NCBI GenBank assembly: GCA_964597155.1 | Contig: CAZQXA010000001.1 | Location: forward strand, 1 to 33,128 | From: an uncultured Dehalococcoidales bacterium | GTDB lineage: Bacteria; Chloroflexota; Dehalococcoidia; Dehalococcoidales; BS750m-G39 | Reading direction: 5' to 3' | DNA length: 33,128 nt | Part shown: positions 1 to 33,128 of the stretch, in pieces | How positions within the stretch are numbered: position 1 is the stretch's first letter | Layout: every line of letters begins with the position of its first letter | Notes under the pieces: generated by a model | Told to the model about the DNA's origin: nothing | Databases searched by the model: none | What the model saw: the letters and a program-made list of their open reading frames with translations, nothing else | Translations under genes and position numbers: made by a program

Positions 1-1
1 C

Positions 2-109
2 GTGCTCACCTTCACCGTAGTTGCCACTGTGGGCGCTGGCTCACAGGAAGCAACTTCGACCGGGATATATGAAATTAAGCAACGAGCAAGCGCGCCCCCG
101 GGTGGCTAA
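2..109 (+). CDS. 3' end of an upstream ORF (...TGIYEIKQRASAPPGG*), probably another pilus-cluster protein
   Basis: The frame is open from the window edge to TAA at 107-109, directly ahead of the RBS of the next gene. It is absent from the ORF track because it has no start codon in the window. Confidence 0.3.
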   Translation: MLTFTVVATVGAGSQEATSTGIYEIKQRASAPPGG

Positions 110-127
110 CAAGCCAAGAGGAGGCTG

Positions 128-1249
128 ATGAAGATGAAAAGGAAATTCAATAAGGTGCTAAGAGGGGAGAGAGGGCAAGCGTTGGTTGCGGTCTTGATTC
201 TGCTCCTTTTGGGCGGCCTAATCACCGTTCCTCTTATGGGCTTTGCCAGCACCGGGGTGGAAACGGGTGCCGTCTATGAGGAGGACATGCACGAGCTTTA
301 CGCCGCCGATTCCGGCATAGAGGATGCCTTACAGCAGATAATAAATGGCGCCGAGGGCTTGCCCGGCGAGGGTGCCCCCATATGGTCATACCAAATAGCT
401 GATGTGAACGGCCAAGGGGTAGAGATTACCATAACCTATATAGATACCGCCGCTTATAAAATCACCTCCACCGCGGGCAACACTCAAATCGAAGTCTTCC
501 TTGCCGCGTTGTACGGTGATTATGCCGGTGTACTTGATAACGTCATCACCAGCCAAGGTGATTATACATTGCGAGGCCCGACTACTGTTTACCCGCCCGA
601 GGGGGAAGAGCATGGGCCGGAAGCCAACTACGATGGAGACTGGCCTACGCCTGAGGAACTGGCCATGTTTTACTTTGCTGATGTAGAGGGTTTAACCCCC
701 TACCCTAGCGGCAGTCTAGATGTGAAAAACTACGTGGCTACTGGACTTGGCCCTCTTTATAGAGATGGGACGCTATCAATAGTAAACAGCGGGTCTTCGG
801 GGTTAACCGTGTCACTTAACGGCACTTTATATATTACCGGCAATACAGTGATTGGCGCGACAGGACATGATTTCACTCTCAACCTCAACGGGCAGGCTAT
901 ATTTGTTGAGAGCGACGAGACCGGCGGATACGCCCTTGAAATCGGGGGTAAATGCACGCTCACCGGTTCGGGGTGCATTATTGCTGTTGGTAATATTCAA
1001 TTCAAACCAAACATGAGCTCCAGTCCGGCCGATTACGTTCTGGTCATGTCGATAACAGGCATGACTTATATGCAGCCTAATGGTGATTTTTACGGCACTT
1101 TAGCCGGCTCCACCGAAGTCTATATACAGAATGGCAGTGTCACTTGGTCACAACCAGGTGAAGGTGGAGTAAACTTTCCCGGCGGGGGTGGCAGCGGCAA
1201 CGAAGGTACTGAATACCTGATTCGCTCCTGGGAGATTGGCCCACCATAG
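128..1249 (+). CDS. GspK/PilX/TadG-like pilus-associated protein (minor-pilin-type N-terminal anchor, beta-strand-rich C-terminal domain), paralog 1
   Basis: RBS GAGGAGG lies upstream; the ATG at 134 aligns with the paralog start and is an alternative. The N-terminus is a basic stretch followed by ERG|QALVAVLILLLLGG, a hydrophobic helix without Glu5, as in GspK/PilX-type pseudopilins. The C-terminal half is Gly/Asn/Thr-rich. The gene heads the pilO/pilMN/pilT cluster. Confidence 0.6.
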   Translation: MKMKRKFNKVLRGERGQALVAVLILLLLGGLITVPLMGFASTGVETGAVYEEDMHELYAADSGIEDALQQIINGAEGLPGEGAPIWSYQIADVNGQGVEITITYIDTAAYKITSTAGNTQIEVFLAALYGDYAGVLDNVITSQGDYTLRGPTTVYPPEGEEHGPEANYDGDWPTPEELAMFYFADVEGLTPYPSGSLDVKNYVATGLGPLYRDGTLSIVNSGSSGLTVSLNGTLYITGNTVIGATGHDFTLNLNGQAIFVESDETGGYALEIGGKCTLTGSGCIIAVGNIQFKPNMSSSPADYVLVMSITGMTYMQPNGDFYGTLAGSTEVYIQNGSVTWSQPGEGGVNFPGGGGSGNEGTEYLIRSWEIGPP

Positions 1250-1278
1250 GAGCCGGCAGAAAGGAGGCTTGATAGAAG

Positions 1279-2448
1279 ATGAAAAGGATACTAAAGAAGG
1301 TAATAAGGGAACAGAAAGGGCAAGCACTGGTTGCGGTCCTGATTCTGCTCCTTCTGGGCGGTCTGGTCGCCGCTCCGGTCCTGGAGTTTGTGGGCACCGG
1401 TGTGGACACGAATGCCGTCTATGAGGAGGATATGAACGAGCTCTACGCCGCTGATGGCGGCATAGAGGATGCCATACGGCAGATAATAGCCGACGCCGAG
1501 GAGCTGCCCGGCGATGGTGAACCCGCCTGGTCATACCAGATAGCCGATATCAACGGCAAAGAGGTGGACATTATCATAACCTATGTAGATGACACCACCT
1601 ATAGAATCACCTCCACCGCCACCACCGATGAAGAATCCAGCACCACCATTGAGTCCTATCTAATCTCCAGTGACGGCATTTCCATTTTTGACAATGCCAT
1701 TACCTCCCTCAACGGGGACATAACCCTTAGTGGCAATTCAGAGGTTACCTCATCCCCGACCAGCGGGGAAGGCAATATCTTCGCCAACGGTGAAATCTAC
1801 CTAGGTGGTAACGCCAGAATAAGAGGCGACGGTACGGCCACTTTAGATATTCATCTAAGTGGTAACGCCCAGATTGAGGGGGATGAAACTGAAGGCGCGG
1901 CACCACTAACTCCGCCGGAGATAGATAGCGCAACATACCTGGAGGAGGCAGAGCTGGGCGGTATCCATTCAGGCAACCTGAGTATCAGTGGCAATGGTTA
2001 TTACGACCTGGGACCACTACATATTACCGGAAACCTGTCCATTTCGGGGAATTACATTGTAAGACTGGAAGGAACCGTCTATGTTGATGGCACCATCAGT
2101 ATGAGCGGCAACACCCGCATTGAGGGCGGCTATTCTATTCTTGCCGAGGGTAATATTTCTATAACCGGGAATAGTAAACTTGACCTTGACAATATCCCCT
2201 TCGTTTTTTCCACCGAGGGCGATATTTATATTAGCGGCAATAACTGGACATCAGCCGTGGTCTACGCCCCCAATGGTAACGTTAACCTGACGGGGAACAG
2301 CAAGATATACGGAGCTGTGTGCGGACTGGGTGTTACCGGCTCGGGCAACAATAAGATTGAGTACCCCTTGGGGCTTGGCGATATTGAAGCCCTGCCCAAT
2401 GTCGGCGGGGACGATTACCAGATTCGCACCTGGGAGATTAATCCATAG
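1279..2448 (+). CDS. GspK/PilX/TadG-like pilus-associated protein with beta-helix repeats, paralog 2
   Basis: The first ~115 aa closely match the preceding gene, including the identical QALVAVLILLLLGG. The C-terminal motif is also shared (YQIRTWEINP versus YLIRSWEIGPP). The middle carries about 11 copies of [LIM][STG]GN repeats typical of parallel beta-helices. Confidence 0.6.
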   Translation: MKRILKKVIREQKGQALVAVLILLLLGGLVAAPVLEFVGTGVDTNAVYEEDMNELYAADGGIEDAIRQIIADAEELPGDGEPAWSYQIADINGKEVDIIITYVDDTTYRITSTATTDEESSTTIESYLISSDGISIFDNAITSLNGDITLSGNSEVTSSPTSGEGNIFANGEIYLGGNARIRGDGTATLDIHLSGNAQIEGDETEGAAPLTPPEIDSATYLEEAELGGIHSGNLSISGNGYYDLGPLHITGNLSISGNYIVRLEGTVYVDGTISMSGNTRIEGGYSILAEGNISITGNSKLDLDNIPFVFSTEGDIYISGNNWTSAVVYAPNGNVNLTGNSKIYGAVCGLGVTGSGNNKIEYPLGLGDIEALPNVGGDDYQIRTWEINP

Positions 2449-2460
2449 CAGGAGCAGACG

Positions 2461-3084
2461 ATGAGATTAGGTAAGACAGCTTGGTTAATCCTGGGCGGCG
2501 GCATTTTCGTTATTGCCCTGGGCATTCTTATCTTGGGCTACGCCCGGACTTCCGGCGAGCATGCCAGTGTGGAGGAGGAGCTGTCCTCGGCACAAACCCT
2601 GCTGCCCCAGGTCGTTACCGAAAGGGAATACTGGGAAAGCCAACTGGCCCTGGTCGAAGACCAGCTAGACGAAGCTACGGAAGCGTACGACGCCAGCCGG
2701 TCAAGATTCCCTCAAGAAGTGGATAGCATTGCCTACGACGAGGAGCTATTTATCATTGCCCATGCCCATGACCTGGAAATAGCCAGCCTCACTGTCTCAG
2801 AGACTTCCCAAGAAGATGTGCTGGGCATTATCTTCGATACCACCGCTTTTGAGGTGCAGGTACAGGCAAAAGACGCCCCTCATGTAACCTGGACCCAGGG
2901 ATTTATTGACCAGACGATAAATAATATAACCGCTTTCCTTAACGCCGTGACCAGCGGCGATTACTTCACCAACGCTACCATAGACCTGGTAAGTATACTG
3001 GCTCCTGAACCTGGTGAGGAAGTAGAAGCGCCTACAGCTCTGGTCACGCTTATTATTTACAGTTACCAGGAGCAAGAGGAATAA
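2461..3084 (+). CDS. pilO: PilO-like type IV pilus alignment protein
   Basis: RBS AGGAG is present. The protein has a single N-terminal TM helix (AWLILGGGIFVIALGILILG), then a coiled-coil segment, then an alpha/beta C-terminal domain. It is ~200 aa and lies adjacent to pilMN. Confidence 0.5.
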   Translation: MRLGKTAWLILGGGIFVIALGILILGYARTSGEHASVEEELSSAQTLLPQVVTEREYWESQLALVEDQLDEATEAYDASRSRFPQEVDSIAYDEELFIIAHAHDLEIASLTVSETSQEDVLGIIFDTTAFEVQVQAKDAPHVTWTQGFIDQTINNITAFLNAVTSGDYFTNATIDLVSILAPEPGEEVEAPTALVTLIIYSYQEQEE

Positions 3085-3086
3085 TT

Positions 3087-4556
3087 ATGGCTAAAGAAGT
3101 TATTACCCTATTTATTAGAGACGACGCCATTAACCTGCTGGTAATGGATGGCAGGCGAGTGGGAAAGTGGGCCAGCTTGCCCTTGGAGCCGGGGCTGGTA
3201 AGCCAGGGGCTCGTCCTTGAGGAAGCCAAGGTAGCCACCAAGCTCAAGGAGCTATTCAAGATGGAAAAGATAGCCATGGGGAAGGTCATCGCCAGCTTAA
3301 GCGGCCACAACTCGGTATATCGTCTAATAACCCTTCCCGAGCTGCCCGAGGCGGTATTGCCTGAGGCGGTAAAGCGTGAGGCAAAAAGGGTGATACCAGT
3401 GCCTTTGGAGGAGGTTTACCTTTCTTACCAGACTCTTCCCCCCACCAAAGGAGAGACACGCCTTTTCCTAGCCGCCTTCCCGCGCAATGTGGCTGACGCC
3501 CTGCAACGAACGCTACAACAGGCAGGCCTTCAGCCCTATAGCATGGATTTAGCTCCCCTAGCCCTGTGCCGAACGGCGAATGAGCCCAGGTCCATAATCG
3601 TAAATAGCACGTCAGACAACACCGACATTGTAGTTATGACCGAGAGGATACCCCAGGTAATCCACCGGCTGTCACTACCCGGCGAGGCTGAATCGTCATC
3701 GGAAAAGTTATCAGCCATAGCCGAAGAGATTGATAGGACTATCACCTTCTACAATTCCAGCCACCAGGATGCGCCTTTAGATTCAACCGTGCCCATGCTG
3801 GTTTGTGGTGACCTGGCAAAGGCACCGGAGAGCTGGGAAACACTGGCTGGTAAGTCGGTAAGTCCGGTGTCAATACTGCCCTCGCCGGTGGAATCCCCTG
3901 ATGGCTTTAACCCCAACGGATTTATGGTAAACATAGGGCTGGCTCTTAAGGAGCTACTACCCGAAAGAGGGGAGGCTAACTTTTCCCTGGTGAATCTTAA
4001 CGCCATGCCCGAGGTCTACCGGGCCAAGCCTGTCCGCCTGCCAAACCTCTTTGTCCCCGTTTCCCTAGCCATCAGTAGCAGCATAATTGTCGGCCTGATA
4101 GCCCTCATTATCAACACGGCGGCTCATACCGGGGTATTGCGCTCCGAACTGGAAACCGCTGAAGGTCTTATCGCCCAGGAGAGCGCCGGAATAACGGCAA
4201 TGCAGGAACAGGTCGGGCTGATAGAACCGCAGATTGCGGAGATAGAAGCCACTACCGATATCTTTGATGCCACCTTCAACACCCTGCAAGATATTCGCAT
4301 AGAGGTTAACACCGATGTCAGCCAGATTGTAACCCTGCGACCGGAGAATATAAATTTGACCGGCGTTGGCCATGTCGTTAATAGCGCCACCGTAAGCGGC
4401 ATATCCCCCGATGAGCAGAGTATTTTCGCCTATGCCCGAAGTTTAAGAGCCAGCGGCCGGTTTGCTACGGTGACTATCACATCTATAGGAGCTGTAGAGG
4501 AGGAGGGGGAAGTCACCGGCTTTGAATTTGAGTTTCTCCTGGAGCCGAGGGAATAA
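3087..4556 (+). CDS. pilM: PilM-PilN fusion protein (actin-like ATPase-fold PilM domain, TM helix, PilN-like periplasmic domain)
   Basis: The N-terminal ~310 aa have PilM-like architecture. A TM helix (LFVPVSLAISSSIIVGLIALII) follows, then a coiled coil and a PilN-like C-terminus (INLTGVGHVV...GFEFEFLL). The gene starts 3 nt after the pilO-like stop. Confidence 0.7.
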   Translation: MAKEVITLFIRDDAINLLVMDGRRVGKWASLPLEPGLVSQGLVLEEAKVATKLKELFKMEKIAMGKVIASLSGHNSVYRLITLPELPEAVLPEAVKREAKRVIPVPLEEVYLSYQTLPPTKGETRLFLAAFPRNVADALQRTLQQAGLQPYSMDLAPLALCRTANEPRSIIVNSTSDNTDIVVMTERIPQVIHRLSLPGEAESSSEKLSAIAEEIDRTITFYNSSHQDAPLDSTVPMLVCGDLAKAPESWETLAGKSVSPVSILPSPVESPDGFNPNGFMVNIGLALKELLPERGEANFSLVNLNAMPEVYRAKPVRLPNLFVPVSLAISSSIIVGLIALIINTAAHTGVLRSELETAEGLIAQESAGITAMQEQVGLIEPQIAEIEATTDIFDATFNTLQDIRIEVNTDVSQIVTLRPENINLTGVGHVVNSATVSGISPDEQSIFAYARSLRASGRFATVTITSIGAVEEEGEVTGFEFEFLLEPRE

Positions 4557-4561
4557 GAGAA

Positions 4562-5632
4562 GTGGATATTTTCGCCTTACTTTATACGGCTAAGTCAAAG
4601 GCGGCCTCTGACGTGCACCTGGTTGCCTTCAACCCGCCACTGCTGCGCATTGACGGCTCGCTAACGCCGATAGATAGCGCCACACAGCTCACTGAGGACG
4701 ATATAAACCAGGCTTTCGACCAGATAACCACCGCCGAGCAAAGGGAAGATTTCAACAAAAATCTGGAGCTTGATTTTAGCTACGTCCTGCCTGAGATTGG
4801 GCATGTGCGCTGCAATGCCGCCCAGCAACGCGGGGCTATCAGCCTTGCCCTGCGCCTTTTGCCGCCAGAAGTCCCCAGCATAGATGAGTTGGAGCTGCCG
4901 GCAATATGCAAGGAGCTGGCCTTAAAGCCAAGGGGGCTGGTAATAGTTACCGGGCCTACCGGCAGTGGTAAAAGCACCACCCTGGCGGCTATGATTAACC
5001 ACCTGAACACCAATGAAAGCCGCCATATAGTTACTATTGAAGACCCTATAGAATATGTCTACTCCAGTAAAAATTGCGCTATAACCCAGCGCCAGTTAGG
5101 CAGCGATACCAAGTCCTTTGCTGCCGCCCTGAAGCATGTCCTGAGGCAGGACCCGGACGTGATTCTGGTGGGAGAGATGAGGGACCTGGATACGGCGGCG
5201 GCAGCGCTTACCATAGCTGAGACCGGGCATTTGGTATTAACCACCGGCCATGCCCCCAGCGCCACTCAAGCGATGGAGAGAGTAATAGACCTGTTTCCCC
5301 CCGATGAGCGCCACCTGGCCCAGACGCGGTTAGCTTCTCTGCTGATTGGTGTGTTATGTCAGGTGCTCGTCCCCCGGGCTAACGGCTCGGGGAGGATAGC
5401 CGCCGTTGAGGTTATGCTGGCCAATGCACCGGTGAGGAACCTCATCCGCGAGGGCAAAATCTACCAGCTGCCAAATGTAATCCGCACCCACCGGGAAATA
5501 GGTATGATCTCACTGGATGAAGCCCTGGTTAACCTCTATCTTAAAGGGGCCATCAACGGCGAATCCCTGATCGCTTTCTGCAACGACCGCACGGAAGTGG
5601 AAAAACTCATCGGCAAGGTTGAGGTCAAATAG
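4562..5632 (+). CDS. pilT: Type IV pilus retraction ATPase PilT
   Basis: GTG start. Motifs present are Walker A GPTGSGKST, Asp box VTIEDPIEY, Walker B DPDVILVGEMRD and the PilT-specific AIRNLIRE-like motif (APVRNLIREGK). The size, 356 aa, fits PilT. Confidence 0.9.
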   Translation: MDIFALLYTAKSKAASDVHLVAFNPPLLRIDGSLTPIDSATQLTEDDINQAFDQITTAEQREDFNKNLELDFSYVLPEIGHVRCNAAQQRGAISLALRLLPPEVPSIDELELPAICKELALKPRGLVIVTGPTGSGKSTTLAAMINHLNTNESRHIVTIEDPIEYVYSSKNCAITQRQLGSDTKSFAAALKHVLRQDPDVILVGEMRDLDTAAAALTIAETGHLVLTTGHAPSATQAMERVIDLFPPDERHLAQTRLASLLIGVLCQVLVPRANGSGRIAAVEVMLANAPVRNLIREGKIYQLPNVIRTHREIGMISLDEALVNLYLKGAINGESLIAFCNDRTEVEKLIGKVEVK

Positions 5633-5715
5633 TCTCTTCCCCAAAAAGCCCCCCCAATCCCTACCCTCCAATAAACGGCCTTCTTCCCTCTATAGGCAAC
5701 AAATCCAAAAAACAG

Positions 5716-5764
5716 AAAAGCTCATTGGCAAGGTCTAAACATAACCTCACCAATAAGCTTTTCT
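5716..5764 (+). terminator. Candidate intrinsic terminator of pilT
   Basis: AAAAGCTCATTGG (5716-5728) pairs with CCAATAAGCTTTT (5750-5762) with one mismatch across a 21-nt loop. The stem runs into TTTTC. A C-rich, G-poor tract at 5633-5715 precedes it. Confidence 0.4.
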
Positions 5765-5852
5765 AATTCGCTTTTGCTATTCGCCAGGGCTTCGAAGCCC
5801 TCTAGCTTAAAAGATTACAAATGAGTACCCGGCTAGTTTAGATGGCTGGGCT

Positions 5853-6191
5853 TCATGGACAAGTTGCTTGAACTACGGTGCAGTCGGGATAAGTGCCGGC
5901 AAAGGTATAGGTGCCATCTATGTCGCCTACGCCGCCCTCAAAGTAGTTAGCCAGGTCGTCAATGGCATCGGGGCAGGCGTGAATCTCGGCAACATAGGCC
6001 ATGGTAGCTGTTTCCACCATCCGCTCTTCAATGTCACACGCTTCCGTTTGACCTGCGCCGAAGAACCGGCCAAAGTTAGGCACCACTATTGCCGCCAGGA
6101 TGCCGAGGATAGCTATCACCACCAGCAACTCAATTAGGGTGAAGCCCTTCTCGCCATAGCGAAAGCTCTTGAGTAACCTCCTTAGTCTCAT
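5853..6191 (-). CDS. Type IV pilin (prepilin with class III signal peptide)
   Basis: The N-terminus MRLRRLLKSFRYGEKG|FTLIELLVVIAILGILAAIVVPNF is the canonical G|FTLIE cleavage/methylation motif. RBS GGGAGGTG is strong. The gene has its own promoter. Confidence 0.9.
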   Translation of the reverse strand: MRLRRLLKSFRYGEKGFTLIELLVVIAILGILAAIVVPNFGRFFGAGQTEACDIEERMVETATMAYVAEIHACPDAIDDLANYFEGGVGDIDGTYTFAGTYPDCTVVQATCP

Positions 6192-6254
6192 TTGTCACCT
6201 CCCTTCTTTTGGTTATTTAGACTCAATTTAGCCTAACTATTGTTAGGTATGTTT

Positions 6255-6283
6255 ATGATATTATTTGCCCTTTTTAGGGTCAA
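6255..6283 (-). promoter_or_regulatory. Sigma70-type promoter of the pilin gene
   Basis: On the minus strand: TTGACC (6283-6278), 17-nt spacer, TATCAT (6260-6255). The predicted leader is ~55 nt. Confidence 0.6.
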
Positions 6284-6431
6284 TAGTTCATTAGTAACAG
6301 TTAGCAGTGGTAGTACATAGTAATATGGGGCTAGTAATAGGTGGTTCCTTTATGTCAGTAGTCCAATAGTAATGGTTAGGAGGCTTAATAAAGAGGCTGG
6401 TTAGCTTCTAAGAAGGGGCTAATGAGAGGAC

Positions 6432-7805
6432 TTATAGTCCCTTGGCTTCAAAGACCTTGATTCTCTGCCTCTGGGCAAACTGCTTGGCTTCCTTAGCCAG
6501 GCCGGGAACAGCGATGAAGACCTTGTCCATAATGCCTATATCATAGGCTTTATTATCAAAAGCGAACACCTTTTCCAGTCCCACCGGTCCCCCAGCCACC
6601 TCGGTGCCGATGGCGACATCATGAACGACAATGCCGTCATCCCTGGTAGCCAGTATATCTATTTTATGGGCCGCGCCCGACCTGCCGCTGACCTTAGCGT
6701 TCTCCTTCACCTCGTAGCCGCGCCGCTTCAGGTACTCTATAAGCTGTGATTTGGACTTAAAGGCAAAGGGCTCCTTGGGCGCTTCCACGGCGGGCTTGGC
6801 AGCACTGCTAGCCAGCACCGTCTCCAAACCCTTGACCTCGAGTAGCTTTATCCTCTGCTGGCTGGCAAACTTCTCGGCTTCCTTAGTTAACCCGGGGAGG
6901 ACAACCAAGACTTTATCGTGAATGCCAATATCATAGACCTTATCATCAAAGTCACATATCTCCCCCAGCTCTATCGCCTCCCTGGCGACCTTAATGCCGA
7001 TGGCAATATCATGAACAACAATGCCGTCATCCTTAATGGCCCGTATATCTATGGTGTGCTCCGCCCCCGACCTGCCTTTGACAACGGCATCTTCCTCCAC
7101 CTTATAGCCGAGTCGCTTCAGGGTTTCTATGAGCTGTGCCTTGGGCTTGACCTCAAACTCCAGCCAGCCCCTCTTGGCCTCGTTGAAACTATAGGAATAG
7201 ACAATTACCTCATCAATCTCATCCTGGGGAGTGAGGGCATCGCACTTCAGGCAGCGCCATTGTATCTCCGGCTGGCTGAATATCTCGTAGCAATCATAAC
7301 ACTTGCACATCAAGCCCAGGCTCTGGTAGTCGCCACCGCCAATGTGCAGTTCCAGGCCGCACCTGGGACAGAGATATCCCTCGCCAGAAACAAACTCGTC
7401 CTCCAGCCCGCCGAACTTACAGGAGAGGTGTTCAAAGACACGGCCCCGGGCAAAATTCCCCGAGCCGCATTGAGGACAACAACTATATGGTCTTATATTT
7501 ACCGAGTGGCACTGGGAACAGCGGAGCAGCCTATCAAAGAAATTCCTTACCAGTATCTCCCTAGAAACCAGGGATTCCAGAATTGATACTGCTTCCCTGC
7601 CCTTGACCTTTAAGGCTTGCTCCACCACCGGGTAGCTAAAGCCCAGCTCGCTGGTGAAATCAAGCTCTGGTTTAATATCAACAATCCTCCCCGCCAGCAG
7701 CTCAGCCGCCAGTTTCTTCGCCTTTTCCCTCACCTCCCCGCTGATGGTGGGGGTGGTTTTGGCTGGTTGGGGGTTACTAGCAGTAGGCTCGTTCACTTCT
7801 GCCAT
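6432..7805 (-). CDS. Uncharacterised protein: N-terminal wHTH-like region, cluster of CxxC Zn-ribbons, two tandem Mrr/restriction-endonuclease-fold-like modules
   Basis: CxxC pairs occur at aa 96/99, 110/113, 146/149, 169/172 and 185/188. Aa 216-327 and 346-457 are clear tandem repeats at an exact 130-aa offset. Each repeat has the pattern GY-V...GRSGAxHxIDI...VVHD-AIG...PGL-KEA-xFA-xQRIK, which resembles Mrr_cat. The gene has its own promoter. Confidence 0.8.
   Translation of the reverse strand: MAEVNEPTASNPQPAKTTPTISGEVREKAKKLAAELLAGRIVDIKPELDFTSELGFSYPVVEQALKVKGREAVSILESLVSREILVRNFFDRLLRCSQCHSVNIRPYSCCPQCGSGNFARGRVFEHLSCKFGGLEDEFVSGEGYLCPRCGLELHIGGGDYQSLGLMCKCYDCYEIFSQPEIQWRCLKCDALTPQDEIDEVIVYSYSFNEAKRGWLEFEVKPKAQLIETLKRLGYKVEEDAVVKGRSGAEHTIDIRAIKDDGIVVHDIAIGIKVAREAIELGEICDFDDKVYDIGIHDKVLVVLPGLTKEAEKFASQQRIKLLEVKGLETVLASSAAKPAVEAPKEPFAFKSKSQLIEYLKRRGYEVKENAKVSGRSGAAHKIDILATRDDGIVVHDVAIGTEVAGGPVGLEKVFAFDNKAYDIGIMDKVFIAVPGLAKEAKQFAQRQRIKVFEAKGL
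6435..7160 (-). repeat. Intragenic tandem duplication (two ~112-codon modules at 6825-7160 and 6435-6770)
   Basis: Direct alignment of the two protein segments shows a 130-aa register and more than half identical residues by eye. Confidence 0.85.
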
Positions 7806-7841
7806 CTTCTCACTCTATAATAAATTTAGCGGTTAAAGCCA

Positions 7842-7870
7842 AGTATAGATTGACAGATAGTAAAAGTCAA
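7842..7870 (-). promoter_or_regulatory. Sigma70-type promoter of the 457-aa gene
   Basis: On the minus strand: TTGACT (7870-7865), 17-nt spacer, TATACT (7847-7842). It lies ~35 nt upstream of the ATG at 7805. Confidence 0.6.
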
Positions 7871-7966
7871 TATTACTTTTTTACCGCCTTACTGCTCCCC
7901 TTTTAAAGACCAAGAGCCGCCAATGTGTTGACTTTATCTTTAGAAGCATAGAAAATAGAGGGAATA

Positions 7967-8755
7967 ATGGAAATCGCCCTTGTCGTTATTTACACCCTCT
8001 TCGGCATGATTGTGGCTAGCTTCCTCAATGTCTGCATTGACCGCCTGCCCGCAAGTGAGTCGCTTATTTCCCCCGCCTCTCACTGCGCCTCCTGCCAGCG
8101 CCGCCTGGCCATAAAAGACTTAATTCCCGTTTTCAGCTATCTGTGGCTACGCGGCCGCTGCCGCTATTGCCAAACCCCCATCCCCAAGCGAATACTCTGG
8201 GTGGAGATTGGCACCGGCGCCCTCTTCGCCTACCTCTGCTGGCATATGGTCTGGCAACATGGTTCAGGTATCGCATTAGCCATTGCCGCTTTTTATTCCT
8301 GTCTTTTTATTGTCCTCATGGTCATTGACCTGGAGAAGGGGCTTATCCTGAACAAGGTAGTCTACCCGGCTATAGGCTTAGCTCTGCTCCTCAGCATCTT
8401 CTTCAGCATCTTCCTGCCCGATATAGAAATTGTCCCCTTCATCGGGCGGGCGGCCATCGGTGGTGGCATTGGGCTGGTGTTTTTCTTCCTGGTAGTTATT
8501 ATTTCCCGAGGGGGGATGGGCTGGGGGGATGTTAAGCTGGCGGCACTTGTCGGCCTGGTTACCGGCTTCCCCCTGGCCCTCGTTGCCCTGCTTATCGGGG
8601 TAATTCTGGGCGGGGTGGTGGCTGTGCTTCTTCTCAGCCTTAAAATAAAGAGGCGCAAGGAGGCTATTCCCTTTGGCCCCTTCCTCTCCCTGGCAGCCAT
8701 AGCTACCCTGCTTTGGGGAAATGACATCCTCAGCTGGTATCAGGGGCTATTTTAG
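7967..8755 (+). CDS. pilD: Prepilin peptidase / N-methyltransferase (A24 family)
   Basis: The N-terminus is FLNVCIDRLP with CASC...CRYC Zn-binding pairs. Catalytic Asp motifs are present (VIDLEKG and GMGWGDVKLAA). The protein is polytopic membrane. Confidence 0.9.
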   Translation: MEIALVVIYTLFGMIVASFLNVCIDRLPASESLISPASHCASCQRRLAIKDLIPVFSYLWLRGRCRYCQTPIPKRILWVEIGTGALFAYLCWHMVWQHGSGIALAIAAFYSCLFIVLMVIDLEKGLILNKVVYPAIGLALLLSIFFSIFLPDIEIVPFIGRAAIGGGIGLVFFFLVVIISRGGMGWGDVKLAALVGLVTGFPLALVALLIGVILGGVVAVLLLSLKIKRRKEAIPFGPFLSLAAIATLLWGNDILSWYQGLF

Positions 8756-8790
8756 CCCTATCTGGTGACCACCCTCTTGACAACCTCCCC

Positions 8791-8819
8791 TTGACTGGAG
8801 TAGGATATAGCACTATAGT
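8791..8819 (+). promoter_or_regulatory. Sigma70-type promoter upstream of the wHTH gene
   Basis: TTGACT (8791-8796), 17-nt spacer, TATAGT (8814-8819). Confidence 0.6.
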
Positions 8820-8852
8820 ACTAGGTTAAAAGTAATAGATAGCAGGCAGATA

Positions 8853-9125
8853 ATGAGATTAGAACGCCGAAGGTCCAGCATTGAAGTAATAGCCGATATG
8901 TTAAGGCTGGGTGAAGCTGGCAAGACCGAGATAATGTACAGCGCCAATATGAGCTACAGCCAGCTGCAAAAATATCTCAGCTTCTTGCTGCAACTGGGGC
9001 TTATAACCAAAGTGATGGTGGGAAACCCGGTGGTTACTTATAGAGTAACCAGAAAGGGCCTGCGGCTGCTAAGAAATATAGAGAGCATCCTGGAAATGCT
9101 TGAGTTTGCCGAGGAGGAGATCTAA
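8853..9125 (+). CDS. Small winged-helix DNA-binding protein (archaeal-style HTH_45-like)
   Basis: The 90-aa sequence IEVIADMLRLGEAGKTEIMYSANMSYSQLQKYLSFLLQLGLI...YRVTRKGLRLL matches, from memory, the pattern of small wHTH proteins common in archaea. Confidence 0.6.
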   Translation: MRLERRRSSIEVIADMLRLGEAGKTEIMYSANMSYSQLQKYLSFLLQLGLITKVMVGNPVVTYRVTRKGLRLLRNIESILEMLEFAEEEI

Positions 9126-9261
9126 CCTCCAAGGGCTTGCCAAATCCGGGGTATATAAGGCAGAGAAAGAGAAGGCGCTACTAAACTTTAAAGCAATAGA
9201 AGGGTAGCGCTAAAAATTGTCCTGAAGGCTATCATAGAAACATCGACGCAAGGGAGAGATA

Positions 9262-9678
9262 ATGGCTGAAAAAAGAATGTTGATATTGCCGGCGGAGGTC
9301 ATCAAGAAAATTGATGATAACCGCGGAGACCTAAGCCAGGCTGAATTCATTAATTTCCTGGTTGAGAGCCAGCTAAAAGTAGAGGTCCAAGATAAACCGT
9401 ACACCAGCAAAGAAGAGATTATCTCCCTGGTTGATAGCCAGATAAAAGAAGAGGCCAAGAAACAACACTATGTAACCCGGCAAGAGATTCAAGCCTTTGA
9501 GCAGGATATAAAGAGCCTGCTTAAAACCTTTCTCGACTTCTTTGTCAGCTACGGGCTTGAGCTTGGTAAAAAATCGCCCAAAGCTGAATTTGAGGAGCTG
9601 AGCAGCAAGCTGGAAGAGCTGGAAAACCACCTTTCCCCTGAAGGCGAGAGCAAAGAAGCCAAGATTAAATGGAAATAG
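9262..9678 (+). CDS. Ribbon-helix-helix (CopG/Arc-like) N-terminal domain protein with a charged coiled-coil tail
   Basis: RBS GGGAGAG is present. The N-terminus MLILPAEVIKKIDDNRGDLSQAEFINFLVE fits a beta-strand/helix/helix RHH pattern. The remainder is rich in K, E and Q. Confidence 0.5.
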   Translation: MAEKRMLILPAEVIKKIDDNRGDLSQAEFINFLVESQLKVEVQDKPYTSKEEIISLVDSQIKEEAKKQHYVTRQEIQAFEQDIKSLLKTFLDFFVSYGLELGKKSPKAEFEELSSKLEELENHLSPEGESKEAKIKWK

Positions 9679-9718
9679 CCTATCGGGCTTAAAAAACCCG
9701 TATTCAAGCGCTTTTAAA

Positions 9719-9751
9719 GACCCCCTTCTCCCTGCAGAAGGGGTCTTTTTA
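9719..9751 (+). terminator. Rho-independent terminator
   Basis: GACCCC(C)TTCT / AGAAGGGGTC stem followed by TTTTT at 9747-9751, ~40 nt after the stop of the RHH gene. Confidence 0.8.
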
Positions 9752-9855
9752 TTAGCCCTCCAGGAATAGAACATTGTTCTAGAACACTATATCTTCCCTT
9801 TGCTAGCTCTATCTGCCATATTCAGAACAGGTAAAGGCTTTAGGGAAGTTATAGC

Positions 9856-10428
9856 ATGCTCTATATAGCTTTAGGCAGCCTCGGTCTCCTGGTAATACAT
9901 GTTTTTGATATCGTCTCCCTAAAAAGGGTCCCGGGGGCCAAACCAGCTACCTGGCTGGTAGGCAACGGCTTACTGGCTTACTCAGCTATTATGGCCTGCT
10001 TTACCCCGGATAAGCTCTCATTACCTATCTGGTCAACCTGGTTGGGCTGGGCATTGCTCCTGGTTTCCCTACCCCTGCTGATATATTCCCTGTTTATCAA
10101 CCTCCCTTTCCGCAAGACGTATGTTGCCACCGGCGTTGGGGATAAGCTGGTAACCACCGGTCTTTATGCCCTTGTCCGCCACCCCTGGCTGCACTGGTTT
10201 ATCCTGGTCATGCTCTCCCTGGTGCTGGTCTCTCGGTCTCTCCTGATGCTCATCGCCTCACCGATATGGATTTTGCTGGATATCCTGCTGGTAATCATTC
10301 AGGACAGGTTCTCCCTGGGCAGGATGTTTGCCGGATATGACAACTACCGGCGCCAGACGCCGATGCTCCTGCCCAATCGGCGGAGCATAAGAGCCTTCCT
10401 AAACTCACTCAAGCAGGCCGGGGCCTAG
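9856..10428 (+). CDS. Membrane methyltransferase of the ICMT/phospholipid-methyltransferase family
   Basis: The protein has about 5 TM helices and the family motif LVTTGLYALVRHPWL. Confidence 0.6.
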   Translation: MLYIALGSLGLLVIHVFDIVSLKRVPGAKPATWLVGNGLLAYSAIMACFTPDKLSLPIWSTWLGWALLLVSLPLLIYSLFINLPFRKTYVATGVGDKLVTTGLYALVRHPWLHWFILVMLSLVLVSRSLLMLIASPIWILLDILLVIIQDRFSLGRMFAGYDNYRRQTPMLLPNRRSIRAFLNSLKQAGA

Positions 10429-10457
10429 AAATCTTCAACTAAAGTAGAGGGAATAAG

Positions 10458-12110
10458 ATGACTAAAGAAGCTGAATTACTCACCAAAGGTAAAAACGAAG
10501 AACTCTGGCGAAAGTGCTGCGGCTTTATTGACCTGAGCCTGGATGATTGCATGAAGATTCAGCGGCGGTTACTACTGGAGCAGCTCGAACTGCTCAAAAA
10601 CTGCAAGCTGGGCCGGAGTATCATGCGCGGGGCTGAGCCCGAAACTGTGGAGGAATTCCGCAAGCTAGTGCCCATAACCACCTATGCTGATTATGAACCA
10701 TTCCTCCTGACCAAAAGTGAGCGCGCCCTGCCCCAGAAACCGCTGTTCTGGCAGCACACCTCGGGCCGGTCTGGTGAGTACCCCTTCAAGTGGGTCCCGG
10801 TTACCGCCCGGCAGTTTGAGGAACTGCGTGCCCTGCTCTTCGCCTGCCTTGCCTTCTCCTGCTGCCAGCAGAAGGGCGAAATTAACTACAAGAGAAAGGA
10901 CAAATTCCTCTATGCTCTAGCCCCCCCACCCTACACCACCGGTTCGCTCATCCACGCTGCCCCTCACGAAGTGTTTGACTTCCTGCCGCCAGTAAAGGTG
11001 GCCGAGGATATGCCCTTTGAGGAAAGGGTGCAGCTCGGTTTCAAGCTGGCTCTATCCGAGGGGCTGGACCTGTTCTTCGCCCTGTCCAGTGTACTGGTAG
11101 CTATTGGCGAGCGCTTCAGCCAGAGAGACGGGAAAATCGATCTCAGGCCGCTTTTGGGCAAGCCCAAGGCGCTATCCCGCCTGCTACAAGGGCTAATAAA
11201 GAGCAAACTGGCTCGCCGCCCCTTGCTGCCCAGGGACATCTGGAAGCTCAAAGGATTAGTCTCAACCGGCTCGGATGGCTCGGTATTCAGGGAAAAGGTC
11301 AAGGAGATGTGGGGGAGGTATCCCCTGGATGTCTATGGCGGCACCGAGGGCATAGTTATGGCGACACAGACCTGGGACTATCAGGATATGACCTTCATCC
11401 CTCACCTCAACTTCCTGGAGTTTATCCCCCAGCAGGAAAGCCTGAAATCCAGAGAAGACCCCTTCTACCAGCCAAGCACACTACTTCTAGACGAGGTCAA
11501 GCCGGGAGAAAACTACGAGCTGGCCATTACCAACTTCTACGGTGGCCCGCTCATCAGGTATAAGCTGGGCGATATGATTAAGATAACAGCAATGCGCAAC
11601 GAAAATTTAAATATAGACATCCCCCAGATGGTGTTTCACTCCCGGGTGGATGATATGATCGACATCGCCGGCTTCACCCGCTTGACCGAAAGGGTTATCT
11701 GGCAGGCTATAGAGAACACCGGGGTAGCCTATAAAGAGTGGACAGTGCGCAAGGAGGTCAGGGAAAAACCAATACTGCACCTTTACCTCGAGCCCAGGGA
11801 AAACGGCTATATCACCGAGGAGCAAATAGCCGAAGCGGTACACCACGAACTAAAAATATTGGATGCTCCCTATGCTGACCTGGAAGAATTTCTGGGCTTA
11901 AGACCATTAGAGGTTACCCTGCTTCCCGAAAACGCCTTCCAGGGCTACATGTTAAGACAGCAGGCGGCTGGCGCCGACCTGGCCCACCTCAAGCCGCCCC
12001 ACATCAACCCCTCTGACGGCATCATCGCCTGCCTGGTCAATGGCGACCAGACACCGCCAACCGCCGAGCCAGAAAAGCAGCCGGAAGGCATTTATAGCAA
12101 AACAAAATGA
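10458..12110 (+). CDS. GH3-family (acyl-acid amido synthetase-like) adenylate-forming enzyme
   Basis: Patterns typical of GH3 proteins are present: FRKLVPITTYADYEPF, WQHTSGRSGE..KWVPVT, YGGTEG and RYKLGDMIKI. The assignment is from memory of family motifs. Confidence 0.55.
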   Translation: MTKEAELLTKGKNEELWRKCCGFIDLSLDDCMKIQRRLLLEQLELLKNCKLGRSIMRGAEPETVEEFRKLVPITTYADYEPFLLTKSERALPQKPLFWQHTSGRSGEYPFKWVPVTARQFEELRALLFACLAFSCCQQKGEINYKRKDKFLYALAPPPYTTGSLIHAAPHEVFDFLPPVKVAEDMPFEERVQLGFKLALSEGLDLFFALSSVLVAIGERFSQRDGKIDLRPLLGKPKALSRLLQGLIKSKLARRPLLPRDIWKLKGLVSTGSDGSVFREKVKEMWGRYPLDVYGGTEGIVMATQTWDYQDMTFIPHLNFLEFIPQQESLKSREDPFYQPSTLLLDEVKPGENYELAITNFYGGPLIRYKLGDMIKITAMRNENLNIDIPQMVFHSRVDDMIDIAGFTRLTERVIWQAIENTGVAYKEWTVRKEVREKPILHLYLEPRENGYITEEQIAEAVHHELKILDAPYADLEEFLGLRPLEVTLLPENAFQGYMLRQQAAGADLAHLKPPHINPSDGIIACLVNGDQTPPTAEPEKQPEGIYSKTK

Positions 12111-13375
12111 AGACAGAAGATATAAATAATAACGGCCGGCGGGTAGTCGTTACCGGTCTCGGCGCAGTAAGCCCGGTGGGGTTAACTGTTCCCAGCATGT
12201 GGGAAGCCCTCATTGCCGGAAAATCGGGGGTTAGCTATATTTCCAGCTTTGACCCGTCATCCCTTGAGGTCAAATTTGCCGCCGAAGCCAGTGGTTTTGA
12301 CCCCATGGTTTATGTCAACCGAAAAGAAGCCCGCCGCATGGACAGGTTCACCCAGTTTGCCGTGGCCGCCAGCCTCCAGGCAACAGAATCAGCCGCCCTG
12401 AAGATAGATAGTAGCAACGCTGAGGAGACCGGCGTTATCATCGGTAATAGCGTCTGCGGACTGCTCTCGGTCTGCGAGCAATACAAGATACTGAGTGAAG
12501 AAGGCCCAAGGAGGGTAAGCCCGGTTCTGGCACCGACTATGACCGGCGATGCCCCCTCGGTACAGGTTTCTTTGATATTGGGTGCCAAGGGACTGAGCTA
12601 CTCACCGTCCTCAGCCTGCTCCAGCGGCAGTGACGCCATCGGGCAAGCCTATCAGGCGATTAAAGCCGGCGCGGCCAAGGTGATGATAGCCGGCGGCACT
12701 GAAGCGCCCATCATCCCCCTGGTGCTGGTCGCCTTTAACGCTATCCGTGCCCTGGCAGCCAGTAACAACGGAGCGCCAGCGGCCTGCCGTCCCTTCGACG
12801 CCGAGCGTGACGGCTTTATCATGGGCGAAGGCGCGGCCATCTTGGTCATTGAAGACGCCGACCACGCCGCGGAGCGTGGCGCTCCTATACTGGCTGAAAT
12901 CGCCAGCTATAGCGCCACCAGCGATGCCTTTCACCTGACCCAGCCGTCGCCTGACGGCGAGGGTGCCGCCAGAGCCTTAAGACTAGCCCTGAAAAGGGCT
13001 AACCTCAAGCCCAGCGATATTGACTATATTAATGCCCACGGCACAGCCACCCTGCTTAATGACCGAGCTGAAACCCGGGCTATTAAAAGCGTCTTTAGCG
13101 GAAACGGATATGATGCCCACCACATCCCCGTCTCCGCCACCAAATCTATGCTAGGGCACCTTTTAGGAGCCGCTGGGAGCATTGAGGCGGTGATATGCAT
13201 ACTAGCCATAAATCACGGCATTGTGCCCCCAACGATAAACCTCACTCACCCCGACCCCGAGTGTGACCTGGACTATGTGCCTAATGAGGCACGCTCTGTC
13301 AAGGTTAAGACCGCCATGTCAAACTCCTTCGGCTTCGGCGGACATAACTCGGTGCTCATCTTTCGCCACTACTAA
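12107..13375 (+). CDS. fabF: 3-oxoacyl-ACP synthase II (KAS II)
   Basis: RRVVVTGLGAVSPVG is present, with active-site Cys in SSACSSG, His in NAHGTAT and MLGHLLGAAG, and C-terminal SNSFGFGGHNSVLIF. The start overlaps the GH3 stop (ATGA at 12107-12110). Confidence 0.9.
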   Translation: MKTEDINNNGRRVVVTGLGAVSPVGLTVPSMWEALIAGKSGVSYISSFDPSSLEVKFAAEASGFDPMVYVNRKEARRMDRFTQFAVAASLQATESAALKIDSSNAEETGVIIGNSVCGLLSVCEQYKILSEEGPRRVSPVLAPTMTGDAPSVQVSLILGAKGLSYSPSSACSSGSDAIGQAYQAIKAGAAKVMIAGGTEAPIIPLVLVAFNAIRALAASNNGAPAACRPFDAERDGFIMGEGAAILVIEDADHAAERGAPILAEIASYSATSDAFHLTQPSPDGEGAARALRLALKRANLKPSDIDYINAHGTATLLNDRAETRAIKSVFSGNGYDAHHIPVSATKSMLGHLLGAAGSIEAVICILAINHGIVPPTINLTHPDPECDLDYVPNEARSVKVKTAMSNSFGFGGHNSVLIFRHY

Positions 13376-13397
13376 AGAATACCCCCCAATATTCCTA

Positions 13398-13426
13398 TTG
13401 ACAACCCCAAAGCTATAACGGATAAT
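13398..13426 (+). promoter_or_regulatory. Sigma70-type promoter of the GGDEF/HD-GYP gene
   Basis: TTGACA (13398-13403), 17-nt spacer, GATAAT (13421-13426). Confidence 0.55.
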
Positions 13427-13497
13427 TCCTTATTATATAATGATGGTTATTTTTATTAGCTACACTAGTACTAGTACCGGGAGAATAAGCTCATAAA

Positions 13498-16005
13498 ATG
13501 AATATGTGGGCGATAATACCGCTCGTCAGCTTCCTAACATATGCCGCCCTAGCAGCAATAGTCTTACAACAAGCCGGCAGACGAGCCAATAAAGCATTTA
13601 TCCTGTTTCTCTCTGCCTCCGGGGTATGGAGTTTTACCTCTTTCATGCTCGTCTCCAACCCCTACCCCCAACACATACTCTTCTGGAACGTAATGGTTAT
13701 CGCCGCCATTCCCTGGGTAGCCGTTGCTTACTACCACTTCGTCAGGTCTTACAATAATAAACCAGGCGGTATAGGGGTATATATCGGCTACGGCCTTGTT
13801 TTGGGTGTTCTGGCATTTGGCTTCAGTGGGAATATGGTCCAGAGCGCCTATTTTGTTAACGGATTCCTATACCATGAAATTGGACCCTGGCCCTATATCC
13901 TGGGTGGCATTCTCTTTCCCTTCCTCCTCACCGCCATGCTGATGCTGGTGCGGAGGTACCGCAACTCCACAGACCCCGCTGACCGCAATAGAACAATGTA
14001 TTTAATAGCCGGCTCAGGCTTAGTAATATTGGTAACCTATGTTAATCCCTTTACTCCGGTTCTAGCTGGCTTACCCACCGACCACCTCGGCAACCTGGCT
14101 AATGCCCTGATAATTGCCTATGCCATCCAGAGATACCAGCTACTAAACATCAACCTGGTGGCACGAAGGGGAATAACCTACATCATGCTGCTAATCTGTC
14201 TGGTTGGCATTTATGCCGGTGCCATAGTACTAGGCTTGAGATTAATCCCTGACCAGCCACTCTATATTATCTTAATACTTGCCTCCTTTTTAGCCCTGGC
14301 GATGGCGCTGCTGGCCCGCCCGCTAAGGCTTCTCTTCCAAGAACTGGTAGACCGTTTCTTCTACCGGGGAACCTATGAGTACCGCCAGACGCTGCTCACC
14401 TTCAGCAGTAAAATGGGCAATATCATCAACCTGAATGAATTGGCTAGCGAAATGTTACCCGCCGTAACCAAGGCGCTAAACATCACCCAAGCCAAATTGC
14501 TCTTTGAGGATACCAATAGCGGCGACTTTACCACCCAATTTACCTACCCCGAAGCCGAAGACGCCTCAAGCGATGAACTCAGCCTTAATGCCGATAACCC
14601 CATAGTGGCTTGGCTTGAGAAAGAAGGCAAACCTCTTGACCTAAAGCAAATTGATAGCTTCCCGGAACTCAAAGGGCTGTGGCAGACAGAAAAGGAGGGC
14701 TTGAATGCCTTTAACCTGGAAATCCTGTGCCCCATTAAGAGCGGGGGCGGGCTAATCGGCATCCTAGCCCTGGGCCAAAAAAAGCGGGGCAGCATCTACT
14801 CTCATGAAGATGTAGAACTAATAGTGGGCATGGCCAGTCAAGCCAGCATCCTGATTGAAAATGCCCACCTTTACGCCCAGGCGACAATAAGGGCCAATAC
14901 CGATGGGCTGACCGGGCTATATAACCACCGCCATTTCCACGAACGTCTGGAGCAGGAGATTGCCCGAGGTTCTCGCTTCGGCAGCACATTCTCCCTGATA
15001 ATGCTGGATATAGACCTCTTTAAGGCCTATAACGATATCTATGGACATCTAGCCGGGGATGAGGTCTTGAGAAAAATCGGCAGGTACATTGAAAGCTCAA
15101 TCCGAAGTATAGACCTAGCCTTTCGCTACGGGGGCGAGGAGTTCGCCATTATTCTGCCGGAGACTTCGCTTGATGCCGCCGCCAGAGTCGCCGAGCGTAT
15201 TCGCAAAACAATAGAGTCAAAAACAAGCTCCCGGGCAATGCCGATAACGGTCAGCCTCGGCATCGCCAGCTGGCCAGCCGATGGGGTGATGAAAGAGGAA
15301 ATCATCGGCCGTGCCGATGCCACACTGTATCGGGCTAAACAGGGAGGCAGAAATAGAACGTGTCTATCCTCAGATTTAAACAAACCGGAAACGCCCAATA
15401 TAAACACCGAGCTTGAGGCCAGGCCCAGAGCCCTGAGTATTATCTACGCTCTAGCCGCCACCGTTGACGCCAAGGACCACTACACCTACGGCCATTCCCG
15501 AAAAGTCAGCGAATATTCAGTAGCCATGGCTGAGGCGCTCAACCTGCCCCAAGACAAAATAGCCACCATTCGCGCTGCCAGCCTGCTGCACGATATAGGT
15601 AAAGTCGGCATCCCCGATTCTATCCTCAGCAAAGAGGGACCGCTAACCGATAAGGAATGGGAGCCGGTTAAAGTCCACCCCCAGCTTGGCGTGGAGATAC
15701 TGAGGCACATCATCGACCTCATCAACTGCCTGCCGGCTATCCTGCACCACCACGAACACTATGACGGCAGGGGCTATCCTTCCGGCCTAAAGGGTGATAG
15801 TATTCCCGTAGAAGGCCGCATCCTGGCTATAGCCGATGCCTACGACGCCATGACCTCCCCCCGGCCCTACCGCGAACAGCTATCACCGCAAGACGCCCTT
15901 AGTGAGTTAAAACGCTGTGCTGGAACCCAATTTGACCCTGAGCTGGTAGGCCTCTTTTGGGAGATTATCGAGTCAGCCCCGTCAAGAAGACTGGAAATAA
16001 AGTAG
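13498..16005 (+). CDS. Membrane sensor with 7TM N-terminal domain, GAF, GGDEF diguanylate cyclase and HD-GYP phosphodiesterase domains
   Basis: About 7-8 N-terminal TM helices. A GGEEF motif (RYGGEEFAIIL) has an RxxD I-site (RSID) 5 residues upstream. HD-GYP signatures LLHDIGK and HHHEHYDGRGYP are present. Confidence 0.85.
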   Translation: MNMWAIIPLVSFLTYAALAAIVLQQAGRRANKAFILFLSASGVWSFTSFMLVSNPYPQHILFWNVMVIAAIPWVAVAYYHFVRSYNNKPGGIGVYIGYGLVLGVLAFGFSGNMVQSAYFVNGFLYHEIGPWPYILGGILFPFLLTAMLMLVRRYRNSTDPADRNRTMYLIAGSGLVILVTYVNPFTPVLAGLPTDHLGNLANALIIAYAIQRYQLLNINLVARRGITYIMLLICLVGIYAGAIVLGLRLIPDQPLYIILILASFLALAMALLARPLRLLFQELVDRFFYRGTYEYRQTLLTFSSKMGNIINLNELASEMLPAVTKALNITQAKLLFEDTNSGDFTTQFTYPEAEDASSDELSLNADNPIVAWLEKEGKPLDLKQIDSFPELKGLWQTEKEGLNAFNLEILCPIKSGGGLIGILALGQKKRGSIYSHEDVELIVGMASQASILIENAHLYAQATIRANTDGLTGLYNHRHFHERLEQEIARGSRFGSTFSLIMLDIDLFKAYNDIYGHLAGDEVLRKIGRYIESSIRSIDLAFRYGGEEFAIILPETSLDAAARVAERIRKTIESKTSSRAMPITVSLGIASWPADGVMKEEIIGRADATLYRAKQGGRNRTCLSSDLNKPETPNINTELEARPRALSIIYALAATVDAKDHYTYGHSRKVSEYSVAMAEALNLPQDKIATIRAASLLHDIGKVGIPDSILSKEGPLTDKEWEPVKVHPQLGVEILRHIIDLINCLPAILHHHEHYDGRGYPSGLKGDSIPVEGRILAIADAYDAMTSPRPYREQLSPQDALSELKRCAGTQFDPELVGLFWEIIESAPSRRLEIK

Positions 16006-16014
16006 AGCCACAAA

Positions 16015-16704
16015 TCACTCTATAACCCGGTAGGGGCAGGTCTCCTTGAGGCTACAGCGCCGACAAACCTCAGCCTGTGTCCATCTCGTCATTTTGGGCC
16101 CTATGCCGATGACCATAGAGGTTGACTTGCGGGGAACCATTAACCCTCCCGAAGTCAGGCTCACGCCGATTTCCTGCCTCGGCACCAGTTCAAGTAAATT
16201 CCACTGCTCGGTGATGGGGAAACCAGGCATACCCGGGGTAACCGGGCTGCTTATCTCATAGCCTCTTGGGGAGACCTCGCCTGAGATAAACTTCAGGGCT
16301 TGGGGAATCAGGGCGTCTACGGCGGCGCTGCCAATGCCGTCTAGGAGCATAGCTCGCAGCTTCTGGCCACGGTTGGTGTAGTCGGTTACCTTTTTTTCCA
16401 AGCCGGGGCCGATGGTGCCAACGAGAACGACAAGCTCCTTCGCCTCGGGGAAGATTGCCGGTAGCAATGGCCCCTGTATCGCTTTACCACCCGCAAGCGA
16501 TATCTGGGTAGGGCTCATCCCGGTTGTGGGGTAGATTTCATAGGCAACAGCCGGCTCTAGGAGGTGCGTCTTCTTGACGCTGGCCAGTATTTCGGTAATT
16601 ACACTCTTTATCTCAGGCTTAATCTTGGAACGTCCCCCGAACCCCTGCCGGCGCAGTACTTCCCGGCTCTTTAAGCTCAAGGGGATATCGCGGATTACGG
16701 GCAT
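16015..16704 (-). CDS. MetH activation-domain-like protein (vitamin B12-dependent methionine synthase activation region family)
   Basis: The start is placed at the ATG at 16704, which has RBS GAAGGAG; the track start at 16743 has none. The pattern EVLRRQGF...LLDGIGSAAVDAL and the ~230-aa length match stand-alone Met_synt_B12-type proteins. There is a C-terminal CRRCSLKETC motif. Confidence 0.6.
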   Translation of the reverse strand: MPVIRDIPLSLKSREVLRRQGFGGRSKIKPEIKSVITEILASVKKTHLLEPAVAYEIYPTTGMSPTQISLAGGKAIQGPLLPAIFPEAKELVVLVGTIGPGLEKKVTDYTNRGQKLRAMLLDGIGSAAVDALIPQALKFISGEVSPRGYEISSPVTPGMPGFPITEQWNLLELVPRQEIGVSLTSGGLMVPRKSTSMVIGIGPKMTRWTQAEVCRRCSLKETCPYRVIE

Positions 16705-16795
16705 GTCCTTCTCCTTCTGGGTCTCGCTAGCGGCCCAGAGCATGCCATCAGGATAGCCCTATTATGCCGCCCTTTTAAAGCCTGCTTTTAGTAAG

Positions 16796-18151
16796 CTATT
16801 TGTATACCTTGCCATACTCCATTGCGGCATCAACCATTGCCTTTACATTTTCCGCCTTGACTTCGTCAAAGAAGGCCCCATTGCTCACGATAAAACCGCC
16901 GCCCTTGGCGCAGGTATCTATCAGATTCTTAACGTAGTCCTTCACCTGCTGGGTCGTGCCCAGCTTCAACAGGTCGGAGGGCACGTTGCCGAACATGCAG
17001 GCAACCTTGCCCAGCGTTTTCTTGGCTTTAGCCATATCGCTCTGGTCGATCATCCATAGGGTCTTGCCCTTGGGTAGGTCGCAGACAACCTCCATACGCG
17101 TGTTCCAATGCCCCTCAGCCGCTGGCATTGGTACGACACCCTCAGCAATCAAACCCATCATGACCTTCCTAAAGGTAGGCCAGTAGAACTTCTTGAACTG
17201 CTCATCGGAGAGGAAGCCATCGGCACCTTTGTGCAGAGGCATGAATATTATGGGGTGTCCGGCCATCAAGGCGGTGCCTACCCCCATCTTAATCATGAGC
17301 GGCGTTAATCTCTCCATGGCTTCAAGGAGCTTATCCGGACAGCGGTACATATCCACCATTACCCCTCTGGTTCCTCTCAAGGTATCGCCAACTACATCAA
17401 AGGGCGCCTTGGTAAATCCGGCGGCTATTATGGGGAAGCCGGCGGCGGTTACCTCGGCACTGAAGGCACCCATGGCCATTCCCCATTTCAGGGCTTCGGC
17501 GCCGGCCTCAAAGAGGGCCTTATAGGTGGCTTGAACAGGGGGCAGACCAAAGGGTATGAAATTACCGGCAACGCCGTACATCTCAAGTATGCCAGTGAGA
17601 GCCGGAAGCATCCGGAAACCATCTAGCTTACCGAAGACGCGCGGCAGATAGGTATTGCTAAAGAAATTCGACGGGTCGTCAATCAAGGCATCGTATTCGC
17701 CAGCGGTCATGTATTCGCCTTCGTTGGCTTGGTAGGAGCGCTCCGGGGCAACCCCATGACCGGGCCAGGAATACAGCTTATAGTCAAGGATTTCAAAGAA
17801 CTTCCCCGGGCCGGGCACAGCCGCGCCAAGGTTCCCATCCGGGGCAAAGTCCAGGACGAATTTTTTAAATGCCGCGCAGCACTTGTCGTAGTCATACATG
17901 GCTTCTTTGGGGGTTATCCCGGCGTAATAAGCGGGGAAGAAGCTAGGAGCGAGAAAGACTGGCACCCTGTCCGGCAATTTCTTCATCTGGATAGCGTCTT
18001 TTATCCTGGTTATTCTTTCCTTATAAGCCTTCTCGGCATCAGGGCTTAGGTATTTAAGGTCCTTCCCTTGAGGGTCTTTCGGCGAAAGCCACTTCCCAAA
18101 TAGCGCCTCCTGCTTTTCCTCCGCTGTCATCTCTGCCCATTCCTTTGCCAT
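16796..18151 (-). CDS. URO-D-family corrinoid-dependent methyltransferase, paralog A
   Basis: The start is placed at the ATG at 18151 (MAKEW...), 8 nt after GGAGG; the track GTG at 18169 overlaps that RBS. The C-terminal pattern GNVPSDLLKLGTTQQVKDYVKNLIDTC..GGGFIVSNG is typical of URO-D/MtaA-type enzymes. It is adjacent to the corrinoid protein. Confidence 0.7.
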   Translation of the reverse strand: MAKEWAEMTAEEKQEALFGKWLSPKDPQGKDLKYLSPDAEKAYKERITRIKDAIQMKKLPDRVPVFLAPSFFPAYYAGITPKEAMYDYDKCCAAFKKFVLDFAPDGNLGAAVPGPGKFFEILDYKLYSWPGHGVAPERSYQANEGEYMTAGEYDALIDDPSNFFSNTYLPRVFGKLDGFRMLPALTGILEMYGVAGNFIPFGLPPVQATYKALFEAGAEALKWGMAMGAFSAEVTAAGFPIIAAGFTKAPFDVVGDTLRGTRGVMVDMYRCPDKLLEAMERLTPLMIKMGVGTALMAGHPIIFMPLHKGADGFLSDEQFKKFYWPTFRKVMMGLIAEGVVPMPAAEGHWNTRMEVVCDLPKGKTLWMIDQSDMAKAKKTLGKVACMFGNVPSDLLKLGTTQQVKDYVKNLIDTCAKGGGFIVSNGAFFDEVKAENVKAMVDAAMEYGKVYK

Positions 18152-18193
18152 TTTTATTACCTCCTGCACCTTATCTGCTTTTTATAAGGATTG

Positions 18194-18823
18194 TCACTTA
18201 ACGCCTATCCATTTTTTGGCTAGTGTTACTCCGGCCATGGCGTCTTGACCGAAGGCATCGGCGCCGGTATACTTCCTTACCTCTTCGGTAATCTGCCCGC
18301 CGCCAATCATGACCTTAACCTTGTCTCTTAAGCCGGCAGCCTTCATGGCTTCTATAGTCTCTTTCATGGAGTCAAAAGCCAGGGTAAGAAAGCCGCTCAA
18401 GCCGACAACGGGGGCGCCGCTTTCCTTTATCTTGTCAACAAACTTCTGCGGCGGCACATCCACGCCGAGGTCATAGACCTCAAAGCCGTTGACATCGAGC
18501 ATAAAGACGACAATATCCTTGCCGATGTCATGTATATCGCCGGCAACGGTGCCAAAGACAACCTTGCCCAGCCGCTTGGTCGCCACCTCCTTGGCCATCT
18601 TCGGCTTAACCAGCTCGGTTACCGCCTTCAGTATTTCTCCGGAGTAAACCAGGTCAGGTATGAAATACTCGCTATTGGCAAAGCGCTTGCCCACGATTTC
18701 CATACCCTTCCGGGCATCATCCAAAATCTTTACTGGCTCTTCACCGGCACTCAGCCTGTCTTTAACAATCTTAAGAGCCTCTGCTTCCTTCAAATTAGCT
18801 AATGTGTTTACCAAGTCAGCCAT
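18194..18823 (-). CDS. Corrinoid (cobalamin-binding) methyl-carrier protein
   Basis: It carries the DxHxxG cobalamin-binding motif (GDIHDIGKDIV), an N-terminal helical cap, and a Rossmann-like B12-binding domain. RBS AAGGAGGT is present. Confidence 0.85.
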   Translation of the reverse strand: MADLVNTLANLKEAEALKIVKDRLSAGEEPVKILDDARKGMEIVGKRFANSEYFIPDLVYSGEILKAVTELVKPKMAKEVATKRLGKVVFGTVAGDIHDIGKDIVVFMLDVNGFEVYDLGVDVPPQKFVDKIKESGAPVVGLSGFLTLAFDSMKETIEAMKAAGLRDKVKVMIGGGQITEEVRKYTGADAFGQDAMAGVTLAKKWIGVK

Positions 18824-18937
18824 TTTCTTTATACCTCCTTAAATCTTAGTCGGGCTCTGCCCTAATATATCGACCTCGTTTGGCACCTCCCTATAATTAC
18901 CTCCCCGCTTTAGAAAGTTTGCTCCTCTGCAGAAGGT

Positions 18938-18969
18938 TATGCCCTTGCTTGCTATAAGTCAAGGGCATA
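18938..18969 (-). terminator. Perfect 10-bp stem hairpin between livF and the corrinoid operon (possible terminator or processing site)
   Basis: TATGCCCTTG (18938-18947) pairs with CAAGGGCATA (18960-18969) across a 12-nt loop. There is no U-tract on either strand. Confidence 0.3.
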
Positions 18970-19004
18970 TAACAGTTATCTGGAGCAGCATATCAGTTTT
19001 AAAG

Positions 19005-19709
19005 CTAAAGCCCCAAATAGGCCTTCTTTATCATCTCCTTTTTTAGAAGGTCCTTGCACTTCCCCTCCATGGCAATCCGCCCGTTTTCCATCACGTATGC
19101 CCGGTCAGATATCTCCAGGGTATTGCGCACATTCTGCTCAATGAGCAAGACGGTGAGTCCCTGCTCGCGCAGGGACTTTACGACCTGGAATACCTCCAGT
19201 AGCAGCCTCGGGGCCAGACCATATGAAGGCTCATCGAACATGCACATTCTTGGCCTGGTCATTAGACCCCGACCCATAGCCAGCATTTGCTGTTCGCCGC
19301 CGCTTAATGTCCTGGCTAATTGGCTCGCTCTTTCTTTTAATATCGGGAAAAGCTGATAAACCCGCTTCAGGGTCTCTTTCTTCTGTTTCCAGGCTCCAGA
19401 GGTATAGGCACCCATCTCCAGGTTTTCACGCACTGTCATTTCGGGGAAAAGCCTTCTACCCTCGGGGATATGGGAAAGTCCCAGTCCCACAATGCGGTAA
19501 GGCTCCAGCCCGTCAATTCTCTTGCCCAGGAACTCAACGCTACCCGAAGCCGGGCGTAGCACACCGGATACAGTATTAAGCAGTGTCGTTTTGCCGGCTC
19601 CATTGGCGCCAATCAGGGCCACAATCTCTGCCTCATTGATATTCAAAGAAAGATCCCATAAGGCTTGAGACTTGCCGTAAAAAGTATTTATATTTTTAAT
19701 TTTCAGCAT
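19005..19709 (-). CDS. livF: Branched-chain-amino-acid-type ABC transporter ATP-binding protein (LivF-like)
   Basis: Walker A GANGAGKTT, ABC signature LSGGEQQ and Walker B MCMFDEPS are present. The start is set at the ATG at 19709 (MLKIKNI); the track extension to 19790 overlaps livG. Confidence 0.85.
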   Translation of the reverse strand: MLKIKNINTFYGKSQALWDLSLNINEAEIVALIGANGAGKTTLLNTVSGVLRPASGSVEFLGKRIDGLEPYRIVGLGLSHIPEGRRLFPEMTVRENLEMGAYTSGAWKQKKETLKRVYQLFPILKERASQLARTLSGGEQQMLAMGRGLMTRPRMCMFDEPSYGLAPRLLLEVFQVVKSLREQGLTVLLIEQNVRNTLEISDRAYVMENGRIAMEGKCKDLLKKEMIKKAYLGL

Positions 19710-19713
19710 AAGC

Positions 19714-20433
19714 CTACTCTCCCAGGTATACCTCAATAACCTTCTTGCTGGTAGCAATCTCCTTTGGCGTTCCTTCAGCAATCTTCTCACCGTGGTGGAG
19801 CACTATAATTCGGTCGCATACCCCCATAATTGCCTTCATAACGTGCTCAATCATGAAAATGGTAACCCCCCTCCTCCGAATCTTGGTTACCAACTCCATA
19901 GCCTCGGCTGTCTCCGTGGAATTTAGACCTGCCATCAGCTCATCAAGCATTAATAGTTTCGCCCTGGTGGCTAGGGCTCTAGCCACCTCAACTCGCTTCT
20001 GGTTAACCAGGGTCAAGCCCCCAGCCGGTATATCTTTAAGTGCTGACAAGCCAACGAACTCTAATAACTCCGTAGCTTCCCCAGCCGCCTTCGCTCCCGA
20101 GATACCGGTTGGCGTCCCGAATAGCGAGCCCAACAATACATTCTGAAAGGCTGGTATATTGGCGAAAACCCTAACCTCTTGAAAAGTCCTGGCCACTCCC
20201 ATCTGGCAAATTTTGTGCGGCTTTAAGCCGCTAATCTTTTCGCCCTTAAATTTTATTACTCCTGGTTTAGGGGCCAAAGCCCCCGATATCAGATTAAACA
20301 GCGTCGTTTTACCAGCGCCATTGGGACCAATCAGACCAACGACTTCACCCTGGGCCACGTTAAAGTCTACATTTGATACTGCGGCTAACCCGCCAAAATA
20401 CTTGGTAACCCCTTCACCTTCAAGTATTTTCAT
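19714..20433 (-). CDS. livG: Branched-chain-amino-acid-type ABC transporter ATP-binding protein (LivG-like)
   Basis: Walker A GPNGAGKTT and Walker B LLMLDEL are present, with LivG-like length and operon position. Confidence 0.85.
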   Translation of the reverse strand: MKILEGEGVTKYFGGLAAVSNVDFNVAQGEVVGLIGPNGAGKTTLFNLISGALAPKPGVIKFKGEKISGLKPHKICQMGVARTFQEVRVFANIPAFQNVLLGSLFGTPTGISGAKAAGEATELLEFVGLSALKDIPAGGLTLVNQKRVEVARALATRAKLLMLDELMAGLNSTETAEAMELVTKIRRRGVTIFMIEHVMKAIMGVCDRIIVLHHGEKIAEGTPKEIATSKKVIEVYLGE

Positions 20434-21370
20434 GTTGCCCTCCCGGCCTTCGTTTCAAAAACTTTTGTATCAAGCCAACCAGTCCATTGGGCATGAATAA
20501 TATAGCGGCTACTAAGACGACGCCGAAAATGAGCATATATAATTCGGAAAACGTGGTTATTAATTTCTCCTGTAGGTAGGCAAAAATGACGGCGCCGATT
20601 ACCGGACCGTAAAGCTCTCCCATGCCGCCAAAGATAGCCATTAAGACCGGCAAAAAAGAAAAGAGCGCATTAAAGGCAATGTATGGGTCAATATATATCC
20701 ATCTTGTGGCCATGGTTGCCCCGGCGGCACCCATAAAGAAGGCGCTTACGGCAAAGGTGATAATCTTCACCATAGTTACATTAACGCCGGCATGAGCCGC
20801 GGCCTCCTCATTGGCACCGATGCTCTGCAGGGCCAAGCCAAATTTAGAGCGTCTGATAAAGTAGGCGGTAATCATTAATACCACAAAAACGCCGAGCATG
20901 GCGTAATAAATAATGTTGTAATCTATAGGAACAACGAATCGGCCACGTATACCGCTTATATGAAGCTCCCAGAACACGAGAAGTTGCGTGATGAGTACAA
21001 CGAGGCCGAAAGTGAAGATAGCAAAATATATGCCCCTCAGCCTCAGGGTTAAGACGCCAACAAGAAGGGCAACTACGGAACTGGCTAGCCCGCCAACAAG
21101 AATAAAGACAGGCAGGGGGACATATTCCCCCAGCAAGGCAGCAGCATACAAGCCAATGCCGAAAAATGCCGCCGTAGCCAGTGACATGTAACCGGAAGGA
21201 CCTGAAAACATAGCCCAGCTCACTGAAAGGACAGCGTACATAAGGAGGGAGGTCATCAATATGGGGGTATAACCTTTGGCATAGAGGGGCAAAGTAGCTA
21301 ACAGGACTAGGAATAAACCAAGTAGCCCCATTAAAGACGACTTTTTAGAGGTAATCCTTACAATATCCAT
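20420..21370 (-). CDS. livM: ABC transporter permease (LivM-like)
   Basis: Polytopic membrane protein. It overlaps the livG start by 14 nt and follows the livH-like gene. Confidence 0.8.
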   Translation of the reverse strand: MDIVRITSKKSSLMGLLGLFLVLLATLPLYAKGYTPILMTSLLMYAVLSVSWAMFSGPSGYMSLATAAFFGIGLYAAALLGEYVPLPVFILVGGLASSVVALLVGVLTLRLRGIYFAIFTFGLVVLITQLLVFWELHISGIRGRFVVPIDYNIIYYAMLGVFVVLMITAYFIRRSKFGLALQSIGANEEAAAHAGVNVTMVKIITFAVSAFFMGAAGATMATRWIYIDPYIAFNALFSFLPVLMAIFGGMGELYGPVIGAVIFAYLQEKLITTFSELYMLIFGVVLVAAILFMPNGLVGLIQKFLKRRPGGQHENT

Positions 21371-21374
21371 TTCT

Positions 21375-22247
21375 CTACTTTCCCATAATGCCTTTTGGTC
21401 TTACCAGTAGCAGGAGTATGAAGATAAAATAAAAGGCAGCCACGGTTAAGCTCGGCTCAATATAGGTTACCACGCTGCCAATAATACCCAGTATAAAACC
21501 ACCGATAAAACTGCCGGGAATACTCCCCAAACCACCAAGGACAACCACAATGACGGCAATTATTGTATAATTCAGACCCATAGTCGCTGTAATAGGGAAG
21601 CACATGCTTATCAGTACACCGGCAAAACCGGCCATTAAAGTACCAAGGCCAAAGCATAAGGCCAGCATATTGTTGATGTTTACCCCCATGAGTCCCGCCG
21701 TCGCCGGGTCTTGAGCCGCCGCCCTGATGGCTTTGCCCAGACGGGTACGGGCTAGAAAGATATAGAAGGCTACACCTATGCCTACGGCAAAGCCAAGGGT
21801 TACCAGACGATTGGCTTGAAATACCGCTCCCCACAAATTGACCGGAGAAGCTAAATAGGTGTAGCCCCTTGAGACACCACCCCACACTATTATGGCTATA
21901 TTCTGAATGATGTAGAGGAGGCCAAAGGTGGCTAAGAGGGAACTGCCCTCAAAGGCGCCTACTGATGGTGCCGACTTATAGAGGCTCCGGAACATAGTCC
22001 GGTGAAGGAAATAACCTATTATGAATATAATAGGACCAACAATAACCAGAGAAATCAGCGGGTTAATGCCGAATGAGGTGTACAGCATCCAGGTGGCAAA
22101 AGCGCCGACCATAATAAATTCACCGTGAGAGATGTTCAGCACCCGGGCGACGCCGTACTGCAGGCTCAAGCCCATAGCAATCAGGGCATAGATGCCGCCC
22201 ATCAATAGCCCGCCGATTACTATATCCAGGAAAGACACAAAACTCAT
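21375..22247 (-). CDS. livH: ABC transporter permease (LivH-like)
   Basis: Polytopic membrane protein with a LivH-like N-terminus (GLLMGGIYALIAMGLSL). The start at ATG 22247 is preferred over the TTG at 22271. Neither has a strong SD. Confidence 0.75.
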   Translation of the reverse strand: MSFVSFLDIVIGGLLMGGIYALIAMGLSLQYGVARVLNISHGEFIMVGAFATWMLYTSFGINPLISLVIVGPIIFIIGYFLHRTMFRSLYKSAPSVGAFEGSSLLATFGLLYIIQNIAIIVWGGVSRGYTYLASPVNLWGAVFQANRLVTLGFAVGIGVAFYIFLARTRLGKAIRAAAQDPATAGLMGVNINNMLALCFGLGTLMAGFAGVLISMCFPITATMGLNYTIIAVIVVVLGGLGSIPGSFIGGFILGIIGSVVTYIEPSLTVAAFYFIFILLLLVRPKGIMGK

Positions 22248-22279
22248 AGTAACAACTTTCTGACCTGGCAATCAAGGGC

Positions 22280-22368
22280 GCAGGCTGTCTAAAGGCGCAG
22301 GAAAAGTCCTGGGAGAAAATAGCCACCTTTTAGAAGGTGTTATTTTCTTTACCCTTTAGACAGCCTGC
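22280..22368 (-). promoter_or_regulatory. Large nested stem-loop in the binding-protein/permease intergenic region
   Basis: A perfect 16-bp inverted repeat, GCAGGCTGTCTAAAGG (22280-22295) and CCTTTAGACAGCCTGC (22353-22368), encloses an inner CACCTT/AAGGTG hairpin (22324-22339). On the minus strand the inner hairpin is followed by a T-rich run. Confidence 0.6.
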
Positions 22369-22427
22369 TTACTATTTTCGACTCTAACTCCTAAACTCGA
22401 GTATCTCTCTTTAAAAAACTCTAATGC

Positions 22428-23783
22428 TTATGGTGCTGGCCACACTGGCTTGGGATAGAGAATAACATCTGTGGTCATCTTATCCGCCGGGCCTATAACC
22501 TCATATATGCCGCTTTGCCATTGGCCAACCTGCCCGGGTGCACATTCTCTCGCCATAAGTCCGCCACCTTCACCACCAGCGGTCATATCAAACCAGGTAT
22601 CCCCCAGACACGTATCGAAGTGACTGGAAGCCAGTATGTCTCTTATCTCTTCTTGGTCAAGGCAACCTGCCTCAATGATAGCCTGCTCCAGACATTCCAG
22701 CGCCGCCCAGTAGAAGCACTGTCCCCACCAATCAAGGAAGGCTTCTTCGTCACCAAAGACGGCTAGTCCGGCAGCACCCTTATATTCGACAATCAAATCA
22801 GCGAGATCGTTCAATGCAGGAGAAGATTCCCGGTTCCAGGCACCAAAACCCATTACCCCCTCCATCGCTGCTGGATTAGTTCCGCCTGCGGTAAATATAT
22901 CATAGAAGAAGTGGAAGTTACCTCCAGGTCCCAGTACCATGGCATTGGGATTATAGCCAATCGCCATTGACTGACCGACAACCGACATGGTCGTCGGGGG
23001 ATAGACAAAAGCGCAAAAGGCATCGGCTCCGCTCGTCTGGGCCTGCTTCAATAATAGCTCTACGTCCGTAGTGCCGGGCGGAACAGCCTCACCCATAACT
23101 ACACTAATGCCCGCCAAGGTAAATTCGCTGAGAGAGGTATGGTAATACTCAACGCCATGGAGGTCATTGATGTAGATTATGGCTACCGTCTCCACGCCCA
23201 GGTCAACAAAAATGTCAGTCAGGGTCGGTATCTGGTAGTAGTCAGCGTAATTCAAGACGCCAAAGACATAGGGCAGTTCAGGTAGCATAGCGGTGAGGGT
23301 CGTACAACCACCCTCAGCTCCCAGGTATACATAGCCATAGTTATTGGCTAGAGGAGCGGAGGCATAGAGGAAGGCGGTTGAACAGTTAGGAAACAGGATG
23401 TCAACCTCGTCATCCAAAATCAGCTGTTCAATCAGCCTCGTTGACGTGCCCAGGTCACTGGTATCATCATATACGATGTACCTTATAGGAAAGCTCTTGT
23501 CATAATCCGCAAGATATAGGCCGCCCGCGGCGTTGATTTCAGAAACCCAAATTTCCATCATTGGCCCAAAGGCGTAGTCTCCAATATCTTTTAGTGGGCC
23601 GGAGATAGGTCTGGCCGCGCCAATAAGGATTTCAGTTCTGGTATCATAGTCGTCGGGTCGGGTGACTGTTGGTGCGGTTGTCGGCGGTGTGGTCGTTACT
23701 TCCCCTTCTCCTTCGCAGGAGATGGCAACCAGACTGAAGACCATCACCAAAGCCAACGAAACAAACAATAACCTTTTCTTCAC
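22428..23783 (-). CDS. ABC transporter substrate-binding protein (type 1 periplasmic-binding fold, Liv/aromatic-acid-binding family), probable lipoprotein
   Basis: GTG start with RBS AAAGGAGA. A signal peptide ends in a lipobox-like AISC, followed by the Thr/Pro-rich linker TTTPPTTAPTVT. It is the first gene of the liv-like operon. Confidence 0.75.
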   Translation of the reverse strand: MKKRLLFVSLALVMVFSLVAISCEGEGEVTTTPPTTAPTVTRPDDYDTRTEILIGAARPISGPLKDIGDYAFGPMMEIWVSEINAAGGLYLADYDKSFPIRYIVYDDTSDLGTSTRLIEQLILDDEVDILFPNCSTAFLYASAPLANNYGYVYLGAEGGCTTLTAMLPELPYVFGVLNYADYYQIPTLTDIFVDLGVETVAIIYINDLHGVEYYHTSLSEFTLAGISVVMGEAVPPGTTDVELLLKQAQTSGADAFCAFVYPPTTMSVVGQSMAIGYNPNAMVLGPGGNFHFFYDIFTAGGTNPAAMEGVMGFGAWNRESSPALNDLADLIVEYKGAAGLAVFGDEEAFLDWWGQCFYWAALECLEQAIIEAGCLDQEEIRDILASSHFDTCLGDTWFDMTAGGEGGGLMARECAPGQVGQWQSGIYEVIGPADKMTTDVILYPKPVWPAP

Positions 23784-23888
23784 TTGTTTCTCCTTTCATG
23801 AGTTTCCAGGTTGATTGTATACCTTGTCATCATAAAATCTTACATTAGCACCTCCTGAATTATTATAGTTTTTAATAATCCTTGCCAG

Positions 23889-23917
23889 AGTATAATTCGC
23901 CGCCCCCGCTTTGTCAA
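23889..23917 (-). promoter_or_regulatory. Sigma70-type promoter of the ABC transporter operon
   Basis: On the minus strand: TTGACA (23917-23912), 17-nt spacer, TATACT (23894-23889). The leader is ~100 nt. Confidence 0.6.
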
Positions 23918-24048
23918 TACTTTATCAATATAACTTCCTCAGGGCAGCACTCTAAAAGCTGGTTGTTTTCCAGACTGTATGCAAGATATTATATCGCTAT
24001 GCCCTCCTTGTCAAGTAGGGGGTACTTTGGGGGGTAATAAAGTGGCGG

Positions 24049-24078
24049 TTGACTCCGTTACAACGTCAATGGTAGTAT
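24049..24078 (+). promoter_or_regulatory. Sigma70-type promoter of methyltransferase paralog B
   Basis: TTGACT (24049-24054), 18-nt spacer, TAGTAT (24073-24078). RBS GGAGG sits ahead of the ATG at 24113. Confidence 0.5.
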
Positions 24079-24112
24079 ACTGCCACATAGGATTTGCAGG
24101 AGGTAATGAAAA

Positions 24113-25450
24113 ATGGAAAAGAAATGGCAGGAGTTAACCCCGGATGAAAAGCAGGAGGCACTTTTTGCCAAGTGCCTTTCCGCCGAGGGCATAGAGTTTG
24201 CCAGCCCCCAGGCCGAGAAGGCGTACAAAGAGAGAATAACCAGAATAAAAGATGCCATTCAACTGAAGAAACTGCCGGACAGGGTGCCGGTACTGCCCAT
24301 CATCAGTTTTTTCCCTGCTTATTATGCCGGGTTTACTCCTCAAGAGGTCATGTATGACTACGAAAAACTAGTCAAGGCATTCAAAAAATTCACCCTGGAC
24401 TTTGAGCCGGATCTGGATACCGGCGCCGGTACCGCTGGTGCCGGAAGAATCTTTGATATCCTTGACTATAAGTTATATGCCTGGCCCGGCCATGGGGTCT
24501 CGCCCAACCATTCCTATCAGTGCCTTGAAGGCGAATACATGACCGCCGATGAATATGATGCCTTGATTCAGGACCCCTCTTATTTCTTCACCACCACCTA
24601 CTTCCCGCGCGTCTTCGGCAAGCTGGAAGCCTTCAAGATGCTGCCCAATTTTTCCAGCGTCCAGGAGATTGTTTTCGTCGGCCTTAATGTGATACCCTTC
24701 GGCCTGCCCGATGTTCAGGCCGCCTACAAGACCCTCTTTGAAGCCGGGGCTGAAGCCCTGAAATGGGCGGAGGTCCTTGGTGCCTTCGGTAAGGAAATGG
24801 CATCACTGGGCTTTCCCAGCTTCTTCGGCGGCTTCAGCAAGGTGCCCTTCGACGTGCTTGGCGATACCTTAAGAGGCACCAGAGGGATAATGCTTGATAT
24901 GTACCGCCAGCCCGATAAGCTCCTCCAAGCCCTGGATGCCATCACGCCGATGATGATTAATATGGGGATAGCGGCGGTAAAGGCAAGCGGCAACCCCGGC
25001 GTGCTTATCCCGCTACACAAAGGGGCTGACGGCTTCCTCTCCGATGAGCAGTTCAAGACCTTCTACTGGCCCTACTTCAGAAGACTACTCATCGGTTTAA
25101 TTGATGAGGGCTGCGTGCCCTTTTCCTTCGTTGAGGGAGGCTATAACACGCGCCTGGAGATTATCCGGGACATACCCAAGGGTAAGACGGTGTGGGCTTT
25201 CGACCAGACCGATATGGCTAAGGCTAAGGAAATAATGGGCGGTGTTGCCTGCATCGCCGGCAATATGCCCTCCGATTTGTTAAACGTAGGCACCCCGCAG
25301 CAGGTGAAAGACTACGCCAAGAAACTCATTGATACCTGCGGTAAAGGCGGCGGTTATATTATGTCAAATGGGGTTGCCGCCGATGATGTCAAGCCGGAAA
25401 ACCTCAAGGCCATGATTGGCTTCACCAAGGAGTACGGCGTATACAAATAG
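24113..25450 (+). CDS. URO-D-family corrinoid-dependent methyltransferase, paralog B
   Basis: It is collinear with paralog A over its full length, roughly two-thirds identical by eye. The RBS/start context is the same (TGCAGGAGGTAAT-AAAAATGG). Confidence 0.7.
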   Translation: MEKKWQELTPDEKQEALFAKCLSAEGIEFASPQAEKAYKERITRIKDAIQLKKLPDRVPVLPIISFFPAYYAGFTPQEVMYDYEKLVKAFKKFTLDFEPDLDTGAGTAGAGRIFDILDYKLYAWPGHGVSPNHSYQCLEGEYMTADEYDALIQDPSYFFTTTYFPRVFGKLEAFKMLPNFSSVQEIVFVGLNVIPFGLPDVQAAYKTLFEAGAEALKWAEVLGAFGKEMASLGFPSFFGGFSKVPFDVLGDTLRGTRGIMLDMYRQPDKLLQALDAITPMMINMGIAAVKASGNPGVLIPLHKGADGFLSDEQFKTFYWPYFRRLLIGLIDEGCVPFSFVEGGYNTRLEIIRDIPKGKTVWAFDQTDMAKAKEIMGGVACIAGNMPSDLLNVGTPQQVKDYAKKLIDTCGKGGGYIMSNGVAADDVKPENLKAMIGFTKEYGVYK

Positions 25451-25457
25451 AAGTGGC

Positions 25458-26996
25458 TTACTGTTTTGGCGATGCCTTCTCCGGCTTCTTTTGATATATG
25501 GAGGTATGCACCCCGGAGATGTCGGCTCCCACATAGCTAAATCCTGTATTCTCGCCGACACCGTTGGGGTCAAAGGCTTCTTTTAGCCTGCCAAACCATA
25601 CATGGTAATTAGATACCCGTTTGCCGATGACATCAATAGGCAAGACACCCATTGCTGGCACGGCGAAGCAGCCATCTAAAGCCCTTTGCCCCACCTTCGT
25701 CAGCCACTCCTGTACGGCTTTGGACGACTGCTCGTCGTAGGGATTATATCGGCAGAATATCTCGGTGTGCCCCAGATGCCCCCCTTCCTCCCCCCAGCCG
25801 AATTGCTGCCCGTCGTCAGCTATGACCAGCCCCTTCTTTATCAGTTCTCTCTTGAGTACGGCTGCTTCCTCCAGCCACCTCACATGGTTATCGTATCTCT
25901 GGCCCTGCACCATCATCGAAGAGAACGCCCCACCAGCACGGAAGGTCTCTCTGATAGAGGCACTAACCCGTGTGCACTGGAACAACAGGGTTGATTCAAC
26001 AGCGGGGTCTTCGACCGTTTTCAAGGACTTGCCGCCAGTTTCCTTTATAATCTGCTCCAGTACCTTCTTCCGGTATTCAAAGTCTTCGGGGAAGTTGCCG
26101 GCGATGATGACCATGAAGCCGGGCCCCTGCACCTCCTTGGTGAACCGCTCCAGAGTCTCAAAGTCTTCTTCGTTACTGGTCGTTATATTGGAAGATACCA
26201 TCGAGGGACAAAAGCCCATGAGCTCGAAGGCTATTTCACTTTCACCAATCTTAAGCTCGGCTTCAACCAGTTTCTCGATTGAAGGGAAGCTGAAATAGCG
26301 CACCATCATGTTCATCTCTGATGGTTTCTGGCTAAGGGTGTACCGTGGTGATGCTCCTTCCAGGGGAAATACCGGTGGCCCCGGCCAGTGATATACCTTG
26401 GTCGCCTGCTTGGTAATGACACCCCCGCCCCGATATACGCCTCTTAAAGACGGACCCGGCCCGTCGCCGCAGAACCACTCATCCGAAGCCCCCAGCGTCC
26501 CCAGCCTGATTATCTCCCCTTCATCAGTTACCCATTCTGTGGCCAGGTCGTTTCGGTCTCCGGTGCTGGTGGTCATCCCCATATGGCCATGACCGGACAT
26601 GGCCAGGGCAGTGCAGGTGGAGCCTGCCCCCTTTACGTTACAAATCATGCCCCTCTTGAACAGCTCAGCCATCAGCTCTGCCGAAATTACGTAAGGCTCG
26701 ACCACGGCATACATGTTTTTCTCGTTGATTTCGATGATGCGGTTCATCCTTCGGAGGTCCAAAAATATGAAATCGTAGGCCGGAGGCATAAATGACCAGC
26801 CCGTACTCTGCGCTTTGTATGGTATCTTGTGTTTGTTACACAGCCTGACAGTCGCGGCAACCTCTTCCGTGTTCCCGGGAAGAACCACGGTTACATCCTG
26901 GGAACGATAGGCGTCTTTTATTGCCGGGTCATCGGAAATATTCTCCGCCCCGACCACATCTTCGAATTCCTTATATACCTCTCTGCTTATAGCCAT
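25458..26996 (-). CDS. Divergent FAD-binding PCMH/VAO-GlcD-superfamily subunit (third gene of the flavoprotein/Fe-S operon)
   Basis: The N-terminal pattern ...VVLPGNTEEVAATVRLCNKHKIPYKAQSTGWSF...FLDLRRMNRIIEINEKNMYAVVEPYV matches the FAD_binding_4 layout, but the usual GGG(T/H)S loop is replaced. RBS AAAGGGGG is present. Confidence 0.55.
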   Translation of the reverse strand: MAISREVYKEFEDVVGAENISDDPAIKDAYRSQDVTVVLPGNTEEVAATVRLCNKHKIPYKAQSTGWSFMPPAYDFIFLDLRRMNRIIEINEKNMYAVVEPYVISAELMAELFKRGMICNVKGAGSTCTALAMSGHGHMGMTTSTGDRNDLATEWVTDEGEIIRLGTLGASDEWFCGDGPGPSLRGVYRGGGVITKQATKVYHWPGPPVFPLEGASPRYTLSQKPSEMNMMVRYFSFPSIEKLVEAELKIGESEIAFELMGFCPSMVSSNITTSNEEDFETLERFTKEVQGPGFMVIIAGNFPEDFEYRKKVLEQIIKETGGKSLKTVEDPAVESTLLFQCTRVSASIRETFRAGGAFSSMMVQGQRYDNHVRWLEEAAVLKRELIKKGLVIADDGQQFGWGEEGGHLGHTEIFCRYNPYDEQSSKAVQEWLTKVGQRALDGCFAVPAMGVLPIDVIGKRVSNYHVWFGRLKEAFDPNGVGENTGFSYVGADISGVHTSIYQKKPEKASPKQ

Positions 26997-27014
26997 GATT
27001 TGCTACCCCCTTTC

Positions 27015-28283
27015 CTAGATTGCCTTCTCTACTATTTCAGCGATATCGTAAACCTTTAAGTTTCTACCGCTTGCCTTGATAACTTCATTGAAGTTCTTCT
27101 CGCACCAGGGGCAGGCGGTGACGATTGCCTCCGCCCCGGTAGACTCGGCTTCTTCGAGTCTCTCATTAGCCGTCCACCTGGCGAACTCGGGGTTCGATTC
27201 GTTGACGCCGCCGCCAGCGCCGCAGCACCAGGCGTATTCCTTAATCCTTTCCATTTCAAAAAGCTTTACCCCGGGAATACTCAATAGCACCTCCCGCGGC
27301 GGCGCGTAGACGCCATAAGTGCCCCGGCGGTATACCTTGGGAGGGTCAAAAACAAACTTGTAGCCCGGAATCTTTTTCCCTTGCCAGTGTAGCCAGGGCT
27401 CACCCAGTCTGCCCAGATAGCAAGGGTCATGATAGGTGACTGTCAGGTTCACTTCCTTGTTCAGCTTGAGTTTGCCTTCCTTAATCAGGCGGTCAATATA
27501 TTCGCTGATATGCAGCACCTCCAGGTCACCTTTAAGATTGTACTTGTCGTAGAGCACCTTGAAGGCTTGATAGCCATCGGCACAGCCTGTGACCAGCGTC
27601 TTGACGCCGGCTTCTTTTAGCATGTCCATGTTCTTTTTAGCCTGCCGAAGGAAATCATCCTTATAGCCCATCTGGTAAGCCCGGCCGCCGCAACAGGACT
27701 CGTTTTCGTAGCCGATACCAAAGTCAACCCCGGCTTTCTTTAATATCTTGGCCGTGGCCATAGCCAGCTTCTGGTAGTCCTCGTCAAAACTGGTCAGGCA
27801 GCCGACATGGTAATAGACCGCCACCTTTTCCTTGGTGGCATCTTTAATGCCCAGCCCCTCGGCCCAGGTGGCGCGCTTTCCCTTGGCCCCGGCCACCATG
27901 GTGCCCTGCTTGCGCAGGCTATTAATTACTTTATCCAGGGCGGGACTGGCATGTCCCTGCTCCACGCACCTGATTCTGAACTCATATATCGGCTCCAGCA
28001 CTTCCATGTCCATGGCATACTTGCAGGAGATATCACAGCCGCCGCACATCTGGCAGTTATAAACTATATCAAGGAGCTTATCGGTATATTTAAATCCGCT
28101 ACTCAACATTTCTTTGGCGATAAGCAGTCTGCCACTGCCAGAGTAGGCGTGGAAATTGTATCTGGCTATGCTGGGACAGGCGTATGAATGCTCAACCCCC
28201 TTTATCATTTGCAGGGGTATATGTTTGCAGGCCGAACAGCGGCAGCACATCTCAACATCACCGCGGTAATCTTCTATAGCCAT
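27015..28283 (-). CDS. Fe-S oxidoreductase subunit with 2x[4Fe-4S] ferredoxin motifs and two CCG domains (GlcF/HdrD/LutA-like)
   Basis: CxxCxxC...CP (CCRCSACKH...ACPS) and CQMCGGCDISC are present, plus two CCG motifs (ESCCGGRAY and AWCCGAGGG) with CPWC. RBS GAGAGGAG is present. Confidence 0.8.
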   Translation of the reverse strand: MAIEDYRGDVEMCCRCSACKHIPLQMIKGVEHSYACPSIARYNFHAYSGSGRLLIAKEMLSSGFKYTDKLLDIVYNCQMCGGCDISCKYAMDMEVLEPIYEFRIRCVEQGHASPALDKVINSLRKQGTMVAGAKGKRATWAEGLGIKDATKEKVAVYYHVGCLTSFDEDYQKLAMATAKILKKAGVDFGIGYENESCCGGRAYQMGYKDDFLRQAKKNMDMLKEAGVKTLVTGCADGYQAFKVLYDKYNLKGDLEVLHISEYIDRLIKEGKLKLNKEVNLTVTYHDPCYLGRLGEPWLHWQGKKIPGYKFVFDPPKVYRRGTYGVYAPPREVLLSIPGVKLFEMERIKEYAWCCGAGGGVNESNPEFARWTANERLEEAESTGAEAIVTACPWCEKNFNEVIKASGRNLKVYDIAEIVEKAI

Positions 28284-28322
28284 CTAAAGCTCCTCTCGTA
28301 AATTTATTCAGGCGACTCTTTT

Positions 28323-29789
28323 CTAAAAGCACAGTTTCCCCGGGTTCATAACATGGTTGGGGTCTAATATCGTCTTAACCCTGGTCAAAGCGGCAACGTA
28401 AGCGGCATCTCTATTAATAATCATCCGGGCACTTTTACCATAAGGCCTTGAGAAGAAGGCACCCGTGGCCATTAAGGCGTTGATGGCGCCAGCCGATAAC
28501 TCCTCAACTCGCTCCAGCTCACCCGCATCTTGGGGGTCATAAAAAAGGTTGAACTCGCAGTGGCAGTTGGCACCCTGCACTATCGGCTGGAGATAAACAC
28601 CCATGTCTAAAGCAGGATAGCCGGAGTTATTAGCCACATCCTGCATGACGCCGATTTGGCCTTGGAGCTTATCATAGGTGGTTATAAAGAATATATCGTG
28701 GCAGGCCCCTTTATAGCCAAGCTTCCAATAGGGCTCAGCGGAGGGCCTTTTTACCTTTTTCAACATCTCAATCGCTGAAACCCTACCGACGGCTTTAACC
28801 GCTTCCACCCCTATCCGCTTGGTTATATCGGTGATGCCCTTAACTTGAGAACTCACCCGCTCTTCAGGAAAATAATTATAGCCGGCTAGGTTAAAGAAAA
28901 GCACCCAGGGTGGCAGGGTGTCCTTAATATCCCGGTAATCAGAGGGGAATTTCTGGGCCATGATAGCCGCCAGGGTAGAGTTATTCAAGACAAAGCACTC
29001 GTTAACCAGCCTCAGCCTCACCAGCCAGTGAACCAGCTCAAACAACTTGTCCAGTTCCGAGGAGCCGACCAGGAAAGGCTCTTCAAGTTTGGGGAGTATT
29101 TCACAGCGCAGCGACGCCCAGGTGACAATGCCCATCGTCCCTTGTGCTCCCTGAATAAGCCGGTACCAGGCAGCCGGGCCCGGCCCATATGGCGTCTTTT
29201 GTGCGCCGCCGGCGGCCCACTGCTCCTCGATGGTACCCGGGCCAGCCGCTTGCCCGGTCCGGAACATGTCGCCGGTGCCAAAGACCACCTCTACACAGGC
29301 CAAGGGGTCTGATATATCCCAGTGATACTTGGGCATTATTGCCGGCTCCCTCTCCAGCATACTGCCGATAACAGTCTTTGACTCCCGTGGCAGCAAAGGC
29401 ATATTGAGCCTCAAGCCTTCTTTTTCTACCGCCGGTATTAGTTCGCCGAAGGTTACCCCCGGCTCAACCATGGCCACCCGGTGAGCCCGGTCAACGCGGA
29501 TAATCTTTTTCATGCCGCTTAAATCGACAACCACCGCCCCCTCGATGCCGGGAACGGTATCACCGCGAAAATGGGGGGAGCCCGAGCTTACCGGTACCAG
29601 CGGGGTGAGCTTATCATTAGCCCACTTAACCAGCTTCTGCACTTCAGCGGCATCCTTGGGCTTGACCACGCATCTGGGTCTGGTCGGCGTAACGAAACTA
29701 AAATCCCTGGAGTATTCTTCCAGGGTTTCTTCATCATCCAGGACATTCTTAGCGCCGAAGATTTCTTTCAAAGTTTCATTGCCAGCCAT
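28323..29789 (-). CDS. FAD-binding PCMH/VAO-GlcD-superfamily oxidoreductase subunit (first gene of the operon)
   Basis: The start is set at the ATG at 29789 with RBS AAAGGAGC; the track start at 29837 lacks one. The FAD_binding_4-like layout is CVVKPKDAAEVQKLVKWANDKLTPLVPVSSGSPHF...VVDLSGMKKIIRVDRAHRVAMVEPGVTFGEL. Confidence 0.65.
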   Translation of the reverse strand: MAGNETLKEIFGAKNVLDDEETLEEYSRDFSFVTPTRPRCVVKPKDAAEVQKLVKWANDKLTPLVPVSSGSPHFRGDTVPGIEGAVVVDLSGMKKIIRVDRAHRVAMVEPGVTFGELIPAVEKEGLRLNMPLLPRESKTVIGSMLEREPAIMPKYHWDISDPLACVEVVFGTGDMFRTGQAAGPGTIEEQWAAGGAQKTPYGPGPAAWYRLIQGAQGTMGIVTWASLRCEILPKLEEPFLVGSSELDKLFELVHWLVRLRLVNECFVLNNSTLAAIMAQKFPSDYRDIKDTLPPWVLFFNLAGYNYFPEERVSSQVKGITDITKRIGVEAVKAVGRVSAIEMLKKVKRPSAEPYWKLGYKGACHDIFFITTYDKLQGQIGVMQDVANNSGYPALDMGVYLQPIVQGANCHCEFNLFYDPQDAGELERVEELSAGAINALMATGAFFSRPYGKSARMIINRDAAYVAALTRVKTILDPNHVMNPGKLCF

Positions 29790-29845
29790 AATTTTTGCTC
29801 CTTTGACCTGATTACTTTTAAGCGGGTGGGGCGACAAACTGCCCT

Positions 29846-29854
29846 ATTATACCA
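29846..29854 (-). promoter_or_regulatory. Extended -10 promoter element of the flavoprotein/Fe-S operon
   Basis: The minus strand reads TGGTATAAT (TGn plus a perfect TATAAT). There is no good -35. It lies ~55 nt upstream of the ATG at 29789. Confidence 0.5.
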
Positions 29855-29890
29855 CAACATTTAAAAATTTAAGTAGACTACCGCCCCTTG

Positions 29891-29919
29891 TTGACAGACT
29901 CATAGCGATAACTTATTAT
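29891..29919 (+). promoter_or_regulatory. Sigma70-type promoter of cupin gene 1
   Basis: TTGACA (29891-29896), 17-nt spacer, TATTAT (29914-29919). RBS AAAGGAGGAA follows downstream. Confidence 0.65.
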
Positions 29920-29962
29920 GGTCAAGATTTATAGCAACCTTGGTAAAAGGAGGAAATAAAAA

Positions 29963-30451
29963 ATGGCGGAAACAAAATACGGGAAGTATATCATCAGAGA
30001 ACCCCTAGAAAAAGGAATGGCACCAGGGCTACACATATGCGCTGAAGAGGGTTGTGAGGGAGCCAAGTTTGCCAACTTTCCGGTTGAAGTCCAACTACTC
30101 TGCATCACCCAACCGCTCGAATTTCCCCATCCGCCCCACACCCACGATGTCGACGAACTCTTTTTCATCTTCGGCAGTAACCCCTTAAATTACTTCGAGT
30201 TCGACGCCGAAATCGAGATATCCTTGGGCGAAGAAAGAGAAAAACATATAATTAACAGCACATCCATTGTCTACATCCCTAAGGGATTGGTACATGCTCC
30301 GATTGCCATCAAGAAGGTGAATAAACCCATTCAGTGGATGCATATTCTCTTTACTCCTAAATACAAAATGGCAGTAGGTGACGTTTCGCTTCACCCTAAG
30401 CACCCTCGCCAGCACTATTCGCCAGAGGAAATAAAAAAGCTAAAGGGTTAG
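29963..30451 (+). CDS. Cupin-fold metalloprotein, paralog 1
   Basis: Cupin motif 1 is HTHDVDELFFIFG (HxHx3E) and motif 2 is PKGLVH (PxGxxH). The N-terminus MAETKYGKY is shared with the second cupin. Confidence 0.65.
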   Translation: MAETKYGKYIIREPLEKGMAPGLHICAEEGCEGAKFANFPVEVQLLCITQPLEFPHPPHTHDVDELFFIFGSNPLNYFEFDAEIEISLGEEREKHIINSTSIVYIPKGLVHAPIAIKKVNKPIQWMHILFTPKYKMAVGDVSLHPKHPRQHYSPEEIKKLKG

Positions 30452-30523
30452 CCGGTAAGGGTAATCACTACCAAGACAAGCAGTCTATCGATTATACATT
30501 TCGGGGACTTATAACTTGCGTCT

Positions 30524-31249
30524 CTATTTTTGATATTCCTGCCTTAAGCCGTCAACCACCTTCTGAAAATGCACCCGTTTCTGGTCCGCACCCAGGGTGT
30601 ATATTGGCAGAACCCACTCCATTTCCTGAAGATTTTCTACTATCATAGGCAGCAGGTCGTGGGGGATGGAGATAAGCATCAAGCCCTCGGGCAATACCCC
30701 CCTTGATTTCATGCCGGCACCCAGGCCGCTTATGGTATAGTTCAATTCGCCGCTGATGAAGGGATAAATGTATAGCCAGGCGCACATCACAACTGGCGTG
30801 CTCCGGGTGGTTATCATCTTGCCGGTGGAATAGCAAAGCGCCCGCAGCAAAATCTCCGCCTGGTTCACCGCAGCCGTAATAATCAATACATCCGGGTCAA
30901 AGGTTAGCTCGTCTAAGGGAGAGAAGGCAACATACCTGACGGTACCCTTGCCCAGCATGGGAAGGTAATGATAGATTCGGCGGTTAGCCCTTGCCTCCTT
31001 AAACACGCCGTCCTTGGCTCCCACCTGCCCGCTGGCGAAAACGGGGTCGAAATCGGCCATGCCCAGTAGCATCGGCTCTATGCAGGGAAAGTTTTCCTGT
31101 GATGCGTAAAAGGCGCTGCCTTTGTGGGCCTCGCCAAGCATCTCGCAAAAAGCCAGCTCCTTGATGCCATCCGGTTTATTGAGCAAGAACTTAACGCCTA
31201 CCGGCTTTCTTTCAAAATTGAACTTGTTAAAAATTGATAAGTTGCTCAT
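30524..31249 (-). CDS. DUF169-family protein, paralog 1
   Basis: The N-terminus FNFERKPVGVKF...FCEM...FY...C and the ~240-aa length are typical of DUF169 (COG2043). RBS AAGGAGGT is present. Confidence 0.65.
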   Translation of the reverse strand: MSNLSIFNKFNFERKPVGVKFLLNKPDGIKELAFCEMLGEAHKGSAFYASQENFPCIEPMLLGMADFDPVFASGQVGAKDGVFKEARANRRIYHYLPMLGKGTVRYVAFSPLDELTFDPDVLIITAAVNQAEILLRALCYSTGKMITTRSTPVVMCAWLYIYPFISGELNYTISGLGAGMKSRGVLPEGLMLISIPHDLLPMIVENLQEMEWVLPIYTLGADQKRVHFQKVVDGLRQEYQK

Positions 31250-31267
31250 ATCTACCTCCTTGCCATT

Positions 31268-32020
31268 CTATTCCCGGTAAGAATATGGTTGCTCTAACTC
31301 CTTTGCCATGTCTTCACTTCTTTTCTTGACCTCTTGGATAAATCCCTCTCTGCCTAAATTGAACCAGTAAGGCTCCCACTCCATATCCTTCAAATTCTCA
31401 AGCAAACCGGGGATTAGGTCGAAGGGTACAGTTATAATAATCAGACCTTCGGGCAGCACCTGTCTGGCTTTCATGCTGTAACCGAGACCGCTGACAGTGC
31501 AATTTAACTCGCCGTTGAGGTATGGATGAGCGTACATCCAGGCACAGGCTAAACACGTCGTTCCTTTAAAGGACCACATTTTCCCATCCGAATAGCTGCT
31601 GGCTCTCAGGATAATCTCCGCCTGAGTCGTGTTGGCTGTAATAATCAATAGGTCCGGGTCAGAGGTAAGCTGGTCTACAGAAGAGTGAGTGATGTATTTA
31701 ACAGAATCCTTCGGTAATATTGGAACGTAATCATAGATTCTGCGGTTGGCACCCGGAGTTTTAAACATGGCAAACATTGGACCCAATTGCCCGCTGTACA
31801 TCATTGGTGGAAAATCTAACATGCCAACTACATGTTCTCCACACTGTACGTTCTCTTTTGTGGCGTAGAAGGGTTTGCTGGTTTGCGCCTCTTTAAACAT
31901 CTCGCAAAGCCCTAAACTTTTATCTAGCTGCTCAATTCCTGCTGGTTTACTGAGTGAGTACTTGACGCCTACCGGCTTTCTTTCAAAATTGAATTTGTCA
32001 AATATGGAGTAGTCGCGCAT
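31268..32020 (-). CDS. DUF169-family protein, paralog 2
   Basis: It is collinear with paralog 1, about half identical by eye. RBS AAGGGGG is present and the gene has its own promoter. Confidence 0.65.
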   Translation of the reverse strand: MRDYSIFDKFNFERKPVGVKYSLSKPAGIEQLDKSLGLCEMFKEAQTSKPFYATKENVQCGEHVVGMLDFPPMMYSGQLGPMFAMFKTPGANRRIYDYVPILPKDSVKYITHSSVDQLTSDPDLLIITANTTQAEIILRASSYSDGKMWSFKGTTCLACAWMYAHPYLNGELNCTVSGLGYSMKARQVLPEGLIIITVPFDLIPGLLENLKDMEWEPYWFNLGREGFIQEVKKRSEDMAKELEQPYSYRE

Positions 32021-32050
32021 CTTAAACCCCCTTCTTTAGTTTCAAGAATG

Positions 32051-32079
32051 ATTGTAGCAATTTGCCTTGCCACATGCAA
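32051..32079 (-). promoter_or_regulatory. Sigma70-type promoter of the DUF169 pair
   Basis: On the minus strand: TTGCAT (32079-32074), 17-nt spacer, TACAAT (32056-32051). Confidence 0.6.
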
Positions 32080-32105
32080 CGAGATAACGTTAACACCGTA
32101 GTCTG

Positions 32106-32134
32106 TTGCAATGTATTGGTAAATGGCATAGAAT
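32106..32134 (+). promoter_or_regulatory. Sigma70-type promoter of cupin gene 2
   Basis: TTGCAA (32106-32111), 17-nt spacer, TAGAAT (32129-32134). It sits back-to-back with the DUF169 promoter, with 26 nt between the two -35 boxes. Confidence 0.6.
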
Positions 32135-32159
32135 TTGCTTTAAAAAAGGAGGAGAACCA

Positions 32160-32702
32160 ATGGCGGAAACAAAATATGGAAAGTACTTTATATCGGGGCC
32201 CATTGCGGGGAGAGAAGCTACCAAGGTTATCGCCGACTTAAGCGGCGACCTAATTCAGGGGAGTAATCGCTATATGATTAACTGGGTATTCCCTTCCCCG
32301 GCGGAACTTTTCGGGGTGGACTCGTGGGACCAAATCTCCCACGGCCCACACATACACAAAAGTGCCGAAATCCTAATGCACATCGGAACCAATCCCGATG
32401 ACCCATATGACCTGGGCGGGGAAGTTGAGCTTTGTATGGGCCCGGAGATGGAGAAGCATATCATCACCAAGTCCACCATTACCTATATACCGCCGAATTT
32501 CGTACACTGCCCCTGGACGATTAAGAGGGTGGACAGGCCCTTTATAATGGTACAGGTCAACCAAGAACCCAGGCACACCGAAAAATCCCTAAAAGAGCTG
32601 GTGCCAGCCAAAGATATGGATAGGATGATGTTCATCGACGAAGGCTACGAGGGTAAGGAGGCAGTCTGGCAGTTCCCCAAAGGCTCAAAGCGAGGCAAGT
32701 AG
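32160..32702 (+). CDS. Cupin-fold metalloprotein, paralog 2
   Basis: The start is set at the ATG at 32160 after RBS AAGGAGGAG; the track TTG start at 32106 is the promoter -35 box. Cupin motifs are HIHKSAEILMHIG (HxHx3E) and PPNFVH. Confidence 0.65.
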   Translation: MAETKYGKYFISGPIAGREATKVIADLSGDLIQGSNRYMINWVFPSPAELFGVDSWDQISHGPHIHKSAEILMHIGTNPDDPYDLGGEVELCMGPEMEKHIITKSTITYIPPNFVHCPWTIKRVDRPFIMVQVNQEPRHTEKSLKELVPAKDMDRMMFIDEGYEGKEAVWQFPKGSKRGK

Positions 32703-32938
32703 CAACAATAGCTGCTTTAAGAATAACCATTCCTTGGTAAGGCTACAGCACCGCGCACGAATTACTTCGGAATAAAACTTGCTGCAACCCCTATCATTTT
32801 ATTAACGCTTTTTTGCAGCCTATTTATGCTGTCGGGCACTTCATTTTCCTTAGTTTTTCCCTCGAACTCCAACCCAAGAAGTTTTATATGTCTAGCAAGC
32901 TAGGGGGTATTCAGCGGAGAGTTTTATAAAGGATATTT

Positions 32939-33127
32939 TTATAACTGACTACCTGTCGAACGGGATTTCATGGGAGCGAGGCAGTACATGGCCCATCCCA
33001 TATATTGGTGTTGGAACTTTAAATAATCATCCTGGTCAGTACGAAAATGCTTGAATACCTGTTCATGGTCAGGGTGGGTGGGATTTTCTTCAAGCCAACG
33101 TATCAGTCCATACCAACCATCCGAAAT
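32939..33127 (-). CDS. 3' end of an ORF entering from the right edge (...DGWYGLIRWLEENPTHPDHEQVFKHFRTDQDDYLKFQHQYMGWAMYCLAPMKSRSTGSQL*), function unknown
   Basis: A 62-codon frame on the minus strand is open from the window edge to TAA at 32941-32939. It is not in the ORF track because it has no in-window start. Confidence 0.3.
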   Translation of the reverse strand: MSDGWYGLIRWLEENPTHPDHEQVFKHFRTDQDDYLKFQHQYMGWAMYCLAPMKSRSTGSQL

Positions 33128-33128
33128 G

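Follow-up and report, generated by a model that had tools for sequence, protein, structure and literature searches.

A type IV pilus (T4P) locus of an uncultured Dehalococcoidales bacterium raises the question of why a gene for a protein with nuclease-like modules should stand between those for a pilin and a prepilin peptidase. The window analyzed here is the entire 33,128-bp contig, which stops before pilB. As originally predicted, the gene lies upstream of a pilin gene on the same strand and diverges from pilD, in agreement with the open reading frame found on the minus strand and with the Pfam matches of its neighbors. The local arrangement is as follows:

3087..5632, plus strand: PilM-PilN fusion gene (3087-4556) and PilT-like retraction ATPase gene (4562-5632), with PilM_2, PilN, and T2SSE matches
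5853..6191, minus strand: type IV pilin gene, directly downstream of the TackOD1 gene (N_methyl, E 5e-10)
6432..7805, minus strand: gene for the protein with a TackOD1 domain and two inactive restriction endonuclease (REase)-like modules, 457 aa, ATG start, stop codon at 6432-6434
7842..7870, minus strand: promoter-like site of the TackOD1 gene, TTGACT-17-TATACT, matching the consensus at 10/12 positions and identified by consensus scan only
7967..8755, plus strand: prepilin peptidase gene pilD, divergent from the TackOD1 gene (A24_N_bact, E 1.4e-32; Peptidase_A24, E 4.5e-13)
8853-9125: gene for a basic HTH_45 winged-helix protein, conserved in the same locus

The PilM-PilN fusion and PilT-like ATPase genes converge with the pilin gene, in a synteny kept in related loci L001, L004, and L005, and a gene for a 7TM-GAF-GGDEF-HD-GYP c-di-GMP protein is found near the TackOD1 gene. 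An RNA element in the intergenic regions was ruled out by the absence of any Rfam match within positions 5500-9300. The TackOD1 gene is also overlapped by an antisense open reading frame of 222 aa (6918-7586, plus strand), which we take to be incidental to the coding strand, given the conservation of the minus-strand protein in hundreds of homologs.

The 457-aa protein has a pI of 5.9, carries neither a signal peptide nor a membrane segment, and was modeled by AF2 with a mean pLDDT of 83.8. Its parts, all on the minus strand, can be delimited as follows:

7743..7805, minus strand: N-terminal tail, aa 1-21, predicted to be disordered (pLDDT <50), poorly conserved and without consensus in the homolog alignment
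7521..7742, minus strand: winged-helix-like N-terminal part of TackOD1, aa 22-95, from AF2 secondary structure
7188..7520, minus strand: Cys-rich, beta-rich TackOD1 body, aa 96-206, with five CxxC pairs and one HxxC (12 ligands)
6816..7160, minus strand: REase-like module 1, aa 216-330, with the motif D253 ... G270-I-K272; best Mrr_cat stretch at 226-328
6771..6815, minus strand: linker between the modules, aa 331-345, modeled at low confidence (pLDDT 58-61 for residues ~331-350)
6435..6770, minus strand: REase-like module 2, aa 346-457, with the motif D383 ... G400-T-E402

No Pfam match to the core T4P families (T2SSE, T2SSF, PilM_2, PilN, Peptidase_A24, and N_methyl) was obtained for this protein, and the NCBIfam profiles returned nothing relevant. 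This agrees with the original view that it fits no canonical T4P component; its module pair alone is shared with the N-termini of some PilB proteins. We consider it an even bet that the protein is a non-catalytic, cytoplasmic accessory or regulatory component of the T4P.

The protein is not the orphan that it had been taken for. Residues 27-206 match the Pfam family TackOD1 (PF18551) with an E value of 1.5e-33 and 116.4 bits against a cutoff of 32, spanning profile positions 8-187 of 188, and the protein is matched by 877 sequence clusters at the 90% identity level and by 2196 representatives at the 50% level. TackOD1 was described in archaeal response regulators and archaeal T4P loci as a domain of unknown function. 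The claim that no such pilus accessory had been described therefore stands only in part: the occurrence of arCOG06883/TackOD1 proteins in thaumarchaeal T4P loci was already published, and their function there was called obscure (PMC4858521, PMC5847659). The published signature comprises eleven conserved cysteines arranged as five CxxC pairs and one HxxC (Galperin et al. 2018). The same pattern is found here as C96/99, C110/113, C146/149, C169/172, and C185/188, the five pairs predicted to form Zn-ribbons, together with H126-xx-C129, which the earlier list did not include; all eleven cysteines and H126 are invariant in 75 homologs. By count, the 12 ligands would be enough for three Zn sites. 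The TackOD1 body was modeled with a pLDDT of 94.5, and a Foldseek search of the TackOD1-only model against the PDB gave no fold match at E<=1e-3, making this body a possible new fold. Ahead of it, AF2 models helices at 23-37, 59-65, and 70-81 followed by a beta hairpin at 85-109, an arrangement compatible with the winged-helix-like start that had been proposed. The corresponding Foldseek matches, to MarR, GntR, and TFIIE winged helices and to those of MepR, AraR, and Stf76, were weak, local, and below threshold (E 0.7-2), and no Pfam HTH family matched the 457-aa protein at E<=1. Neither was a Response_reg (REC) domain matched by Pfam in the window protein, in which about 21 disordered residues precede TackOD1. 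Overall, the protein is the bacterial form of a known, large, uncharacterized family that combines TackOD1 with two nuclease-like modules.

The two tandem modules read from the sequence were recovered as a gapless alignment of 111 aa with 60% identity (E 3e-47) and an offset of exactly 130 aa (G244/G374, D253/D383, G270/G400, and P304/P434). Both profile and structure searches support the Mrr-like fold proposed for them: Mrr_cat (PF04471) matched in two stretches with an E value of 8.4e-13 and 48.9 bits against a cutoff of 21, and the best PDB match in Foldseek was an Mrr_cat protein, AF1548 (1Y88, E 7.7e-7), followed by further proteins of REase fold (Cdn1, EndoMS, MspJI, Can2, and RPB5). By profile search, 1Y88 was reached only with a profile of 37 modules, for which it was the best PDB match; a PDB sequence search with a single module returned only YopM and RecA, which were rejected as spurious. 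Module 1 has the topology alpha-beta-beta-beta-alpha-beta-alpha-beta in the AF2 model. The modules have in common with Mrr_cat and AF1548 the alpha-beta-beta-beta-alpha-beta core and the Gly-rich loop, as well as the first catalytic Asp, which aligns with D253 and D383; the stretch ending in this Asp reads GxSGxxHxxD here and Q-E-I-D in AF1548. What sets the window protein apart is the tandem duplication of the domain and its attachment to a Zn-binding domain in place of a DNA-recognition domain.

The alignment to AF1548 also places the E-C-K of that protein on G270-I-K272 and G400-T-E402, the very positions at which the catalytic element had been expected to read IGIK and IGTE. In all 75 homologs G270 and G400 are invariant, while position 272 is K in 54, E in 19, and R and A in one each, and position 402 is E in 72 and G in three, such that the Lys of the E-x-K is not conserved in the family. 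Both modules are probably non-catalytic, as had been suggested, because an invariant Gly replaces the acid of the (D/E)xK element and K alternates with E where the Lys is expected; the assessment draws on the fold, the profile alignment, and residue counts across the family. Other module residues are invariant (H250, D253, D287, D292, and H296-D297-K298), with H380 and D383 conserved in module 2, and on sequence alone the modules might hold a rearranged active site. In the archaeal relatives with a single module, position 270 is still acidic, but no module of the alignment examined has a Lys at position 272, and the PilB-fused copy P0166 lacks the first Asp, reading HTFAMMA. Folds of this kind without a catalytic motif, presumably serving for binding, are also found in NA-iREase1 (PF22722, NACHT-associated inactive restriction endonuclease 1) and in the N-terminal domain of RPB5, whose partner domains and genomic context are, however, unrelated. 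NA-iREase1, a Pfam family of inactive REases, is weakly matched by the modules of some relatives and not by the window protein itself at E<=1. Module 2 is basic (pI 9.5) and could bind nucleic acid.

Tabulation of homolog neighborhoods for pilus genes, a check proposed with the original prediction, revealed a strong linkage. Relatives were found in at least 121 species genomes, and nearly every one of the best 80 loci carries the label Dehalococcoidia or Chloroflexota; archaeal relatives were reached through protein search and not through the genome scan behind these 80 loci. T4P genes are present in 69 of the 80 best species loci and in 33 of the 35 flanked by 5 kb or more on each side, the two fully flanked exceptions being L036 and L058. 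Outcomes named in advance as refuting the original reading did not occur, since the Mrr assignment is significant and the homologs are strongly enriched beside pilus genes. The linkage holds across three different gene orders. The gene lies either just upstream of a pilin gene, as in the 30 of 80 loci with the pilin directly downstream, or just upstream of pilB. Moreover, a TackOD1 relative adjoins a T2SSE-T2SSF operon in a Bathyarchaeia locus (L089).

The link to the assembly ATPase is of two kinds. In 21 loci the gene lies less than 400 bp upstream of a module-less pilB, with a gap of 28 bp in L069. In others (L041, L065-L068, L086, and L087), and likewise in P0166 and P0170, PilB itself begins with a homologous module pair, ahead of MshEN and T2SSE; for P0166 the identity is 43% over 230 aa (E 1.4e-44). 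When the N-terminal module pair of PilB was used as a protein query, only eight matches were obtained, mostly fragments, of which two had informative loci. Gene fusion and adjacency together suggest physical contact with PilB. Since the TackOD1 protein is also present where PilB is without modules, module-to-module contact cannot explain everything. Response regulators of the form REC-TackOD1-Mrr-Mrr occur as well (P0122-P0132), and the REC-fused relative of L058 is encoded next to a GAF histidine kinase.

From these observations we infer both the mechanism and the direction of regulation of PilB: the protein would act on the pilus assembly ATPase in a signal-output or adaptor capacity, a reading to which we give about equal chances of being right or wrong. 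The module pair would be a docking or oligomerization unit working on or with PilB, in trans as part of the 457-aa protein and in cis in the relatives fused to the PilB N-terminus. TackOD1, which in related response regulators is placed under a phosphorylatable receiver domain, would receive or transmit the signal, and the outcome would be control over the timing of pilus assembly. The protein probably regulates the pilus motor and does not cut DNA. A bolder and more doubtful proposal, which we advance tentatively, is that TackOD1 and the inactive-REase modules form an unrecognized, ancient regulatory subunit of the T4P ATPase common to TACK archaea and Dehalococcoidia, in which the dead pair is a dedicated PilB-docking or oligomerization unit, in trans or in cis, and TackOD1 a new signal-output or sensor fold. 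If true, pilus assembly would be subject to two-component and perhaps also redox control, along a route that has no relation to the known PilZ/FimX/c-di-GMP and PilS-PilR routes.

Three other readings were weighed against this one. An active or conditionally active nuclease, processing DNA in pilus-mediated uptake or serving in restriction or defense, would agree with the NCBI product name "restriction endonuclease," the REase fold with its Mrr_cat match above the Pfam cutoff, and the conservation of both the first catalytic Asp (D253/D383) and H250/H380; T4P, in addition, can mediate DNA uptake. We nevertheless judge it very improbable, given an invariant Gly in place of the (D/E)xK acid in both modules, a Lys position held by K or E in module 1 and by E in module 2, archaeal relatives without this Lys throughout the alignment examined, and the first Asp missing from P0166. 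The defense reading was ruled out by the lack of a PADLOC defense-family match, the sole hit being a spurious 16-bit Cas11b (E 0.002), and by the absence of a methyltransferase or other restriction-modification partner among the annotated surrounding genes. Having neither signal peptide nor membrane segment, the protein would not meet incoming DNA outside the cell. A different role, as regulator of cell-surface biogenesis in general, would have the protein sense a small ligand, a nucleotide messenger, or redox state through its Cys-rich Zn domain or REase-like pockets and signal to whichever machine is encoded nearby, be it pili or exopolysaccharide synthases. The REC-fused relative of L058 and the archaeal locus L088 indeed adjoin GT2 chitin/cellulose-synthase-like genes and sugar-nucleotide enzymes, the c-di-GMP protein is kept nearby in 20 loci, and the eleven cysteines are invariant. 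With these two loci and the lack of T4P genes in L036 and L058, the TackOD1 family may serve cell-surface machines more broadly than pili. As an account of the window protein this is quite unlikely in our estimate, as nearly all fully flanked Dehalococcoidia loci (33/35) are T4P loci and no ligand-binding family was detected; it also overlaps the adaptor reading, differing mainly in the breadth of targets, and is silent on the output step.

The remaining alternative is a transcription factor that would use its winged helix, possibly together with the Zn-ribbons or the basic module 2, to bind a conserved motif in the pilin and other T4P promoters and would switch pilin expression on or off. It draws on the following region:

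6255..6372, minus strand: pilin promoter region, with a sigma70-like promoter (6283->6255), two copies of TTACTAATGGACTAT (6297->6283 and 6372->6358), and TTACTA hexamers

The 15-bp TTACTAATGGACTAT occurs in the 33-kb window solely as these two copies, 75 bp apart, between the gene and the pilin gene. In many or most related loci its -35-proximal copy is conserved, lying ~100-105 nt before the pilin ATG, and in some of them the motif also precedes pilD and pilT-like genes. The placement of the gene immediately before the pilin gene in 30 loci, the weak resemblance in structure to winged helices of MarR, GntR, and TFIIE, the potential of module 2 for nucleic-acid binding, and the existence of REC-fused relatives, response-regulator output domains being mostly DNA-binding, all favor such a role. 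The winged helix is, however, net acidic across the family in bacteria and archaea (mean charge -2 to -3), and its third helix, with a net charge of 0 in the window protein and a mean of -1.5 across the family, bears the conserved, acidic motif ILESL, with none of its conserved positions being basic. Every winged-helix match in Foldseek fell below significance, and the basic HTH_45 protein is an equally good candidate for the motif. DNA binding would also leave the 21 pilB-abutting loci and the fusion of the modules to PilB unexplained. We regard a transcription factor as unlikely. The roles originally suggested, control of pilin expression or DNA handling, may apply, yet the receiver-domain relatives, the acidic winged helix, and the two links to PilB, by fusion and by gene adjacency, speak more for a function as adaptor or signal output connected with the PilB ATPase than for one in DNA binding.

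Such an adaptor would have conceptual counterparts. Known PilB-directed regulators include PilZ/FimX in Xanthomonas and Pseudomonas, the c-di-GMP-binding MshEN domain, and Hfq/EbsA in cyanobacteria, which likewise adjust the activity of the assembly ATPase, either as small cytoplasmic proteins or as extensions at its N-terminus; MshEN is itself present in the PilB proteins of related loci. PilZ, FimX, and Hfq differ in having no known sequence or fold relation to the window protein, for which PilB binding is suggested by fusion and adjacency. The closest relatives by domain content are the archaeal TackOD1 proteins (PF18551; arCOG06883) of Thaumarchaeota, Bathyarchaeia, and other TACK lineages, which share the domain with its five CxxC pairs and HxxC, a C-terminal REase-like module (~320-aa archaeal proteins align to residues 28-330), and a location in or beside T4P loci; REC-fused versions exist in both lineages. 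In contrast to the Dehalococcoidia form, with two tandem modules, the archaeal proteins have one, and they bear an acid at the position equivalent to 270, where the Dehalococcoidia clade has Gly. The pilus locus of the window protein also sets it apart, being of the bacterial type and encoding PilM/N, PilT, N_methyl pilins, and a bacterial A24 peptidase. The TackOD1 literature searched describes only the Zn-binding domain, with no mention of the REase-like module or the PilB fusion, and nothing relevant was found on iREase, on PilB with an endonuclease-like domain, or on Dehalococcoidia T4P.

Hardly any work has addressed the T4P of Dehalococcoidia, a major dechlorinating lineage of the subsurface, and the loci encoding these pili nearly always contain a TackOD1-module gene. 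A cytoplasmic pilus accessory protein conserved in both bacteria and TACK archaea is uncommon. The module pair alternates between the TackOD1 protein and the N-terminus of PilB, a pattern suggestive of dead restriction-endonuclease domains having been co-opted to regulate the pilus motor. Database names given to family members, namely "restriction endonuclease," "ssDNA-binding Zn-finger topoisomerase 1," and "ribosomal protein S27E," are misleading.

The 457-aa study protein is encoded by a real ORF with an ATG start (6432-7805, minus strand), and the families of its neighbours confirmed the arrangement with pilin and pilD described in the original prediction. The following genes surround it on the pilus side.

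5853-6191, same strand as the study gene and downstream of it: pilin gene (N_methyl motif, E 5e-10)
7967-8755, divergent from the study gene: bacterial prepilin peptidase PilD (A24_N_bact, E 1.4e-32)
4562-5632, convergent with the pilin gene: PilT-like ATPase
3087-4556, convergent with the pilin gene: PilM-PilN fusion (489 aa; PilM_2 at residues 24-178, PilN at 413-481)
Within 128-3084, upstream of pilMN: 373-aa ORF, no family
Within 128-3084, upstream of pilMN: 389-aa ORF, DUF7305
Within 128-3084, upstream of pilMN: 207-aa ORF, no family

The PilM-PilN fusion is kept across related loci. The three ORFs of 128-3084, which have little or no family assignment, are likewise retained in the pilus operons of related loci; they probably encode components that associate with the pilus or resemble minor pilins.

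The protein had been considered an orphan, but Pfam assigned its residues 27-206 to TackOD1 (PF18551, arCOG06883; E 1.5e-33, 116 bits versus a cutoff of 32). It carries the five CxxC pairs already recognized, together with an H126-xx-C129 absent from that first list, and all eleven of its Cys and this His are invariant in 75 homologs. Every defining feature of TackOD1 tested was found in the study protein, which is a member of this family. Galperin et al. place TackOD1 in TACK archaea and also in some bacteria, and the primary source, Makarova et al. (2016, PMC4858521), lists arCOG06883 with uncharacterised cytoplasmic proteins tied to type IV pilus (T4P) loci. Given the Pfam match and this published association, the protein is not an orphan and its link to the pilus has precedent; the earlier remark that neither suggested role was a described pilus accessory function needs qualifying on that account. 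The study protein represents no new class of system; its TackOD1 family is known but uncharacterised. A model of TackOD1 alone (73 bacterial and archaeal sequences) reached a pLDDT of 94.5; Foldseek found no match to it in the PDB at E ≤ 1e-3, and returned weak local matches of ~64 residues to the winged helices of MarR, GntR, Stf76, and TFIIE. Because these matches are weak and local, the predicted N-terminal winged helix is plausible but unproven. Judging from this model, the Zn-binding body seems to have a fold that the PDB does not yet contain, and TackOD1 offers a lead on a Zn-binding fold without a solved relative.

Modules 1 and 2 (residues 216-330 and 346-457) gave an ungapped alignment of 111 residues (60% identity, E 3e-47) with an offset of exactly 130 residues (G244/G374, D253/D383, G270/G400), as expected from the tandem repeat first reported. 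Mrr_cat matched the protein twice (Pfam, E 8.4e-13), and in an AlphaFold2 model of the study protein (75 homologs, mean pLDDT 83.8, pTM 0.64) either module displayed the alpha-beta-beta-beta-alpha-beta-alpha-beta topology of PD-(D/E)xK nucleases. The top Foldseek match in the PDB was the Mrr_cat protein AF1548 (1Y88, E 7.7e-7), followed by Cdn1, EndoMS, MspJI, AspBHI, Can2, R2 endonuclease domains, and the restriction endonuclease (REase)-like domain of RPB5. These Pfam and Foldseek searches support the Mrr/PD-(D/E)xK-like assignment of the original prediction.

While the modules belong to the Mrr_cat family by fold, they fail its catalytic-motif test. A profile of 37 modules aligned to AF1548 (E 2.4e-5) with the catalytic Asp of AF1548 on D253 and its E-C-K on G270-I-K272, and the 130-residue offset places the module 2 motif at D383 ... 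G400-T-E402, exactly where IGIK and IGTE had been read at the expected position of the catalytic element. Among 75 close homologs, the second acid of the Mrr-type motif is G in 75/75 in both module 1 (position 270) and module 2 (position 400), and the Lys of the motif is not conserved (K 54, E 19, R 1, and A 1 at position 272 of module 1; E 72 and G 3 at position 402 of module 2). In archaeal single-module relatives, the 270-equivalent is usually D or E, and Lys is absent from the Lys position in every such module of the alignment examined; a copy fused to the PilB-type ATPase P0166 is missing even the first Asp. Modules of some relatives also match NA-iREase1, an inactive REase family in Pfam, and a PADLOC search of the study protein gave no defence match. 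Based on these motif losses, the absent archaeal Lys, the NA-iREase1 matches, and the PADLOC result, both modules are very probably non-catalytic, as previously suspected from their sequence. Since H250, D287, D292, and H296-D297-K298 are also invariant, the modules may formally hold a rearranged active site, but we regard an active nuclease as highly improbable. Some database records name family members restriction endonuclease, a name unfit for the study protein because its modules fail the catalytic-motif test.

Protein searches retrieved 877 relatives among 90%-identity clusters and 2196 among 50%-identity representatives; the best 120 of the 877 were full-length and 63-100% identical, with few organism labels, all Chloroflexota or Dehalococcoidia. 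Scanning one genome per species revealed a relative in 121 genomes, and the best 80 loci from these bore labels that were almost all Dehalococcoidia or Chloroflexota. Comparison of the window's pilus proteins with these 80 loci by tblastn detected at least one T4P gene in 69/80, and in 33/35 of those whose two flanks each span at least 5 kb; in loci without a T4P gene, the sequence mostly stops immediately after the study-gene relative. Such a tabulation of homolog neighbourhoods had been suggested at the outset, and pilus genes do recur in it. In one gene order, that of the window, the study gene precedes the pilin gene, runs divergently from pilD, and points towards a pilB-pilC-minor pilins-pilMN-pilT operon; a pilin gene lies directly downstream of the relative in 30/80 loci. 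In another (21 loci), it comes first in the pilus operon, <400 bp upstream of pilB, with a gap of 28 bp in the complete chromosome that contains L069. The last consists of the study gene, a small ORF, and a pilB carrying the module pair (loci L086 and L087). Because pilus linkage survives rearrangement across three gene orders, it provides good evidence of a shared function.

Relatives of ~320 aa, composed of TackOD1 and one module, form an archaeal class whose labelled members are Bathyarchaeia, one being named "TackOD1 domain-containing metal-binding protein". In the three archaeal loci examined, the relative abuts a T2SSE-T2SSF-T2SSF operon (L089), shares upstream synteny with L089 before the contig edge ends the locus (L090), or lies among glycosyltransferases and sugar-nucleotide enzymes (L088). 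Toxin-antitoxin genes, HicA/HicB and a ParE-like toxin, were also seen inside pilus loci (L005 13387-13832; L086 17333-17587). A 4.7-kb contig with the gene (L026, CAYUDW010000263.1) is labelled Brocadiaceae, probably through a binning error, and a MAG labelled Dehalococcoides mccartyi (L059, DYGU01000002.1) has the gene directly upstream of pilB.

Two full-length PilB-type ATPases, P0166 (802 aa) and P0170 (789 aa), consist of a homologous N-terminal tandem module pair, then MshEN, then the T2SSE ATPase core, the pair of P0166 being 43% identical to the study protein over 230 residues (E 1.4e-44). PilB with a module pair also occurs in the same loci as the study gene, at the following positions.

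L041, 20970-21329
L065, 13827-14573
L066, 5562-6314
L067, 11965-12720
L068, 7293-8036
L086, ~10016-10708
L087, 5860-6609

Mrr_cat is also found in precomputed Pfam lists for PilB of L005 and of L001, whose study-protein ortholog is 87% identical. Where the study gene directly precedes pilB, PilB is devoid of the pair (519 aa; MshEN from residue 22). Alternation between fused and adjacent states is a classic sign of functional, often physical, partnership, and since the module pair alternates in this way, it points to PilB as its partner. In L086 (10001-13358), pilB and pilC are split into several short ORFs, more likely by frameshift sequencing errors than as real pseudogenes.

We favour, with roughly even confidence, a reading in which the study protein belongs to the pilus machine as a non-catalytic, cytoplasmic regulator or adaptor: its pair of dead-nuclease modules would work together with the PilB assembly ATPase and TackOD1 would handle signals. 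The analysis establishes the domain identities, the missing catalytic motif, the linkage to pilus genes, the fusion and adjacency to PilB, and the REC-fused relatives, while contact with PilB and the regulatory effect are inferred. The searchable literature yielded no description of the REase-like module as a constant TackOD1 partner, of the tandem modules in Dehalococcoidia, of a PilB with the module pair at its N-terminus, or of a gene that nearly all Dehalococcoidia T4P loci carry. The study protein is a concrete, testable lead on pilus control in an understudied lineage.

Many relatives, including P0122-P0132, bear an N-terminal receiver domain (REC-linker-TackOD1-Mrr-Mrr). In L058 (6507-12981), which lacks pilus genes within 10 kb, a 620-aa REC-TackOD1-Mrr-Mrr response regulator follows a GAF-GAF-GAF histidine kinase, its other neighbour being a GT2 chitin/cellulose-synthase-like glycosyltransferase. 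Because REC-fused relatives exist, one of them after a histidine kinase, TackOD1 and its modules are used as an output of two-component signalling. The family may also work with polysaccharide machines, and the GT2 genes around the relatives in L058 and L088 suggest a rival reading, which we consider quite unlikely: a regulator that senses a ligand or redox state and acts on cell-surface machines more broadly.

The pilin gene has a sigma70-like promoter (TTGACC-17-TATCAT, 6283 to 6255), and its promoter region (6255-6372, minus strand) contains two same-strand copies of the 15-bp TTACTAATGGACTAT 75 bp apart (6297 to 6283, directly adjoining the -35 box, and 6372 to 6358), with TTACTA hexamers between them and no further copies elsewhere in the 33-kb window. 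Most of the related loci (L001-L041, L069, L072, L076, and L085) keep the proximal copy at ~100-105 nt before the pilin ATG, and some have variants upstream of pilD and pilT-like genes. TTACTAATGGACTAT is a candidate operator for a regulon of pilus genes, on which the study protein could act as a transcription factor. However, its winged helix has a net negative charge in bacteria and archaea alike (mean -2 to -3), the third helix bears a conserved acidic ILESL motif and no basic residue conserved across the family, and the whole protein has a pI of 5.9. An HTH_45 protein (8853-9125), small, basic, and kept in the same locus, is an at least equally good candidate binder, and we find a transcription factor role for the study protein unlikely. 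The HTH_45 gene opens a non-pilus block (8853-16005) that accompanies the pilus locus in ~20 related loci.

8853-9125: small HTH_45 winged-helix protein
9262-9678: 138-aa protein, no family
9856-10428: PEMT/DUF1295-like membrane protein
10458-12110: GH3-family adenylating enzyme
12107-13375: ketoacyl synthase
13498-16005: 7TM-GAF-GGDEF-HD-GYP c-di-GMP protein

Downstream of the pilus block, genes at 16796-22271 encode a URO-D/MtaA-like methyltransferase, a corrinoid (B12-binding) protein, and a branched-chain amino-acid-type ABC transporter, which are ordinary Dehalococcoidia metabolism with no relation to the study protein.

Follow-up and report, generated by a model that had tools for sequence, protein, structure and literature searches.

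The two cupin and two DUF169 genes at positions 29,963 to 32,702 of the window (the whole 33,128-nt stretch analyzed here, from an uncultured Dehalococcoidales bacterium) are best read as facultative accessories to a catabolic island that is conserved in Dehalococcoidales, with cupin and DUF169 neither obligate partners nor subunits of one enzyme; we give this reading a probability of roughly one half. It builds on clear gene family assignments, a conserved synteny, a cupin fold with its ligand motif, and a Cys triad in the DUF169 proteins.

Gene arrangement and putative expression signals

The first cupin gene, cupA (29963-30451, + strand), encodes a predicted single-domain metal cupin of 162 aa, and cupB (32160-32702, + strand) its 180-aa paralogue. 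Between them, on the minus strand and divergent from cupB, are two genes for PF02596 proteins: DUF169-a (31268-32020; 250 aa; Pfam E 9.6e-29) and DUF169-b (30524-31249; 241 aa; Pfam E 1.4e-31). The first-pass annotation placed these four ORFs correctly, in coordinates and strand. A cupB start at TTG 32106 was considered and rejected in favor of the ATG at 32160 (180 aa). DUF169-b converges on cupA, with a gap of 72 bp. DUF169-a is upstream of DUF169-b and 18 bp from it, so the two probably form one transcription unit; the four-gene layout therefore permits at most three units, none of which has a cupin and a DUF169 gene on the same strand.

Three near-consensus promoters had been proposed for these units. 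One stands: the site 5′ of cupA (29891-29919, + strand; TTGACA-17-TATTAT) matches at 11/12 positions, although this is a consensus match only. The site 5′ of cupB (32106-32134, + strand; TTGCAA-17-TAGAAT) is weaker, at 9/12, and that 5′ of DUF169-a (~32052-32080, − strand; TTGCAT-17-TACAAT) is weak, at 8/12, with 3/6 matches in its first hexamer, which puts it under the listing rule of the promoter scan. The region has eight promoter-like sites, vs. 5.1 ± 2.2 in shuffled sequences. The strong ribosome binding sites also proposed are present for cupA, cupB, and DUF169-b (AAGGAGG for the last), while that of DUF169-a is G-rich. The four genes are intact and conserved, with orthologues at up to 86-88% identity, in agreement with the view that they are not decayed. 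A scan of the whole window against Rfam at gathering thresholds gave no matches.

The adjacent flavoprotein/Fe-S and corrinoid genes

The flavoprotein/Fe-S genes and corrinoid methyltransferase genes noted alongside are real. A minus-strand operon (25458-29837) consists of a VAO/PCMH-type FAD protein (25458-26996), an HdrD-like CCG/4Fe-4S protein (27015-28283; Pfam CCG and Fer4_8), and a second VAO/PCMH-type FAD protein (28323-29837), the flavoproteins matching FAD_binding_4 (PF01565) at E 9e-22 and 4e-20. For the 504-aa flavoprotein, the closest solved enzymes are the 4-phenol oxidizers eugenol oxidase, VAO, and PCMH (E 4e-21 to 2e-17, over a partial length of ~260-290 residues); D-lactate/glycolate enzymes match more weakly (E 1e-11). 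Where VAO and PCMH use oxygen or a cytochrome c subunit, this operon has an HdrD-like CCG Fe-S protein, set between two flavoprotein paralogues. A Geobacter PCMH has two flavoprotein isoforms, with Hdr-like partners.

Next to this operon, on the plus strand, is a UroD-superfamily corrinoid methyltransferase of the MT I type (24113-25450; Pfam URO-D), and a B12-binding protein is encoded at 18194-18823. The nearest solved relative of the UroD proteins in the window is CdmB (9rui, E 3.3e-38), of the chloromethane dehalogenase CdmBCA, and the CdmB superfamily is described as including O-demethylases (PMC13222342). Cupins and DUF169 proteins are not components of the described CdmBCA or Mtv/Odm/Vdm O-demethylase systems, and the word “cupin” does not occur in the main text of the CdmB paper (PMC13222342). 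A literature search for Dehalococcoidia with O-demethylase/methoxylated or demethylase/corrinoid/lignin returned nothing.

The genome encodes tungsten aldehyde oxidoreductases, corrinoid proteins, and radical SAM enzymes, and hydrogenase maturation genes are present in related loci; judging from this gene content, the organism is probably an anaerobe.

Two members of a large cupin family

CupA and CupB are 33% identical over 141 residues. The cupin metal site consists of two motifs, HxH(x)3-4E and PxGxxH. As the first-pass annotation had it, both motifs are complete in the two proteins: HTHDVDE and PKGLVH in CupA, HIHKSAE and PPNFVH in CupB, the latter with Asn in place of the Gly of motif 2. 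The putative metal ligands of CupA are H59, H61, E65, and H111, motif 2 being P106, G108, and H111. Across 12 diverse members of the family the three His are invariant, and two members have Gln in place of E65; further residues (H24, C26, C31, H144, and H147) are invariant in the CupA orthologue group only. The two proteins do share the N-terminal sequence MAETKYGKY, but it characterizes the family as a whole and does not set this pair apart.

CupA has a cupin fold according to its AF2 model (pLDDT 81.7), which has 90 PDB matches at E ≤ 0.001, with cupin names for nearly all of the matches listed. The best Foldseek matches are MarH (6j4b) and 7eqk/7eu6, a non-heme-iron cupin epimerase/lyase, all small single-domain cupins of secondary metabolism (E 5.6e-6 to 1.5e-5; identity 22-25%; TM 0.57-0.66 to target and 0.45-0.48 to query; rmsd 4.3-6.2); 7eqk is also a profile match, at E 0.026. 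The His/His/Glu…His ligand pattern is common to CupA and these cupins. CupA, however, exceeds them by ~40-50 residues and carries a conserved KYGKY segment at its N-terminus, and its orthologue group has extra invariant His and Cys. Cupins of the MarH type need no oxygenase action, which would suit an anaerobe; a dioxygenase role for CupA and CupB was rejected because gene content points to an anaerobic organism.

Neither protein scores above the cut-off of any Pfam cupin model: for Cupin_2 (PF07883; cut-off 27.2 bits), CupA scores 13.4 bits (E 0.066) and CupB has no match at E ≤ 0.1. NCBIfam has no match for either. They belong to a large cupin subfamily, of about 1,100-1,650 clusters at 50% identity, that lies outside every Pfam model. 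In a protein atlas, the clusters nearest CupA are unnamed Chloroflexota families. CupA has 232 homologues, at up to 87% identity, and CupB 318 in the protein database, at up to 88%. A search of 150 other Dehalococcoidia genomes, sampled evenly across the class, gave no CupB orthologue at E ≤ 1e-25; in view of the database matches, this reflects sampling. Other cupin paralogues of this genome adjoin SDRs, an aminotransferase, and regulators.

The DUF169 pair

The two DUF169 proteins (PF02596, COG2043) are 49% identical to each other and match the full-length family model, at 110.5 and 101.2 bits vs. a cut-off of 27; the 110.5-bit match covers residues 9-206 and profile positions 5-209 of 209. 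They have the family’s invariant Cys triad, which was derived here from alignment and has no published definition: C39, C60, and C159 in DUF169-a, and C35, C56, and C156 in DUF169-b. The triad is invariant in 20 aligned sequences, including paralogues at 21% identity, and again in a second alignment of 23. DUF169-a has 1199 homologues, at up to 88% identity. DUF169 has no assigned function; the literature on DUF169/COG2043 gives passing mentions only.

The AF2 model of DUF169-a (pLDDT 91.4) found no solved relative by structure (best Foldseek E 0.15, to HypE; best VIA Z 4.7), and a PDB sequence search gave no matches at E ≤ 1. A thiolase/ketosynthase fold was considered, many such chains scoring Z 3.2-4.7 in the VIA-wide comparison, but these scores are too weak for a shared fold. 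In the protein atlas, with PF02596 itself left out, the nearest clusters are GGGtGRT (PF14057) at 0.90-0.91, a lead only.

DUF169 was found in 37/41 Desulfobacterota-type genomes searched and in 3/14 control genomes, which included methanogens and Bacteroides. Four long DUF169 open frames were checked for fusions; in all four the fused partner is CoaE, and in none a cupin.

Conservation of the island

The proposed neighborhood of flavoprotein/Fe-S operon and corrinoid methyltransferase gene is borne out in Dehalococcoidales loci, where the island comprises the UroD methyltransferase, kept beside the FAD/CCG operon, two VAO/PCMH-type flavoproteins, the HdrD-like CCG protein, CupA, DUF169, and often a TRAP transporter. 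In a strict Dehalococcoid(al)es set (10 cupA loci at ≥ 76% identity and with ≥ 1 kb of sequence downstream), flavoprotein genes are near cupA in all ten, and DUF169 adjoins it in nine; among all 15 Dehalococcoid(al)es loci, 12 have the flavoprotein genes.

The gene order is not fixed. In type I loci, a single DUF169 gene converges on cupA, with a product 69% identical to that of DUF169-b; in two others (L036 and L055), a DUF169 pair lies upstream of the FAD/CCG operon, and cupA is divergent, in L055 with a cupB orthologue directly after it. A third order is that of the window; the genes have thus stayed together through rearrangement.

Beyond this group the association is looser. Over 70 loci, the FAD/CCG operon adjoins cupA orthologues in 16. 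In Acidobacteriota, cupA is beside flavoprotein/Fe-S genes in 3/40 loci; in two (L048 and L054) it is ~245 bp downstream of FAD-CCG-FAD and co-directional with it. Two more loci, L051 and the deltaproteobacterial L094, also have it near FAD-CCG-FAD. DUF169 is within 8 kb of cupA in 10/70 loci overall: 9/15 in Dehalococcoid(al)es, 0/40 in Acidobacteriota, 1/14 in Desulfobacterota-type genomes, and 0/1 in Acidimicrobiia. The Acidobacteriota genomes checked have 2-8 DUF169 matches elsewhere, the nearest 133 kb to 2.2 Mb from cupA on the three large contigs checked.

Partners, neighbors, or neither?

The first-pass annotation suggested that cupin and DUF169 make up a two-component enzyme, with both partners duplicated here, and proposed co-occurrence statistics as the check. 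Part of that expectation was realized. In five non-Dehalococcoid genomes, a family cupin is within 1 kb of 3/32 DUF169 genes (expected at most 0.51; P ~0.015, like the other adjacency P value a simple chance estimate). These three genes form one subfamily (43-52% identity) only ~25% identical to the window’s DUF169, and 5/30 loci of this second, Desulfobacterota subfamily have a cupin within 1.5 kb; the association therefore occurs in two DUF169 subfamilies, few-fold above chance. Tight co-directional DUF169-cupin pairs are found at loci L030, L126, L127, and L128, with a gap of 19 bp in L030 and ORFs that overlap as called in L128 (start codons approximate). L030, from Dehalococcoidales, and L128, from Thermodesulfobacteriota, have in common the order cupA> <cupX <DUF169. 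Yet adjacency holds for only about 10-17% of DUF169 loci: in the five genomes, 29/32 DUF169 genes and >95% of cupin copies are apart from the other family. The present genome is similar, as far as its short contigs show: 4/6 DUF169 genes have no cupin nearby, and no cupin copy beyond the window has a DUF169 gene nearby. Even DUF169 orthologues at ≥ 90% identity keep the cupin neighbor in only 2/5 cases, and Acidobacteriota, as noted, keep the two well apart. Cupin-DUF169 fusions are absent among the best 149 cupin family representatives, and in the window the two are on opposite strands. A complex prediction for DUF169-b with CupA scored 0.00 against a mark of 0.32, a score below the mark counting neither way. 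A dedicated enzyme, whether a complex or an obligate consecutive pair, is quite improbable, and the claim is downgraded.

At the other extreme, two multi-copy families could have come to lie side by side, through one inherited lineage-specific arrangement, without any shared function. Both are abundant, with 13 cupin-family domains and six DUF169 genes in this 1.26 Mb genome, and 14-52 (the highest count in the other anaerobes) and 2-8, respectively, in each of the five other genomes; all nine DUF169-adjacent Dehalococcoid(al)es loci may stem from a single ancestral arrangement, and enrichment within 6 kb is marginal (six observed vs. 2.7 expected, P 0.058). We consider this unlikely, however: the genes have remained together through three gene orders, cupins also adjoin a distant DUF169 subfamily of a different phylum, and enrichment within 1 kb is several-fold. 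DUF169 might instead serve the Fe-S/corrinoid machinery, for example as a Cys-based redox partner of the HdrD-like CCG protein or as a helper of the UroD/corrinoid methyltransferase, with the cupins as independent pathway enzymes. The DUF169 pairs of L036 and L055, co-directional with FAD-CCG-FAD and 137-139 bp upstream of it, would fit this, as would another DUF169 gene of this genome, directly upstream of genes for a B12-binding protein and two UroD proteins, and the deep conservation of the three Cys. Against it, no CCG protein, and no recurrent partner of any kind, was found among 71 neighbors of 18 DUF169 genes from other phyla; the FAD-CCG-FAD clusters of Acidobacteriota are without DUF169; other DUF169 genes of this genome are in housekeeping contexts; and the CoaE fusions point to yet another partner. 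On balance such a role seems quite improbable.

The reading as facultative accessory genes has its own difficulties, namely the low share of loci that link cupA to the flavoproteins (16/70) and the heterogeneous neighbors of DUF169 in other phyla. In addition, the tight co-directional pairs at L030, L126, L127, and L128 are compatible with a closer partnership than this reading assumes.

A possible role in phenolic catabolism

As facultative accessory genes, cupA, cupB, and the DUF169 pair would act around an island core of paired VAO/PCMH-type flavoprotein dehydrogenases wired to the HdrD-like CCG Fe-S protein, plus the UroD-type corrinoid methyltransferase. The island may process para-substituted and/or methoxylated phenolics, imported via neighboring ABC or TRAP transporters. 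Side-chain oxidation would fall to the flavoproteins, with the Fe-S subunit receiving the electrons, while the methyltransferase would take off methyl groups. The cupins, working without oxygen, could be metal-dependent isomerases, tautomerases, or lyases acting on a carbonyl-bearing intermediate, and the DUF169 proteins could carry out a Cys-based redox, sulfur, or cofactor-handling step, the two families tending to enter the same kind of island. This pathway assignment draws on distant similarities (the partial-length VAO/PCMH matches, and the 22-25% identity of CupA to MarH-type cupins) and is tentative to that extent.

A far-reaching extension, which we regard as a long shot, would make KYGKY-type cupins and Cys-triad DUF169 proteins co-evolving modules of an anaerobic pathway, as yet undescribed, by which Dehalococcoidales and other anaerobes of sediments process 4-alkyl- and methoxy-phenols derived from lignin. 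The twin flavoproteins would feed the HdrD-like subunit, with DUF169 as its thiol/disulfide substrate, and the cupin would convert a quinone-methide-derived carbonyl product without oxygen. If true, this would give a first function both to DUF169 and to a cupin family of >1,000 clusters.

DUF169 is widespread but without known function or solved fold, and the cupin family has no Pfam annotation, yet uncultured anaerobes of sediments can have dozens of copies in one genome. With the two-component enzyme downgraded to a facultative association, the placement of both families in a VAO/PCMH and corrinoid methyltransferase island supplies concrete substrates and partners to test, and may bear on how small-genome Dehalococcoidales live off phenolic and methoxylated organic matter.

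Gene layout and expression signals

The four genes of the module, all intact open reading frames, are arranged cupA> <DUF169-b <DUF169-a cupB>: the cupin-like genes cupA (29963-30451, plus strand; 162 aa) and cupB (32160-32702, plus strand; 180 aa) enclose DUF169-b (30524-31249, minus strand; 241 aa) and DUF169-a (31268-32020, minus strand; 250 aa). Convergent cupA and DUF169-b are separated by 72 bp, and divergent DUF169-a and cupB by 139 bp; the gap between the two DUF169 genes is 18 bp, and DUF169-b has its own AAGGAGG ribosome-binding site. A TTG at 32106 was considered as the cupB start and rejected; the MAETKYGKY sequence begins at the ATG at 32160.

The first-pass annotation assigned these genes three near-consensus promoters. 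That description suits the site upstream of cupA, with an 11/12 consensus match, but is overstated for the others: the site upstream of cupB scores 9/12, the proposed minus-strand site 8/12 (just 3/6 in its first hexamer, and unlisted by the promoter scan), and the whole region has 8 promoter-like sites vs. 5.1 ± 2.2 in shuffles. There were no matches to Rfam families across the window. The window is an entire contig of the assembly (C1, 1-33128), which stops after cupB; in related loci, TRAP transporter or SnoaL-like genes come next.

The paralogs are most alike at their 5′ ends. For the cupins, 25 of 27 nt are the same (29962-29988 vs. 32159-32185), far closer than the remainders of the genes; for the DUF169 pair, DNA identity is 79% over 95 nt (31155-31249 vs. 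31926-32020), again above the remainders. A possible cause is constraint acting on the N-terminal segments; another is local gene conversion.

The cupin family

The metal-ligand motifs reported for the two cupins are present, as HTHDVDE and PKGLVH in cupA and HIHKSAE and PPNFVH in cupB. The two are paralogs with 33% identity. No Pfam or NCBIfam cupin model reached its cut-off for either: Cupin_2 scored 13.4 bits on cupA vs. a cut-off of 27.2, and did not match cupB. An AlphaFold model of cupA (23 orthologs; pLDDT 81.7) shows a cupin barrel. Of its 90 PDB matches at E ≤ 0.001, the non-heme-iron epimerase/lyase 7EU6/7EQK and the maremycin epimerase MarH rank highest (E ~6e-6), at 22-25% identity.

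Homologs of cupA number 232 (identity up to 87%), nearly all named “hypothetical,” from MAGs labeled Dehalococcoidia, Acidobacteriota, and Desulfobacteraceae; those of cupB number 318 (up to 88%). A family profile built from 12 diverse members and searched against 1.84 billion representatives recovered 1,658 clusters (50% identity) at E ≤ 1e-3 and 1,109 at E ≤ 1e-10, and 108 of the 149 best family representatives are two-domain bicupins. Residues H59, H61, H111, G71, E83, E93, P106, P113, and P122 are invariant across the family. The MAETKYGKY start had been noted as common to this pair; both cupins do have it, but it is a hallmark of the whole family, since the N-terminal KYGKY segment is widely retained. 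Five more residues (H24, C26, C31, H144, and H147) are invariant in the cupA ortholog group but missing from cupB and other cupin paralogs; judging from sequence, residues 24-31 and 144-147 may form a second, structural metal site.

The family is also strongly expanded within genomes. The genome containing the window (G000; 1.26 Mb in 170 contigs, 90.7% complete) has 13 cupin domain matches, spread over ten or more ORFs, including copies on contigs C7, C80, C82, C94, C111, C153, and C70 (loci L020-L025 and L011). One of these is a 287-aa bicupin on C7 lying between panC (pantoate-beta-alanine ligase) and panB (ketopantoate hydroxymethyltransferase), all on the same strand (L020:9097-12172). 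Five other genomes with cupA orthologs have 14-52 matches each, with 52 domains in a 4.0 Mb Thermodesulfobacteriota genome and 37 in a Desulfatiglans genome; tandem arrays reach ~7 domains within 3.3 kb (G004:C181:75453-78740).

The DUF169 family

DUF169-b and DUF169-a match Pfam DUF169 (PF02596) across the whole model (E-values 1.4e-31 and 9.6e-29, respectively) and are 49% identical to one another. DUF169-a has 1,199 homologs. Its cysteines C39, C60, and C159 are invariant in alignments of 20 and 23 sequences, even in paralogs at 21% identity. The structural model is confident (pLDDT 91.4), and no solved relative was found by PDB sequence search, by Foldseek (best E 0.15), or VIA-wide (best Z 4.7). 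Mentions in the accessible portions of the literature are in passing only: as a fitness hit in Desulfovibrio G20, and as a neighbor of hgcA in Nitrospina and of SepRS in archaea.

The window's genome has six DUF169 genes. Besides the two in the window, another tandem pair lies between rnc (RNase III) and tuf (EF-Tu), with no catabolic genes nearby (L018:3929-5470, contig C2), and a single gene between phoU and gatB. A further copy is directly upstream of genes for a B12-binding protein and two UroD-type corrinoid methyltransferases on the same strand (L017:3-3874, contig C64); this copy diverges from a ThiS-like gene and from one for an aldehyde:ferredoxin oxidoreductase. Because tandem pairs recur, the two DUF169 proteins may form a heterodimer.

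All four long DUF169 open frames checked, from Desulfobacterota-type genomes, are N-terminal fusions to the dephospho-CoA kinase CoaE (L130:2710-4176, L131:2517-3947, L133:2863-4359, and L134:3665-5230), adjoined in three cases by a PHP-domain protein. Through these fusions, and separately through the panC/panB bicupin, both families touch coenzyme A biosynthesis genes.

Neighborhoods of cupA relatives

A scan for cupA relatives, with one genome per species, yielded 70 loci: by record title, 15 Dehalococcoid(al)es, 40 Acidobacteriota, 14 Desulfobacterota-type, and one Acidimicrobiia. ORFs were called and clustered, representatives annotated, and a DUF169 profile search run. Calls followed a longest-ORF rule, by which some starts are over-extended and cupA itself was masked in L036 and L055, where it was placed from tblastn coordinates instead.

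DUF169 genes are found within 8 kb of the cupA relative at 10 of the 70 loci: 9/15 in Dehalococcoid(al)es, 1/14 in the Desulfobacterota-type group (L092), 0/40 in Acidobacteriota, and 0/1 in Acidimicrobiia. Six Dehalococcoid(al)es loci lack one: at two the contig ends too soon to hold it, three have a more distant cupin (65-67% identity), and one (L027) has room yet no DUF169. The Dehalococcoid(al)es island reads (HypE HypA CobW) UroD> <FAD <CCG <FAD (<SnoaL-like) cupA> <DUF169 (<DctM <DctQ <DctP), where FAD-CCG-FAD denotes twin flavoprotein genes around an HdrD-like CCG Fe-S gene; its single DUF169, a DUF169-b ortholog (69% identity), is convergent with cupA, the two overlapping by 4 bp. L036 and L055 have the order <FAD <CCG <FAD <DUF169-b <DUF169-a cupA>, followed directly in L055 by a cupB ortholog. 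The window has a third order, different from both; the gene set therefore stays together through rearrangement.

Flavoprotein/Fe-S genes are beside cupA at 16 of the 70 loci, including three Acidobacteriota and one deltaproteobacterial; in L048 and L054, cupA is ~245 bp downstream of FAD-CCG-FAD and co-directional with it. The association of cupA with the flavoprotein operon thus extends across phyla, while that with DUF169 mostly does not. Of the cupA partners, the twin-flavoprotein/CCG operon is the most stable, and a UroD methyltransferase is close by.

Neighborhoods of DUF169 genes

Five non-Dehalococcoid genomes with cupA orthologs have between them 32 DUF169 genes (2-9 matches each) and 145 cupin domains. 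On the three large contigs placing both, the nearest DUF169 is 133 kb, 280 kb, and 2.2 Mb from the cupA ortholog. A family cupin is within 1 kb of 3 of the 32 DUF169 genes (G004:C55, G004:C63, and G005:C209) vs. an upper-bound chance expectation of 0.51 (Poisson P 0.015), and within 6 kb of six vs. 2.7 expected (P 0.058); these estimates disregard contig ends and clustering of cupin copies, and the related genomes are not independent of one another. The three close pairs are all co-directional. Their DUF169s belong to one subfamily, with 43-52% mutual identity and ~25% to those of the window; mutual likeness of their cupins is only 29-33%. Across 41 related genomes, 5 of 30 loci of this subfamily have a cupin within 1.5 kb, and it is kept by two of five DUF169 orthologs at ≥90% identity. 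The order cupA> <cupX <DUF169, where cupX is another cupin-family gene, is common to L030 (Dehalococcoidales) and L128 (Thermodesulfobacteriota).

The 71 proteins neighboring 18 DUF169 genes in other phyla are heterogeneous, with two aldehyde:ferredoxin oxidoreductases, two gamma-glutamyltranspeptidases, one B12-radical SAM enzyme, and no CCG protein. None of the 149 cupin representatives contains a DUF169 domain.

Partnership or shared island

Cupin and DUF169 had been proposed as an uncharacterized two-component enzyme system, with co-occurrence beyond chance named as the deciding test. The outcome is intermediate: adjacency is several-fold over chance and involves two distant DUF169 subfamilies, and is therefore probably not an accident. 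It extends, however, to only ~10-17% of DUF169 loci, and is lost between close orthologs and absent at all Acidobacteriota cupA loci, which argues against subunits of one enzyme. The pattern instead fits two families drawn into catabolic islands of a common kind.

In the window, this island has FAD_binding_4, CCG/4Fe-4S, and second FAD_binding_4 proteins (Pfam) encoded on the minus strand at 25458-29837, upstream on the cupA side. The 504-aa flavoprotein is nearest to 4-phenol-oxidizing members of the VAO/PCMH family, with E-values of 4e-21 to 2e-17 for eugenol oxidase, vanillyl-alcohol oxidase, and p-cresol methylhydroxylase vs. only ~1e-11 for D-lactate and glycolate enzymes. The UroD-family protein at 24113-25450 is nearest (E 3.3e-38) to CdmB, which according to PMC13222342 serves a corrinoid system as its substrate-activating methyltransferase, in a superfamily that takes in O-demethylases. 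Also present are a Liv-type ABC importer (19005-23783) and, at 16796-18823, another UroD gene along with one for a B12-binding protein; directly downstream of these two genes is a 242-aa ORF (16015-16743, minus strand) with no Pfam match at E ≤ 0.001.

Given the stable association of cupA with the flavoprotein/CCG operon, and UroD nearby, the island is proposed to handle para-substituted or methoxylated phenolic compounds. Gene content suggests an anaerobic lifestyle. Electrons from substrate oxidation by the flavoproteins would go to the HdrD-like subunit, and methyl groups would be taken off by the corrinoid system. The cupins, whose nearest solved relatives are epimerases rather than oxygenases, are putative oxygen-independent, metal-dependent isomerases, tautomerases, or lyases that would act on a carbonyl intermediate, and the DUF169 proteins would contribute cysteine-based chemistry.
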